A stretch of DNA of 64,000 nucleotides from Thermoplasmatota archaeon (GCA_029259115.1 JAPDJO010000076.1:1-64000), one strand, 5' to 3'. Shown: positions 1-64,000, numbered from the stretch's first letter. The notes: generated by a model from the sequence alone, not told the origin. A program made the numbers and translations.

Positions 1-1635
1 GGAATATGTCACCAGGTTCATCTGGAGAGATTTGCTGTACCAGGAAAGACCCTTCTTGGCTCAGACTCTCATACTCCAACAGCTGGCGGAATAGGGATGC
101 TTGCAATAGGGGCGGGAGGTTTAGATGTAGCATGTGCGATGGCTGGTGAACCCTTCTACCTGAAGATGCCAAAGGTAGTGAATGTCTATCTTGAGGGAGA
201 ACTTCCGCCGTTTGTTTCAGCAAAAGATGTTATACTCGAAGTCCTCAGGAGAATAGGTGTGAAAGGCGCTGTTAACAAAGTTCTTGAATACACCGGTCCT
301 GGAGTTAAAACCCTGAATGTTCCCGAGAGGGCAACAATAACAAACATGGGAACGGAGACGGGAGCAACCACGAGCATATTTCCGAGCGATGAGATCACAA
401 AGAAGTTCATGGAGGCGCAGGGCAGAGGAGACCAGTGGATTGAGCTAAAGCCAGATGAGGATGCCGAGTATGACGAGAAAATAGAGATAAACCTGAGCGA
501 ATTAGAACCACTCATTGCTCTTCCACACTCGCCAGGCAATGTAAAGCCAGTTAGTGAGGTCGAGGGCATACCTGTAGATCAGGTCTGTATCGGAAGCTGT
601 ACCAATTCGTCTCTCAGAGACATGAAGGTTGTTGCGAACCTTCTCAAGGGGAGAAAGGTTCATCCAAGAGTCAGTCTAACCATATCTCCCGGCTCAAGAC
701 AGGTCGTTCTGCATCTGATAGAATCGAGAGAGCTTTCTTATATCGTTGAGGCGGGAGCAAGAATTCTTGAGAACGCATGTGGACCATGTATAGGTATGGG
801 CCAGGCCCCACCTACTGATGGTGTATCCGTGAGAACGTTCAACAGGAACTTCCTGGGAAGATCTGGAACAAAGAGCGCAAAGGTTTATCTTGCATCTCCA
901 GAGACAGCGGTTGCATGTGCAGTCTTTGGAGAGATAACCGACCCGAGAAAGCTCGGTGAGTATCCAAAGATAGAGCTCCCGGAGAGGTTCATCATAGATG
1001 ATAGCATGATAATTCCTCCTCCAGAGGATGGGAGCAAGGTCGAGATAATAAGAGGGCCAAACATCAAACCACTTCCTGAGTTCAAGCCACTGCCCGAGAA
1101 ACTTGAGGGAGAGGTGCTGATAAAGGTTGGCGATGATATAACTACAGATCACATAATGCCAGCTGGAGCAAAGATTCTGCCATTGAGGAGCAACATACCT
1201 GAGATCTCGAAACACGTCTTCGAAGTCGTTGATCCGAACTTCTACAGCAGAGCCATGGAGAAGGGTGGAGGATTCATCATAGGTGGCGAAAATTACGGTC
1301 AGGGCTCAAGCAGAGAGCATGCGGCGCTTGCGCCGAAGTATCTCGGAGTCAAAGCGGTTATAGCAAAGTCATTTGCAAGGATACATCTCGCTAATTTGAT
1401 CAACTTCGGAATTGTTCCACTGCTCTTCGAGAACAAGGACGATTATGACAAGATAGAGCAGAACGATAAGCTGGAAATTGACTTATCAACGCTTGAGCAG
1501 GGAAAGGTCATTGCAAGGAATGTGAGCAAGAATGTTGAGATACCTCTTGTGCACACTCTGAGTAGGAGGGATATTACCATCCTGAAGGCGGGAGGTAAGT
1601 TGCTGTATATTAGGAATAAGCAGGAGGTGAGTTAG
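1..1635 (+). CDS. acn: Aconitate hydratase (5'-truncated by window edge)
   Basis: Frame is open from base 1 (GICHQVHLE...GSDSHT). Fe-S ligand motifs IGSCTN and CGPCIG; swivel-domain motifs TTDHI and NYGQGSSREHAA. Confidence 0.93.
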   Translation, partial: GICHQVHLERFAVPGKTLLGSDSHTPTAGGIGMLAIGAGGLDVACAMAGEPFYLKMPKVVNVYLEGELPPFVSAKDVILEVLRRIGVKGAVNKVLEYTGPGVKTLNVPERATITNMGTETGATTSIFPSDEITKKFMEAQGRGDQWIELKPDEDAEYDEKIEINLSELEPLIALPHSPGNVKPVSEVEGIPVDQVCIGSCTNSSLRDMKVVANLLKGRKVHPRVSLTISPGSRQVVLHLIESRELSYIVEAGARILENACGPCIGMGQAPPTDGVSVRTFNRNFLGRSGTKSAKVYLASPETAVACAVFGEITDPRKLGEYPKIELPERFIIDDSMIIPPPEDGSKVEIIRGPNIKPLPEFKPLPEKLEGEVLIKVGDDITTDHIMPAGAKILPLRSNIPEISKHVFEVVDPNFYSRAMEKGGGFIIGGENYGQGSSREHAALAPKYLGVKAVIAKSFARIHLANLINFGIVPLLFENKDDYDKIEQNDKLEIDLSTLEQGKVIARNVSKNVEIPLVHTLSRRDITILKAGGKLLYIRNKQEVS

Positions 1636-2919
1636 TTGGCGCAGAGAGGAATTAGAGAGTATCACGCCAAGAAGATGCTGGCAAAATACCTGCCTGAGTT
1701 CTCAAACGGCAAATTCTCGATACCCGATAAATTCGCTCTGGTAACTCCGGAGAAATCTATAGATGAGGTTGCAAAAGAAAACCCATGGATCAAGGAAGAG
1801 AAACTCGTTGTCAAGCCGGACCAGCTCTTTGGAAAGAGAGGGAAGCATGGTCTTATACTGCTGAATGCAACCTTTGATCAGGCAAAGAAGTGGATTGAGG
1901 AAAGGATGGGCAAGGAAGTAACAATCGGAAAGGTAACTGGCAAGCTTACTCACTTCCTTATAGAACCATACGTTGAACATGACAAGGAATACTATGTTGC
2001 TATCAAAGATGATAGAGAATGTGATCACATCTACTTCTCCACGGCTGGCGGCGTAGACATAGAGGAGAACTGGGACAAAGTTCTGACCATAGATGTTCCG
2101 ATAGACAAGGAGATAGATGATGTTGATGTCAGAGGAGTGATTTCAAAACAACTATCCGGAAAGGAACTCGATACCATTGAAGAATTCATCAAATCCCTTT
2201 ACAAATTCTACAAAGAACTCTTCTACACGTTCCTGGAGTTAAATCCGTTCACCATCGTTGATGGCAGTAAGATCATTCCTCTTGATACCGTAGCGAGACT
2301 CGATGATACCGCAATGTTCTGGATGGCAAAGAAGTGGGGAGATATAGAGTTTCCAGCTCCATTTGGAAGAGAGCTTACTCCAGAAGAAAAGTACATCAAG
2401 GAACTGGATGAGAAATCTGGTGCAAGCTTGAAACTGACAATCCTCAATCCAAAGGGTAGAGTATGGACGATGGTTGCAGGAGGAGGAGCAAGTGTAATTT
2501 ATGCTGATACGATTGTTGACCTCGGTTATGGCAAGGAGCTTGCGAACTATGGTGAGTACAGCGGAAACCCAACGACAGATGAGACCTACGAGTATGCAAA
2601 GACAATCCTTGACCTCATGACCAGAGAAAAGGATCCGAGGGGCAAGATACTGATAATTGGAGGAGGTATAGCGAACTTCACGGATGTTGCGAAGACATTC
2701 GAGGGAATAGTCAAAGCAATAAGAGAGTACAAGGACAAACTCAAGGAGCACAATGTTAAGATATATGTCAGGAGAGGAGGTCCTAACTACCAGGAAGGTC
2801 TCAGGATGATGAGGGAACTTGGAGAGGAACTCGGAATACCTATAGAGGTTTATGGTCCGGAGCTTCACATGACGAGAGTTGTCAAACTCGCTCTTGAGGG
2901 CGAGGGAGGTGGTAAGTGA
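1636..2919 (+). CDS. aclB: ATP citrate lyase, ATP-grasp/citrate-binding subunit
   Basis: VVKPDQLFGKRGK, MVAGGGASV, ELANYGEYSG, GGGIANFTDVA, VRRGGPNYQEGL; TTG start with GGAGGTGA SD. Confidence 0.93.
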   Translation: MAQRGIREYHAKKMLAKYLPEFSNGKFSIPDKFALVTPEKSIDEVAKENPWIKEEKLVVKPDQLFGKRGKHGLILLNATFDQAKKWIEERMGKEVTIGKVTGKLTHFLIEPYVEHDKEYYVAIKDDRECDHIYFSTAGGVDIEENWDKVLTIDVPIDKEIDDVDVRGVISKQLSGKELDTIEEFIKSLYKFYKELFYTFLELNPFTIVDGSKIIPLDTVARLDDTAMFWMAKKWGDIEFPAPFGRELTPEEKYIKELDEKSGASLKLTILNPKGRVWTMVAGGGASVIYADTIVDLGYGKELANYGEYSGNPTTDETYEYAKTILDLMTREKDPRGKILIIGGGIANFTDVAKTFEGIVKAIREYKDKLKEHNVKIYVRRGGPNYQEGLRMMRELGEELGIPIEVYGPELHMTRVVKLALEGEGGGK

Positions 2920-4790
2920 TGAGAAAACTTCCAGATTATGAGTTGTTCGACAGGGATACTCAGGCAATAGTTTATGGAAATCAGCAGAGAGCTGTTCAGA
3001 GGATGCTTGACTATGATTATCTTTGCAGAAGAGAGAAACCATCAGTTGCTGCGGTTATAGATCCAACGAGAGAGGGTTACATGAAAGTATTCTTTGGAGC
3101 AAAAGAGATTCTCATCCCGATTTACAGGAGCATACAGGATGCTGTTGAGAGGCATCCAAATGCGGATGTCATGGTAAATTTTGCATCATACAGATCAGCG
3201 TATCCAACAACAAAGGAAGCATTGGAGACAGATACGATAAGAACTGTAGCAGTCATAGCAGAAGGCGTTCCAGAGAGATATGAGAGAGAACTTGCCTATC
3301 TGGCAAAGAAGAAGAACAAGTGGATTATTGGTCCAGCAACTGTTGGAGGATTAAAAGCTGGTGCTTTCAAGATAGGTAACACCGGAGGAGCCATAGATAA
3401 CCTGAAATCTCTCAAGCTTTACAGACCAGGCTCTGCCGGTCTGGTTACAGTATCTGGAGGAATGGTCAATGAGATGTTCAACATTCTACATCAGAATAGC
3501 GATGGAGTGTATGAGGGTATAGCCATAGGAGGAGACAGATATCCAGGTTCAACACTTGTTGATCATCTTCTGAGGTACGAGAAGAATCCAGAAATCAAGT
3601 TCATGGTGATGCTCGGAGAGGTCGGAGGAACAAAGGAATATGAAGTCGTCGAAGCACTCGAGAAAGGATTGATAACCAAACCTCTGGTAGCATGGGTAAC
3701 TGGAACATGTGCAAAGGTATTCCCCGGAGAGGTTCAGTTTGGACACGCAGGCGCAAGAGCCGGCGCCGAGCGGGAGAGCGCAGATGCAAAGAACGAAGCA
3801 CTGAGAGAGGCGGGAGCAATAGTTCCGAACTCATTTGATGAGATTGGTGAAAAGATAAAAGAGGTTTACCTGAAACTAAAGAAGGAGGGTAAGATAAAGG
3901 AAATCAAGGAAATCGAGCCACCGGTTGTTCCAATGGATTATGATGTTGCCCTGAAGAGAGGTCTTATAAGGAAACCAACGAACTTCATCTGCACCATATC
4001 AAATGACAGGGGAGAGGAACTCCTCTATGCGGGTATACCGATAAGCAAGGTCATAGAGGACGACATTGGAATAGGTGGGGTCATTGGATTACTGTGGTTC
4101 AAGAAATTGCTCCCGGATTATGCAAGAAAGTTCATTGAACTTGTTCTGATGATAACTGCAGACCATGGACCATGTGTAAGTGGAGCGCACAATGCCATAA
4201 TCACCGCGAGAGCAGGCAAGGACATTATAGATTCGCTTGTTTCGGGATTACTCACCATAGGTCCAAGATTTGGTGGAGCGATATCAGATGCTGCCAAGTA
4301 TTTCAAGGATGCTTACGAGAGGGGTCTCAAACCAGAAGAATTCGTTAACGAGATGAAGGCAAAGGGAATCTACATTCCTGGTATAGGTCACAGAGTAAAG
4401 AGCATTCATAATCCGGATAAGAGAGTCGAATTACTCAAAAAGTTCGCATATAAGCACTTCCCGGGGACAGATTTACTCAACTATGCTCTGGAAGTCGAGA
4501 AGATAACAACCGCAAAGAGAGCGAATCTGATTCTCAATGTAGATGGCTGTATAGGAGTGCTGTTCGTTGACCTGATGAAGAGCTGTGGACTCTTCACAGA
4601 CAAGGAAATCGATGAGTTCATAAACATGGGTGGATTGAATGCGCTGTTCGTGGTGGGAAGAAGCATAGGATTCATAGGTCATGCCTTGGATCAGAAGAGG
4701 CAGAAAGCGAGACTTTACAGACATCCGTACGATGATGTGCTGTACCTCTCTCCAGAGGAAGAGAAGGAGTATTTTGGAGGTGGAGAATAA
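2916..4790 (+). CDS. aclA: ATP citrate lyase, CoA-binding/citryl-CoA lyase subunit
   Basis: IIGPATVGG, phospho-His motif QFGHAGA, ADHGPCVSGAHN, IPGIGHRVKS, LILNVDG. Confidence 0.93.
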   Translation: MMRKLPDYELFDRDTQAIVYGNQQRAVQRMLDYDYLCRREKPSVAAVIDPTREGYMKVFFGAKEILIPIYRSIQDAVERHPNADVMVNFASYRSAYPTTKEALETDTIRTVAVIAEGVPERYERELAYLAKKKNKWIIGPATVGGLKAGAFKIGNTGGAIDNLKSLKLYRPGSAGLVTVSGGMVNEMFNILHQNSDGVYEGIAIGGDRYPGSTLVDHLLRYEKNPEIKFMVMLGEVGGTKEYEVVEALEKGLITKPLVAWVTGTCAKVFPGEVQFGHAGARAGAERESADAKNEALREAGAIVPNSFDEIGEKIKEVYLKLKKEGKIKEIKEIEPPVVPMDYDVALKRGLIRKPTNFICTISNDRGEELLYAGIPISKVIEDDIGIGGVIGLLWFKKLLPDYARKFIELVLMITADHGPCVSGAHNAIITARAGKDIIDSLVSGLLTIGPRFGGAISDAAKYFKDAYERGLKPEEFVNEMKAKGIYIPGIGHRVKSIHNPDKRVELLKKFAYKHFPGTDLLNYALEVEKITTAKRANLILNVDGCIGVLFVDLMKSCGLFTDKEIDEFINMGGLNALFVVGRSIGFIGHALDQKRQKARLYRHPYDDVLYLSPEEEKEYFGGGE

Positions 4791-6017
4791 ATGGCAATAG
4801 ATGTTGAGAAGTATAGGGAACAGATCGAGAGAGCAAAGGAGCACTTTGAAAAACTCATCATAGAGCAACTCGAGAGAATCGAGAGAATGAAACAGGCTGA
4901 GGACTGGATTGATTACTCAAAGGTCAAACCAATAATCATTGGCGTCGTCGGAGGAGATGGTATAGGACCATATATATGCAGGCACGCAAGAACGGTTCTT
5001 GAATTCTTGTTAAAGGATGAGATAGAAAACGGCAAGATAGAAATCAGAGACATAGAGGGACTAACCATAGAGAACAGAGCAAAGGTTGGGAAAGCGATAC
5101 CCGATGATGTTCTGGAAGAGATCAAGAAATGCCATGTTATACTCAAAGGACCAACAACTACTCCAAAGAAGGGTGATCCCTGGCCAAACATAGAGAGCGC
5201 TAATGTTGCAATGAGAAGAGAACTTGATCTCTTCGCGAATGTCAGGCCTGTAAAAATACCACAGGAAGGCATTGACTGGGTCTTTTTCAGAGAAAATACA
5301 GAGGGAGCATACATCTTGGGAAGCAAGGGAATAAATGTTACCGAAGACCTCGCAATGGACTTCAAGGTGATAACAACTCAGGGTGCTGAGAGGATAATAA
5401 GACTGGCTTTTGAGTATGCAAAGAAGAACAACATAAACAGGGTTACTGTTGTAACCAAGGCGAATGTGGTGAAGACAACCGATGGAAAATTCCTGGAAAT
5501 CGCCGAAAAGGTGGCAAAGGATTATCCTGAAGTAAAATGGGATGACTGGTTCATAGATATCATGACCGCGAAGCTCCTTGATCCAGCCAGAAGGAAGGAC
5601 TTCAGGGTCATTGTTCTTCCGAATCTGTATGGAGACATTATAACTGATGAAGCCGCACAGTTGCAGGGAGGCGTTGGTACGGCTGGCGCCGCCAATATAG
5701 GAAAGAGATACGCCATGTTCGAAGCAATCCATGGAACTGCACCGAGAATGGTTCAGGAGGGTAGAGCGATATACGCAGATCCTTCGAGTATACTGAGAGC
5801 AACGGTTATGCTTCTCCAGCACATCGGTTATCAGGAAGAGGCGAAGAGACTCGATATGGCTCTCGATATATGTGGTATCTTTGAGAGGAAGGTAGTGATA
5901 ACAGGGAGATCCGATGGTGCTACGGGAGAAGAGTTTGCGAAGTATGTAATGCAAACAATAGAAGATCCAGAGCTTGAAAAGAAGTGGAAGAAATATCAGG
6001 AGAGCATAGCACAATAA
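4791..6017 (+). CDS. icd: Isocitrate/isopropylmalate dehydrogenase family; isocitrate dehydrogenase by context
   Basis: GDGIGP, LKGPTTTP, RENTEG, PNLYGDI, FEAIHGTAP; last gene of the acn-aclBA operon. Confidence 0.8.
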   Translation: MAIDVEKYREQIERAKEHFEKLIIEQLERIERMKQAEDWIDYSKVKPIIIGVVGGDGIGPYICRHARTVLEFLLKDEIENGKIEIRDIEGLTIENRAKVGKAIPDDVLEEIKKCHVILKGPTTTPKKGDPWPNIESANVAMRRELDLFANVRPVKIPQEGIDWVFFRENTEGAYILGSKGINVTEDLAMDFKVITTQGAERIIRLAFEYAKKNNINRVTVVTKANVVKTTDGKFLEIAEKVAKDYPEVKWDDWFIDIMTAKLLDPARRKDFRVIVLPNLYGDIITDEAAQLQGGVGTAGAANIGKRYAMFEAIHGTAPRMVQEGRAIYADPSSILRATVMLLQHIGYQEEAKRLDMALDICGIFERKVVITGRSDGATGEEFAKYVMQTIEDPELEKKWKKYQESIAQ

Positions 6018-6130
6018 ACCTTCTCACTTCTCTATTTTTGGCTAATTTTGAACAGAAGGGTTTAAATATATAGAAAAAAATATATATAATGCTACCATAT
6101 CAAGGTTGAAAAATTTGGGGGAAGGAAGTT

Positions 6131-9058
6131 ATGAAGAACGATAAGGTTATTGTAACGATAGGGGTAGTAATCCTATTAATAGCTGCAGTTGGTGTCTACT
6201 TCTACAAACCAGCCGGAGAGAAAGTATTCCTAGCGACTGGAGAGACGTTGAATTTAATGTGTGGAGTAATGAAAGATGTGCCAAGCGCTATAGAAGTATC
6301 AGACTCTAATCCATTCTACGCTTTGATAGCAACTCCTCTGGCTGTGCATTATGATAAGGAAGGTAACAGAGAAGTTATACCCATGTATATCAAGAACATG
6401 TCCAATCCATCTAGAGCTGTCATAAGAACTGAACAGATGGTTGGTAGATTGGTAGATTTGGTGATAGATGGAAAGAAGTCACCCAAAGAAGTTTCACTTG
6501 AATTAGCTGAAAAATATTGGGACAAAAGCGATCTTGCTTTGATAATTAAAAACGATAAGGAGGGCTATGAGGTTGGTTTGGTGGCTACACCAATAGCAAG
6601 CTATCTTTCGATACCTGTCATAGTTACTGATGAGATAGATTCTGATGTTATCGAAACACTTAGCAAACTCAAGGTAAGACATGCTTTAATATGTGGCAAC
6701 CTCTCCACTGATTTATTTAGTCCATACAAGATCGAAACGGCAGATGACGCTTTGAATATAACTTTAAGCCTTGTAGAGGAGAAGTTTGGAGAGGTAAATT
6801 ACATAACAATGACAAATCCACTTGATGCTTGGAGACCAAAGGTGTTGGATAAAGTATTCTACTCTTCGCCTGTTATCGAGTTATGGTCATCCTCCTCAAC
6901 ACAATTATTTAGAATGGCAGTAGGTCTTGTATTACAAAAGACTACGGCAAATTTCTCATTCCGTATCCCTGATGATTATAAGTATGCCTTAGTCAAAGTC
7001 GAAGTTATTAATCTAGATCCGGAGGGGGTTGATGATTTTGGCGATGCAGTTGGCGTGATGGGAGGAATAGTTGATCCAAGCGAACCAAAACTCCTTCGGG
7101 AGGCGGAGTTGCTTAGCTATGGAGTAACCACTGCATCTAATCCTGTAGTAAGGGATGCAACAGGCAAGGTAATTAAGGATAGATTCTACCAAGAGGTTTT
7201 ACTATACGATAGAGGTGGTGCAGAGTACAAATTAAATATAACAGGAAGCTGGCTTTCTAGAAAATCTGGAAGGGTACAAGTCAATGTTGAGGTGGATAAA
7301 CTTGAAAATCCATACTACGCGATGATGAAAGGATTATCTACTGTAACCCCCTATCTAACGGCATATCATAAGGGAATAATATTTGCAAGGCCAGATTTTG
7401 CATTCTATCCAGATGATAATGTCAAAACTTTGAAGGGAGAAAGATGCCCAGGTTACTATTCAGTTAGAAAGAATCCAAAGTTAGCTTATGCTCATAACAT
7501 GCATGTGTTTAACAAGATACACAAACCCTTAAATAAACTCTTGGCAAAGCTTGCGGATATAGACATTTCAACTCCAGATGGACTAAAACAACTCAGAAAT
7601 TACTACAAAGACAATCCAGTCTACATAGCAATAGTTGGAGATGCAGAGATGATGCCAAGAATTGTCTACGATAATTTCTTACTCCCGTTGTCAGAAGATG
7701 CGTTAAATGAGTTGAGCTCATATCTTGGGAGCTATGGTCTTGGGACACCTAGCGATTTTATATATGGTAATATAGATCCAATACCAGGAGACTATTCCAA
7801 TATGGCAAATGATACTTTCAGCTATTATCCATATCAAGAAAATATAGTTGGAAGATTGGCTGGCTGGGATGCACAAGATGTGTGTGCACAGGTCGTAAGA
7901 ACAATCTTCTACTATGATATCATAGAAAAGCTCGGGGATTGGAAGAACAGAGCCACTGTGTTGGTTGGCGGCGGACAAGACTTCCAGAGACCACCTTTAA
8001 GATACTTTATATCTAAATTGACTGGAAATGATGAGGAAGCAGTTAAATTACCGACAGGATTCGGAAAGATAATGATGGAGAGAACCAAGGAGGTAACTCT
8101 AGAACCGCTAGGATTCAATGTAACTACCGCTTATGATTGCGAAGCATCTGCAGCAGGATATAGTGATGAAGCGCTCGACACAATAAAGAAAACATGTCTC
8201 CTTAACAGATTAGTATTCTTTAAAGGCCTTGTGGCCAAATATCTTGGAGAAGATGCTGTAAAAGGAGGAGAATACATGGAGAATAGCAACTTTATATGGG
8301 CAAATGCACATGGTCAGCCACATATGTTTGGTATGCCCGGACCATCGATACTTGGTTTAGGATTTGGTGGGCCAGTAATGAGATGGATACTAGAAAGAGC
8401 GTTATCATGTATAGATGGTGGCTTTTTCGGACCAGGATTTTCTCTATCGGCAGTTGGAGACTATACTCCAAGAAGAGTATCAGAAATGAACTTAGGACCA
8501 TCTGTTATGTGGATAGATAGCTGTCTGTGTGGAAAAATAGGCGGAGTTTATCCACAAAACTCTATATCTATGGCATTCATTCATGCTGGAGTAAATGCTC
8601 TAATCTCTTCTCCAATGGAGTCAAACATAGCAGGAGGATACCTTGAACCAAAGAAACACCTATACGATACACCTTGGTCCGTTGCTAGGGCTTACCTCAA
8701 TGCCACAAGAAATGCAAAGAAGGGCATCTATCCAGAACCACACTTTGGTTACATGCTATTTGAAGATCTATGTAAAGAGTTGGCAAAGAATGCAACCATA
8801 GGATTAGCACTCAGAAATGCTAGAAATGCATATCTACCAAAGGACGCAAATTCAACATTCTGGTGGTCTCCACCTCTAGTGACTACTGGCAATCCTCTAC
8901 TTGATCTTAAGCTATTCAAAGAGAGACAAACAAAATTCAAAGAAATGTTTGGTACCGAGAAAACAAAAGTTCTACCAAACAAGTACTTTGAATTCCAGGA
9001 GTGGTGCCTTTACGGAGATCCAGCATTTAACCCATATGTGCCTGGAGAGGCTAGCTAA
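6131..9058 (+). CDS. Membrane-anchored C25 (gingipain-like) cysteine peptidase
   Basis: N-terminal anchor helix; IAIVGD, VGRL, His motif NAHG, Cys motif DSCLCG, C-terminal LYGDP. Confidence 0.75.
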   Translation: MKNDKVIVTIGVVILLIAAVGVYFYKPAGEKVFLATGETLNLMCGVMKDVPSAIEVSDSNPFYALIATPLAVHYDKEGNREVIPMYIKNMSNPSRAVIRTEQMVGRLVDLVIDGKKSPKEVSLELAEKYWDKSDLALIIKNDKEGYEVGLVATPIASYLSIPVIVTDEIDSDVIETLSKLKVRHALICGNLSTDLFSPYKIETADDALNITLSLVEEKFGEVNYITMTNPLDAWRPKVLDKVFYSSPVIELWSSSSTQLFRMAVGLVLQKTTANFSFRIPDDYKYALVKVEVINLDPEGVDDFGDAVGVMGGIVDPSEPKLLREAELLSYGVTTASNPVVRDATGKVIKDRFYQEVLLYDRGGAEYKLNITGSWLSRKSGRVQVNVEVDKLENPYYAMMKGLSTVTPYLTAYHKGIIFARPDFAFYPDDNVKTLKGERCPGYYSVRKNPKLAYAHNMHVFNKIHKPLNKLLAKLADIDISTPDGLKQLRNYYKDNPVYIAIVGDAEMMPRIVYDNFLLPLSEDALNELSSYLGSYGLGTPSDFIYGNIDPIPGDYSNMANDTFSYYPYQENIVGRLAGWDAQDVCAQVVRTIFYYDIIEKLGDWKNRATVLVGGGQDFQRPPLRYFISKLTGNDEEAVKLPTGFGKIMMERTKEVTLEPLGFNVTTAYDCEASAAGYSDEALDTIKKTCLLNRLVFFKGLVAKYLGEDAVKGGEYMENSNFIWANAHGQPHMFGMPGPSILGLGFGGPVMRWILERALSCIDGGFFGPGFSLSAVGDYTPRRVSEMNLGPSVMWIDSCLCGKIGGVYPQNSISMAFIHAGVNALISSPMESNIAGGYLEPKKHLYDTPWSVARAYLNATRNAKKGIYPEPHFGYMLFEDLCKELAKNATIGLALRNARNAYLPKDANSTFWWSPPLVTTGNPLLDLKLFKERQTKFKEMFGTEKTKVLPNKYFEFQEWCLYGDPAFNPYVPGEAS

Positions 9059-9273
9059 AACATCCCTAGTATCTCTTTCTTTCCCAATCTTTTCACATTG
9101 TTTTTTATTGTGTTTGATAAAAGAAGTGCTTTTTATTGACAGCAACTGAACTAACTTATTTTACTCTCAGTACCCTCTTCCATCACATCCTCAAACTGAT
9201 AAAAATAAAGTCAAAAAAGAGAAATTGTTTACTGGTGTGTTATCAAACATAATAGACCATTATCATCTAGTTT

Positions 9274-11757
9274 CTATGAAACCGAGGGTAGATTGTATCC
9301 ACCCAGCTTCAAACTCGGGTCCCCAAATAGAACCCACTGTTCCACTGTCTTAGCATGACCAGATTCTAGGTCACTCATATCGAACGTATTGACGTATTCT
9401 ACAACTGCGTGAGCAAATGCATCTCCTAATATATCATGACCTTTCTCTCCATACTGCCTAAAGAATTCTATAGTGATCCATCCATCTCCACCCGTAGATG
9501 TACATTCTCTTCCCATCCTTCCATATCCTAAGCCAGTGTTTCCAATTGTCGCAATAGCTCCTCTACCTGGCAGTTTCACCAAATACCACGAAAAACACTC
9601 CGGAACAGGCACTCCATAAGTCCACATCTTTGTATCCCTGCCAAGCAAATAGAGAGGGTAATGCATAAATGCAGGAATTGCCGATACATTGAATTGAGAA
9701 TTGTGACACCCTCCGATGACAATGACCGGAAGTTTGCCAAAATTCCTAAGCTTTTTCATTGGAAAAGGTCTTATAGGATTGAAAGAGACAACCTCTAGAC
9801 CTGTTACGCTTCCATGTCTTCTATTGCCCGGAACCCCAGGCAAGTGATCCGCCCATACATTTGGACTACCATGACCTGACATGAATACAAATCCCGCTCC
9901 CTCGCTTATAGCTCTTATAACGTCGCTCATGCTTCTAAACTTTCCATTGGATGTCCATAGCACTACTTTTTCGAAATCATCAGGCATGTAGTACAAAGCT
10001 CCACCTCTACCATTAAGCAATTTCTCTCCAGTTATCCACTCTCCTTCATAGTACATCTCTGTGTTATTTCTCCATGCAGAAAACACAATTTCATGATCTT
10101 CATTCTCTACCCATACATGTATGCTAGTTATATTCCCGTAAGGTCTAGGATCATAGCATTTTCCCCTTATATGCATTACACCTTTCTTGTATGTTACATT
10201 TGCCCAACCAGTAAACTGATTACAATATGCTTTATTCTCTCCTGGAGAAAAGAAAACATCGGTTTTACCAAGAATATCTCTGTTTGATGGAGATGTTATC
10301 TCTGCAACCGGTAAAGCAGGATAGGTTTTCACCTTTTTATGATCATCATGATTGAAAGTTATTTTAGATCTTTCTTTTCTGTCTATTTTCACAGTTACTC
10401 TATCTATATTTCCAGCTATTCCATCTTTGTTGATGGCCTGCGCATATATCGTGTAGGTCCCATCTGGAAGACCAGTCGTATTCCACTGTATATCTAAATC
10501 CTGCTGATCCAGAAAGCCATCCCCAGATATCACGATAATTCTCTTGAACCAATTGTAATTATTCTCGCTATTTTCGTACCTTATTATCTTGTTAATGACC
10601 GTTCTGAGTTCAAACAGATTTCTGCACGGCAATCTTCCAACTATGACATCTGGACAGAGATCTATGTCAGTATCGTTTTCTACGCCTGGTTTGCCCCATG
10701 CTGCAAATATTCCATCGTTATTTGTGTCCCATGAAGAAAAGTTACCATTTCCGTCATATATATCAGCATAATAGAGATCACTGATTACTCCAGGATCAAA
10801 TATCTTCTTTTCTCCAAGTGGATACTTTGGATGATCGTATAAGTTCGTATATCTGACAGGTAAATACCAATACTTAGATCCTTGATTTGGATCATCTCTA
10901 GGTTTAGCCCATATTTTGCTCTTCAAACCACCAACAAGAAGAACATAGGTTATGTTGTAATTCTCTTTAGCGTATTTTATGAAATATTTTATCTTCTCAG
11001 GTTTGTCTCTTCCTGGAAACTCTCTGTATATGTCTTCTGTTGTCTTCAGAAAAGTCTTTACACCAACTTTGTTTTTATGTTCAACCAACCTCTGCAGTTC
11101 CTTTGCAAAACATGAAGGAGCTATTATGACCATGTCATATTCGTTTTTGGAAGACAACTTTTTGACGTTTTTTGGAATTAGATAGGTTACAGTCACTTTA
11201 AATTTATCCGTATAAAGTAATTTTTTGCTTGCAGGAATGTATCGATAGGGATAGAGATATACAGAAAGGTGCTTGACTACAACATTCCTCTCATTCAGTC
11301 CACTTCTGACGTAAAACTTGAACCAACTTGATGGATAAGGTTTGTCACTTGTGTAGATATCATGGTCTTTGAAAGATTTTATGTGGATATCAGAATCATA
11401 TACCAAGGGTAGCATTGGAGCGGCTGGTTCTATATCTTTATCTAAGATCCTTTCTTTTGTTGATCCTACACTTATCTTCACGTTAATATCTCTTGCAGAG
11501 AATGGTAATTCTACATGTTTAACTATCATAGGAAGTTTAGGTTTTCCTCCTTCCGCAAGGTAAGAAATTTTTTCTTCATCATATTCGCTTACATCAAGTG
11601 ATGCGCATTTTCCAGCATTTATTACATTAATTCTTGGCACCTCAACATCGAAATTAACCATTTTTATCTCATATCTAATTTTGTCATTCTGGGTAGCCGT
11701 AGCAGTTACACTCATCATTAAAACAAGCATCACAACTATCGAAAACCCTCTCTTCAC
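9274..11757 (-). CDS. Secreted C25 (gingipain-like) cysteine peptidase with propeptide
   Basis: Signal peptide; propeptide-like GKPKLP; YVLLVGG, SDLYYAD, VGRLPCR, SGHGSP, GGCHNS, LFGDPSL. Confidence 0.85.
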   Translation of the reverse strand: MKRGFSIVVMLVLMMSVTATATQNDKIRYEIKMVNFDVEVPRINVINAGKCASLDVSEYDEEKISYLAEGGKPKLPMIVKHVELPFSARDINVKISVGSTKERILDKDIEPAAPMLPLVYDSDIHIKSFKDHDIYTSDKPYPSSWFKFYVRSGLNERNVVVKHLSVYLYPYRYIPASKKLLYTDKFKVTVTYLIPKNVKKLSSKNEYDMVIIAPSCFAKELQRLVEHKNKVGVKTFLKTTEDIYREFPGRDKPEKIKYFIKYAKENYNITYVLLVGGLKSKIWAKPRDDPNQGSKYWYLPVRYTNLYDHPKYPLGEKKIFDPGVISDLYYADIYDGNGNFSSWDTNNDGIFAAWGKPGVENDTDIDLCPDVIVGRLPCRNLFELRTVINKIIRYENSENNYNWFKRIIVISGDGFLDQQDLDIQWNTTGLPDGTYTIYAQAINKDGIAGNIDRVTVKIDRKERSKITFNHDDHKKVKTYPALPVAEITSPSNRDILGKTDVFFSPGENKAYCNQFTGWANVTYKKGVMHIRGKCYDPRPYGNITSIHVWVENEDHEIVFSAWRNNTEMYYEGEWITGEKLLNGRGGALYYMPDDFEKVVLWTSNGKFRSMSDVIRAISEGAGFVFMSGHGSPNVWADHLPGVPGNRRHGSVTGLEVVSFNPIRPFPMKKLRNFGKLPVIVIGGCHNSQFNVSAIPAFMHYPLYLLGRDTKMWTYGVPVPECFSWYLVKLPGRGAIATIGNTGLGYGRMGRECTSTGGDGWITIEFFRQYGEKGHDILGDAFAHAVVEYVNTFDMSDLESGHAKTVEQWVLFGDPSLKLGGYNLPSVS

Positions 11758-11882
11758 TTTATCACCAAATCTTTAAATGTTTAAAGATTTATAAAATTGA
11801 TGTATTTTATCAGGAATTGCTTAGTAAGATATAACTTTTTTACAAACGACCGAAAGGTATTTAGGGCATTGCATTTAGATAA

Positions 11883-12257
11883 TCAAATACATCTACATCT
11901 TGTCGGTATGAAACTACATAATGTCGGCATTACTGGGCAAAGAGTAGGTGTCATACAGCCAGTGGGTGCTGTATATGGTTTATAGAAGAAACGATAGTTG
12001 ATATTTTCAGACCCTGATAATTTAATCCATCTAATCTTCCATATTAATGACGAGAGTATCAAAACCCTCGACTTCAAATAAGAGAATTTTATATCCTCTT
12101 TGTGAAACAACGATTTTCCAGATTTTAATCTAATAGTAAAGAGAGGACTTTCCTCAGCTTTATCAGTACTATTGTTGCCAGAGACTATAGGTGTATTTTG
12201 AAGTGCTATTGTAATTAAAATCAAGACCATCCCAGCTGCAAGTATGATTCGTTTCAC
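11883..12257 (-). CDS. Small secreted Cys-rich precursor-like protein P1 (PLFxIR family)
   Basis: Signal-like N-terminus; ESPLFTIR...SYLKSRV..SSLIW pro-region; tail with 4 PTxC repeats and 5 Cys. Confidence 0.8.
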   Translation of the reverse strand: MKRIILAAGMVLILITIALQNTPIVSGNNSTDKAEESPLFTIRLKSGKSLFHKEDIKFSYLKSRVLILSSLIWKIRWIKLSGSENINYRFFYKPYTAPTGCMTPTLCPVMPTLCSFIPTRCRCI

Positions 12258-12304
12258 AATTATGGTTATATATAAAGATCTATAAAAATTTTATTATCAA
12301 CTCT

Positions 12305-13185
12305 GCTGTGTTGAATAATTCTTAAGTTCCTCCTCTGCATCCAGTATCATGGAGGGGATGGAATGCAGAGGAGGAACTGGAAGGATTATAACGAGAAATT
12401 AGTAAGAAGGGGAGAGGTTTATATATCTTTGGATTTCCTTGATAGCTGGGATGATGAGCTTGCAAAAATGAACAAAGGTAAGGTTGGTAAACCTTTTGTC
12501 TATCCTCAAACATTCATCTATTTCTCTTCTTTCATCTACATCGCTTTTCTACCATATCGACAGATAGAGGGATTCTTCAGAAAACTTTCAGAGTTTATAC
12601 CTAAATTAAAATCTGCAGATTACTCTACCCTCTGTAAAAGGTTGAAGAAATTGGACGTTAATCTTCCAGAAAATCTCGGGAAAGAGCAAAAGAAGAGGGA
12701 TTTCAAAAAGGTACATATTCTCGTCGATTTGCTATCCAAGAAAATAATCTACTGTTTGTTAACAAAAGGAACATCATCAGATTCAAAACAACTCAAAAAG
12801 ATGCTAAGGGGATGCAAAGGATGGACCAAGATAGAGATCATTTTGGGTGATACAGGCTATGATACAAGGGAATGCTTTGATGAAATCGATGAGTTTGGTG
12901 CGATTCCCGTAATAAAGGTAAGGAAAAATTCCTCCTCTTTATCAAGAGGTTCCCCAGTTAGGAGGAAAGCTGTTATTGCCCAAAAGCGTGACAATGAAAA
13001 ATGGAGGAGAGAAGTTCATTATACTATGGAGATGCGTGGTTGAAAGCATATTTTCAGGGGGTAAAACGCAGATTTGGAGAATACCTCTTTAGTGTTAAAG
13101 AGGTATTTAGGAGAGTTGAGGTATGGTTGAGAACATACTCTGGAATGTACTGATATATCTGAGGAGAGAATATATTACACAAAGT
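12305..13185 (+). mobile_element. IS5-family element remnant (transposase pseudogene from 12363)
   Basis: RNWKDYNEKLVRRGE N-terminus; KKVHILVD; GDTGYDT. The first catalytic Asp segment appears deleted. Frameshifted tail VESIFSG/RRFGEYL. Imperfect terminal IRs gctgtgttgaataa / atattacacaaagt. Confidence 0.8.
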
Positions 13186-13350
13186 ATATCAACTCGATAA
13201 ACTATTGTTATCAGAGTCAAAACTAATTTTTCCTAGAAAATACAGCGGAGAGTGGAGAGGGAAAGAGCTGCTGTGTATTGATAAAAAATAAATTGGAAAA
13301 GAGTATGGAATAGATATTTCCCATATCCGAGGTAAACCGATATTAGTGAA

Positions 13351-13656
13351 ATGATGCCACTATATAAATAATTAGAATAATGCAAGCAATCGAGAAAGAT
13401 AGATACAACTCCAGAAATAAAATATTTAGATAATGGATATAGAATTTTTTTATATAATCATGGCTAGAACTTAAACTGTCATATCTCAAGGAACCCAAAA
13501 TGGAAATTTTGTGAGCGATGCAGGATGCTTGGTCGTCAAATCTTTACCGCATGTTCAGAATGTTCAGTCAGCAGACCATGTAACATGATTGTAACGCGGA
13601 TGTCCGTATGCACGAATCACTTTCGTACACATGATAAGTATATAAAAAATCAATAA
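13351..13656 (+). pseudogene. Decayed copy P2 of the PLFxIR Cys-rich precursor family
   Basis: Manual translation: MMPLYK/(shift)IRIMQAIEK/(shift)IDTTPEIKYLDNGYRIFLYNHG*NLNCHISRNPKWKFCERCRMLGRQIFTACSECSVSRPCNMIVTRMSVCTNHFRTHDKYIKNQ*. Confidence 0.7.
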
Positions 13657-13691
13657 CAGTTATATGTGCTAAAGAGATTTATAATTTCAAA

Positions 13692-16181
13692 ATGGATATC
13701 GAGAAATTGTATCATGCGATTAATATTGCAATACTGTTTGTTGTGATATCAATCGCAGGCAATATGGTAGGTTTTTTAGGCAAACCATTATCTTCCTTTT
13801 ATATTTCTATTTCTGTACTTACTCTATCTTTTTTGAATCTATATAGGGATCGAAAAAATACAAAATTTCCTAAATCCTATAAAGAAACCAAATTAATCAC
13901 AGGATACCTTTTGATTATACTTTCTCTAATTCTAGCATTTAGCTACAATTTTAATCATCTTTACCCTGTCATATCTATCCCTATTCTATTCATAGGTCTA
14001 GACATTATTGGAAAAACAAAAGTAGAAACTGATGTAATGGTGGTATCTTCAACTCTATGTATACTTCTTCTAATTCTTTTAGACACAAATTCAATAGCTT
14101 GGTTTATAGTAAATGATTTTTCCAAAAACATATCAATCTCGGTCACATCACTTACAGGTAGATACTATATCCTTGGATATTCATCAAGCGGATTCTTTAT
14201 GTTTATCCTTTCGCTTTCAATCGCTCTTGTAATAATACTATTCTCAAAAAGATTAAAGCAATTCTTCATTTACCCACTTTTGCTACTTCTGATCTGGATC
14301 ACATATATACTTACCTTGGGTGTAATAAATTTCGATACAAACGGTGATACTGTTAGATTCTTACCAATTCTATGCTTAGCCTTCGCATCTATCTTAGCAT
14401 TTCAGATTTATAAGAGTGAATTGAGAAAACAAAAGAAAAAAAGACCAAAATTCATCATTAATTTCATCATCTTCTTATTAATATCAACTTCGGTACTCAT
14501 GCTCATTATTTCACCATGTCAAATTAAACCAACTAAAAGAGAAAGAATACTCTTTTATGGGGAAAATATGCTGGGGACATGGGATACCCCAGAATATGGA
14601 AAGTATGGTAGGCTTGCACCTGGTATGTTTGGTCTGCTGCCTTACTATCTGAAAATTTATGGCTATAACTGCACAATTTTTACAAAAAATATCACGAAAT
14701 TTGTAGAAAGAAATCAACCAACATATGAAAATCTAACCAGATATGTCAACCTGACAGAATTTGTAAATTTTATAGAGGATGAAAGAGTAACAGAGGATAT
14801 TCTTAAAAAATTCGATGTTTTTGTTGTAATAAACCTTAATACCACATTCTCAAACGAGGAAAAAAAAGCGATATGGAAATTTGTTGAGGATGGTGGATCT
14901 CTTCTTGTTTTAGGAGATCACACTGGCATGGATAATCTCATGACATCTTTGAATAATCTCCTTGAGGGTAAGGGTATAGCCTTTAGATTCGATTCAGCCT
15001 TACCTTTAGATCCAGCAAATAGCTGGTTGACCTGTTACAATAAGATGAATAATCCAGTAAATTTCGGAATATCAAATGAGGAAATAGAAATAAGCATAGG
15101 TGCATCCTTGAACATAACTCCTCCAGCATTCCCAGTAATAGTTGGTGATTTTGCATTTTCAGATTACGGTGATGTTACAAATGTCGAAAATGCATATTTA
15201 GGAGATTACAAGTATGGTAAAGGAGAATTGCTTGGAAATGTGGTATTGGTTGCAGGACGATATTATGGTAAGGGGAGAGTTCTAGTTTTTGGTGACACAA
15301 CAACATTTCAAAATCCGTCTCTTTCCCTATCACATAGATTTGTATCAAGAATTTTTAGTTGGCTAGCGAATGGCAATAGTTGGGAGATAGATGTTGCAAA
15401 GCAGGTATTATCCTTTGTATTACTCATCTTTGCCGCAATTTTACTCTCTAAGAATCAGGATTTCAAATTACTCCCATTTGCATTGTTACTTGCTATAATC
15501 CTCTCTATCTTCATTAATTCTCAGCTGATAAAAGATGCTGAGCCTGAAGGTCCTTTGATGTATATAGATACAACGCATGTCAATGGATTCTCGATCTCTC
15601 CTTTTAATACAAAATCTCTAACTGGAACAATAATAAACTTTGCAAGAAACGGTTACCTGCCTTTGATTTCAGAAGATTTTAGTTACAGCAGAATTAACAA
15701 ATCATCGATACTTCTAATTGTTGCTCCAAATGAACCATTTTCTGATGAAGAAGTCAAAGATATGATGAGATTCATGGAAAGCGGTGGATTGATCATACTT
15801 AGTTCTGGATATCAATGTAGAGATTGTGTAATACCTCTGTTAAATAAGTTTAAATTAGATATAGACAACATTCCTTTAGGTCCAGCCCCTTACGTTGAGG
15901 AAAATCCAGAGGAGCACCAGATGGAGCCAAAATTTGTCGATGCCTGGCCGATATTGGTAATGAACAAAACAGCTGTATCATACTACGATCTTTACATCGA
16001 AAACCAGACATATACTCTAGCAGTTTTTATAAAGCATGGAAAAGGAGGGCTAATACTAATAGCGGATAACGAATTCTTCTTAGACAAAAATATAGAATCG
16101 ATAAACTCGATTTGGCCTGGAAATATCCAGTTTATTAAAAATATGATCGATGATGTTAGGGAGAGAGGTGTTTTAAGATGA
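13692..16181 (+). CDS. Polytopic membrane protein A: TM bundle + two GIFT/DUF4350 (GATase-like fold) domains
   Basis: Multiple N-terminal TM helices; FSNEEKKAIWKFVEDGGSLLVLGDHT and YGKGRVLVFGD; 2 TMs; second domain FSDEEVKDMMRFMESGG...HGKGGLILIAD. Confidence 0.75.
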   Translation: MDIEKLYHAINIAILFVVISIAGNMVGFLGKPLSSFYISISVLTLSFLNLYRDRKNTKFPKSYKETKLITGYLLIILSLILAFSYNFNHLYPVISIPILFIGLDIIGKTKVETDVMVVSSTLCILLLILLDTNSIAWFIVNDFSKNISISVTSLTGRYYILGYSSSGFFMFILSLSIALVIILFSKRLKQFFIYPLLLLLIWITYILTLGVINFDTNGDTVRFLPILCLAFASILAFQIYKSELRKQKKKRPKFIINFIIFLLISTSVLMLIISPCQIKPTKRERILFYGENMLGTWDTPEYGKYGRLAPGMFGLLPYYLKIYGYNCTIFTKNITKFVERNQPTYENLTRYVNLTEFVNFIEDERVTEDILKKFDVFVVINLNTTFSNEEKKAIWKFVEDGGSLLVLGDHTGMDNLMTSLNNLLEGKGIAFRFDSALPLDPANSWLTCYNKMNNPVNFGISNEEIEISIGASLNITPPAFPVIVGDFAFSDYGDVTNVENAYLGDYKYGKGELLGNVVLVAGRYYGKGRVLVFGDTTTFQNPSLSLSHRFVSRIFSWLANGNSWEIDVAKQVLSFVLLIFAAILLSKNQDFKLLPFALLLAIILSIFINSQLIKDAEPEGPLMYIDTTHVNGFSISPFNTKSLTGTIINFARNGYLPLISEDFSYSRINKSSILLIVAPNEPFSDEEVKDMMRFMESGGLIILSSGYQCRDCVIPLLNKFKLDIDNIPLGPAPYVEENPEEHQMEPKFVDAWPILVMNKTAVSYYDLYIENQTYTLAVFIKHGKGGLILIADNEFFLDKNIESINSIWPGNIQFIKNMIDDVRERGVLR

Positions 16182-18643
16182 AAAAATCTCTTCTCTGGTT
16201 AGCTGCGATATTAATTTCATTTTCTCCACTTTATTTATTATATGTAAATGAACCCCCAAATGTAGAGATTGGGCTTTTTACGGTATTTGTGGCGACATTT
16301 CTTCTTATATTTTCCGATTATAGATTCGAAATGGGTAGTAAAACATCAATTTTCCTTCTAATTCCTTCACTCATCGTAGTTTTCCTACTCGACTTTCCCT
16401 TCAACATAGGCTTTATAATGCTATCAATAGCTATCATTCTAAATATAGCGTTATCTTATGTTGGTATACTTGAGAAAATACAGAAACTAGTCAGTGGCAT
16501 TTTTCTCAGCGGCATTTTACTACTAATCGTGTATGCCTTTTATCCGCTATATTCTGTGATATTCTCTCGCTACCATAGAGTCGACATTTTGAATAATCTC
16601 TTTTCTGGATTGCTTCATCTTTTCGGAATCCAATCAAGCGTTAATAATAATCTAATTTACATCCAAACGTATAACCAAACCTTCCCCTTTACAGTGACAT
16701 GGGAGAAATTATGCATCCTCATCTGGTTAAATCTTTTCTTAATATTTTTATTCATCTCCTTTCTATCGTTCAACAAAAAGAGATTTCTCAGAAATCTTGG
16801 GATATTCATCCTGATAGCTTTGTTTTACTCAGTATTCAGACTTCTCCTCACTACGATAATTTACTCCCAAAACTCCAAACTAAGTACATTCTGGGATACA
16901 AACCTAGCCCTTTTAACCTTTATACCTCTCTTCATCCCCCTTTCTTTACTTATAAAAACTAATGAGGTAAAAATCGATATGTCTTTCGGAAAGATCAATA
17001 AAAAAACATCTGTAACCATGTTGACACTCTTCCTATCGATATTCTTCCTAATAGGATCAATAGCTTTTGAAGATCCTGGAATAAGGAAATCTGGAAAAAT
17101 TCTCATAGATGAGGTTCATAGCGATTGGGAGGATACAACAAGAGAGATGGATAAAGAATGGTATGGTATGCTGTCAACCTACAATTACTACTGTTGGGCC
17201 AAGTGGTTGGATGTTTACTATGATGTTGATATAAACACCAACAGAAGCTTGACTTATGACTTGCTGAAGAATTACGATATTTTAATAATAAAATGCCCTA
17301 CTAGTCTATTTTCAGATAAAGAAATTGATGCCATTCTTAGATTTGTGAAGGAGGGCGGCGGACTCTATCTTATAGGTGATCACACCAACGTATTTGGAAT
17401 GAATTTTTACTTAAATCAAATCTCGAAAAAATTAGGAATAGAATTTAAGACGGACGCAACATATGAGCTGAACACAGGATCATTATCTGTATATAAACCC
17501 CCTTCTTTATTTGCACATCCGATTGTTAAAAATATTAATAAATTCGAATTTCAAACATCTTGCTCATTAAATGCACCTCTGTTTTCAGAGAACGTCATAA
17601 TAGGCTATGGTTTACTTGGTGAGCCTGGGACCTATTCAACAGAAAATTTCTTTAGAGAACCACTCTCTTCACCAGATGTAGAATATGGGTTACTTCTCCA
17701 GACAGTAGCTCTCCAGTATGGTAAAGGAAGAGTGGTTGCGTTTACAGATAGTACATGTTTTTCTAACTTCTGCGTATTTATGGATGGATACAGAGAATTT
17801 AACCTTGGAGTTATAGAATATCTCAATAGGATAAACGCCTACAACTACGTCAACACCCTGTTTGTGATAGCTTTTATCATTCTCCTTATAGTCTCGATAA
17901 TCTTTATCAAGGAGGAAAAAGTGGGGAAAATAGTATCTATCTTCTTTTTCTCTACATCGATCGCGTTTGCAACATCGGCACCCCTTTTTGATTACATTAA
18001 CTCAATTAACTACGAGCTGCCAAGCATAGAAGAGCACCCAATGGTATGTTTTGATATGGAACATTCAGGAATAGAAATATCTCCATATGCCCATATGGAA
18101 CTCCACGATCCTGCGGATGTGTATAACACATTCTTTGTATGGACTCAAAGAGTTGGATGGATGCCCTCGGTGGAGAAAACGATAGAGAAATCTATTGAAA
18201 AGGGAGATGCTATAATTATCATAAATCCAAACAAATCATTCAGCGATGGAGAAATTGAAAAGATTAGAAAATATGTCGAGGAAGGAGGAAGATTATTAGT
18301 TTTAGACTCCATAAGAAATAAGGATTCCACTGCAAATCAAATTTTAAATACATTTAACATGGAGTTATCCACGGAAACATCGAACTTATCTCTGAGATGT
18401 GATAACTCTAGTATAGGGAATATCACGATTCCATATCTCTCAATCATCGGTGGGGACGTTAATTTTTCCTTCAATAACAACACCTATATTTCTATTAAGG
18501 AGTTTGGAGAAGGAAAAATCGTGGCAATAGTTGATTCCTATACGTTTAGCGATGAGGTTATGGGGGATGTCTTTACTGAGCCAGATGAGAAACTCAGAGC
18601 AATATATGATGTAGAATATTACATACTCGAAGCTTCTAATTAA
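16178..18643 (+). CDS. Polytopic membrane protein B: exosortase-like TM region + two GIFT/DUF4350 domains (paralog of A)
   Basis: ATGA overlap with A; LLHLFGI..NNLIYI..FTVTWEKLC..YSVFR; ILIDEVHSDWE, FVKEGGGLYLIGDHT, YGKGRVVAFTD; second domain YVEEGGRLLVLD..FGEGKIVAIVD. Confidence 0.75.
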   Translation: MKKSLLWLAAILISFSPLYLLYVNEPPNVEIGLFTVFVATFLLIFSDYRFEMGSKTSIFLLIPSLIVVFLLDFPFNIGFIMLSIAIILNIALSYVGILEKIQKLVSGIFLSGILLLIVYAFYPLYSVIFSRYHRVDILNNLFSGLLHLFGIQSSVNNNLIYIQTYNQTFPFTVTWEKLCILIWLNLFLIFLFISFLSFNKKRFLRNLGIFILIALFYSVFRLLLTTIIYSQNSKLSTFWDTNLALLTFIPLFIPLSLLIKTNEVKIDMSFGKINKKTSVTMLTLFLSIFFLIGSIAFEDPGIRKSGKILIDEVHSDWEDTTREMDKEWYGMLSTYNYYCWAKWLDVYYDVDINTNRSLTYDLLKNYDILIIKCPTSLFSDKEIDAILRFVKEGGGLYLIGDHTNVFGMNFYLNQISKKLGIEFKTDATYELNTGSLSVYKPPSLFAHPIVKNINKFEFQTSCSLNAPLFSENVIIGYGLLGEPGTYSTENFFREPLSSPDVEYGLLLQTVALQYGKGRVVAFTDSTCFSNFCVFMDGYREFNLGVIEYLNRINAYNYVNTLFVIAFIILLIVSIIFIKEEKVGKIVSIFFFSTSIAFATSAPLFDYINSINYELPSIEEHPMVCFDMEHSGIEISPYAHMELHDPADVYNTFFVWTQRVGWMPSVEKTIEKSIEKGDAIIIINPNKSFSDGEIEKIRKYVEEGGRLLVLDSIRNKDSTANQILNTFNMELSTETSNLSLRCDNSSIGNITIPYLSIIGGDVNFSFNNNTYISIKEFGEGKIVAIVDSYTFSDEVMGDVFTEPDEKLRAIYDVEYYILEASN

Positions 18644-18667
18644 TTATAACTAAAAGTGAATGCTGTA

Positions 18668-18922
18668 AGAATGAGTCTTTGATCTTAGTAGATAGAGGAC
18701 CCTGGTATAAATGAGCTCTATAGAGATTGGGATTGAGATACGTTCGTCAAACCCTTGGAGAAAGGAGTGTTATAGAACAATGGTGTAGTCTGTTCAAAGC
18801 TAGAGTAAAACGATTCTGGAAAAGATTTCCATATCACAGCTTACTGGATAGTATTAAAACTTGGACAATAGTGTGGTGTGCCATCTATAATCTATGCTGG
18901 AGGTGGGAAAGTTGACAGTGTC
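18668..18922 (+). mobile_element. IS6-family transposase remnant (3' part) with right end
   Basis: ILVDRGPWYK*AL*RLGLRYVRQTLGERSVIEQWCSLFKARVKRFWKRFP with internal stops; ends in gttgacagtgtc, similar to IS6 TTGACAGTGCC. Confidence 0.8.
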
Positions 18923-18972
18923 AGCAAAAGTGAGATAAAATTTTATATATGAGAGAATATATACTCTTATTG

Positions 18973-19347
18973 ATGGTTAAAAGGAGAGTTGGCATAGTCG
19001 TATTATCAATTCTTCTGGTGATATTATCCTACCATACTTTGATAACTCCAGTCAGTACAACGAGAGCCATTTTACATAAAGGTAACCAACCACATCCGCT
19101 TTTCAAAATAAGAGCATACACTGCTGCAGAAAAAAATCTCCCAGAAATAGATGCAAAATATCTAAATAAGATCTCTATCATTTCGTCGTTAATATGGCTA
19201 AGCCATCAGAAGTTCACTCACAATCAAAAACATGCTACATTAGTACCACCTACGTGTAACTGTAAAACAGGTCCTATAAGTTGCTTCTGCTGTATTCTCG
19301 GCACAACTTTAGCCTGCTTCCGCCATACGGTTTGGTGCAACATGTAG
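18973..19347 (+). CDS. Small secreted Cys-rich precursor-like protein P3 (PLFxIR family)
   Basis: Likely start at 18973, just after a TATA-like box (track start 18949); hydrophobic helix; HPLFKIR...KYLNKISIISSLIW; tail with 7 Cys. Confidence 0.8.
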   Translation: MVKRRVGIVVLSILLVILSYHTLITPVSTTRAILHKGNQPHPLFKIRAYTAAEKNLPEIDAKYLNKISIISSLIWLSHQKFTHNQKHATLVPPTCNCKTGPISCFCCILGTTLACFRHTVWCNM

Positions 19348-19355
19348 AAACAATG

Positions 19356-20744
19356 TCAGACAAACAGAAGAGTCACATTGTCCCAAACAGAATTCCCATA
19401 TTTATCGTATGCCTTCGCCTCTATTCTATGTTCCCCCTTTAAATTCTTTTTAATTTTCCACTCGAACGGAGCAGAGGTAGCTGTATGCTCTAAGTTGCCA
19501 TCAAGATAAAATTCCACCTTTTTACCCCCCTCTACGTATGCTACTACTGTTATATCTCCAATAATAACCGTCTTACCGATTCTCGCTAAAATCCTTTCTA
19601 AAAGTTTCCCTGTTTTGATCTCTTTGTCATTTACATACAGCCTGTAAATCATTTTGCCTTGAGGTTTTGTTATAAAGACCATCAATTCGTTACATGGAGG
19701 AAGATCCTCATCTGGAACTTTTGCTAGCCATGCCACAACTCTTCTGTGAATCCACCAATTTTTACTCATGTTCAATGTTGTACCATTATACCAAGCGTAT
19801 ACTATTCTTGGAATGCCCAGGGTATTTCTTCCAAAGAACTCTTTTATGGTCCCATTTACCATTACAGGAATCTCAGGATGGGATGAAAGCAGAACAATTC
19901 TCCCACTATTGTTATATGTTGTTGCGATACCTGCAAATTGCCCTTTGATATCAGTCTTTATCACCCTATCCTTTATCCATCCTATCAAAGCTTTCTTCCA
20001 GAAATGTATAGGTTTAGTTTCCATTAGCTCCTCATTGTATATCAGAAGAGGTGTAATTTTACCTAATCTAGAGTCATTAGAATCTGCTATATACATTCCC
20101 GCGCCGCCGCCGTAAGAGATGTTAAATACATCCTTCTCAAAAGGTAGAAAAATTGGATTGTTAACTTCTCTATTTATTCTAACTTCTATTGGTATTTGAC
20201 CGAATCTTGGACTTACCCACTCAGACTCTTTCAACAAATATTGCAACTCCCCATCAAAGTCATCATTTAGATATATGTTAGCTATTCTGAGCACGCCTTT
20301 GTTCACCTCTTTTTCGAACCAATTATCGGGATTCTCATAACCCTGAGATGCCAAGAATGCTCCTGCACACACGCCATAAAAACCTTTTCCATCTGATAGG
20401 AATCTTTTAATAGCTTTCCTAAAATTTGGATTTTTCCCATCTTTGAGATATGATCTGTAGTTTGCTCCAGCGATAAAGACATCGTAATCCTTTAAAATGG
20501 AATAAAAGCCCTTAGATCTTACTTCTTCATAACTCAACTCGTGCACCTCGAATCTGTATGACTTGTTATGAATTCTCCAAGCATAATTTAGAGACAGTTT
20601 GAGAGATTCATCCGAACCCGTTCCTTTAGGGTAAATAGCAACCTTTATTATTCTCTCATTGAGATTTCCTGTGGAACTATGGACTATCAGTGTGGAGAAG
20701 ACGAAAGAGACGGCAATCAATAGAGATATTATCCTGATCCACAT
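19356..20744 (-). CDS. Secreted BPL-N/class I GATase-like hydrolase with C-terminal Ig-like domain
   Basis: Probable start MWIRIISLLIAVSF (20744, signal peptide); nucleophile elbow GVCAGA; SHPE; C-terminal KVEFYLDG..APFEW..HRIEAKAYD. Confidence 0.75.
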   Translation of the reverse strand: MWIRIISLLIAVSFVFSTLIVHSSTGNLNERIIKVAIYPKGTGSDESLKLSLNYAWRIHNKSYRFEVHELSYEEVRSKGFYSILKDYDVFIAGANYRSYLKDGKNPNFRKAIKRFLSDGKGFYGVCAGAFLASQGYENPDNWFEKEVNKGVLRIANIYLNDDFDGELQYLLKESEWVSPRFGQIPIEVRINREVNNPIFLPFEKDVFNISYGGGAGMYIADSNDSRLGKITPLLIYNEELMETKPIHFWKKALIGWIKDRVIKTDIKGQFAGIATTYNNSGRIVLLSSHPEIPVMVNGTIKEFFGRNTLGIPRIVYAWYNGTTLNMSKNWWIHRRVVAWLAKVPDEDLPPCNELMVFITKPQGKMIYRLYVNDKEIKTGKLLERILARIGKTVIIGDITVVAYVEGGKKVEFYLDGNLEHTATSAPFEWKIKKNLKGEHRIEAKAYDKYGNSVWDNVTLLFV

Positions 20745-20857
20745 ATCACTAATAATTTCTACTTGATTAAATATATATTTTATCATACAATTACTTTCAC
20801 AAGAGTTAAAACAAAAGATTTTTATATAATAAAAACCAATATAAATTTGGTGATCTA

Positions 20858-21295
20858 ATGAATGTAAGACTTGCAGTAACTGGGATGGTGATGATTTCCC
20901 TGATAATCTTTGCAGGTCTAGGAGTAGCAATGACCAAATCCAAAACAGAAGAAAAAGTTTCACCATTATATAAGATCAGAACACTTCAGTCAATAAAAGA
21001 AAAAGTCAGCACACTGAAAGCATCCTACTTAAGTAACAGAATCTTTGTTTGGTCACTGCTGAAATATTTACTTGAAAGATATAAGGAAAACCATCAAGAA
21101 TTTTCTACCGTGTGTTCCATATGTAAGACAAGAGGCTGCAGACTATCCCTACCACTGGATGATGGGAGAGAGGATCTATCAACGAGAGAATATTTCTGTA
21201 AAACATATGTAAAGTGCAAACCGCCAGTAGGCTTGCAGAACCATCAGATGATTTCTAGAGTAATAGCACCTTCATACTGCATAAAGTGCCTATAA
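20858..21295 (+). CDS. Small secreted Cys-rich precursor-like protein P4 (PLFxIR family)
   Basis: TATA-like box and GGTGAT SD; signal helix; KVSPLYKIRTLQSI..SYLSNRIFVWSLLKYL; tail with 7 Cys ending ISRVIAPSYCIKCL. Confidence 0.85.
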   Translation: MNVRLAVTGMVMISLIIFAGLGVAMTKSKTEEKVSPLYKIRTLQSIKEKVSTLKASYLSNRIFVWSLLKYLLERYKENHQEFSTVCSICKTRGCRLSLPLDDGREDLSTREYFCKTYVKCKPPVGLQNHQMISRVIAPSYCIKCL

Positions 21296-21413
21296 TTTAA
21301 TCAGGAGCAATTTCCTTACCTCTTTTGATCATCTCTTCAATTTGTGAATCATTTTATAAAATCAAATAGAAATTTTTATAGTACCAAAAACAAATATCAA
21401 ACTGGTGAGAACA

Positions 21414-21809
21414 ATGGATATGAAGTCTATAATTCTTGTGTCTATAATAATGGTATCCTTTCTATTTGCCAGCCTAGCAAATGCCTTCTCAACAGAACGC
21501 ACAGAGAAGAAAGTCTCACCCCTATTCAAAATCAGAACCCTACAATCTATAGAGGATAAGACTATCAATCTAAAGGTAGACCACCTAAAGGAAAGGATTT
21601 TCATTTGGTCACTACTGAAGTTCCTAATCGAGAACAGAGGAGAAGGGCGAATTTTAGAAGGATTCACTGTTACTTGGATATGCACATACAACTGTAAATC
21701 TGTATATACTCCTGTATGTCCAGGAATAACAAGGCATTCACAAATTCAACAACCTCTCATTTCCAGGGTTGCGACGACCCCATCATACTGTATAAAGTGT
21801 CCATCTTGA
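21414..21809 (+). CDS. Small secreted Cys-rich precursor-like protein P5 (tandem paralog of P4)
   Basis: GGTGAG SD then ATG 21414; signal peptide ending ANA; KVSPLFKIRTLQSI..HLKERIFIWSLLKFL; tail with 5 Cys ending ISRVATTPSYCIKCPS. Confidence 0.85.
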   Translation: MDMKSIILVSIIMVSFLFASLANAFSTERTEKKVSPLFKIRTLQSIEDKTINLKVDHLKERIFIWSLLKFLIENRGEGRILEGFTVTWICTYNCKSVYTPVCPGITRHSQIQQPLISRVATTPSYCIKCPS

Positions 21810-21867
21810 CAGAATTAAAACCTCTATTACCAGTCGCAATCTTTTAGATTAGAGAATCCATAAATGA

Positions 21868-22809
21868 ATGGTGTACGAACCAGAGAACAATCCAAAATAT
21901 ACCTTTATGGAAAAGAACCCTTCCTTTTATAGTAGATACTTGAACATAGATAACAGTGAGGCATTCTTCAATTACATGCTAAAACCGATAAAACCCTCTG
22001 TGAGAATAAATACTCTGAAAGCAGATATGGATGAGGTTGTCGAGAGACTAAGTGAAGATTTTGAACTTGATAATATAAAATGGTGCAAAGAAGGATTTTA
22101 CATAAATACAAACAATTTTGGAGGCATAATCGAGCATAGACTCGGCATAATATTCCCTCAAGAAGCAGCATCCATGATTCCAGCAAATTTAATGGAGCTA
22201 AGATCAAAGATGAAGGTTTTAGATTTATGTGCTGCGCCAGGCGCAAAGACTACGCAGATAGCTCAGTACATGGAAAATGAGGGATGTGTAATAGCAAACG
22301 ATCCAAATGCAAGAAGGATAAATATACTCATATCCAATCTCCAGAGATGCGGAGTTTTGATAACTAGGGTGACAAAGAAAGATGGTAGATACTTTTCCAG
22401 ATATGAGGAAAGATTCGATGCAGTTCTTGTCGATGCCCCTTGTAGCAATGTTGGAATGATAAGAAAGAACTTCAAGTATCTGAAGTTTTGGAGAGAGAAG
22501 GAAATAGGATATCTATCGAATTTGCAAAAATCTTTGATCTTGGCTGGATACAGGGCTTTGAAACCTGGAGGAATCTTGATCTATTCAACCTGCACTCTGG
22601 ATCCGTTGGAAAACGAAGAAGTCGTAAATCACTTGTTGGTGAATACTGATGCTGATATAGAGAGTATAGATCTCCCTATCAACAGAAGAGAACCTTTTCT
22701 CAAGTTTGAAGATAAAATTTATACGAGTGAGGTTAAAAGATGTTTGAGAATACATCCGCAGGATAATGATACAGAAGGCTTCTTTGTTGCAAAGATAAGA
22801 AAACCCTAG
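21868..22809 (+). CDS. RsmB/NOL1/NOP2 family RNA m5C methyltransferase
   Basis: VLDLCAAPGAKTTQ, VDAPCS, YSTCT, EGFFVAK. Confidence 0.92.
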   Translation: MVYEPENNPKYTFMEKNPSFYSRYLNIDNSEAFFNYMLKPIKPSVRINTLKADMDEVVERLSEDFELDNIKWCKEGFYINTNNFGGIIEHRLGIIFPQEAASMIPANLMELRSKMKVLDLCAAPGAKTTQIAQYMENEGCVIANDPNARRINILISNLQRCGVLITRVTKKDGRYFSRYEERFDAVLVDAPCSNVGMIRKNFKYLKFWREKEIGYLSNLQKSLILAGYRALKPGGILIYSTCTLDPLENEEVVNHLLVNTDADIESIDLPINRREPFLKFEDKIYTSEVKRCLRIHPQDNDTEGFFVAKIRKP

Positions 22810-22817
22810 GTGATAAG

Positions 22818-23261
22818 ATGAGCGAAACAAAGGAGAAGATAATGAAGTATCTAAGGGAGCAGTATGGTGTCGAAAATATAGACTTTGAAATTAAGGAAAA
22901 GGAGAATAAAAAGCTCTATGCCTTTAAGAAATGCGAGGATATAGATATTGAAGAGCATAGGCATTTCAATGGTTTGTACTTCGGTAGACTCTGTAAAGAT
23001 GGGTTAAGATTGTCTATAGAAGGTTCTTTCCTTATAGGAAGAATAGCGAAATATGGTGTAATTGATCTAAATAGAGAGGAAGCAGAGAGATGGTTATCTG
23101 GTGAAAATCTAAAAAGGAAGGAAAAAGGATACGTTATATTGAGATGGAGATCTTATTATCTGGGTTGTGGAAAAGGAGATGGAAAGATGATTAAGAATTT
23201 TGTACCAAAAGAGAGGAGGTTGACCCATGGAGATAAAAGAGTTTCAAAGAAAGATGCATGA
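22818..23261 (+). CDS. RsmF C-terminal/NIP7-PUA-like RNA-binding protein
   Basis: GLYFGR..GLRLSIEGSFLIG..WLSGENL..LGCG..NFVPKERR; follows the NOP2-family gene. Confidence 0.7.
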   Translation: MSETKEKIMKYLREQYGVENIDFEIKEKENKKLYAFKKCEDIDIEEHRHFNGLYFGRLCKDGLRLSIEGSFLIGRIAKYGVIDLNREEAERWLSGENLKRKEKGYVILRWRSYYLGCGKGDGKMIKNFVPKERRLTHGDKRVSKKDA

Positions 23262-23523
23262 GATTTATGGGGAAAGAGACAAAAAGAGAGGAATAGAGAA
23301 GACATACATGTGGGTAATAGAGGAAATAGGAGAGCTTGCTAGAGCGATAAGGAAATCGAATAGAGGAGAAATCGAGAACGAGTTTGCAGATGTCGTAGCC
23401 TGGATATTTTCTCTTGCAAATCTCCTTGAAATAGATATCGAGGATACACTCAAGAAATACGCTGCTGTCTGTCCAAAATGCAAGAAAAACCCATGCGGAT
23501 GTGAGGAGGGTTGGAAGAGTTAA
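23227..23523 (+). CDS. MazG-like nucleotide pyrophosphohydrolase
   Basis: [20 protein letters not shown]; C-terminal CPKC..PCGC. Confidence 0.85.
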
Positions 23524-25931
23524 CTTTCCAATCTAGCTACACACACTATTTTGTCACCTTCTTTCAATCTCATTATCCTCACGCCAGCCGTATTTCTTCC
23601 CTGCCTCCTAATATCTTTTACTCTCATCCTTGATATCATTCCAGTCCTACTCAGGACCATTATTTCATCTTCTTCTTCGACAGATTTGGCAAATACAACT
23701 CTTCCATTCCTTTCATTCGTTATTATCGTCCTTACACCTTTGCTGCCTCTATGTGTTTTTCTGTAATCTTTTAATGCTGTTCTCTTCCCAAAGCCATTCT
23801 CTGTTATCGTTAGTATATCTTTATCATCTCTCGTTACATCTAAAGAGACAACCTCATCTCCTTCACTTAATCTTATACCTATAACTCCCATCGCATTTCT
23901 ACCCATAGGTCTTATCTCTTTTTCACTGAACCAGCTGGCTTGACCGTTTTTGCTGGCTATGAAAACATCATCACTCCCGCTTGATAGAATTACATCGACC
24001 AATTCATCCTCTCTAAGATCTATTGCTATTATACCATTCGATCTGATGTTTTTGAACAAATCAACCTTACATCTTTTTACTATCCCCTCCTTAGTCGCAA
24101 ATATCAGGTATCCTTCTTTTTCAAAGGATCTGAGAGGTATGGCTGTTATAACTTTCTCATCTTGATCAAGTTTCGGGAGGAGATTGATTATGGCTTTGCC
24201 CTTTGCTCTTCTCCCCCCTTCTGGAATTTCATAGCATTTTAGTCTGTACACTTTACCAAGATTTGTGAAAAATAGAATATAGTCATGGGTTGATGCCACA
24301 AACGATAGTTTAAGAAAGTCATCTTCCTTGGTTTCCATGCCTATTAGACCTACACCTCCCCTCCTCTGTGTCCTATACGCATCTATGGGCATCCTCTTGA
24401 TGTAACCTTGATGAGTAAATGTTACTATGACATCTTCTTCCTGAATAAGATCTTCTATCTTGAGTTCGCCTTCTTCCTCAACGATTTCTGTCCTTCTTTC
24501 ATCTCCAAATTTTTCTTTAATCTCTATGAGTTCTCTCTTTATCTCTTCGAGTATGTTTTTCTTATCACTCAAAAGCCAGTTCAATCTCTCAATCTCTTCC
24601 TTTGTACATTTATACTCTTCTTCTACATTCCTTCTTTCCATTCCTGTTAATCTTTGCAATCTCATATCGAGGATAGCCTTTGCCTGAATCTCAGATAAGG
24701 AAAATCTTTTCATTAGATTGTTTCTAGCTTCGTCTACACTTTCGCTCTTCTTTATTATGTCTATAACCTCATCTATGTTATCCAAAGCTATGAGGAAACC
24801 TTCAAGGATATGCAATCTCTCTTTAGCTTTTCTTAACAGGTATTTTGCTTTTCTTGTTATAACATCTACCCTATGTCTTACAAATGCCTGAATCATCTCT
24901 TTCAGGGAGAGAATTCTGGGTTCTCCATCGACTATTGCTAGATTCAGTATTCCAAAAGTTACTTGAAGCTGTGTATGCTGAAATAGCTGATTTAAGATAA
25001 TATCTGGTATGACATCCCTTCTTAGCTCTATAACGACTCTTAACCCTTCTCTATCACTCTCATCTCTTAGATCAGTTATCCCGTCTATCTTTCCATTTTT
25101 AACAAGATCGGCTATATGTTTCAGAAGATCAGATTTGTTAACCTGATAAGGTATCTCTGTTATGACTATCCTTTTCCTCTCTTCTCCCTCTATACTAACC
25201 TTTCCTCTAACTCTTATAAGCCCTCTTCCTGTTTCATATGCTTGCTTTATTCCGCTCTTACCACATATTACTCCACCAGTTGGGAAATCGGGTCCCCTTA
25301 TTATCTTCATGAGCTCATCTGTTTTTATCCTTGGATTATCAATAACAGCTATTATACCATCAACTATCTCACTCAGGTTGTGGGGAGGTATATTTGTAGC
25401 CATTCCTACAGCTATACCAGATGAACCATTCACCAGAAGATTTGGAAATTTTGCAGGTAAAACCTCGGGTTCTTTCAAGGTTCCATCAAAATTATCTCTC
25501 CAATCAACCGTATCCTTATCTATATCTTCTATCATCATCTCTGCAATCTCGTTTAATCTCACTTCTGTGTATCTCATCGCCGCAGGAGCGTCGCCATCAA
25601 CACTTCCAAAGTTACCCTGTCCATCTATCAGAGGATATCTGAGAGAAAAATCCTGAGCCATTCTTACTAAAGCGTCATAAACAGCTTGATCTCCATGAGG
25701 ATGATACTTTCCAAGAACTTCTCCAACAACTCTTGCGGATTTTTTAAAAGGTTTATCGTGATGTAGCCCCATTTCACTCATTGCATAGAGAATTCTTCTA
25801 TGTACAGGCTTAAGACCGTCTCTGACATCTGGTAAGGCTCTACTCATTATGACACTCATTGAGTAATCGATAAAGCACCTCTTCATCTCGTTCTCTATTG
25901 TTCTAACGATGACATCTCCTATATTTTCCAT
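23520..25931 (-). CDS. gyrA: DNA gyrase subunit A
   Basis: [29 protein letters not shown], GyrA-box-like QRRGGVG, beta-pinwheel repeats. Confidence 0.97.
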
Positions 25932-25939
25932 AAGATCAC

Positions 25940-27877
<1,938 letters not shown>

Positions 27878-27986
27878 CTACACCTTTACATCCCATCGGG
27901 AGATAAAACCCATATAAGGTATTTACTAATAAATGTTCTCCTTATATAGTATCTAGCTAGAAAGATTAAAGATTGCAGAAACCTTT

Positions 27987-29222
27987 TTGATTTTAGGTAT
28001 ACGGATGTTGATAAACGCAGATCTCCACATACACTCCAGATTCTCCGGAGCAACAAGCAGCTCGATGACAATAAAAAGACTAGCAGAGTCAGCTCCCAAA
28101 AAGGGGATAGATGTTCTTGCTACTGGAGACTGCTTGCATAGGGAATGGCAAAAAGAAATCAGAGAGTGCAAAAAGATAGATGATGGAACATTTGAGATGG
28201 GAAAGACAAGATTCATATTAAGCACAGAGGTTGAGGATAAAAACAGGGTGCATCACCTCCTTTATTTTCCATCATTTTCCCAAGTTGAAGAATTTAGGAA
28301 GAGAATAGAAAAGTTTTCCAACAATTTAGATGCGGATGGTAGACCAAAGTTAAAAATCGATGGAGAAGAGATTGCACAGATAGCAAAAGATCTGGATGTA
28401 CTGATAGGGCCAGCACATGCTTTCACTCCATGGACAGCGATATACGCTTATCATAACTCCTTGAAAGATTGCTATAGAGACCTTTCAGAATATGTTTCTT
28501 TCCTAGAACTAGGATTGAGTGCAGATTCAGACTATGCTGACAGGATATCTGAACTTCATAGACTGACGTTTCTGACAAATTCAGATTCTCATAGTCCACA
28601 TCCAGTGAGATTGGCTAGAGAATTCAATAGGATGGAGGTTAGCGATGTGACATTCGACGAGATAAGAAAAGCCATACTGAGATTGGGAGGAAATAAGGTG
28701 ATTCTCAACGTTGGCCTTCCTCCTCAGGAAGGAAAATACAATGAAACAGCCTGCATAAAGTGTTACAGACATTACACATTAGAAGAAGCAATAAGTAGGA
28801 GATGGAAGTGCGTATGCGGGGGAAGGATAAAGAAAGGGGTAAAGGACAGGGTTAGAGAACTAGCAGATCTAGATGAGCCTAAACATCCAAATCATAGACC
28901 ACCTTATCTCCATATAATTCCTCTTTCTGAGATCATAGCAAAGGCCATAGGACAAAGTAGTGTATTTACAAAAAAGGTTAGTGATATATGGGAGAGTCTT
29001 GTATCGGAGTTTGGTAGCGAAGTAAGAATACTCGTAGATGCTGATATAAGGGAGATAGCAAAATATAGTAATCTTGCGGTTGCAGAGGCTATAAAGCTAT
29101 TTAGAGAAGGAAAAGTGAAGATAATTCCCGGTGGCGGCGGCAGGTATGGTGTAATAGAACTCTCTCCTTCAGATTCAGACCCTATAACTTTTAATCAGCA
29201 GAAAAGTTTACTTGACTTCTAA
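27987..29222 (+). CDS. endoQ: Endonuclease Q / TIGR00375 PHP-domain protein
   Basis: DLHIHSRFS, GPAHAFTPW, NSDSHS, CxxC..CxCGG zinc finger, PGGGGRYG, C-terminal PIP-like QKSLLDF; start may be about 28005. Confidence 0.85.
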   Translation: MILGIRMLINADLHIHSRFSGATSSSMTIKRLAESAPKKGIDVLATGDCLHREWQKEIRECKKIDDGTFEMGKTRFILSTEVEDKNRVHHLLYFPSFSQVEEFRKRIEKFSNNLDADGRPKLKIDGEEIAQIAKDLDVLIGPAHAFTPWTAIYAYHNSLKDCYRDLSEYVSFLELGLSADSDYADRISELHRLTFLTNSDSHSPHPVRLAREFNRMEVSDVTFDEIRKAILRLGGNKVILNVGLPPQEGKYNETACIKCYRHYTLEEAISRRWKCVCGGRIKKGVKDRVRELADLDEPKHPNHRPPYLHIIPLSEIIAKAIGQSSVFTKKVSDIWESLVSEFGSEVRILVDADIREIAKYSNLAVAEAIKLFREGKVKIIPGGGGRYGVIELSPSDSDPITFNQQKSLLDF

Positions 29223-29688
29223 GATGAGGATATCGAAATTGAGAGAGGAGGACTTCAGGAAAAGGCTCGGAGAAATCATAGATGTGTATCTCGACGGATA
29301 TGCAGATGTGAAAGAGTATGCTTACCATAAAAGAAGAGATGTAAAGAATTATGTTAAATGGCTTTATAGATGCGATCCAGATGCATTTATTGTTGCCTTT
29401 GAAGAGGACAGCATTATAGGATTCGTAGCCGGAGCTAAAAACTGGTGGGATAGAGTTTATGGAGATATAGGAGAGATTCATGAGTTAGTCGTCAAAAGAG
29501 ATTCTCGAGGTAAGGGTGTAGGAAAGAAAATCCTCGAAGAGGAGATAAGACTCCTGGAAGAGAAAAACAAAATCATCGGGTTGTGGGTTGGGGAGAAGAA
29601 TTACAGAGCTATAAAATTCTACGAAAGGTTTGGATTTGAAACAGTTGGAAAGGTGGGTGTATGGCTGAGAATGATAAGAAAAAGTTAG
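29212..29688 (+). CDS. GNAT family N-acetyltransferase
   Basis: RGKGVGK, NYRAIKFYERFGF. Confidence 0.85.
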   Translation: MTSKMRISKLREEDFRKRLGEIIDVYLDGYADVKEYAYHKRRDVKNYVKWLYRCDPDAFIVAFEEDSIIGFVAGAKNWWDRVYGDIGEIHELVVKRDSRGKGVGKKILEEEIRLLEEKNKIIGLWVGEKNYRAIKFYERFGFETVGKVGVWLRMIRKS

Positions 29689-30728
29689 AAGAGATTTTAA
29701 AGAAACTGATATCGATAAAAAGCAAGACCGGAGAAGAAAATAAGATAATAGATTTCCTAGAGGATTACCTAACAGATATAGGATTAGAAGTTGAAAGAGA
29801 ACGTATAGATCACAGGGAGAACATCTTCGCTTACCGAGGAAAGCCAAAATATCTCATAGCCACTCATGTCGATACAGTACCAGCATGGGGATTCAGGAAA
29901 GCTTTTTCTCCTAAAACACTCAAAGGAAAAGTTTATGGTAGAGGAGCTGTAGATACAAAGGGGCAGATATCACCTTTACTTCTAGCCTTAGAAAAGACAA
30001 AGGAATCATGCGCGATAGCCTTTTTTGTTGATGAGGAGAAAGATGCTAAAGGCTCAGAGAAATTTAATCCAAAATTCAAATTTGATGGAGCTTTGATTCT
30101 AGAACCAACAAATTTCAAGATATCTACCATGCAAGCCGGAAGCATAGAGATTTATTTAGAGGTTAGAGGAACAAGCTCGCATGGTGCTGTACCAAGGAAA
30201 GGAAGGAGTGCTATAGATAATTTCATAGAAATCTATAGGAAATTGAAATGCCTGGATCACATAAAGAACAGACCAAAATTTTTCAGAGATTCTGGAGTAA
30301 ATCTTGGGTGGATAAGAGGAGGAGTTGACTGTCAGATTGTTCCTAAAGTTTGTAGAGGGGAGATCGATATACCTATCTTTCCAGATGATGATATGGAGAA
30401 GATTAAGAGAGAAATCGAGGATATAGTCAAAAGGCATGATGCGAAAATGGAGATAAAGACATTTGATAAACCATTCAAGATTTCAAAGAGCGAAAAGATT
30501 GTTAAATTCCTTGAGAAATCAATAAGAGGAATAAAAAGAGTAGAGTATTCTGGTATGCCAGCATGGACTGATGCTGCAAACTTGATAGAGAAAAGCATTC
30601 CGTCGGTTGTTTTTGGTGCTGGAGATCTATCTTTAGCTCACACTGAGAGAGAGAACATAAGAATCAAGGATATGGTAGATTTATACATGATATTGAAGAG
30701 ATTTATAGAACTATCAGAGAAATACTAG
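29661..30728 (+). CDS. M20/ArgE/DapE family metallo-amidohydrolase
   Basis: THVDTV, GRGAVDTKG, DEE, EPT, G.SSHG, AHT..E. Confidence 0.88.
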   Translation: MAENDKKKLEEILKKLISIKSKTGEENKIIDFLEDYLTDIGLEVERERIDHRENIFAYRGKPKYLIATHVDTVPAWGFRKAFSPKTLKGKVYGRGAVDTKGQISPLLLALEKTKESCAIAFFVDEEKDAKGSEKFNPKFKFDGALILEPTNFKISTMQAGSIEIYLEVRGTSSHGAVPRKGRSAIDNFIEIYRKLKCLDHIKNRPKFFRDSGVNLGWIRGGVDCQIVPKVCRGEIDIPIFPDDDMEKIKREIEDIVKRHDAKMEIKTFDKPFKISKSEKIVKFLEKSIRGIKRVEYSGMPAWTDAANLIEKSIPSVVFGAGDLSLAHTERENIRIKDMVDLYMILKRFIELSEKY

Positions 30729-31138
30729 TCTTCTATTTCAATCTCCCATTTAATATCTGCAACCTTCCTGAGCATCGCTGAGACAGAGCAATATCTCTCT
30801 TGAGATAGTCTGATAGCCTTTTCTATCTTATCTCTGGGTAGATCTTTGCCTTTGAATTTATACTTCAATTCTATCTTTGTAAAAACCTTCGGATGATCCT
30901 CTGTTCTATCAGCGTTAATCTCTATTTCAAAAGAATCGTATTTTACCTTCATCTTAGATAGTATTGAAACCACATCCATACCCGTGCATCCACCAAGAGC
31001 AATAAGTACAGCTTCCATAGGTTTTACAGCTGCATTAAAACCTCCAAACTTTTCATCTCCATCCATGACCATCCAATGGCTACTATCTGCTTTTCCTACA
31101 AATGTTAGACCTTTTACATTTACTATCTTTGCCTTCAT
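30725..31138 (-). CDS. OsmC family protein
   Basis: PMEAVLIALGGCTGMDV, YCSVS; probable start MKAKIV at 31138. Confidence 0.9.
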   Translation of the reverse strand: MKAKIVNVKGLTFVGKADSSHWMVMDGDEKFGGFNAAVKPMEAVLIALGGCTGMDVVSILSKMKVKYDSFEIEINADRTEDHPKVFTKIELKYKFKGKDLPRDKIEKAIRLSQERYCSVSAMLRKVADIKWEIEIED

Positions 31139-31178
31139 GGAGAAACCAAAAGAGAAGCGTAGCTTAAACTTTTTCCAA

Positions 31179-31970
31179 TCAGAACGCCTTCTCAAATTTT
31201 ATCTTATAATACTCGCACCATCTCTCGAATTCTTTGGAGATATTTTCGTAATACGATTTGTTCTCGAAGAGCCTATACCTGTACACCCTGATCATATCTC
31301 TCGGTAAGTTTCTTTGAAGATTTTCCCACACACCTCTCTTTAAATGCAACGTATCAAATATTATGATATTGGCTCCTGCATCTTTGAAGACCTCTACCAT
31401 ATCCTTCACTTCCTCTATCTCGGTAGTTGGATAAAGAGGACCAACGAATACATATGTCTTTATTCCTTCCTTGGACAATCTTCCTATAGCATCTAATCTC
31501 TTTTCTATAGGCTTTGCTCTTGGCTCAAGGATTTTTCTTTCATCATCTCTTAGTGTTGGGATCGTCAAGCCAACTTCCACATCCTCTATCCTTTTAATGA
31601 TATCTATATCTCTCAAGACCAAATCAGACTTAGTTTGTATATCAACTGGAAAATCATACTTACAGATTTGTTCAAGACAAAGTCTAGTTAGCCTGTATTT
31701 TTCTTCTAGAGGTTGATAAGGATCAGTAACTGTGGATATACCAATGACGCCTTTTTTCTTCCTTCTCAATTCCTTAGATAAAATGGTTGGTATGTTTCTC
31801 CTTATATCAACAAAACTTCCCCATTCTTCTCTAGGAATTGACAAGACATTTGGAACATAACAATAAATACACCCATGCTCGCAGCCTCTGTAAGGATTTA
31901 AGCTATAATCTAGATCTGGAAGATCAGATTTTGATAAAGCAGTTCTACAGTACACCTCTCTAACTATCAT
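31179..31970 (-). CDS. SPL-like radical SAM protein
   Basis: YSLNPYRGCEHGCIYCY, STVTDPYQPLE, QTKSDLVLRDID, LEPRA. Confidence 0.85.
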   Translation of the reverse strand: MIVREVYCRTALSKSDLPDLDYSLNPYRGCEHGCIYCYVPNVLSIPREEWGSFVDIRRNIPTILSKELRRKKKGVIGISTVTDPYQPLEEKYRLTRLCLEQICKYDFPVDIQTKSDLVLRDIDIIKRIEDVEVGLTIPTLRDDERKILEPRAKPIEKRLDAIGRLSKEGIKTYVFVGPLYPTTEIEEVKDMVEVFKDAGANIIIFDTLHLKRGVWENLQRNLPRDMIRVYRYRLFENKSYYENISKEFERWCEYYKIKFEKAF

Positions 31971-31971
31971 A

Positions 31972-33243
31972 TCAAAAATCCTCTAATCTCCTCTGCAACA
32001 TCAAGTCTTTCAAAATCGCGCTATTCTTTATCCATCTTTCAACAGGTATATCCATGAACATCCTAATCTCCTCTAAAACCTCTTTCAGTCTCTCGCATTT
32101 CTTATATTCCTTCTTCAGAGCAGACCTTACCGCTTCTCTGACATTCCACACACCTACCGGCAATATGTATCCTGGATGTGCTTCTCTCAGCACAATCACG
32201 CCAGCCTGGCGCCTTTCTTCATTCAACTTTTCATTCACAGCCAATCTTGCTGCATAGTAGCAACCACCTATCTCAGCATATGTTTTTCTTCCATTGTAAA
32301 ACTCATAGCTGTTAAACATAGCGATTCTACTTCCATAAGGATTCCATGTCGTTTTTGGATACCAAGCCTCAATCAATTCATATCTCCAAGATGTAGGGAG
32401 AAATATTACCATCCATCTGTTATCAAGCTTCTTAAATTTGTAAACCCTGTACTCGTTTATCAGAGGATAGGTCTTCGTATCCCTCATTAACTCTTCTCCT
32501 ATGATAGAATCCACTGCCGTTATGCTCCACCTTGTTGGTACAAACCTTCGATATTTTTTCTCGCCAAATGCACCTACGCTGAAAGCCTTTTGAATCTTCG
32601 ATACCATCACACCATTCTTGTAAAGCTCTAGGACCGCATCTCTTGCTTTGAGATCTACATCATAGAAAGCTTTCTCTAGATGATGATCATACTTTGGATT
32701 AGATATATCCAGATATTTTATTGGAGCAGACGGTCCATGAGGCTGAGCATCATCAAAGAAAGTGATCTTACCATAGGGCTTCTTTTCAAATAACACCTCT
32801 GTATCCACAGGATTTCTAGATAGAGCCAACTCTCTTGTGAATTCTATGACCCTATCACTTTTATCAACATCATAGACATTTACGATATACTTACCTCTTA
32901 CAAGTTGAGATCTGAATTTCACGATATCATCTATTGTTACATCTTGCCATAGCTCTGGAATATCTATATAGGATGTATCTCCTGAAAAAGGAGGAACAAG
33001 AGGACCTATGGCTACCTTTGGATAACCTATTCTTCCAACAAAGACGCCCGGAGGAGATGATCCCTCTATGAAAATATCATCTATCATGGGTTGAACCTTG
33101 CTGTAATGATAGAATCTTACCAAAACAGGGCATCTATCCTTTCCACACAGCATCTTTGTTCCTCTACAAAGTATGCAGAGGTTGAATCTACGCTTATCTG
33201 AAACCTTGAATCTCGTCTGATAAGCCCTACTATTATAATCCAC
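31972..33243 (-). CDS. nreA: Nre family DNA repair protein
   Basis: CILCRG..LCG..RCP, GSSPPGVFVGRIGYPKV, RRFVPTRWSITAVD, GGCYYAARLAV, C-terminal PIP box QRRLEDF. Confidence 0.9.
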   Translation of the reverse strand: MDYNSRAYQTRFKVSDKRRFNLCILCRGTKMLCGKDRCPVLVRFYHYSKVQPMIDDIFIEGSSPPGVFVGRIGYPKVAIGPLVPPFSGDTSYIDIPELWQDVTIDDIVKFRSQLVRGKYIVNVYDVDKSDRVIEFTRELALSRNPVDTEVLFEKKPYGKITFFDDAQPHGPSAPIKYLDISNPKYDHHLEKAFYDVDLKARDAVLELYKNGVMVSKIQKAFSVGAFGEKKYRRFVPTRWSITAVDSIIGEELMRDTKTYPLINEYRVYKFKKLDNRWMVIFLPTSWRYELIEAWYPKTTWNPYGSRIAMFNSYEFYNGRKTYAEIGGCYYAARLAVNEKLNEERRQAGVIVLREAHPGYILPVGVWNVREAVRSALKKEYKKCERLKEVLEEIRMFMDIPVERWIKNSAILKDLMLQRRLEDF

Positions 33244-33450
33244 TGTGAAAACAAAATTATGCAGAAGTAAAAAATCTTTTCTGGAAATAGTTCATTTTAC
33301 AGATGTTACAGCACATACTGGTGAAAGGAGACGCTAAACTTTACTAGAGAATAACAAATTTATTCACGCAGACATAGTCGATATCACCCCGATATTCGCA
33401 CTACACAGACAAGGTTTTAAAAGGTAAGGGGATAATATCAAGGGAAAGAG

Positions 33451-35082
33451 ATGTCAGAGAAATATAGCGGAATATTATCAAGGAAAGAAAAGATAGCCAT
33501 GCTAATTGGACTATTTATTACTGTAATTTCTGTAGGAATTCAGATCTTAATATATACCTTTTCACACAACAATCAAACTCTTACAACTGAAGGTACTGTA
33601 CTCTTTATTACATCATATATAGGCATAGTAGTTGGATTTTTGATGGTTGTTAAAATAGTTGTAGGAAAACACCTCAATAGACTATCCTACATTGTGACAT
33701 CTTTCATGGTGGGTTGTTTTATAGGAGGATTAAGTGTTCTTATAGTGGCAGGATGGTCTAGACCATGGGTCATATACGGAGCATATCTCTATACCATATT
33801 GATATATGCACCGGCTATTCTCGTTACTCTCTCTGTAGTATCTGTTGCTACGTTGAAATTTTCCAATAAGGTATCTTTCATTGTATCCGTTTTTTCTGTA
33901 GTAGTTACCATTATCATATTGACTCTAATTTTAGTCCCTACTCTCTCACCAATTAGAACAGATAGGGAATGTATAACAGCCTTATCATTTTCTACTGATG
34001 GAAATAAGCTTTTATTGACGACAGGGGATTGTTATTCCAAACGTCTTTATATCGAAAAAGACGGGAAAAAGATGTATAGTGGAGTTCTACAGATATGGGA
34101 CATAGAAGAAAGAAAAAAGATACATGAGGAATTTCCAGGTGAGGATATATTATTTGGATATACTCTCTCCCCCTGCGGAAGATACTACGTAGTTGAGAAT
34201 ACCATCTACAATTCTACCACAGGTGAAATAGTCACAGAGATAGAGGGAGAGATATTGGATTGGTCAGAGGATGGTAAATATTTGGTGGCGAAAGATCCAG
34301 AAGTTTATGTATCCTCTTTTGGTTGGACATCGAAGATCCTGTTTCTTCAGATACCAAACTTTTCAATAGCTAAAGAGATAGAAATTCCAGAGATACATCC
34401 TGAAAGAGGTGATAAATTCAAATTATCTCCTGGAGAAAATTTTCTCTCTCTTTGGTATAATGAAGAGAGACAACTGATGGTATTTTCTATAGAAGAAAAT
34501 ACATCACTGTGGAAAAAATCGCTGGGAATAGAAGGTGAAAACTTATGGATACACTGGTCTACCGATGAGAAACTTCTGCAGATCATTAAGAGAAAAGGAA
34601 GTCTAGAAAACACCAGTTATAATGTCATAGTAATCAATGCTACTGATGGAAAAGAGATCCAAAACATCTCTCTATACGACGATCTAATCAAAGACGAAAA
34701 GAAAACTTACTTACTGGGGGCAACCTTTGGTAGGTTGTACTTTTGTACGAGCAAATCATACCTTGAGAAAGGCTTATTTTTCAATAGATGGGTATGTAAA
34801 CGTTACATCCTCATCTATAATCTTACCGGATTGAAACAAATCATTAATATAACCGGTACAGCAACCCGTATCTCTCTCAGCAAAGGACTGATTGCTGTCG
34901 GTTACGATAATGGTATCGTTGATATTTTTAATGAATCAACAGGTAAGTTGATTTTCAGCATAAAAACACCGGTCTATAACTATAAAGTGAGAATACCTGC
35001 ACCTGGTATACCTTTCATAATCATCGTTATCCTATTAGTCTATATCATAAAGAAGAAATGGAGGAGTTATGGCGATGCCTAA
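33451..35082 (+). CDS. Membrane protein with WD40-like beta-propeller and C-terminal PGF-CTERM-like tail
   Basis: About 5 N-terminal TMs; ITALSFSTDG, LQIWDI, LDWSEDGKYL, IAVGYDNGIVDIF; tail PAPGIPFIIIVILLVYIIKKK. Confidence 0.65.
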   Translation: MSEKYSGILSRKEKIAMLIGLFITVISVGIQILIYTFSHNNQTLTTEGTVLFITSYIGIVVGFLMVVKIVVGKHLNRLSYIVTSFMVGCFIGGLSVLIVAGWSRPWVIYGAYLYTILIYAPAILVTLSVVSVATLKFSNKVSFIVSVFSVVVTIIILTLILVPTLSPIRTDRECITALSFSTDGNKLLLTTGDCYSKRLYIEKDGKKMYSGVLQIWDIEERKKIHEEFPGEDILFGYTLSPCGRYYVVENTIYNSTTGEIVTEIEGEILDWSEDGKYLVAKDPEVYVSSFGWTSKILFLQIPNFSIAKEIEIPEIHPERGDKFKLSPGENFLSLWYNEERQLMVFSIEENTSLWKKSLGIEGENLWIHWSTDEKLLQIIKRKGSLENTSYNVIVINATDGKEIQNISLYDDLIKDEKKTYLLGATFGRLYFCTSKSYLEKGLFFNRWVCKRYILIYNLTGLKQIINITGTATRISLSKGLIAVGYDNGIVDIFNESTGKLIFSIKTPVYNYKVRIPAPGIPFIIIVILLVYIIKKKWRSYGDA

Positions 35083-35698
35083 GAGAGATAACAAGATAGA
35101 GTTAGAAGAAATGAGATATGTGACTAGAGGACTGCTGAAGAATTCGTATTATATAATCATAGTTATAGCCGTAGTTTTTCTTATCCCATTGGTATTATCC
35201 TATCTGCAGAGCTTCCTCAGAGATCTAGGTATATCAAAAGATTTTGATCTATATATTTCGATATTACTCTACATCATTGCTGGAGTAATATCTGTAGAGT
35301 GCATAAGAAAGATGATATCAAACTCCCTCAGAGAGGTTCTAGATGATTACAGCATAAGAGGAATAACCTCATTCTTTAGGATAGTGGGTTATGTGATACT
35401 CCTAATAATTATAACCTCAGCGCAGCAGGGGAGCGTTGTGTTTGGCGCTACACTAGGAGGCTTTCTGGGATTACTCTTAGGTATGGCAAGCAAAGAGCTT
35501 ATAGGGAATGCGATATCAGGAATATTCGTGATAATAACGAAACCCTTCAGAATCGGTGATGAAGTAAATGTTGCAGGTGGTGAAGGAAAAGTAGTTGATA
35601 TAAAAATGATGTATACTGTAATAGAGAAAGAGGAACAAAAAATACTTGTTCCAAACTCGAAGATAATTGGTAACGTTATAAAGGTGAAGAGGCAATAA
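35069..35698 (+). CDS. mscS: Small-conductance mechanosensitive channel (MscS family)
   Basis: LGMASKELIGNAISG..KPFRIGDEV..EGKVVDI..YT..VPNS. Confidence 0.85.
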   Translation: MAMPKRDNKIELEEMRYVTRGLLKNSYYIIIVIAVVFLIPLVLSYLQSFLRDLGISKDFDLYISILLYIIAGVISVECIRKMISNSLREVLDDYSIRGITSFFRIVGYVILLIIITSAQQGSVVFGATLGGFLGLLLGMASKELIGNAISGIFVIITKPFRIGDEVNVAGGEGKVVDIKMMYTVIEKEEQKILVPNSKIIGNVIKVKRQ

Positions 35699-35699
35699 G

Positions 35700-37613
35700 A
35701 TGCAGATATCATCATTCGAAGTCCTAGCAATAGTGAGAGAACTTCAAGATCTAGTTGGAGCTTATATTGATAAGATATATCAGATCGGAAAAGACGAAAT
35801 ACTTCTGAGATTGAGAAAGAAAGGAATTGGTAAGATATACCTATTGATAAAAGCTGGAGGATTTCTGCTTAAAACAAGGAAAACATTCGAAACTCCAGAA
35901 AAACCAAGTATGTTTGCTATGATCTTGAGAAAATACTTGGATGATGGTAGAATCTCGAAGATTTATCAGTATGACTTTGATAGGATAGTTGTTATAGAGA
36001 TTGAAAAGAAAGGAGAATTGTATAGGGTAATATCAGAGCTTATACCCAACGGAAATATCGTTCTGGTTGATAATGAATGGAAGATAGTAATGCCAATAAG
36101 AGAGCAGACATGGTCACATAGAACCATTAAACCAAAGGAGTTGTATATCTTTCCACCATCAAAAAACAATCTCATCGAGATGGATGTGGAGAGTTTCTCG
36201 GAGATCATCAAAAAATCAGAGAAGGATCTGGTAAGAACTCTAGCAATAGATCTTGGACTTGGAGGAATATATGCTGAAGAAATTTGTTATCTATCGAATA
36301 TTGACAAGAATAAATCTACCAAAGAACTCACTGATGAAGAGATAAGGGATTTATTCAGATCAATGAGAACCATAATTGATACCATAGACAAAAAGGAGCC
36401 ATCCTCTGAGATAGTCAAGGAAGGTGACAAGATCATAGCTGTAACCCCCATCCATCTTAAGAAATTTGATGGTTATGAGATAACGAGGAAAAATTCGATA
36501 AGCGAAGCTCTCGAGGAGATTATTGATAAACTTGAGGAAATAGAAGGTAAGGATGAGGAGAAGGAAAGGATAGAGAGACAGATAGAACAGCAGAGGAAAG
36601 CGATAGAAGATCTTATGAGACGATCTGAAGAGAAGAAAAGAGAAGGAGATCTACTCTACATTCACATGAAAGAAGTGGACGATATAATAGAGAGATTGAG
36701 GAAAGCCTCAAAAGAGAAAGACAAAGAAAAATCAATCAGGGAAATAGAATCTCTAGATATAGTTGAGAGTGTAGATCTTCATGATGGGATTGTTAGACTC
36801 AGAATAGATGACAAAATCTTTGAGATAGACTTTAGGAAAAGTGCAGCAGAAAATGCAAACCTTGCATACAAATTAAGCAAGAAATTCAAAGAAAAGGCAG
36901 AGAGAGCAAAAGAAGCTTTGAAAGAAAGCGAAAAGAAGCTTAAAGAGAGGAAATTAGAGAAAAAGGAGAAGAAAGAGAGAGAATTCTGGTTCGAGAAATA
37001 CAGATGGTGTATATCTAGCGATGGTAACCTGATAATAGGTGGCAAAGATGCTAAAACAAATGAGAGAATAGTGAAGAAACACATGGAAGAAAGAGACATC
37101 TATGTCCATGCAGATATACATGGAGCACCAAGTTGTATACTTAAGTGTAGAGATATATATGGAAAAGAAAGAGAAATTACAGAAAAATCCATAGAAGAGG
37201 CATGTCAGTTTGCTGGAATTTACTCCAAAGCATGGAAGCAGTTTGGAGAGGTTATGGTTTATTGGGTTTACCCTGATCAAGTGAGTAAAACTCCGGAAAG
37301 TGGAGAGTTTTTACCAAAGGGTGCTTTTGTTATTAGGGGTAAAAGAAACTATGTTAGATGTAGAATGGAGATGGCAATAGGAGAGATTTCTATAGAAGGT
37401 ATAAAGAAAGTCATGGGGGGGCCTGTAGATTCAGTAAAAGCTAGAAGTGATAGATTTGTGGTGATACAACCTGGATATATTAAGAAAGAAAAATTTGCTA
37501 AATTACTCGCAGAAAAACTAGAAGTAACCCCTGATAAAGTATCGAAAGCACTTCCGCCAGGCGACGTGCAAGTTATAGAAGTTAAGGGATTGGACATAGA
37601 GGAATTAAGATGA
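35700..37613 (+). CDS. rqcH: Rqc2/RqcH (NEMF/NFACT) ribosome quality-control protein
   Basis: FAMILRKYL, FDRIV, ELIPNGN, coiled coil, WFEKYRW..GGKDAKTNE, HADIHGA, VSKTPESGEFLPKGAFVIRG. Confidence 0.92.
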   Translation: MQISSFEVLAIVRELQDLVGAYIDKIYQIGKDEILLRLRKKGIGKIYLLIKAGGFLLKTRKTFETPEKPSMFAMILRKYLDDGRISKIYQYDFDRIVVIEIEKKGELYRVISELIPNGNIVLVDNEWKIVMPIREQTWSHRTIKPKELYIFPPSKNNLIEMDVESFSEIIKKSEKDLVRTLAIDLGLGGIYAEEICYLSNIDKNKSTKELTDEEIRDLFRSMRTIIDTIDKKEPSSEIVKEGDKIIAVTPIHLKKFDGYEITRKNSISEALEEIIDKLEEIEGKDEEKERIERQIEQQRKAIEDLMRRSEEKKREGDLLYIHMKEVDDIIERLRKASKEKDKEKSIREIESLDIVESVDLHDGIVRLRIDDKIFEIDFRKSAAENANLAYKLSKKFKEKAERAKEALKESEKKLKERKLEKKEKKEREFWFEKYRWCISSDGNLIIGGKDAKTNERIVKKHMEERDIYVHADIHGAPSCILKCRDIYGKEREITEKSIEEACQFAGIYSKAWKQFGEVMVYWVYPDQVSKTPESGEFLPKGAFVIRGKRNYVRCRMEMAIGEISIEGIKKVMGGPVDSVKARSDRFVVIQPGYIKKEKFAKLLAEKLEVTPDKVSKALPPGDVQVIEVKGLDIEELR

Positions 37614-38653
37614 GATTGGTCTTTAAGGATCTGAAAAAGGGGATTGTTAAATTAATTCCTGAGAACATGGATGATCTGTGGCATCTCTATCATATAATAG
37701 ATAAGGGAGATCTTGTGAAAGCATTAACATTTAGGACTGCTGAGCAGAAAGGAGATAAGATTAGAATAAAGAAGGCTGAAAAGAAGCCGATGGTATTAAC
37801 TATAAGAGTCGAAGACGTTGAATTCCATGACTTCTCAGATAGATTGAGGATACATGGGATAATAGAGGAGGGACCTCAAGATCTGGGATCTCATCATACC
37901 ATAAATCTGAGAGTTGGAGATTACAAAGAAGTAACTATAATCAAAGAAGAGTGGAAACCCTCGCATCTACAAAGGCTTGATGAAGCATTGAAATCTAGGG
38001 GTAAGAATGACATTATTGCTGTATCTTTGGATGATGAAGAAGCATGCATAGCTGTGATAAGGAATAGCGGTATCCAGATAGTTGCGGAAATCGAATCAGG
38101 AAAATCTGGAAAACTTTATGAGAGCAAGGATAGAGAAAAAGATTACTTTGCAAAGATAATAGATGTGATTAGGAACTTGGCAGAGGATTTACCTATACTA
38201 ATATCAGGTCCAGGATTTACAAAGGAAAGATTGGTATCGTATGGCAAAGAAAAGGAGCCAGAGATATTCAAAAGAGTTTTCATTTGCTCTACCGGGAATG
38301 CTGGTTTAAATGGTATATACGAAACAATAAGATCAGGAGCTGTAGATAGAATAGTTAGTAACAACAGGGTTATAAAGGAAACAAAACTCGTTGAAAGATT
38401 TATAGAAGAGTTAGCTAAGGATGGAGCGGTAGCATATGGTAAGGATGAAGTTATAGATGCACTCAACAGGGGAGCAGCATCTCATATACTCATGATAGAT
38501 AACATGGCAAGAACCAAGGAGGGTGAAGAAATTCTGAGTCTAGCAAGAGAGATGAGAAGCGACTTCACCATAATAAATTCAAAAATAGAGGCCGGAAAGA
38601 AACTAGAAGGATTTGGAGGGGTGGTGGCTTTCCTAAGATTTAAAATAGATTAG
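37610..38653 (+). CDS. pelA: mRNA surveillance/ribosome rescue protein pelota
   Basis: PENMDDLWHL, RLRIHG, GSHHT, GPGFTK, AVAYG, GFGGVVAFLRF. Confidence 0.93.
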   Translation: MRLVFKDLKKGIVKLIPENMDDLWHLYHIIDKGDLVKALTFRTAEQKGDKIRIKKAEKKPMVLTIRVEDVEFHDFSDRLRIHGIIEEGPQDLGSHHTINLRVGDYKEVTIIKEEWKPSHLQRLDEALKSRGKNDIIAVSLDDEEACIAVIRNSGIQIVAEIESGKSGKLYESKDREKDYFAKIIDVIRNLAEDLPILISGPGFTKERLVSYGKEKEPEIFKRVFICSTGNAGLNGIYETIRSGAVDRIVSNNRVIKETKLVERFIEELAKDGAVAYGKDEVIDALNRGAASHILMIDNMARTKEGEEILSLAREMRSDFTIINSKIEAGKKLEGFGGVVAFLRFKID

Positions 38654-39396
38654 TGGAAACCTGGGTATGCGAAGATTGGATACATCCTTTCTCTTAGAGA
38701 CATTGCTTTCATCGCTGTCATCTCAGATGTTGAAGAAGATGCCGTCACAGACGATGTTCCAATCTCTGGTTCGTAATAGACATACTCTACTTCTATAGTA
38801 AAGTTATTACCTTTGTCAAGCAACCTCTTGAGGGGTCTGAATATCTTCTCCCCAACCTTTACACTGACATTTACTTTGAATGGTTGATCCTTCCACTTCT
38901 CACTGTAATAATCCTGTAACTTATCCAGAGCCTCGCTGGAGCTGTTAGCTTTGATTTCATCCACGTACGGGACCGGATTTATATTGTCAAAGACGATCTC
39001 TATGGTTCCATTTCCTACGCTTTCCTCGCTCTTTACTGTTCCGTCTGGCGCAGTTACCTCAAAAGTCAGGGTATCTAGACCTTTCTTTCTTAGAAGTCCA
39101 TACGTGTGATCGTCTTCCCATGTCAATATGAATCTGACACTCTTCAAGTTGTATTGAGAGATCGTAACGTTTGCGGAATATGGTATGTCCTTGAAGAGTT
39201 TGTCGTATGCAACCATGTCTGGATTATCTGGCGAAGCGTAGCCTGTTTTTTCTGTCCATGTAACAGCGTATGTCTTCACAGCCTCTGTTCTCTTTTCCTC
39301 TTCTTTTGGTACAGGTCTATATAAAAATATTCCTATTGCCGCTAGAACTATTATCACTACACCGATTATCACAATCAACTTGTCCGTGGACTTCAT
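38650..39396 (-). CDS. Hypothetical membrane-anchored extracellular protein
   Basis: N-terminal anchor close to that of the 6131 peptidase; beta-rich body (LTWEDD, VTAPDG, DKGNNF). Confidence 0.7.
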   Translation of the reverse strand: MKSTDKLIVIIGVVIIVLAAIGIFLYRPVPKEEEKRTEAVKTYAVTWTEKTGYASPDNPDMVAYDKLFKDIPYSANVTISQYNLKSVRFILTWEDDHTYGLLRKKGLDTLTFEVTAPDGTVKSEESVGNGTIEIVFDNINPVPYVDEIKANSSSEALDKLQDYYSEKWKDQPFKVNVSVKVGEKIFRPLKRLLDKGNNFTIEVEYVYYEPEIGTSSVTASSSTSEMTAMKAMSLRERMYPIFAYPGFH

Positions 39397-39729
39397 TTCT
39401 TCACCTTCCTACTATCTATAAGGGTTTTACCCCTTTATTAAATTTTTCTTATTTTTATATTTTTGCAATAATTTGTATACTTCTTGCTTAATAACCTTTT
39501 CTATACGTTTCTAGCCTAATCTCTGAAAGGTCATAGAATGCTGTGAAAACGAGCTTTTAATCCTAGTATATAGAGGATTATCTTAAGTTATAGTCGTCAA
39601 GCATTATGAGAAAGGAGTATCGCTAGAATAATGGCACAGTCTATCCAAAAGTTTTGCTGATTTTTCATTGTACCTCTATTGATATATCATCAAATATGGA
39701 ATGTCGTAATTTGAGGTTTAGCATGATGC

Positions 39730-41406
39730 TCAACGGTCTAGAAAAGTTATCAATTGATTGAACTTAAATAATCGTAAAAAAAATTCTATGATGGAATTTA
39801 TCGAGTGGAGAATCTTCTCTATCCATTTCAGTAAAATAGACTTCTTTATTACTTTCACCTCAACCTTCTCGGACCTAACATATCCTTCCTTTTCCGCATA
39901 CACCTCATATACTCCCTTCTTGGAAATCTTCACCTCCACTGAACCATTCGAGTCAGTGGAGAAGGTGTATGAATCTATATGCACGGTCGCATTCTTGACA
40001 GGATTATTACTTTCATCCTTAACCGTTATCCTGAAAATCTCATTCATTTCCACTTCTTTCTTCTCTACAGATATCTTTAATGCGTGCGCCTCCCAAGTTT
40101 CAGCATATCCCCACAGAACCTCTCTATCATCTTCAGTGAGCCTACACTTATCACAACTCACCATTGGTAGTTCATAATCGACCCAATAGTGCCACCAGTC
40201 AGAATCTCCGTCTATGCTTTTGACGTAGAGAGCATCCCAGCTTGGATAGTAAAGAATTGTACAATCAAATCCGCCTTTCTCTGATGCCTCAACCAACGCC
40301 CCGAGAACGGATGGATAATGAATATGAAATTCCTCTGACTGGTTTGAACTAACATTTATTGCAACAACCGTTGTATCTCTAACGGTTACGATACCTTCCC
40401 ATATGGTTTCATACTTTCCTTCAATCCTTACATATCCCGTCCAAGTTTCAACTGGAGAAGAGTGGTATATCTTCACTGGATAGTACTTTCCTAGGAGAGC
40501 AGGTATCGCATAGGATGTCATCCACTCAGGATTTAGATCTAAAGTTTCATTCCATTTAAAACTACCATCATCATTCTGTAGGCTTAACAGATAATCTACC
40601 GGGCTCTTTCCATTCTTTATCCAATTATTGGGGTTCTCACCAGCGCAGCTTATAGCCATGATAGCCCATGATGTTGTCGCAGAATTTACTGCTCCCCAAG
40701 AGGAGAAACCTCCATTATCTGTCTGTCTCTCTCTTAAAAAATCCAAAGCTTTTTGTATGATGCTTGCACCTCTATCAATTCCACTAGCTAAGAGAGCCAT
40801 GATTGTAGCCGATGTTGAATCCACATCGCTACTTCCATTTATACTAACGCCCCACCCCCCATCTGCATTTTGATGCTCAATGATGTAGTTCCTAACGCTT
40901 CGTACAACAGGATCATCCTTTTCAACCCCACAAGATATTAGAGATATTATACCCCAAACATCATCGTTGAGCAAGCCCCTGATGCCTATCTGCTCACCAT
41001 CATAGAAGCTCTTTATCTTCTCGACAAAATCTACTCCTCCAAAATTCCTTGGATTCTCGTTGCATGCAACTATGGCGAGCGCATGCCTTTCCCAATCCGT
41101 TGCCCTTTCTGGGTCAAGACTTTCTATCGATCTCTCCAGGTAGTCGGGTATGTTTTCCATTTCCGCATTTGCAGAGCATAGGGCCATTGCGGCCCATGCG
41201 GTTGTCAATGGATCTCCTATCTCTCCATTCTCTTTCTGTCTCGATTTCAAGAAATTTATAGCCTTTAGGATCTCTTCGTCCGATGGATTTAACGGGAAGT
41301 GATTTGAGGTGAACACATCTCTTGATGTTGCGGGAGTTGCCGAGATTATGAGGCTAGGGATAATGATTAAGCATACGGAAACCATTGCAAAGAACCATCT
41401 CTTCAT
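39730..41406 (-). CDS. Secreted prenyltransferase/squalene-oxidase-repeat barrel + DUF4430 protein (transcobalamin-like architecture)
   Basis: Start MKRWFFAMV (41406, GGTGA SD); repeats QKENG, QNADGGW, QTDNGGF, QNDDGSF; then SVLGAL..YVKSIDG..WHYWVD..VLWGY. Confidence 0.75.
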   Translation of the reverse strand: MKRWFFAMVSVCLIIIPSLIISATPATSRDVFTSNHFPLNPSDEEILKAINFLKSRQKENGEIGDPLTTAWAAMALCSANAEMENIPDYLERSIESLDPERATDWERHALAIVACNENPRNFGGVDFVEKIKSFYDGEQIGIRGLLNDDVWGIISLISCGVEKDDPVVRSVRNYIIEHQNADGGWGVSINGSSDVDSTSATIMALLASGIDRGASIIQKALDFLRERQTDNGGFSSWGAVNSATTSWAIMAISCAGENPNNWIKNGKSPVDYLLSLQNDDGSFKWNETLDLNPEWMTSYAIPALLGKYYPVKIYHSSPVETWTGYVRIEGKYETIWEGIVTVRDTTVVAINVSSNQSEEFHIHYPSVLGALVEASEKGGFDCTILYYPSWDALYVKSIDGDSDWWHYWVDYELPMVSCDKCRLTEDDREVLWGYAETWEAHALKISVEKKEVEMNEIFRITVKDESNNPVKNATVHIDSYTFSTDSNGSVEVKISKKGVYEVYAEKEGYVRSEKVEVKVIKKSILLKWIEKILHSINSIIEFFLRLFKFNQLITFLDR

Positions 41407-41445
41407 TCTATCACCATCTTTAAGAATAAGAGGGAAAGATTTAAG

Positions 41446-41463
41446 GATAACAAATTTGATAAC
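41446..41463. promoter_or_regulatory. Candidate operator GATAAC-N6-GATAAC in the divergent promoter
   Basis: GATAACAAATTTGATAAC lies right after the TATA-like aaagatttaag; similar boxes at 43118-43145. Confidence 0.45.
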
Positions 41464-41476
41464 GACTGTTGCAGAA

Positions 41477-41986
41477 ATGGATAACAAACTCTTTAAAGCA
41501 TTGAGCAGTAAAACCAGACTGGATATATTGCGGAAAATCATGGATAAGGAATATCATCTCTCAGAGCTTTCAAGAGAGATGGGAATATCGAAACCTGTTA
41601 TATCTAGGCATGTAAAGATACTGGAAGATGCGAACCTGATAAAGAGGAAAAAGATAGGAAATGTTCATGTTTTGAAGGCAAATATGGATGCGCTTGAAAA
41701 GGCCTTCGAACCATTCGTTGAGGAAAAAAGGATAAAGATTAAGGAAGGGAAGACGGTATTTGATATCCTGAAACAACTCCCAGAGATAGAGGTAAAGGAG
41801 CACGATGGAGACAGGTTCATCACCGCGGTTGATGGTGAGGAAGGTCTGTACATCTATGAGATCGATGGAGAAATACCTGATAGAGCAATAAACAGATATA
41901 AACTTGAAAGGTCAGCCTTACTACAACTCAAGAAATTAGTACCGATAACAAAGAAGAGGATAAGGGTGGAAATAGAGAAGGATTAG
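41477..41986 (+). CDS. ArsR-family regulator fused to a DUF4430-like domain
   Basis: LFKALSSKTRLDIL..LSELSREMGISKPVISRHVKILEDANLI, then TVFDIL..FITAVDG..YEIDGEIP..YKL. Confidence 0.8.
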   Translation: MDNKLFKALSSKTRLDILRKIMDKEYHLSELSREMGISKPVISRHVKILEDANLIKRKKIGNVHVLKANMDALEKAFEPFVEEKRIKIKEGKTVFDILKQLPEIEVKEHDGDRFITAVDGEEGLYIYEIDGEIPDRAINRYKLERSALLQLKKLVPITKKRIRVEIEKD

Positions 41987-42606
41987 TGAATCAAGATTTT
42001 TTCGCTTAAGTTAGATAGGAAGCTAGGAATCTTGATCTCTATCTCATGCTCCTTGATATAAACAACTGGCAAGATGACAAATGTTATTGCCAAACTCATT
42101 GATAATAGATGCCATAAGGTAAAAGGTATAGCGAGGGTATAGCAGAGAATCAATCCTTTGATGGTATGAGGATACCACAGGAGCCAGCATCCAAAGTTGG
42201 TCCAGAGGTCATATAATAGTACGCCGGCTATGCCTGTGCCAAATATCATGGATTTTCTTTGCATGCAAAACATTCCCCTTGATTTTAAGGTATAGCTCAG
42301 CAGGGCGAGCATAGCAAATCCGGACCATGTGAACAGAAAGATCAGGTTGTTTCCTATGATTAGATCTGTGATGAGCATTGTAGATACGGGAACAAGAAGA
42401 GAATATCCTCTTCTATCTAAAAGAAAACCGCTCAGCATGGAGATGGTTGCTATCAGGAAGAAGAGATCCATCATCAAGAGAGGTTGCGTTATACCGTTAA
42501 GATTGATGAAAATATCTGGCGATGGTGGAAGAAACTTGCTTAAGCTCAACCTTCCAATTACTCCTGCAATTATCAAGGTTAACATCAGCCCTATCTTCTT
42601 ATCCAT
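41983..42606 (-). CDS. ECF S-component-like membrane protein (DUF6580-like), putative cobalamin transporter
   Basis: About 6 TMs; MLITDL, LLYDLWTNFGCW..YPHT..GLILCYTLAIPF; lies between DUF4430 genes. Confidence 0.65.
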   Translation of the reverse strand: MDKKIGLMLTLIIAGVIGRLSLSKFLPPSPDIFINLNGITQPLLMMDLFFLIATISMLSGFLLDRRGYSLLVPVSTMLITDLIIGNNLIFLFTWSGFAMLALLSYTLKSRGMFCMQRKSMIFGTGIAGVLLYDLWTNFGCWLLWYPHTIKGLILCYTLAIPFTLWHLLSMSLAITFVILPVVYIKEHEIEIKIPSFLSNLSEKILIH

Positions 42607-43075
42607 CCTTTCCCTCCAAGATTTCTATCTTTGGTTCCTGTAATTTCCATTCGATTATATCCCCATCTCTCACCTTCTGCAGATCAACACCTACTGGTGC
42701 GTAATTACCGTTGATGTAATACTGCCAGAACTTATTAGCTTTTGGATCTTCCTCGGTTGAGTTTATCGAGTAAATGTAATGGCTCTTATACTGAGGAAAG
42801 TACTCTGCCTCAAAGGTTAACCCATATTCGTTTTTTGCCGCCAGCAGAACGTGGTAGGCCGTCGAATTCTTAGAATCTAAAGAGATATTAAACCTGTCTA
42901 TCCTTCCATCTCCGTAATCTATGATCAGAGAGACATTTATGGTCTCGTTTGATGGGAAGCTTTCAGGATACTCAAATACTATTACTCCCTTATCAATCAA
43001 TTTCAATATCCCTATACTCGAGAAAGCTACGATGGATATTCCGATTACCGTGATCAGCAGAATCCTCCTTGACAC
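42599..43075 (-). CDS. Membrane-anchored DUF4430 (transcobalamin C-terminal-like) protein
   Basis: Probable GTG start 43075; TAYHVL..YIYSIN..FWQYYINGNYAPVGVD..VRDGDIIEW. Confidence 0.8.
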   Translation of the reverse strand: MSRRILLITVIGISIVAFSSIGILKLIDKGVIVFEYPESFPSNETINVSLIIDYGDGRIDRFNISLDSKNSTAYHVLLAAKNEYGLTFEAEYFPQYKSHYIYSINSTEEDPKANKFWQYYINGNYAPVGVDLQKVRDGDIIEWKLQEPKIEILEGKDG

Positions 43076-43216
43076 GCAATATCCAATGAGAGAAACATCC
43101 TTAAAATATAGGATTCTGATAACAATTGATACCCACTTAGATAACAATCAATTCGCGCATTCCGTAGAAGAAATTAAGAGAAAAATACTGAGAAAAGTAG
43201 CTTTGCCTTTGGAAGA

Positions 43217-44224
43217 CTAATCTATAACAATATTTATCTTTTCTCCACATTTCTTACATCTATCCTTCTCTAGACCTTTTACATTGGCATTGAATCCGTA
43301 TCTCTCGATAAGAAGATTTCCACAGCTTGGGCAATACGTATTTTCATAATCTCCATGAGGTACATTACCGAGATAGACAAATTTCAATCCCTTTTCTTTA
43401 GCAAGATCAAAAGCCTTCATCAAGGTTTCAAAAGGCGTAGGAGGCAGATCTAACATCTTATAGTGAGGATAAAATCTTGTAAAATGCACTGGGGTGTCTT
43501 CTCCTAGCTCATCAATAATCCATTCACAGAATTCTCCTATCTCTTTCATAGAATCATTTTTCGTTGGTATAATCAGATAGGTTATCTCAAGATGGATACC
43601 AAGCTCTTTAGATAAAACACAAGTATTTAACACAGGTTCAAGCCTTCCACCAGATATCTTTCTGTAAAAATCATCTCTGAAAGACTTGACATCTATATTT
43701 ATGCCATCAAGATATCTTCCTATTTCTCTGAAAGGATCTTCATTTATGAAACCATTGCTCACATATGTTATGTAAAGGCCGTCTTTCTTCGCTATTTTGG
43801 ATGCATCGAGAGTGAACTCATGCCATATAGTTGGCTCGTTGTATGTCCATGATATTCCTTTGCATCTATACTGTTTTGCTAGTCTTGTAGGTTCATCAAC
43901 CTCTAATTCTCTAAGATAGATATCTTCCGGATCTACCATAGAAATCGTGTAATTCTGACAGTGCTTACATGATAGATTACAGCCAGCTGTACCAAATGAA
44001 AGAGCATAGCTGCCTGGATAGAAATGATAGAGAGGCTTCTTCTCTATGGGGTCTACAGCTACAGAAGATGCGGATCCATAGATCAAAGTGTAAAGTTTTC
44101 CTCCTCTATTCTCTCTCACTCTACATATCCCTCTCTTTCCTTCGGGTATCAAGCATCTGTGGGGACAGAGCAAGCACCTGATCTTATCTCCGTCCCTCTC
44201 CCAAAATTTAGCCTCTCTTATCAT
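43217..44224 (-). CDS. amrS: AmmeMemoRadiSam system radical SAM enzyme
   Basis: CLLCPHRC..GICRVR, DPIEKKPLYHFYPG, GCNLSCKHCQN, TYNEP, TYCPSCG. Confidence 0.92.
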   Translation of the reverse strand: MIREAKFWERDGDKIRCLLCPHRCLIPEGKRGICRVRENRGGKLYTLIYGSASSVAVDPIEKKPLYHFYPGSYALSFGTAGCNLSCKHCQNYTISMVDPEDIYLRELEVDEPTRLAKQYRCKGISWTYNEPTIWHEFTLDASKIAKKDGLYITYVSNGFINEDPFREIGRYLDGINIDVKSFRDDFYRKISGGRLEPVLNTCVLSKELGIHLEITYLIIPTKNDSMKEIGEFCEWIIDELGEDTPVHFTRFYPHYKMLDLPPTPFETLMKAFDLAKEKGLKFVYLGNVPHGDYENTYCPSCGNLLIERYGFNANVKGLEKDRCKKCGEKINIVID

Positions 44225-44258
44225 TCCTAAAATTCATATACCTTTCAATTATAAAGAG

Positions 44259-45533
44259 TTAATCCCCAAGAAACATTTCTCCTCTGTTGAAAGGATATTT
44301 GTGAGGATACATGTCATTCATCTGGGGTTGCATCCAGATAAAGTCCCTATATTCTTTTCTTATCATGTACTTAGCATAGTAGAAAGCCTCTTCAACAGAG
44401 ACCCTTCCATCTTTGAATATGTTAAGGTGAGATCTCTTTGCTACACCAAATAGTCCCTTCCTAAATCCATCTGCCTTTCCTGTTTTTAATCCTTCGAACC
44501 ATAGTTGAGTAAAGAGAGGACCGGATACATTACTTGCATAGCCAATAGAGAACTTACTCTCGCCTGTTATAACTATTCTACCATCTTTCGGGATATTAGA
44601 TCTTAGAAGAGAAGGTACATTAAAGATGATCCTGTTTGCAAATCCTCCACTATAACAAGAATCCACTATCAGACATAACTTTGCTTTTAATCCTTCTAAA
44701 AGCTCACCCAACTCTTTATCTTGTATAGTGCCATCCCATAGCACCACTTCACTTCTTTCCAAAATCTTGCCACCCGTAATCTTTTTATCTGGATCTCCAA
44801 CACCATGACCAGATATCCATATAAAAACCTCGCTATCGTTGTACTTGTTTGCTTCATCCTTTATCCTCTTTATAGATGATATAAGATAATCCTCTGTTGC
44901 TGGGCCGTACGATACATAATCTATCTTATCGTTTCTCTCTTGTAAAGTTGAGATCCTTTTCCCCTCTCCATTTTTGTCTCTTATCCATCCATCATCGAAC
45001 AGTATGGTAATATGACTTGCAGGATAACCCAAATCAGAAATGAAATATCTAGCCATATCTTCAGCGAGTTCGAGCATTCCATTTCCAAGTTTTATCTCAA
45101 TATCTTCGACATTCGCTGCTGATACAAATAAAGCCCATCTGTGGATATTATCTGCGATTTCATTCTCAACTAGAATCTTCAATTTTACAATGTCTGAATA
45201 ATCGGTACCATCCCATGCCCTCGCATAAATACTGTGATAACCGTTCTCTAAATCCTTGGTATCTATCGTAAAACTCCAATTGTATGTACCATCGGTTACA
45301 TCCCAAGAGCTATCATCTATCTTTATCTCTACAGATTTTACATCACCATCGAGATCTTCAGACCTCCCAGTAATGGTTAGTATGCCATAGACTTTATCTC
45401 CATTCCTAGGATAATCGATGTAGACTATAGGCTTTTCATTAGCCTTTACGGGAATATTTCTCATGGATAGAGTTACCAATATGATAGCTACAGCAATCAA
45501 AATTGATACTACGATTATACCTTTGAATCTCAT
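44259..45533 (-). CDS. Secreted caspase/legumain-clan (CD) peptidase with Ig-like domain
   Basis: Signal/anchor helix; Ig-like VEIKID..W..HSIYARAWDG; His motif SGHG; Cys motif DSCYSGGF. Confidence 0.75.
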   Translation of the reverse strand: MRFKGIIVVSILIAVAIILVTLSMRNIPVKANEKPIVYIDYPRNGDKVYGILTITGRSEDLDGDVKSVEIKIDDSSWDVTDGTYNWSFTIDTKDLENGYHSIYARAWDGTDYSDIVKLKILVENEIADNIHRWALFVSAANVEDIEIKLGNGMLELAEDMARYFISDLGYPASHITILFDDGWIRDKNGEGKRISTLQERNDKIDYVSYGPATEDYLISSIKRIKDEANKYNDSEVFIWISGHGVGDPDKKITGGKILERSEVVLWDGTIQDKELGELLEGLKAKLCLIVDSCYSGGFANRIIFNVPSLLRSNIPKDGRIVITGESKFSIGYASNVSGPLFTQLWFEGLKTGKADGFRKGLFGVAKRSHLNIFKDGRVSVEEAFYYAKYMIRKEYRDFIWMQPQMNDMYPHKYPFNRGEMFLGD

Positions 45534-45572
45534 CCAGTTAATATTTATAGAGTTTTATTTAAAACACTTCTT

Positions 45573-46520
45573 TTACAGACGTTGTCTAAAATGTTCCCAA
45601 CCCCGGTCTTGGAGTTTCCTTTTCTTCCCATGACAGATTATACTTATCTCCTTTTCTTTGGTAACCTTGCCCATTTCGTAGATCTTCACCTTTTTCTTTA
45701 TCTCATCAAACTTATCTTTTGATAGAGTAACCAATAGTTCATAATCCCCACCAAAATCTATGGCTATAGAGTAAGGATCTATATTCAATATCTCCCCAAC
45801 CTTAAAAGCTTCTTCAGAGACGGGGATCTTTTCTCTTTCTATGGTAAAGCCAACATCATTTATCTTTGCAAGTTGGTATAAAGATGAAGACAAACCATCA
45901 GATATATCCATACAAGAGCTTATACATCTTGATTTTGCAAGTTCTCTACCCTCTCTTATTCTTGGTTCTGGTCTTATCAACCCTCTTAACTCTACTCCAT
46001 CTAGTTTATTCTTTATCGCTAGATAACCAGCTCCAGCTTTTCCGAGATGCCCTGTGACGGCAACAATATCTTCCGGCTTTGCTCCTTTCCTAAAAAGAAT
46101 CTCCTCCTTCGAAACCCTACCTATAGCCGTTCCAGACACCGTTATCTCGTTGTGTTCCTTTGTATCTCCTCCGAGAATCCTTCCGCCATATTTACCAACG
46201 CAATCTTTAGCCCCTTTGATAAGGGAAAGAACAAAATCCTCATCCAGATCTGAAGGTAGCGATAGAGATAGTAAAACACCTATTACTTCGCCACCCATTG
46301 CTGCAATATCGCTTAGATTTATTGAGGTAACAAACCAACCTATGTCATATGGAGTCATAACGTTTGGGAGATGAGTCTCTTTTCTGATTACATCAGATGA
46401 TACAAGGAGATAACTATCATCTACGTCTATATATGCGGAATCATCACCGAGATGGTTATCACCTATAATGGATAGAATCTTATCCACAATCTTTCTTTCA
46501 CCAAGATCAGAGAGTTTCAT
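45573..46520 (-). CDS. thiL: Thiamine-monophosphate kinase
   Basis: Start MKLSDLGE (46520); GDDSA, NLSDIAAMGG, GGDT, DISDGL, GGDYEL. Confidence 0.93.
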   Translation of the reverse strand: MKLSDLGERKIVDKILSIIGDNHLGDDSAYIDVDDSYLLVSSDVIRKETHLPNVMTPYDIGWFVTSINLSDIAAMGGEVIGVLLSLSLPSDLDEDFVLSLIKGAKDCVGKYGGRILGGDTKEHNEITVSGTAIGRVSKEEILFRKGAKPEDIVAVTGHLGKAGAGYLAIKNKLDGVELRGLIRPEPRIREGRELAKSRCISSCMDISDGLSSSLYQLAKINDVGFTIEREKIPVSEEAFKVGEILNIDPYSIAIDFGGDYELLVTLSKDKFDEIKKKVKIYEMGKVTKEKEISIICHGKKRKLQDRGWEHFRQRL

Positions 46521-46579
46521 AGTTTTAGAAAAAGATACTTCCCAAAAAAGTTTATCTCCTCCAGCTGCATGCTTTAACC

Positions 46580-47605
46580 ATGGAAGGACTGACCTATGCA
46601 AAGAGTGGCGTAGATATATTCAAGGAAGAAAAAGCAATCAAGAGCTTGATCTCCTCAATACAATTTAACAGGAAAGGGATAGGAAGATATTTAGGAGGGC
46701 ACTTTGCAGGACTGATAGATTTTGGAGATCATGCCCTAGTTCTTTGTACAGATGGGGTTGGTAGCAAAGTCATGATAGCAAATGAGATGAGAAAGTGGGA
46801 TACCATAGGTATAGATTGTATAGCCATGAATGTCAACGATTGTATATGTGTTGGTGCTGAACCTATCGCCTTTGTTGATTACTTAGCAATGGAAAAACCG
46901 GATCCTAAGATAACAAGAGAGATAGGAAAGGGTTTAGCTAAAGGAGCCAAAATTGCAAATATATCAATAGCAGGTGGAGAGACAGCTACACTTCCAGAGA
47001 TTATTAAGGGCTTCGATCTTGCTGGGACATGCCTCGGTTATGTAAAAAAGGAGAACATAATACTTGGGGATAGAATAAGAGAGGGAGATATTATCATAGG
47101 ATTAGAGAGCAGTGGCTTACACTCCAATGGATTTACATTAGCCAGAAAAGTCATAGAGAATAGTAAGTTGTCTTATAGAGATGAATTTCCAAACGGAATC
47201 TACGAAGGAAAAACTATAGGAGAAGTTCTACTAACACCAACAAGAATATATGTCAAAGAAGTTCTAGAAGTAGTAAGGAACTTTGAGATACATGGTCTAG
47301 CTCATATCACAGGCGGAGGAATGAGAAACCTTCTGAGATTGAAAGATGTGAAATTTATCATAGATAGCCCATTTGACCCACAGCCTATCTTTAAATTTAT
47401 ACAGGAGAAAGGAAATATAGAACTTAAAGAGATGTACCAGACATTCAACATGGGGATGGGATTTGCTATAATTCTGGCAAAAGATTATGCGGATGATGTT
47501 CTAGATATTTTAGAGAAGAAATCCGAGGCAAAACCAAAAATCGTAGGGCATGTTGAGAGAGGAAAGGGGGTCAAGATACCTTCATTGAATCTTGTCTTCA
47601 TTTGA
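46580..47605 (+). CDS. purM: Phosphoribosylformylglycinamidine cyclo-ligase
   Basis: YAKSGVD, TDGVGSK, AMNVND, GGETA, SSGLHSNG, AHITGGG, TFNMGMG. Confidence 0.95.
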   Translation: MEGLTYAKSGVDIFKEEKAIKSLISSIQFNRKGIGRYLGGHFAGLIDFGDHALVLCTDGVGSKVMIANEMRKWDTIGIDCIAMNVNDCICVGAEPIAFVDYLAMEKPDPKITREIGKGLAKGAKIANISIAGGETATLPEIIKGFDLAGTCLGYVKKENIILGDRIREGDIIIGLESSGLHSNGFTLARKVIENSKLSYRDEFPNGIYEGKTIGEVLLTPTRIYVKEVLEVVRNFEIHGLAHITGGGMRNLLRLKDVKFIIDSPFDPQPIFKFIQEKGNIELKEMYQTFNMGMGFAIILAKDYADDVLDILEKKSEAKPKIVGHVERGKGVKIPSLNLVFI

Positions 47606-47618
47606 CGTAGGAAAAAAT

Positions 47619-48596
47619 CTAACCTTCATCAAAAATCAGTTCTTTTCTCCTTTCTAGGGTTATCTTAGGAGTCATCATCCTGTATTTTCTCCTAGCTTCT
47701 CTGTCATAGTTCTCCTCGCCCATCTTTTCCAAGATTTTTCTTCCTTTTTCAATCTGCTTTAGTATATTGACATTTATTCTTTCAACAGTCTTCGGAGCTA
47801 GTAACATTAGAGCTTTTGTAATCATACCTATTCCATATGGTAGAGATTCCGTTACGAACATTGTTCCAGGGATAGGCTTAAACCATAGACCCATAGATGA
47901 TTCACCAAATTTGGTTATCGGCACCCCCATTGCCGCCTGCCTCTCAGGCGTAGGCCCTGCGTGAGCAGGTAACCATTTTCCATCTATATATACTTCTATC
48001 TCTCCTTCCAAGGAAAAATATCCTAAAGCATCGTACCATCTTCTCATCATCGAATCGTAAATCTCCTCATACATTGATTGACTTTCAACAGCTGCAAAAA
48101 GCCTGTATCTAGCCTTAATCCCAGCAGCTCTACAGAGTGCCGCGAATACAGAATTTATATGCAGGCAGGTGCCAGTTCCTCTCCTTAGAGTATCCGAGAC
48201 ATCATCCATAGGTAATATTTCCAAGATGAGATTCCTTTTTGCAAACTCAAATGCAGATTCAGCAAACTCATAATCCGATTTTTTAAACGCTCCAAGTTTG
48301 TTTGCTAGTGCTATTATCTCTGGCGCTCTGCAGTTGCAATAAAGAGTAGGTCTGAGATATTTCTCGTCAGAATCGCAGTATTTCATACCCTCCCTGTATT
48401 TGGGAATTTCATACTTTCTCTTCGGTCTAACATATCTTTCTTCTGATGGACTAGATTCTCTCAGCCTCCTTATATCTCCTAGATTGGTGAGTAAGGTTTT
48501 GGCTAGGGAAAATGTGCCCACAGTTAACATTTTTATAAAAACTCTATTTGGAAAGTACTCCTCGTCTTTAATTTCTTTTAGAGAAGCCATCCCCAA
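47619..48596 (-). CDS. Transglutaminase-like domain protein
   Basis: GTCLHINSVFAALCRAAGIKARY; EVYIDGKW. Confidence 0.8.
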   Translation of the reverse strand: MGMASLKEIKDEEYFPNRVFIKMLTVGTFSLAKTLLTNLGDIRRLRESSPSEERYVRPKRKYEIPKYREGMKYCDSDEKYLRPTLYCNCRAPEIIALANKLGAFKKSDYEFAESAFEFAKRNLILEILPMDDVSDTLRRGTGTCLHINSVFAALCRAAGIKARYRLFAAVESQSMYEEIYDSMMRRWYDALGYFSLEGEIEVYIDGKWLPAHAGPTPERQAAMGVPITKFGESSMGLWFKPIPGTMFVTESLPYGIGMITKALMLLAPKTVERINVNILKQIEKGRKILEKMGEENYDREARRKYRMMTPKITLERRKELIFDEG

Positions 48597-48689
48597 TCAA
48601 TTCGAGGTGTACTAAATAAAACTTTTGCTACAAAGTTTATCCTACAGTACCCACAACCTTTAAAAGTAATAACCCTATACCGCTAGCCA

Positions 48690-48854
48690 ATGAAGCTTAT
48701 AGATAGATGCAATTCATGCGGAAAGGGACTTGTAGAGAGAGGCTTTGTTACGTTTCCATGTCCAATATGTTCTAATCCTATAGGTAGGTGTGAAAACTGC
48801 AGAGAGCAAGGCGTTGAGTATGTGTGTGAAAATTGTGGTTTTAGAGGACCTTAG
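48690..48854 (+). CDS. Small zinc-finger protein (HVO_2753/DUF1610-like), below the ORF-track size cutoff
   Basis: Manual translation MKLIDRCNSCGKGLVERGFVTFPCPICSNPIGRCENCREQGVEYVCENCGFRGP; four CxxC; usual position upstream of EF-1beta. Confidence 0.9.
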   Translation: MKLIDRCNSCGKGLVERGFVTFPCPICSNPIGRCENCREQGVEYVCENCGFRGP

Positions 48855-48864
48855 GTGATCACAA

Positions 48865-49137
48865 ATGGGAGAGGTAATAGCTCTGATAAGAGTAATGCCA
48901 TCCGATATTTTGGATGACAAACAGATGGAAGAACTCAAGAACAAAGTCAAGGAAAAGATAAAAGAGCCTGCACGATTAGCTAGGATGGATATAAGAGATA
49001 TAGCCTTTGGTTTAAGGGCACTGGATGTTACTGTTGTTGTTCCAGATGCAGAGGGCGGGGTAGATCCTATAGCTGAGGATATCTCTAGCATAGATGGAGT
49101 CGAAAGTGCCGAAGTTGTTGATGTAGGTAGAATTTAG
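48865..49137 (+). CDS. ef1b: Translation elongation factor 1-beta
   Basis: MGEVIALIRVMP, IAFGLRAL, GVESAEV; GGTGA SD. Confidence 0.93.
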   Translation: MGEVIALIRVMPSDILDDKQMEELKNKVKEKIKEPARLARMDIRDIAFGLRALDVTVVVPDAEGGVDPIAEDISSIDGVESAEVVDVGRI

Positions 49138-49823
49138 GAACCTTTACCCACCTTTTTTATCTGCTCTTGGAACTTATTTGATACTGATTTTTCTAGAGCC
49201 TCTATACCCAATTCTGTTGGGAAATAAACAGGGTATGCAGAATTACTTCTATCTCCCTCGACCATCTCCGCCATGATCATCTTCTTCAAGTGCCATTTTA
49301 CAGTATGGTGATTCAGATTTAGAGCCTTTGCGATTTCAAGAAGATGCTTGCCGGGATTATTTCTCAGGTATTCCATTATTCTCCTAGCATTTTTGTTCCT
49401 CAATATAGATTCCGCTATCGCTCTTTTTCTAGCCTGAATACCTCCTTCCACTAGGTAATACACCTTTTTGCCGCCGATCTTCCTACTTCTTATCAGGTTG
49501 CACTGCTCAAGTTTCCGAAGATGCCACTCAACGTTACTTGGCTTAAGATCCAGATCTCTAGCTATTTCTCTTAGATGTGATCCAGGATATTCATCTATAT
49601 ATGAGTATATCGTTCTTCTTATCTCTTTATCAAGAACGTTTTCTGGTGTTACGTATTTTATTCCTCCCCATAGGGCGAAGAAAGTCACTATTATGGCTGC
49701 TACTACTATTATTGCTGCAATCCCTATTCCGAGACCAAGGCTAGGTGTGAACTCTATGGACATTGCACTTACAGAAGGCAGAAGCATTATAGATATGCCT
49801 AACATTAGTACCAAACTCTTCAT
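49134..49823 (-). CDS. Membrane-anchored double winged-HTH transcriptional regulator
   Basis: Signal peptide + TM, then two units R..IY..I..PG.H..EIA..L..WHL.KL. Confidence 0.8.
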   Translation of the reverse strand: MKSLVLMLGISIMLLPSVSAMSIEFTPSLGLGIGIAAIIVVAAIIVTFFALWGGIKYVTPENVLDKEIRRTIYSYIDEYPGSHLREIARDLDLKPSNVEWHLRKLEQCNLIRSRKIGGKKVYYLVEGGIQARKRAIAESILRNKNARRIMEYLRNNPGKHLLEIAKALNLNHHTVKWHLKKMIMAEMVEGDRSNSAYPVYFPTELGIEALEKSVSNKFQEQIKKVGKGS

Positions 49824-49869
49824 TGCATCCCATCCTCAGGTTATGTAAGTATGAAAAAACTTATATATT

Positions 49870-51579
49870 TTACTTATGTGCAAATATTCCTATGATTTTT
49901 TCTCCTTTTCTTTCTATTCTCACAAAACCAAACCTCTCGAATTGAACAATCTCACCATCTTTAACATTCTCGAGCGCTTTCTCTACAAATCCTTTTACCA
50001 CTTTCAAGCTATCTGGATTATATTTCTCTCCTATAAACAGAGGTCCTGGAATGAATATTGATAGCTCAAAATACTCTTCAGTTACCCACTGAATTTTTTC
50101 CAAATTCTTTATCAGCTTATCACCGGCAAACTCACCTTCAATATTTTCATTTTTCTTTAGGACTTTCACGTTGTATAGATCCTTCAATCTGAAGATATCT
50201 CCCTCCCTCATTCTATCAGCATCTTCTTTTGGTATGTAGAATATGGAACCAGTCTTCACTGTTCTGTAACCCATATCCTCAGTTGGGTGAAATCTTAACT
50301 TTTTCTCAAGATGCGGCGCACCCCTCACTCTTAGCCTTACTGGATCAGGAACGAAGAAGAATCTCCTAGAAAATTTGTCTATAATCTTTCTATTTACTGC
50401 TTCCAACTGATCAAAAGTAACTACAGATTCACTCTTTGATATCCCTTGAGACAAAACGAAAATTCTTATTGCATCAGGAACAATACCTCTCCTCCTCAAA
50501 CCTCTCAGTGTAGGTAATCTAAAATCATCATAACCACTTACCTTTCCTTCATCAATCAGAGGTTTTATTTTCCTCTTAGAAACAGGCATGCCTTCTATGG
50601 ATAATCTCGAAAATTCCATTAAATGAGGTTTCCTGAGACCAAGTTTATCCAGGAGATAGAAATACACCTCATCTCTTAATTCATACTCCTTTGTTCTGAA
50701 AGGATGGGTAACTCCAGATAAAGAGTCTTCAACAGCTCCAGCAAAATCATAAGTTGGCCAAACTCTATATTTGTCTCCTTGGATGGGATGTTCAGCATCT
50801 ACTATTCTAAAAAGCGTTGGATCTCTCATCGCTGTATTCTTACTCTTTAAGTCTCCTTTCAATCTCAAAACAGCCCTACCTTCTTCTATACTTCTATGCA
50901 TTTCTTTCCAGAGAGAAAAATTCTCCTCTTTACTCCTCTCTCTACATTCACATGGTACGCCTTTGAATCTATTTCTTCTTATAGTTTCCTGATCACATTT
51001 GCAGACATATGCGTCTCCTTGGGATATTAACTTCTCTGCAAGTCTATAATGCGTTGGAAGATTTGAGGAAGTGCAGTACTCCTTATCCCATTCTATGCCA
51101 AGCCACTCTAAGTCTTCTTTCTGAGCATCATAAAACTCGATACTCTCATTTTCAGGATTCGTATCGTCAAACCTGAGAATAAAGATACCATCATACATTC
51201 TAGCATATTCGTAATCTATGAATGCTGCCTTTGCATGTCCTATATGCAAATAACCATTCGGTTCCGGAGGAAATCTTGTAACAACTTTTCCAGGTTCTGC
51301 ATATGGCAGGGGAGGAAGCGAAATTTCTTTCTTCCTTTTTTCCTTGATCAAAAGTTTTGGATCTATTTCACTCAAAGCTTTTTTCTGCTCATCAATACTC
51401 AAGTTATTTATTTCCTTGACAACTCTTTCTACAATTTCCATCACAGACTTTATTTTATTCTTCAGATCTTTTCTTTCTGCTAGGATTTTCCCTATAACCG
51501 CTTTACTGTTTGCTTTCCCATCGTGCTGTAAAGCATTTTGTAACGCATACTTTTTTGCCAATCTCTCTATCTCTTCCAT
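49870..51579 (-). CDS. gltX: Glutamate--tRNA ligase
   Basis: RFPPEPNGYLHIGH, RFDDTNP, RDPTLFR, VSKRK. Confidence 0.95.
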   Translation of the reverse strand: MEEIERLAKKYALQNALQHDGKANSKAVIGKILAERKDLKNKIKSVMEIVERVVKEINNLSIDEQKKALSEIDPKLLIKEKRKKEISLPPLPYAEPGKVVTRFPPEPNGYLHIGHAKAAFIDYEYARMYDGIFILRFDDTNPENESIEFYDAQKEDLEWLGIEWDKEYCTSSNLPTHYRLAEKLISQGDAYVCKCDQETIRRNRFKGVPCECRERSKEENFSLWKEMHRSIEEGRAVLRLKGDLKSKNTAMRDPTLFRIVDAEHPIQGDKYRVWPTYDFAGAVEDSLSGVTHPFRTKEYELRDEVYFYLLDKLGLRKPHLMEFSRLSIEGMPVSKRKIKPLIDEGKVSGYDDFRLPTLRGLRRRGIVPDAIRIFVLSQGISKSESVVTFDQLEAVNRKIIDKFSRRFFFVPDPVRLRVRGAPHLEKKLRFHPTEDMGYRTVKTGSIFYIPKEDADRMREGDIFRLKDLYNVKVLKKNENIEGEFAGDKLIKNLEKIQWVTEEYFELSIFIPGPLFIGEKYNPDSLKVVKGFVEKALENVKDGEIVQFERFGFVRIERKGEKIIGIFAHK

Positions 51580-51580
51580 A

Positions 51581-52564
51581 TTACCTTCTTCTACTTATAC
51601 AGTAATCCACGAGTTCTTCCAGGTAATGCTTTGCATCATTATCTGGTAAAATTGAAAGACTTTGCTTGGCTCTCTTTGAAAATTCTATAGCCTTCTTTCT
51701 TGAGTAGTCTAGAGAGCCAATCCTCTCTAATATATCTATAACCTCCTTCACTTCCTCATCACTCGCATCTTTCTTACCCAGTACAGATAAAATCATCTTC
51801 TTCTCATCATCGTTCGCGTTTGACAAAGCGTGTATGATCATGAGAGTTTTCTTCCCTTCTCTTATATCATTCCCTATCTTTTTTCCAAACTCATTTTCTT
51901 CTCCTTTGAGATCAAGATAGTCATCCCATATCTGAAAGGCTAATCCAAAGAATCTTCCATAGGTCGATAAAGATCCTATTTCTTCTCCACTTCCTTTACC
52001 TATTATCGCTCCCCCTTCAGCTGAGCATGAAAAGAGCGCAGCAGTTTTTCTGTTTATCATATCAAAATATTCTTCTTCGCTGACATAATCTCTCTTCTCA
52101 AACTCCATATCTAATTCCTGACCCTCGCATATTTCCTCGATACATTTTGTCAGGAGAAAACACAATCTTCTGAAAGATTCCGAATCAATATCAAGATTGT
52201 GAAGAGATTCGTAAGATTTAGCAAAAAGAACATCTCCAGCTATTATTGCCGTTTCTTCTCCGAACTTTATATGAACAGTTTCTATACCTCTCCTTATAGG
52301 AGATCTATCCATTATATCATCATGAACCAGGGTAAAATTATGCATAAGTTCAAGAGATACAGAGAAGGGTATAGCTTTTCTCCAGTTACCACCAACAACT
52401 TCTGTTGATAGCATGGCTATCAAAGGTCTCAGTCTCTTACCCCCAGCTATAGGAAGATACCTCGCCGCTAAATAGAGATTTTCTGGCTTCTTTATCTCCA
52501 AAATTCCTTCTATTTCTTTATTGACCTCTCTTATTCTGTCACTGAATCTCTCTATTAAATCCAT
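51581..52564 (-). CDS. idsA: Geranylgeranyl diphosphate synthase (polyprenyl synthetase)
   Basis: GGKRLRP, LVHDDIMD..RRG, GQELD, KTAALF, FQIWDDYLD. Confidence 0.92.
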   Translation of the reverse strand: MDLIERFSDRIREVNKEIEGILEIKKPENLYLAARYLPIAGGKRLRPLIAMLSTEVVGGNWRKAIPFSVSLELMHNFTLVHDDIMDRSPIRRGIETVHIKFGEETAIIAGDVLFAKSYESLHNLDIDSESFRRLCFLLTKCIEEICEGQELDMEFEKRDYVSEEEYFDMINRKTAALFSCSAEGGAIIGKGSGEEIGSLSTYGRFFGLAFQIWDDYLDLKGEENEFGKKIGNDIREGKKTLMIIHALSNANDDEKKMILSVLGKKDASDEEVKEVIDILERIGSLDYSRKKAIEFSKRAKQSLSILPDNDAKHYLEELVDYCISRRR

Positions 52565-53595
52565 AGCTCCACCTCCGCGGATTTCAAATCATCAACATCT
52601 TTAGCACCAACGAGAAACATTGCTGATCGCAATTCTTCTATTATGGCGTGCATCTCTCTCATTGCACTATCTAAGCCTCTGACAGCTTGTTTCAATATTA
52701 CATATGCTATACCTGCGCAGTCTGCTCCAAGAGCAATGGCTTTTGCAACATCCAGACCATTCCTTATTCCACCTGTGGCAATTATTTCTACCTTATCCTT
52801 TACAACATCAGCCACCTCAATTAGAGATAATGGAGTTGGTATTCCCCAATCCCAGAATGTCTTACCCAACCTCTCATATAGCCAATCATTCATCTTCTTT
52901 GCCCTGTAATATTCTATGGCAGCAAAGCTAGTTCCACCATATCCTCCAACGTCTATAGCAGAGATGTCTAGTTTTGCTAATCTTCTTGCGACATCTCCTG
53001 ATATTCCTGCTCCTGTCTCCTTTACTATTACAGGGATATCAAACTCCTTTGTTATTATCTCTATAGAGTTCATGCAACCCTTTGCATACGCTTCTCCCTC
53101 GGGCTGTATTATCTCCTGTAAAAAGTTGAGACAAATAGCTAGAGCATCAGCATCTATCATTTTGATAATCTCATCTATGCTTCTTATCAGCTCTTTCTTG
53201 TTCCATCTCACTATCTGAGATGCACCTATATTCGCAATTTTTAGGGGTATGTCAAAATCTTTTATTATTCCATATGTATCTTCCAAACTCTTATTTTCGA
53301 GGGCAGACCTTTGTGAGCCAACACCCATCCCTATTTGGTAATTCTCTGCCACTTTCGCCAAAACCTCATTTATCTTTTTTCCACCTCGGTACCCTCCGGT
53401 CATGCCGGATATTATTATTGGTGCTTTCAGCTTTTTCTCCAGAAATCTTGTTGAGATATCGATATCATCTATATCTATCTCTGGTAGGGCATTGTGTATA
53501 AGCCTGACATCATCCCAAAAGTTGTAGCTGGCTCTAACATCTTCATTGATTGCTATATCAACATGCTCCGCCTTCCTTCTCTCGGTTTGATTCAT
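52555..53595 (-). CDS. fni: Type 2 isopentenyl-diphosphate delta-isomerase
   Basis: RKAEH, MTGG, GVGSQR, NFLQE..QPEG, VKETGAG, GGTSF, TGGIRNG. Confidence 0.95.
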   Translation of the reverse strand: MNQTERRKAEHVDIAINEDVRASYNFWDDVRLIHNALPEIDIDDIDISTRFLEKKLKAPIIISGMTGGYRGGKKINEVLAKVAENYQIGMGVGSQRSALENKSLEDTYGIIKDFDIPLKIANIGASQIVRWNKKELIRSIDEIIKMIDADALAICLNFLQEIIQPEGEAYAKGCMNSIEIITKEFDIPVIVKETGAGISGDVARRLAKLDISAIDVGGYGGTSFAAIEYYRAKKMNDWLYERLGKTFWDWGIPTPLSLIEVADVVKDKVEIIATGGIRNGLDVAKAIALGADCAGIAYVILKQAVRGLDSAMREMHAIIEELRSAMFLVGAKDVDDLKSAEVELWI

Positions 53596-53597
53596 AT

Positions 53598-54368
53598 TTA
53601 CCCTCCAATTACAAGAGTTCCTTTCACTTTTTTACCAGTCAGAGAACCGAATAATCTATCTCTCTTATTACCATTTACAACCAAAACATCGATATCCTCT
53701 TTTGCTATCTCTCTAATGACCTCTATCTTACCCCCCATACCACCAGTCACATCAGTATATATGCTTTTCTCTGCAACAGGTAAATCATCGTATTTTATCT
53801 CTCTAAGGAGCTTTGCATCTTTGTATTTTTTTGGGTCTTTATCAAATATGCCATCCTCATCTATAACAAAGATAACCTTTTCTGGTTTAAAATATCTGGA
53901 TAAATTTAAGACAAGAATATCTCCAGAACATATAGAAAATCCAAGCTCATCATCAAAAACTATATCGCCGAACGTTACCGGTGTTAAACCTATACTTATT
54001 GATTCTTCGAAGCACTTCAGATCGATGTATTTTAATTTCCCGTTGTTCATTTCTACAAAGGAGAGCGGAGGTAGAGATACAGAAAAAATATCATGGTTGT
54101 ATAGAGAACTCATCACAATTTGATTCAATATCCTAACACTGCTATGAGTGATGTGAAAACCTTTAAGTTGATTCCTGCTTTTGAAACCCCTATCGAGTTT
54201 GTATTCTTTCGCATGAATGTGCCCAAAAGATCCGGCGCCATGCACAAGTATTATCTCTTTTTTTGATTTTTTTATCTCTCGAACCAATCTATCTATAACC
54301 TTTTTCCTAGCTCTATTTTCTCTCTTTTTATCTGTTATTACGCTTCCTCCCAACTTTACGATGATCAT
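53598..54368 (-). CDS. ipk: Isopentenyl phosphate kinase
   Basis: KLGGSVITDK, HGAGSFGH, SGD, DVTGGMGGK. Confidence 0.93.
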   Translation of the reverse strand: MIIVKLGGSVITDKKRENRARKKVIDRLVREIKKSKKEIILVHGAGSFGHIHAKEYKLDRGFKSRNQLKGFHITHSSVRILNQIVMSSLYNHDIFSVSLPPLSFVEMNNGKLKYIDLKCFEESISIGLTPVTFGDIVFDDELGFSICSGDILVLNLSRYFKPEKVIFVIDEDGIFDKDPKKYKDAKLLREIKYDDLPVAEKSIYTDVTGGMGGKIEVIREIAKEDIDVLVVNGNKRDRLFGSLTGKKVKGTLVIGG

Positions 54369-54477
54369 CCTCTATGCATAGGTTTTTTTGATAATAGTTT
54401 TTTGTTGAGACCACGTTCTACCAAAGGTTTTTAAAGGTGAACTTGACATATATATTAGGTGGAGGCAAATTAGAGAA

Positions 54478-54864
54478 ATGTTAGAGAATAAAAAGATAGA
54501 TCTGTTAAAAGATATTTTAAGCAAGGGTAGAGAAGAGTTGATGGTATGTCCAGAGTGTGGCGCTCATGTAACTATTGTTCAACTTCCACCTAGATATGGG
54601 CCATATGGCGTAGTCTATGATACCTATCTAGAATGCAGCAAATGCAATTTCAAAATGAAGGTAAATTCCTATACTCTGTATGGTGCTGTTAAAGACTACG
54701 ACGAGAAAACCATTGAAATAAGTAGTTGGTCTGATATGGGCAGTAGAGAGGTTAACAGATTCTATCATGTTCTTGATGAAAACTTACTAAAAAAACTCAA
54801 AGAAAGCGGGGATCTAGTTGAATTCCTTGTAGTTAATGATGTAGTTTTACTCGTTGTGGGCTAG
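54478..54864 (+). CDS. Hypothetical zinc-ribbon protein
   Basis: CPECG...CSKC; GGAGG SD. Confidence 0.7.
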   Translation: MLENKKIDLLKDILSKGREELMVCPECGAHVTIVQLPPRYGPYGVVYDTYLECSKCNFKMKVNSYTLYGAVKDYDEKTIEISSWSDMGSREVNRFYHVLDENLLKKLKESGDLVEFLVVNDVVLLVVG

Positions 54865-54995
54865 AGACCTTCCGTGGACAAAAGAACAGCTAGATTTATC
54901 AGCGTAAGTATACTGAGTATTCCCACAAAGGGGCTTAAGAATAGCAAAGTAATCCATAGAAATAATAGGGTTTTAGCGGTCCTATAACCATGCAT
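54861..54995 (-). CDS. Small 44-aa membrane protein (below the ORF-track cutoff)
   Basis: MHGYRTAKTLLFLWITLLFLSPFVGILSILTLINLAVLLSTEGL, preceded by GAGGAGGGG. Confidence 0.55.
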   Translation of the reverse strand: MHGYRTAKTLLFLWITLLFLSPFVGILSILTLINLAVLLSTEGL

Positions 54996-55077
54996 TTTAG
55001 CCCCTCCTCACACTTTAATGATCAACTAAATAATATAGCAATTATTATATTAAAACTTGTGAAAGATAATTATAGAG

Positions 55078-55317
55078 CTAATCTCCATCCAGAAGCCCAA
55101 GAGCTTTTCCACTTAGAACATAGATCTTTGCACCACTCTGCTTGTAACAGCCAAGTATGCATTTGCTGCACTTCTTGTCGCAACTTATCTCTACAAGATA
55201 TCCATCATTGATCAAACTATCTACTATTGCTGAGAACAACTCTTCACTAATGCCTGTATCTTTTATTGATGCAATCTTATCCTTCCTTTCTCTTATACCT
55301 TCGAGAATCTTTCTCAC
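55078..55317 (-). CDS. FeoC-like winged-helix Fe-S protein
   Basis: ILEGI..GISEELFSAIVDSLINDGYL followed by CDKKCSKCILGC; likely GTG start at 55317 next to the IS end. Confidence 0.6.
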   Translation of the reverse strand: MRKILEGIRERKDKIASIKDTGISEELFSAIVDSLINDGYLVEISCDKKCSKCILGCYKQSGAKIYVLSGKALGLLDGD

Positions 55318-55324
55318 TACAGTT

Positions 55325-56163
55325 GGTGTATCAACATTAGTCCGAAAGAATAAAAATAATTGCACCCCATTCCCTCCATTGTATACCACCTCAAGCAAAA
55401 GAGGGATGGGGTGCAATTATTAAGAGAATTGTTGAGAGAAAAATCTATCGTTATAAGAGAAAGAACACCTGTAGAGATTATCCTCTACAGCGTGTTTCTT
55501 CATCTCTTTGGTCAGTCTTTCAGGAAGGTATCTTCTACGATAGAACCTTTCATAAAGAGAAGCAGAACATTTGTATGGGAATGGGTGCACAAACTCGGAG
55601 ATATCTTGAGAGACTGTTACTCTGACAGATTACCAGAGGTTGTTGCGATAGATGAAACTTCCCTCGAAGTAGGAGATATACCTCTATGGTTCTGGTTTGT
55701 CATTGATCCTGAGAGTAGGAAACTGGTGTTTTTCATGATAACAAGGAGTAGAACAAATCTAGCATGTAAAAAACTTGTGCGAGGGATACAGAGAATGTAT
55801 GGATGTCTACCATCTGTTGCTATAACAGATGGTGGTTCGTGGTATCTCGTGCTGAGAAGGTATGGTATAGAGCATAAGATTGTATCTGGTGGAGTGAGAA
55901 ATTACATTGAAAGATTAATAGAAATGGTCAAGGACAGGACAAGAGTGTTCGATAATTACTTCCCAAGTGAGAGATGGAAAGTAGGGCGTGTTTACAGATG
56001 GTTGAACCTGTATGCATTTTATTATAACTGGGTCAGAAGTCATCTGACCTTGCATAGACTCTCACCAGTTTTCTATGAGAGAGGAGTAGATGTTAAGAAT
56101 GAATTTGGGAGGTTTACCATAGCATTGCGGGAGGTGCTCCGCAATGCTTAAGTTGACAGCATC
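55325..56163 (+). mobile_element. IS6-family insertion sequence; transposase about 55411-56151
   Basis: SRTFVWEWV, VAIDET, ITDGGSWY, RNYIER (DDE residues present), YNWVRSH. Degenerate ends ggtgtatcaac / gttgacagcatc. Confidence 0.85.
55355..55421. repeat. 21-bp inverted repeat (1-nt bulge, 24-nt loop) covering the transposase SD and start
   Basis: aataattgcaccccattccctc (55355-55376) pairs with gagggatggggtgcaattatt (55401-55421). Confidence 0.9.
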
Positions 56164-56188
56164 TAAAAAGTAGATAAAAATTTAACTA

Positions 56189-56262
56189 CGGGCTCGAGGG
56201 GATTCGAACCCCTGACCAACAGGTTAAGAGCCTGTCGCTCTACCTGGCTGAGCTACGAGCCC
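56189..56262 (-). tRNA. tRNA-Lys(CUU), no intron, CCA not encoded
   Basis: GGGCTCG/CGAGCCC acceptor stem; anticodon arm ACAGG-CT-CTT-AA-CCTGT; T-loop GGTTCGAATCC. Confidence 0.96.
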
Positions 56263-56346
56263 CAAGCGCTATCAGAGAATAACAGAAGTATATATAGATA
56301 TTACGTTAAAAGGAGATTGTTACGAAAATTAACACTAAAATCATTC

Positions 56347-57000
56347 TCATCCGTCAAGTAAAGATATATACTTCTTATCTACAAAATCCGTAACATACAC
56401 ATCCTTCCCAGCTTTATAGATTTTTACACCATCTTCCCTGGCTTTTTTTGCATCTATCTTAAGTATGACAGGTTTATCTGTTCTCACCTTCCCAGCCTCT
56501 ATTGCTTTCTCTATGCTCCCGCTGAGGTGAACCTTCCTTCTATCACTAGGATGCAAGCCACTTTCTAAAATAAATTCTAATTCCTCCTTGGTTACAGGAT
56601 AATATAAAATATCCACATCAGCCTCAGGTAAGTCATCTAGTTTTACTTCTATGGTGTGACCATATGTAGCTCTTATCATTCCACCATATATTTGATATCT
56701 GCCTTTTGGATCAGTTTCAACCAATGCTCTGAGATGTTCCTCTCTTAACCACTGAAAGCCAGATCTGCTTATTTTCAAAGCATCCAGTAGTTCTTTTATA
56801 TCTACCCATCCTCTTCCATCTATCTTCAAGTTTAACTTATCCGGAAAATGCCTCAATAATCCAGCTAACAACCTGCCGAGAATATCTATCTCCTTGTCAC
56901 TCATCAAAAATTTTCCCTTCTTTCCGCACTTGGGGCAGAATTCACCTCTATAGTAACCATGGTCTGGGCATGTTGCAAGCATCCTTTCAGGTAATGACAA
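56347..57000 (-). CDS. kptA: RNA 2'-phosphotransferase (Tpt1/KptA)
   Basis: N-terminal CPDHGYYRG..CPKC, LLRHFP, KGRYQ, IRATYGHT, RRKVHLS. Confidence 0.9.
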   Translation of the reverse strand: MSLPERMLATCPDHGYYRGEFCPKCGKKGKFLMSDKEIDILGRLLAGLLRHFPDKLNLKIDGRGWVDIKELLDALKISRSGFQWLREEHLRALVETDPKGRYQIYGGMIRATYGHTIEVKLDDLPEADVDILYYPVTKEELEFILESGLHPSDRRKVHLSGSIEKAIEAGKVRTDKPVILKIDAKKAREDGVKIYKAGKDVYVTDFVDKKYISLLDG

Positions 57001-57065
57001 TCTATGGTATAAATTTTTGTACCAAAGTTAGATACCTAATTGGTGTTAAATTGGACAGAGAGGAG

Positions 57066-57737
57066 ATGAAAAGATTAGCTGCTGAGAAAGCTCTAGATTA
57101 CATAGAGGATGGTATGATTATAGGAATAGGAACAGGCTCGACCGTCGAATACTTCATACCAAAGCTTGGAGAGAAGATAAAGAAGGAAAAATTGAGTATC
57201 ATAGGCATACCAACCTCACATAGAACAAAAAATCTTGCCAGAGAGTACGAAATCCCGCTTTCTACTTTGAAGGATCACCCAGAGATAGATGTCACTATCG
57301 ATGGTGCCGATGAAGTAGACCCAGAACTTAATCTGATAAAGGGCGGCGGCGGTGCATTAACCAGAGAAAAGATAGTTGCCTTCTCTTCAAAAAAAGAAAT
57401 CATAATAGTTGATGAATCAAAGCTTGTTCAGAAATTAGGAGTGTCTTTTCCTCTCCCTATTGAGGTTATACCATTTGGATGGTATCCAACCAAGCTAAAG
57501 ATAGAAGAGAGGTTTGATTGTAAAGCTGAGCTGAGAATGAGCAATGAAGGTCCTTTTACATCAGACAACATGAACTATATATTGGACTGTGAATTTTCAT
57601 CCGGGATAGAGGATCCAGAAGACCTCGAAAAAGAGTTAGATCGTATACCAGGTATAGTTGAAACCGGTTTATTCGTCAATCTTGCAGATATCGTTATAGC
57701 TGGAACCAGAGAGGGCATAAAGATATTTGAAAAGTGA
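57066..57737 (+). CDS. rpiA: Ribose-5-phosphate isomerase A
   Basis: IGTGST, DGADEVD, IKGGGGALTREK, PGIVETGLF; start near 57066. Confidence 0.95.
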   Translation: MKRLAAEKALDYIEDGMIIGIGTGSTVEYFIPKLGEKIKKEKLSIIGIPTSHRTKNLAREYEIPLSTLKDHPEIDVTIDGADEVDPELNLIKGGGGALTREKIVAFSSKKEIIIVDESKLVQKLGVSFPLPIEVIPFGWYPTKLKIEERFDCKAELRMSNEGPFTSDNMNYILDCEFSSGIEDPEDLEKELDRIPGIVETGLFVNLADIVIAGTREGIKIFEK

Positions 57738-57741
57738 TTAG

Positions 57742-58347
57742 ATGAACAGTTTCGATTACTGGTTTAGAAGATCAGCCCACATATTTGCAACAACATTCAT
57801 ATCTTATTATTTTCTTCCAGATAGCGGTTACATTGGAATCCTAAAGAGGATAATCGTTCTTTCTCTGCTAATCATCTTTATAGTATTTGATATAGCGAGG
57901 CTAAAAAGAAAGAGATACAAATTGACTGGATTAAGGGATTACGAGGAGAATAGAATCGGGAGCTACGTATATTTTGGTATAGGAACATCTATACTACTTT
58001 TGCTTTTTCCACAGCAAATAGCTATCCCATGTATAGTTTCTGCGGCACTCGCGGATCCTGTGGCTGGAGAGCTAAGGAAGATCAATCTAAAACTATCTTA
58101 CTTAATCGTTTTCATGCTCTCTTTTTTCATCTTCTACTCAACTTGGTTAACATCTCCATATGCAATCTTAATATCTGTAATCTCATCTCTTTCACTAACA
58201 CTCAGTGAACTCAAAAAGTTTAGATATCTAGACGATGACCTGCTCATGCAAATAGTTCCTGCACTCACAATATTGATATTCTATTTAGTCCTTGGAAAAG
58301 AGATCATGCCGAGAGAGATTATCTTTCCCCTCTTGGAGGTGAGATGA
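57742..58347 (+). CDS. Dolichol/phytol kinase-like (CTP-dependent) membrane protein
   Basis: RRSAH, LRDYE, ALADPVAG, LDDDL. Confidence 0.75.
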   Translation: MNSFDYWFRRSAHIFATTFISYYFLPDSGYIGILKRIIVLSLLIIFIVFDIARLKRKRYKLTGLRDYEENRIGSYVYFGIGTSILLLLFPQQIAIPCIVSAALADPVAGELRKINLKLSYLIVFMLSFFIFYSTWLTSPYAILISVISSLSLTLSELKKFRYLDDDLLMQIVPALTILIFYLVLGKEIMPREIIFPLLEVR

Positions 58348-58539
58348 TTGAATAGATATAGGTTTCTCTCCATAGTCCTTGTAATCTCACCTATACTTCT
58401 CTCTATAGCTTTAGTCAAGGAGTATATAAGGTACGGCTTAATAGAAAATCTCCTTCTTTCTTTACCTATATTATTCCTAACACTCGCATTTTCTGTACCA
58501 TTAATCAAATCCCTTTTAACCTATAGAGAGCAGGCATAA
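58348..58539 (+). CDS. Small two-TM hypothetical protein
   Basis: GGAGGTGA SD; abuts the upstream gene; hydrophobic. Confidence 0.5.
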   Translation: MNRYRFLSIVLVISPILLSIALVKEYIRYGLIENLLLSLPILFLTLAFSVPLIKSLLTYREQA

Positions 58540-60697
58540 AGAACACAGCTCCTAGGAGAGAAAGAGCAATCATAGAGATAACAACTTTCATGAACTCCTG
58601 AAGAGCTGGAACATTCACAAAATAAACAGATATTAATCCAGCTATAGTAGTTGATGCAGCCTCTACCAAGGATAGTCCAGTTTTCTCGATAGCCTCTTCC
58701 ATTGCTTTTTCTTTGTTCAATCCTTCTTCAATCCCTTCTAGATATCTCTTTGTTACATGCACACCATAGTCAACGCCTGTTCCCACGATTATCGATGCTA
58801 TGGATATAGTAACTACGGATAGAGATATGCCCATTGAAACCAGTATGCCAGGCTCCAGCAGCAGAACGAACATTATTGGAACGATAGTTAGAAATGCATA
58901 CAAAGATGATCTGAATATTATTATTAAAGTTGCGAATACAAGAAGTATGGAGATGAAAAGAGACCTTATCTGTTGTTCGAAGAGAAGATCATTTATGGCT
59001 ACGTTTATGGCAGTCGTCCCAGTGATTGGATAGATTTTTCCTCCAGGTATAGAAGCATTTTCTATTATTGAATTAATCGCCAATACAACCTCTCTTTGCT
59101 GCTCCATGCTTAGCCCTACAGGAATATTAACATTTATTAAAGTCTCAGAGAAGTCTTCGTCAACCATCATCTCGATCTTATCTTCTAGGAGAGTATAGAT
59201 TATCTGTAATCTGGTAGGATCCTTTGGTAATTCCCCAAGATTCAACTTTTTTACAACATCAGCAATCGATGTAAATGTTACTCCACATCCAGAAATTCTC
59301 GAATCACTTCTCATCCTTTCTTCCATATTGTATATCTCCTCTATCACATCCGGATCTTTTAGGTCAGCCTTTACCATTATGAGATTTAGACCTCCACTAC
59401 TGCCAAATCTTTCTGAGAATTCTTGAGTCTTGAGAACAACTGGATTGTCTTTTGGTGCCATAGAGAAATAATTGACATCAGTTCCAACCTTTGGAAGAAC
59501 AGCTAAAGATAGTACAGCTATTGCTACCCCAAGAAAAACTATTCTACCGCTATTCTTAACAGAAAATCTTGCCAGTTTTTTCCAAGCCGGTAATCTCACT
59601 TTCTTTCTGAAATCCAGAATAACAATCAGAGGCGGGACCATAATAATAGTAGAGAAGAAGCATAGAACTATGCCAAGAGAACAGCCGAAACCAAAATCTC
59701 TGAGAGGAATCATGCTTGATATCATCAAAGATCCAAAACCTATGGCTGTTGTGATCGTTGATAACAGAACTGCTTTTCCTGTAGTTCTTATAGATCTTCT
59801 AGCCCTCTCTACGTAATCTCCCTCCTCTTCCAGAAACCTATTCATAAGGTGTACGGAATAGTCTACACCTAACCCTAACAGTAGAGCAACGATAGCTATT
59901 GATAACATTGTTAGCTGAGGTCTAACTACGCCAAGTATACCAAACGTCATGAATATAGAGTATGCTGTCGGTAAGAATGTTATAATTAGTCCTTTAAGAG
60001 ATCTGTGAAAGCCAAATAGAACGATGGAAACGAAAATTATGGCTAAGGGAAAAATGATAGCCATGCTTCTTAGATTCCATTCCCTTAGAGATTCTGTTAA
60101 TGGCAACGTTCCAACTAGATACATCTTTGTACTTACATCATCTATAGCGTCTTCAGCTCTTGAGAGAATTGCTTTTTTATCTGCATCACTCGATAGCATA
60201 AATATAACAGCAGAAGCTTTGTAATCGTCTGTAATTACAGCCTTCCTTCCCTCTCCTATTCTTGCCACATACTTCATTATTTTGTTTTCACTGGAAGGCA
60301 ATTCAAACTTTCCTTCTCCGAGTGGCGGCGAAAGGCTATTTTCGAGCTTAATGAGAGAAGTTATAGATGTTTCACTAACAATCCCATCTATCTCTCCTTT
60401 ATCATGCCTATAGATGTTTATCTTACTCACGACATAGTCGATATCTCTTAAAGTGTCTAAATCCAAAACGTTATCACTCTCTACATAGATTATTAAAGTG
60501 TCTCCTATATTCCATTCCTCACCTATATATTTGAGAAGTTTGATGGTGGGTTCATCCTCTGGTAAGAACTTGCCAAGATCAGATTCCATGTAAAGATTTT
60601 TTGCGTTGAACGCTATGAGAAAAGTGAGGATAGTAAATAAAAGTAATACAGTTTTTGGCTTCTTCACTAGGATCTCTGTTATGTCTGGATATCTCAT
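58505..60697 (-). CDS. RND/MMPL family transporter
   Basis: Two repeat halves with GLGVDYSVH and GTGVDYGVH; TTAIGFGSL; TTIAG. Confidence 0.9.
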   Translation of the reverse strand: MRYPDITEILVKKPKTVLLLFTILTFLIAFNAKNLYMESDLGKFLPEDEPTIKLLKYIGEEWNIGDTLIIYVESDNVLDLDTLRDIDYVVSKINIYRHDKGEIDGIVSETSITSLIKLENSLSPPLGEGKFELPSSENKIMKYVARIGEGRKAVITDDYKASAVIFMLSSDADKKAILSRAEDAIDDVSTKMYLVGTLPLTESLREWNLRSMAIIFPLAIIFVSIVLFGFHRSLKGLIITFLPTAYSIFMTFGILGVVRPQLTMLSIAIVALLLGLGVDYSVHLMNRFLEEEGDYVERARRSIRTTGKAVLLSTITTAIGFGSLMISSMIPLRDFGFGCSLGIVLCFFSTIIMVPPLIVILDFRKKVRLPAWKKLARFSVKNSGRIVFLGVAIAVLSLAVLPKVGTDVNYFSMAPKDNPVVLKTQEFSERFGSSGGLNLIMVKADLKDPDVIEEIYNMEERMRSDSRISGCGVTFTSIADVVKKLNLGELPKDPTRLQIIYTLLEDKIEMMVDEDFSETLINVNIPVGLSMEQQREVVLAINSIIENASIPGGKIYPITGTTAINVAINDLLFEQQIRSLFISILLVFATLIIIFRSSLYAFLTIVPIMFVLLLEPGILVSMGISLSVVTISIASIIVGTGVDYGVHVTKRYLEGIEEGLNKEKAMEEAIEKTGLSLVEAASTTIAGLISVYFVNVPALQEFMKVVISMIALSLLGAVFFMPALYRLKGI

Positions 60698-60817
60698 TTC
60701 TCTAAAGAGTAAGGAAAAGAGGTTAATTTAGTTAATGGATACGGGGTGTTAAATTCGTTAATAAAACAATAAGAAAATATTTATATTACGTTGGCATATA
60801 AATATTGAGGATTAGAT

Positions 60818-63800
60818 ATGAAATCGAAAAGATTGTTTGTATTTACGCTACCAGTTCTACTAGTACTATCTGGATTCTCGGTAATAGTTAATCCAAAAAC
60901 TACTGTTCGAGAAATAAATATCAATGATATAGAGCTTTATCCCGATATACAAATAGAATTGTATGTTGATGCAGGGGGGCCCTACTATTCTGACACATTC
61001 ACGGTTACACTAAGAGGGTATGCTAAAATCTTGAATGCAACCATCAATGCAACCATCATATCATATGCTTGGAACTTTGGAGATGGAACATCGGAAAGGA
61101 TACAGTTATCGTCTCCTTCAACCGAAATATCGTGCACCATCACCCATACATATCCTCACGGAGGATATTTCAATGCTCTATTAAGTGTGGTTGCGAGTAT
61201 TCGAGGTACCAAATTTCTAAACATCGAGACGGACACAACCTTAGTCTGCATAAACAAACCTATACCACCGGAACCTTCCGAGTATCCGAGATGGTATCGT
61301 TACCCTTACGGAATAACAACAAGCAGAGAGCTGGATGATTTTGACAAAAAGGTATGGAGTCCTGTGGCAGAAGAATGGGGCGACTACGCCGGTTTCCTAG
61401 TAGGAGAACCCATAAAATTCAAGATAACCTGGGAACCCCCAGATGAACCTTTTGGCTGGCCCCTTGTATATCCTGATAGCTATTATGCTGATATTAAGAT
61501 TATAGATATGCTTCCCCCAACTGTCAAATTTATAAATGCATCAAGAGAACCTACAAAAATAGAGAAAAAGGTATATTTCGACTATGATAACATGATGTTC
61601 GTACCATTTACGGTGTTGGAATGGGATCTCGGAAAACATCACGTTTCACACAGAGTGGGGAAACCCATAATTATCAACTGTGTTGTAGAATATCTCAACT
61701 ATAGCTACTTTGATATACCTGAAAAATACTGGGGTATACCGATTAATTATCTCACAACGAACTATGCGAGAGAAGAAGCAAGGAGCAAGTATGGAAGCGG
61801 CTGCCCCCCACCTTATGATCAGCATTTAGTAACTCATGTCGCCATAGCTACCGATATAGTAGAGTTCTCGGTTAGAGAATCACCTGAGTGTGGTGGAATA
61901 AAAATAACTAAAACCGTAAATAAATCCTTAGTCTATATTGGAGACGAAATCAAATATACAATATTTGTGGAAAATACAGGAAATATAAAACTTTATGATA
62001 TATACGTCAATGATACTATGTTTGGATTTTCGGAATACATAGATTCACTAGAGCCAGCTGAAATAGTAACTTTGCATTTCAATTATACGATATCTCCGGA
62101 TGATCCACCAATCATAAAAAACATAGCAACTGTAGAAGGATACGATGGCAATCATACGAGATATAGCGATTGGGACAAAGCAGAAGTAAAAGTCATAAGG
62201 GGAGGAATCAATGTTACCAAGTGTTCGGATAAAACATCTGCCCATGTTGGTGAAATTATAAACTATACTATCAATGTCACAAATACTGGAAATGTAAACC
62301 TAAGTAATGTGACAGTATATGATATAACTCTTGATTTCTATAGAGAGATTGGTAACCTTGGACCAGGAGAATATTACAAATTCTATATAGAACATCAAAT
62401 CTCTTCTACAGATCCAGATCCATTCGTAAACGAGGTAGTTGCTAGAGGTTACGATGAACTTGGCAAAATTTATACAGACAATGATACAGCGGTTGTAGAC
62501 ATCATTTGCGAGTCAAACTTCTCTCTCCAGAAACTAGTTAAGTGGGACTGTCAAGGACCATACGTTAAAGATCTGACCATAACACAAGATCAGTGGAACC
62601 AAGCAAAATGGGTAACATTCAGGATATATGTAAATAATACAGGAGATACTCCACTTGATATTTATGTAAGAGATGATCTTCCAGAAGGTTTAATCTACAG
62701 AGAAGGAACATCGACACCGAAAGAGCCAGAAAAATTAGGAAAATCTCTCTATTGGAATTTCACCGATGTACAGCCAAATGATAAGATAACTATAGAATTC
62801 GTTGCAGACGTAACAGAATGCGGGAACTTCACAAACATAGTTCACGTGACAGCAAGATACGATTGTAACGAGATAGAGAAAGAGGATTATGCGATAGTAA
62901 GAACACCTCCTTGCACATGCATTCCAGGTATGAAAATAGATAAAAAGGTCTGGAATAAAGAGACGGGAGAATGGGTAGACTCTATATCAATCGATGAAAG
63001 TCCGAAAGAACTAAGATTCAACATAACTTTGGAGAATAATGGCACATGTGACATCTTTAATTTAACAATTAATGATAAACTTGGATGTGTATTACATAAC
63101 TTGAGGGACTTCTACGAGTCTGATAAAGACCTGATTAGGAAATTAGTGGATGAGACCCATGGATTTGTATCTTGGAAACTAAACAGGACATTGCATCCAG
63201 GAGAAAAAATATACATGGAATTCAATGCAACTGCATATCTTCAACAGGGAGGCTCCACTTATAACCGTGTAGATGCAGTAGGTGACACATCGAAAGTTCA
63301 TCTCAAAGCAGATGATACGGTCAATATTTACTATCCTATAGAGGAGCCAAAGCTCGCATTCTATCCAACAAGTATCGAGATTACAGATCCTATATACATA
63401 GGAGACCCAATTTCCAAGACTTTCGAAATCTGGAATGATGGAACTGGAACATTAGTGTTCAACATAACCGGCTATCCAAGCTATGTAACTGTAACCCCAA
63501 AGGATGGAACCTCTGCAGATTCTTCAGATAAGAAAACAATAACTGTAGAAATATCAACATCCTCTTTGGGTGAAGGAGAACATTCTGTAGCGATACCCAT
63601 ACAGTCTAACGATGGAAATGGTATATTCTATGTGAATTTCACTCTGATAAATCCGCCGCAGCTATCATATACGCCATTGAATATCTATCTCTATGACGTA
63701 GAAAAGGGAACAATATTCGATAAGACAATCGAAATCTGGAACGAAGGAGATGGAACATTGACATACACTCTAGCAGCAAATTGTGAATGGATAATCTTAG

Positions 63801-64000
63801 ACCCTGAAGAAGGAGAATCCACCGGAGAGAAGGATACCATAAATGTAACAATAGACACATCTTCTCTGGACGTAGGCATACACGAATGCAACATAACCAT
63901 AAACTCAAATGGAGGAAGTGGAATAGTAAGGGTACACGTTGAGGTTATTCCGCCAGCGCAACCGCCAAACGTTAGCATAGAAAAACCAATAGACGGAGCG
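60818..64000 (+). CDS. Large secreted surface protein with PKD, DUF11 repeats and BACON-like Ig domains (3'-truncated; absent from ORF track)
   Basis: ATG 60818 MKSKRLFVFTLPVLLVLSGFS; DAGGPY..SYAWNFGDG..HTY (PKD); repeats ITKTV..GDEIKYTIFVENTGN and VGEIINYTINVTNTGNVNLSNVTV; FEIWNDGTGTL and IEIWNEGDGTL. Confidence 0.85.
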   Translation, partial: MKSKRLFVFTLPVLLVLSGFSVIVNPKTTVREININDIELYPDIQIELYVDAGGPYYSDTFTVTLRGYAKILNATINATIISYAWNFGDGTSERIQLSSPSTEISCTITHTYPHGGYFNALLSVVASIRGTKFLNIETDTTLVCINKPIPPEPSEYPRWYRYPYGITTSRELDDFDKKVWSPVAEEWGDYAGFLVGEPIKFKITWEPPDEPFGWPLVYPDSYYADIKIIDMLPPTVKFINASREPTKIEKKVYFDYDNMMFVPFTVLEWDLGKHHVSHRVGKPIIINCVVEYLNYSYFDIPEKYWGIPINYLTTNYAREEARSKYGSGCPPPYDQHLVTHVAIATDIVEFSVRESPECGGIKITKTVNKSLVYIGDEIKYTIFVENTGNIKLYDIYVNDTMFGFSEYIDSLEPAEIVTLHFNYTISPDDPPIIKNIATVEGYDGNHTRYSDWDKAEVKVIRGGINVTKCSDKTSAHVGEIINYTINVTNTGNVNLSNVTVYDITLDFYREIGNLGPGEYYKFYIEHQISSTDPDPFVNEVVARGYDELGKIYTDNDTAVVDIICESNFSLQKLVKWDCQGPYVKDLTITQDQWNQAKWVTFRIYVNNTGDTPLDIYVRDDLPEGLIYREGTSTPKEPEKLGKSLYWNFTDVQPNDKITIEFVADVTECGNFTNIVHVTARYDCNEIEKEDYAIVRTPPCTCIPGMKIDKKVWNKETGEWVDSISIDESPKELRFNITLENNGTCDIFNLTINDKLGCVLHNLRDFYESDKDLIRKLVDETHGFVSWKLNRTLHPGEKIYMEFNATAYLQQGGSTYNRVDAVGDTSKVHLKADDTVNIYYPIEEPKLAFYPTSIEITDPIYIGDPISKTFEIWNDGTGTLVFNITGYPSYVTVTPKDGTSADSSDKKTITVEISTSSLGEGEHSVAIPIQSNDGNGIFYVNFTLINPPQLSYTPLNIYLYDVEKGTIFDKTIEIWNEGDGTLTYTLAANCEWIILDPEEGESTGEKDTINVTIDTSSLDVGIHECNITINSNGGSGIVRVHVEVIPPAQPPNVSIEKPIDGA

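Follow-up and report, generated by a model that had tools for sequence, protein, structure and literature searches.

A lineage-restricted archaeal family of small predicted secreted proteins with a constant leader and exchangeable Cys-rich tails, linked to a paired GIFT-domain membrane protein

In the 64,000-nucleotide stretch of Thermoplasmatota archaeal DNA that we analyzed (hereafter the window), we identified a family of small genes whose products join a signal-like N-terminus and a constant pro-region to exchangeable C-terminal parts. As judged from the gene sequences, the family is modular in its build, is nearly restricted to one order, and is linked by synteny and co-occurrence to a pair of membrane proteins, A and B, and in part to a secreted-type protein, H. 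The family, together with its adjacency to A/B, suggests a new cell-surface peptide system.

The reading that we favor, to which we give a probability of roughly 45%, is that the products of the small genes are pre-pro-proteins exported by Sec and belonging to a single lineage-restricted family, in which the ~40-residue pro-region would serve as an address tag coupling whatever follows it to A/B. A and B, both polytopic and with outer domains of the OST48/IFT52/GldG type, would form a heterodimer-like complex. This complex would serve as a platform at the outer face, where the payload is docked, sorted or held; the payload would be a short Cys-rich peptide here and a helical, membrane-anchored body in most relatives. 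In genomes with the short form, secreted Cys enzymes (H, perhaps the C25 peptidases) would trim or release the tails, which would yield a diverse collection of small Cys-rich peptides at the surface or outside the cell. We infer the export, the docking to A/B, the cleavage and a role in antagonism, signalling or surface variation; the ‘maturation, display or antagonism’ put forward in a preliminary description of this DNA may be taken at the same strength. A more ambitious version, in which the tag is read by a novel type of membrane machine, A/B, whose membrane fold has no solved relative and which matures or displays a tail-swapped repertoire of Cys-rich peptides, as an archaeal counterpart of animal toxin or defensin arsenals and a new class of archaeocins, seems to us rather doubtful.

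The window carries four intact family members. S1 (11883-12257, minus strand) encodes 124 aa with a signal-like helix, an SPLFTIR pro-region and a 5-Cys tail. S2 (18973-19347, plus strand), located ~330 nt 3’ of B, encodes 124 aa, or 132 aa from an alternative start at 18949, with a 7-Cys tail. S3 (20858-21295, plus strand) encodes 145 aa with an 8-Cys tail, and S4 (21414-21809, plus strand) encodes 131 aa, or 134 aa from an alternative start at 21405, with a 5-Cys tail. We searched the six-frame translation of the window with a 37-position pro-region HMM, trained on other members and with the signal helix left out, and recovered exactly S1 (E 4e-8), S2 (E 6e-10), S3 (E 2e-16) and S4 (E 6e-15), with no other match at E<=1. 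The S1-S4 alignment has invariant P-L, I-R, L and S..L columns. The ORFs, the alignment and the HMM agree on the four intact small genes with a common pro-region, a signal-like helix and unrelated Cys-rich tails that the preliminary description had listed. In public data, P0004 and P0007 are near-identical to S1 and P0001 is 95% identical to S4. The S2 region (18626-19411/19419) is replaced by 71-76 other letters in a related strain, which lacks S2.

A fifth, decayed copy near 13351 had also been proposed. Pieces matching the profile were found there in the right order in three frames (13368-13430, 13381-13464 and 13468-13653), albeit each at only E ~0.02-0.4 when a few dozen fragments were searched; a signal helix was not detected. 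The last piece amounts to 62 aa with 7 Cys, and the frame of the Cys-rich end is still open; a frameshifted, decayed family copy at 13351-13653 (plus strand) is weakly marked yet plausible. Between S1 and A lies the remnant of an IS5-family transposase in two overlapping frames (12363-13153, plus strand; DDE_Tnp_1, NF033579 156.5 bits), over which the read depth in run X3 is high and uneven, as a repeat would give.

Exactly seven ORFs in the whole genome of the window match the pro-region HMM, and a profile search of public data returned 281 family clusters (50% identity; E<=1e-3), nearly all of 90-170 aa. Neither Pfam nor NCBIfam gave a match; the small genes make up a true family, named in no library searched, in line with the earlier view that no described family was recognizable. 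An HMM search of Thermoplasmatota, proposed in the preliminary description, recovered the family and placed it almost entirely in the window's order (401 sampled genomes). The first ~25 residues look like a cleavable Sec signal peptide: among 152 members, a simple count found K/R within the first 8 residues in 143, the uncharged run of the N-terminus has a median length of 21 residues (an anchor could also have such a run), and small-x-small stands at the end of the run in 146. The PL motif starts a median of 11 residues past the run, and the conserved module after the signal spans ~40 residues (SPL[FY]xIRT...[FY]L.(E)R[IV]FF). The leader is nearly free of Cys (0.25% over the 152 members), whereas the tail contains 11.6%. 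Orthologous tails are kept between strains in S1 (45/46) and in the copy on contig C1 (43/49), which indicates that the tails are selected sequences. Some tails are even better kept than the leader between close strains; the tails, earlier called hypervariable, are so between paralogs but not always between orthologs.

At the level of sequence comparison, the leader acts as a module on differing C-terminal parts. In genome G027, three tails follow leaders that are 100% identical over ~240 nt of DNA, and identity thereafter falls to 36-57%. One public protein (P0013) consists of one signal followed by three units of pro-region plus Cys tail. The pro-region HMM, without the signal helix, also finds a long form of ~220 aa (E 5e-6 to 2e-3 in a set of 541 ORFs that gave no unrelated hits at E<=10), which has a helical, membrane-anchored body and a C-terminal TM helix in place of a Cys-rich tail. 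Genome G049 holds 38 long-form copies scattered over the genome, so that most members are encoded away from A/B.

A (13692-16181, plus strand) is an 829-aa membrane protein with ~10 TM helices, a first GIFT-like domain, two TM helices and a second GIFT-like domain. B (16178-18643, plus strand) is an 821-aa paralog of A (28% identity, E 2.9e-26) whose first 4 nt are also the last 4 nt of A. The same three Pfam domains are found in both, all above their cut-offs: IFT52_GIFT (59.5 bits in A, 43.1 in B), ABC_transp_aux (48.7 and 49.0; cut-off 34.7) and DUF4350 (34.3 and 46.5). The coupled, paralogous membrane pair of the preliminary description is thus confirmed. In the models, each of the two combines ~10 membrane helices with a pair of GIFT (IFT52/OST48/GldG-like) outer domains (AF2 model of A: pLDDT 81.8, pTM 0.83), and Foldseek matched the outer domains of A to the IFT52 N-terminal domain (5fms E 1e-6) and to OST48/Wbp1 (6s7t_G E 1e-5; 7oci_G E 2.4e-4). 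The modelled TM domain of B (pLDDT 82.1) matched no PDB fold (best E 0.07) and no Pfam or NCBIfam entry; its invariant polar residues are H133, D136, T174, E176 and R221. Searches of A/B revealed neither an ATPase or protease domain nor a known catalytic motif. A protein-atlas look-up for large DUF4350/GIFT membrane proteins listed similar unannotated clusters in Planctomycetota too.

The small proteins could instead be fixed subunits of A/B, with an uncleaved anchor helix, a juxtamembrane motif that binds A/B and a C-terminal part serving as an exposed face; nothing would be released, and the job of A/B would lie elsewhere, for example in surface-layer or glycan handling. Most relatives have one conserved long-form gene directly 3’ of B, 32-94 nt away, and this form, with its C-terminal TM helix and without a Cys-rich tail, is the commonest A/B partner among them. 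The OST48/Wbp1 match of A to a part of oligosaccharyltransferase, an N-x-S/T sequon between helix and motif in 46 of the 152 members, and the conservation of some tails between strains would also suit fixed subunits. What this account does not lead us to expect is a copy number of 7 to 38 per genome with C-terminal parts that are unrelated, the three-module protein, the three tails on one identical leader, or the small-x-small pattern at the helix end, as in cleaved signals. We consider it unlikely, albeit a serious contender.

The link of the small genes to A/B, as first described, is supported by both synteny and co-occurrence at the level of gene order, although not for every copy. In 14 genomes, representing 7 genera, A/B has a family member no more than 1 kb away and on the same strand; many of these genomes are kin, 8 coming from one genus, so the counts overstate independence. 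Among 61 relatives, 20 have both, 3 have A only, 7 have the small gene only and 31 have neither, and a larger profile adds a family match in two of the three ‘A only’ genomes. The four genomes from the window's own genus yielded neither the family nor A/B. On the other side, three of the seven copies in the window's genome (contigs C4, C9 and C1) adjoin housekeeping genes away from A/B. In G008, G012 and G047 the contig continues past A/B with no family member adjoining, and in G009 a CARDB protein gene follows B and the contig stops just upstream of A. For the most part, then, the homologs are neither scattered free of linkage nor do their tails belong to a known fold family, the two outcomes that the preliminary description had held to speak against it.

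Inherited gene order within one order might account for this adjacency with no functional system at all, the small genes being a fast-evolving secreted family that happens to sit beside A/B. In family f2, the block is flanked by housekeeping genes whose order is fixed (Memo-like and deoxyhypusine synthase; creatininase, MetAP, Sua5 and MBF1), so that gene order there is generally conserved, and the three unlinked local copies also fit. The adjacency outlives its flanks, however, in G000, G022 and G027, where the surroundings differ and the small gene is found upstream, downstream or on both sides of A/B. The presence and absence of the family and of A/B track each other over the 61 genomes, and A is just 38-44% identical among the syntenic genomes. 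These results render inherited order improbable as the whole explanation.

H (19356-20744, minus strand) is a 462-aa GATase1-like protein with a signal-like N-terminus, a Cys-His-Glu triad and a C-terminal Big_7 Ig domain. The triad motif of class I glutamine amidotransferase-like proteins consists of a Cys at a G-x-C-x-G elbow and an H-x-E pair. The sequence of H fits this motif, and C126, H289 and E291 are invariant in 7/7 orthologs. The preliminary description had called H a secreted, BPL-N-like Cys-His-Glu hydrolase; the signal-like N-terminus and the triad are confirmed, but the Pfam BPL_N match is below cut-off (20.7 vs 24.2 bits). The proposed link of H to the small genes holds in part: H adjoins short-form genes in G000, G022 and G027 (3 genera), but most genomes holding A/B and a small gene lack H, short forms occur without H in G016, and H orthologs occur without the family in G006, G007 and G043. 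As had been noted, two C25 peptidases lie by the block, both exceeding the Peptidase_C25 cut-off of 23 bits: a predicted secreted protein with a propeptide domain (9274-11757, minus strand; Peptidase_C25 188.5 bits, Propeptide_C25 36.4 bits) and a more distant C25-like protein of 975 aa (6131-9058, plus strand; 37.7 bits). C25 adjoins the block only in the window's genome, and the 9274-11757 ortholog adjoins the H ortholog in G006; the C25 peptidases are neighbors that may belong to the small-gene system. Contigs from RNA libraries overlap parts of A, B and H and not S1 or S3, which is no proof of transcription.

The Cys content of the tails raises a metallothionein-like alternative, in which the tails are extracellular or surface peptides that bind metal or sulfur, an advantage in vents and sediments rich in metal, and the A/B link reflects surface anchoring. 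The Cys residues of the tails are closely spaced, mostly 2-7 residues apart; an odd number of Cys per tail is as frequent as an even one (76 and 76 of 152 members), a poor fit to simple all-disulfide folds; and the sequencing runs that contain this DNA, four of which were aligned, are metagenomes of hydrothermal vents and marine sediments. No CxC/CxxC-type Cys pattern is conserved across the family, however, the tails, wholly different between copies, contain much Thr, Pro and Tyr as well, and the long form keeps the A/B link without a Cys tail, leaving metal binding with little to recommend it. The conserved leader and variable core seen in the alignments and Cys composition are those of a RiPP precursor family, and the Cys/Thr-rich core resembles lanthipeptide or sactipeptide precursors, but strict RiPP precursors, with a leader read by a cytoplasmic modifying enzyme before export and leader removal, are highly improbable and the analogy drawn earlier fails, because no radical SAM, YcaO, LanB/C/M or RRE was found with Pfam and NCBIfam in the genes of 6131-23523 or in the relatives' conserved block, and the Sec-like N-terminus means that the peptide would leave the cell unmodified.

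Very few archaeal peptide weapons, signals or surface-variation systems are known to us, and almost none outside haloarchaea and Sulfolobales. The host archaea are uncultured inhabitants of sediments and hydrothermal vents with many secreted peptidases. Their small genes combine a constant leader and exchangeable Cys-rich payloads, over hundreds of clusters, with a gene-order tie to an uncharacterized membrane pair; since co-expression of the leader, the A/B pair and the triad enzyme is feasible, they provide a practical starting point for tests. If the link holds, it would give large DUF4350/GIFT membrane proteins their first functional context; if it reflects inherited gene order only, what remains is a new family of small secreted proteins.

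Several known systems share single features with the one proposed here. A/B share ABC_transp_aux and DUF4350 domains with GldG, the auxiliary protein of the gliding-motility ABC transporter, but possess a 10-helix membrane domain of their own besides two outer domains, and no ABC ATPase or permease gene was found in the block or the relatives' conserved block. The GldG model itself (TIGR03521) rejects A and B, which reach 25.4 and 35.1 bits where 389.85 is required. PMC5898192 presents arCOG01314 (DUF4350/GldG-like), with vWA and a MoxR ATPase, as a predicted archaeal secretion or membrane-remodelling complex; like A/B it is an archaeal surface protein with a GldG-like domain and a secretion role proposed on genomic grounds, whereas the features cited there are absent here. 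A C25 peptidase with a weak PorU-like match next to GldG-like proteins recalls type IX secretion, which involves PorU, a C25-family sortase, and GldG-type gliding proteins. In type IX secretion, however, the cargo signal is C-terminal; the shared module of the small genes is N-terminal, and the C25 gene is adjacent only in this genome. The PorU sortase model (NF033707) itself was rejected for this peptidase (61.4 vs 420 bits). OST48 has two GIFT-type domains on the non-cytoplasmic side, and the outer domains of A resemble in fold both OST48/Wbp1 and the GIFT domain of IFT52, at 13-18% identity. No gene for STT3/AglB lies alongside, and the membrane part is unrelated.

Halocin C8 is a Cys-rich peptide cleaved from a longer precursor. 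Its precursor model (NF040679) matched none of the four window copies and, among eight members scanned, hit one, at best E 0.22 and 11.1 vs 200 bits. In haloarchaeal antagonism involving the HFX_0892 precursor and halolysin, an extracellular protease frees the active peptide, as PMC12893001 describes. Those systems and the small-gene family would have secreted archaeal precursors in common; the family shows no homology to halocin C8 and belongs to a different phylum, and no immunity-like gene was identified. Eukaryotic toxin and defence prepropeptides such as conotoxins and defensins have a signal peptide, a conserved pro-region and a short Cys-rich part that varies among paralogs, in many copies per genome. 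The small genes have no sequence relation to them and differ in a predicted archaeal Sec export to the cell surface rather than an ER pathway, in their common odd Cys counts, in the specific tie to a membrane pair and in the long form without a Cys tail, but they resemble these prepropeptides in signal-like N-terminus, conserved pro-region, divergent Cys-rich end and multiple copies.

The preliminary description had claimed four intact small ORFs with a common pro-region, and the ORF listing and alignment bore this out: S1 (11883-12257, minus strand), S2 (18973-19347, plus strand), S3 (20858-21295, plus strand) and S4 (21414-21809, plus strand). Each starts with a basic N-terminus and a hydrophobic helix without Cys, followed by SPL[FY]xIR and, about 14-16 residues further on, by [YH]L..[RK][IV] and S.L. 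The variable tails that end the proteins hold 5-8 Cys each and do not align between copies. The decayed copy proposed, which would follow an IS5 remnant, is weakly supported by three pieces, each in another frame but correctly ordered (each at E 0.02-0.4, in a very small search), and no signal helix was found. The IS5-family transposase gene itself (12363-13153) is split across two overlapping frames, and the depth of sequencing run X3 over the element rose to about 5-10x that of its neighbours, which fits a multi-copy element. The ORF at 18727-18915 gave no match to the small-protein family.

The stretch that holds S2 (18626-19411/19419) is swapped for 71-76 other letters in a related strain, as contigs of X3 and X12 show, a DNA and an RNA-library run of the same sample; this is an insertion/deletion difference between strains. 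Two RNA libraries from one sample gave contigs over parts of A, B, H and the IS element and none over S1 or S3, a coverage from which neither expression nor silence follows. One DNA contig joins 12152 to 13722, with a short side of only 59 letters, and we left the joint unused.

A profile of the four copies recovered three further copies in the window's genome, on contigs C4, C9 and C1, none of them near the A/B pair. Their neighbours, named by eye from translations with a domain check for PRC-barrel only, are a PRC-barrel gene and a decarboxylase-like gene for one copy, a gene for a translation-factor-like GTPase for another and an aminoacyl-tRNA-synthetase-like gene for the third. A pro-region HMM that was trained on other members and left out the signal helix was run six-frame over the whole genome, and at E<=1 it matched exactly these 7 ORFs. 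A word-indexed protein search found 9 family proteins, and a profile was run exhaustively against 1.84 billion representatives, with 281 clusters at E<=1e-3, of which 14 reached <=1e-10 and none <=1e-30; among the matches listed (150 of the 281 clusters), the length is almost always 90-170 aa. The family consensus reads MNKKILI.SILAVFMLV.ISFASAV - ~10 residues - KKESPL[FY]KIRT..AIGEKI...IKTKFLGERIFFLPFQW - variable tail. In a simple count over 152 members, which is not a signal-peptide predictor, K or R occurs within the first 8 residues in 143, a small-x-small motif ends the uncharged run in 146, and the median uncharged run is 21 residues.

No Pfam or NCBIfam model matches S1-S4 or the consensus-type members, and the source records are labelled 'hypothetical protein' or are nameless, in agreement with the earlier claim of an unrecognised family. 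One family member falls among unnamed Thermoplasmatota clusters in the protein atlas. Of 401 genomes from across the phylum, 23 match at E<=1e-4, comprising 21 of the 53 genomes of the taxonomic family f2, the window's genome and one marginal match (5e-5) outside the order. The small-protein family thus looks confined to one order, since 22 of the 23 matches fall in f2 and the window's genome. A 17-row alignment searched against genome contigs returned a single locus, in a record named 'uncultured Thermoplasmatales archaeon'.

The paired paralogous membrane proteins A (13692-16181) and B (16178-18643) also proved to be as claimed, with a 4-nt overlap, 28% identity and IFT52_GIFT, ABC_transp_aux and DUF4350 domains above Pfam cut-offs in both. 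The AF2 model of A (pLDDT 81.8, pTM 0.83) begins with about ten helices (residues 3-270) and an alpha/beta domain (285-540), and two more helices (564-612) lead to a second alpha/beta domain (620-825). Its Foldseek matches include the IFT52 N-terminal domain, OST48/Wbp1 of oligosaccharyltransferase, STM3548, the GH42 middle domain and S1P. Domain 1 of both proteins has a conserved G-D-H-T loop and an F-x-D-x-(S/T) strand. The membrane domain of B, modelled alone (pLDDT 82.1), includes a small three-strand sheet. It had no significant match among PDB folds (best E 0.07, TM 0.15-0.20), and its 16 orthologs matched no family, with only scattered single matches in Pfam/NCBIfam; an exosortase- or archaeosortase-like ancestry was considered. 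H133, D136, T174, E176 and R221 of B are invariant in the 16 orthologs. No ABC ATPase or permease was found near A/B. In the protein atlas, A/B-like clusters of 810-864 aa occur in Thermoplasmatota and Planctomycetota. A complex prediction of B (821 aa, 16 rows) with residues 25-90 of S4 (110 rows), run without controls, gave a score of 0.00 and a mark of 0.32, values that speak neither for nor against an interaction.

The reading that fits the findings best is a modular pre-pro leader through which a range of payloads is coupled to the membrane pair A/B; export, docking, cleavage and the role of the system are what we infer from this arrangement. Several observations suggest that the leader is portable. 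A relative, G027, has three same-leader genes (L071:2435-2806, L071:8839-9159 and L058:538-861, all on the minus strand). From the start codon on, their leader DNA is 100% identical over some 240 nt; identity then drops sharply to 36-57%, and the tails are unrelated. Two of the three occupy the same site after B on contigs C7 and C42, which are otherwise copy-like and differ only in the tail. The difference may be strain variation or a repeat-caused assembly effect, and under either reading one leader occurs with at least three tails in this population. The public protein P0013 (339 aa, from a single 3.3-kb contig) carries one signal and three successive units of pro-region and Cys tail. A gene of another relative, G016 (L076:111-476), has an in-frame TGA at the consensus Trp (FFLPFQ-W), behind which 48 codons with 6 Cys are still open; the TGA may reflect a nonsense change of recent date, a sequencing error or read-through.

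The same leader also precedes a different kind of protein. The gene after B in most f2 genomes encodes the long form, of about 220 aa, which has the common signal-like helix and SPLF.VRT...YLGKG; behind these come a helical stretch and, at the C-terminus, a membrane helix, and there is no Cys-rich tail. The pro-region HMM alone recovered the long form at E 5e-6 to 2e-3 among 541 ORFs, with no unrelated ORF at E<=10. A rival explanation, that the family members are a fixed small subunit of A/B, would sit well with this regular position after B; against it stand the unrelated tails behind one leader in G027 and the 7 to 38 copies per genome. The long form is expanded in one genus (G049 and G402): G049, a single 2.3-Mb contig, has 38 matches (e.g. 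at loci L011 and L037), many in tandem groups, with three in tandem after B. Some of the copies adjoin secreted Ig-like-repeat proteins and peptidase-like genes.

A second rival takes the tails to be metal-binding surface peptides. Cys makes up 11.6% of the tails vs 0.25% of the leader (n=152 members), which such a reading could use; the tails are also enriched in Thr, Pro, Gly and Tyr, and they have medians of 41 residues and 4 Cys with a range of 0-14 Cys, odd and even counts being equally frequent (76 vs 76). The tails had been described as hypervariable, which is true of paralogs but not always of close strains. Between such strains S1 (45/46) and the C1 copy (43/49 and 42/49) have tails that are better conserved than their own signal regions, which does not hold for S3 (tail 50/69) or the C4 copy (10/44 and 9/44). 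The tails are therefore specific sequences under selection, and they differ from one paralog to the next.

The link to A/B was evaluated by searching 61 relatives twice, with the small-protein profile and with A. The family was found in 27 and A in 23; both occurred in 20, A only in 3, the family only in 7 and neither in 31. A larger profile added a family match in two of the three 'A only' genomes (G023 and G036), and no family member was found in G006, which has A/B. The A/B pair has a same-strand family member at a distance of about 1 kb or less in 14 genomes from 7 genera and 2 families (G000, which is the window's genome, G010, G015, G017, G022, G024, G027, G028, G029, G031, G044, G049, G051 and G056), with a gap from B to the member of mostly 32-94 nt. 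The member in G036 lies 4.8 kb away. Three genomes (G008, G012 and G047) have no family member beside A/B on contigs that run on, the contigs of G011, G023 and G038 stop at the pair, and G009 has a CARDB protein directly after B and a contig end just upstream of A.

A third rival holds that this adjacency was inherited and has no function. Eight of the 14 genomes belong to one genus and the flanking housekeeping genes of f2 are syntenic too, so part of the linkage signal is inherited gene order. The gene neighbourhoods of G000, G022 and G027, however, are not alike, and their small genes are placed upstream of A/B, downstream of it or at both ends. Among the syntenic genomes, the identity of A is only 38-44%. 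Four same-genus genomes (completeness 70-96%) yielded neither the family nor A. Over 10001-22000 of the window the G+C content is 0.34-0.37, compared with 0.38-0.47 for the first 10 kb and about 0.38 further downstream. Together with the absence of A/B and the small family from the four genomes, the G+C content suggests that 10001-22000 may be an island.

The pre-pro leader would link varied payloads to the A/B membrane pair, and in the short-form genomes secreted Cys enzymes would then trim or release the payload. The candidate neighbours named earlier were confirmed by the Pfam scan: the secreted protein H (19356-20744, minus strand) carries a Big_7 domain and matches BPL_N below the threshold, a C25 peptidase (9274-11757) is clear and has a propeptide domain, and the protein at 6131-9058 is only distantly C25-like. 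C126 (in G-x-C-x-G), H289 and E291 of H are kept in 7 of 7 orthologs, residues which we take to be a class I amidotransferase-type triad. Full-length H orthologs are few; they adjoin short-form genes in G022 (order S, S, H) and G027 (H, S, B, A, S), as in G000. H occurs without the family in G006, G007 and G043, and the short form without H in G016. An H ortholog of G006 (L074, contig C106) stands head to head with an ortholog of the window's C25 peptidase, with two more H-like genes alongside. A/B of the same genome adjoin a PKD-repeat protein of 1076 aa that has a caspase/C13-like domain. In G049, A has a Big_7 protein as its neighbour, and this protein has only the Ig domain in common with H. 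The window's genome has a second, shorter H paralog of 349 aa without the Ig domain (G000:C3:70356-71372, L077:6327-7376), and nearly all 60 relatives have proteins of about 450 aa that also match H over some 100 residues. In the window, 97-6017 holds genes for aconitase, the two ATP-citrate lyase subunits and an isocitrate/isopropylmalate dehydrogenase, a run that is a possible sign of a reductive TCA-type pathway.

The long form of f2 is always followed by c2 (L052:12934-13977, plus strand), a secreted protein of about 350 aa with 9 orthologs (alignment A8), in which His189 and Cys266 are invariant. No Pfam match, PDB sequence match or homolog in the window's genome was found for c2, which by its motif might be a clan-CD peptidase. 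That the small genes are true RiPP precursors, a reading that a leader with a variable tail would allow, is the least likely explanation because no modifying enzyme is present among the genes from 6131 to 23523 or in the conserved block of relatives.

By build, the nearest systems include the animal toxin and defensin prepropeptides. We found no published description of the small-protein family, and supplementary lists of archaeal peptides may hold members; in the passages searched of an archaeal RiPP survey (PMC12144867), the terms cysteine-rich, Cys-rich, signal peptide and DUF4350 are absent. The nearest archaeal systems by build are precursor-derived peptides: halocin C8 and, separately, the HFX_0892/halolysin system (PMC12893001). 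By domain, the nearest are GldG, OST48/IFT52 and the arCOG01314 complex, a prediction of Makarova and colleagues (PMC5898192). With none of these systems does the agreement go beyond the domain level. A secreted prepropeptide family with variable Cys-rich ends is a known kind of system; its membrane partner is unprecedented and uncharacterised.
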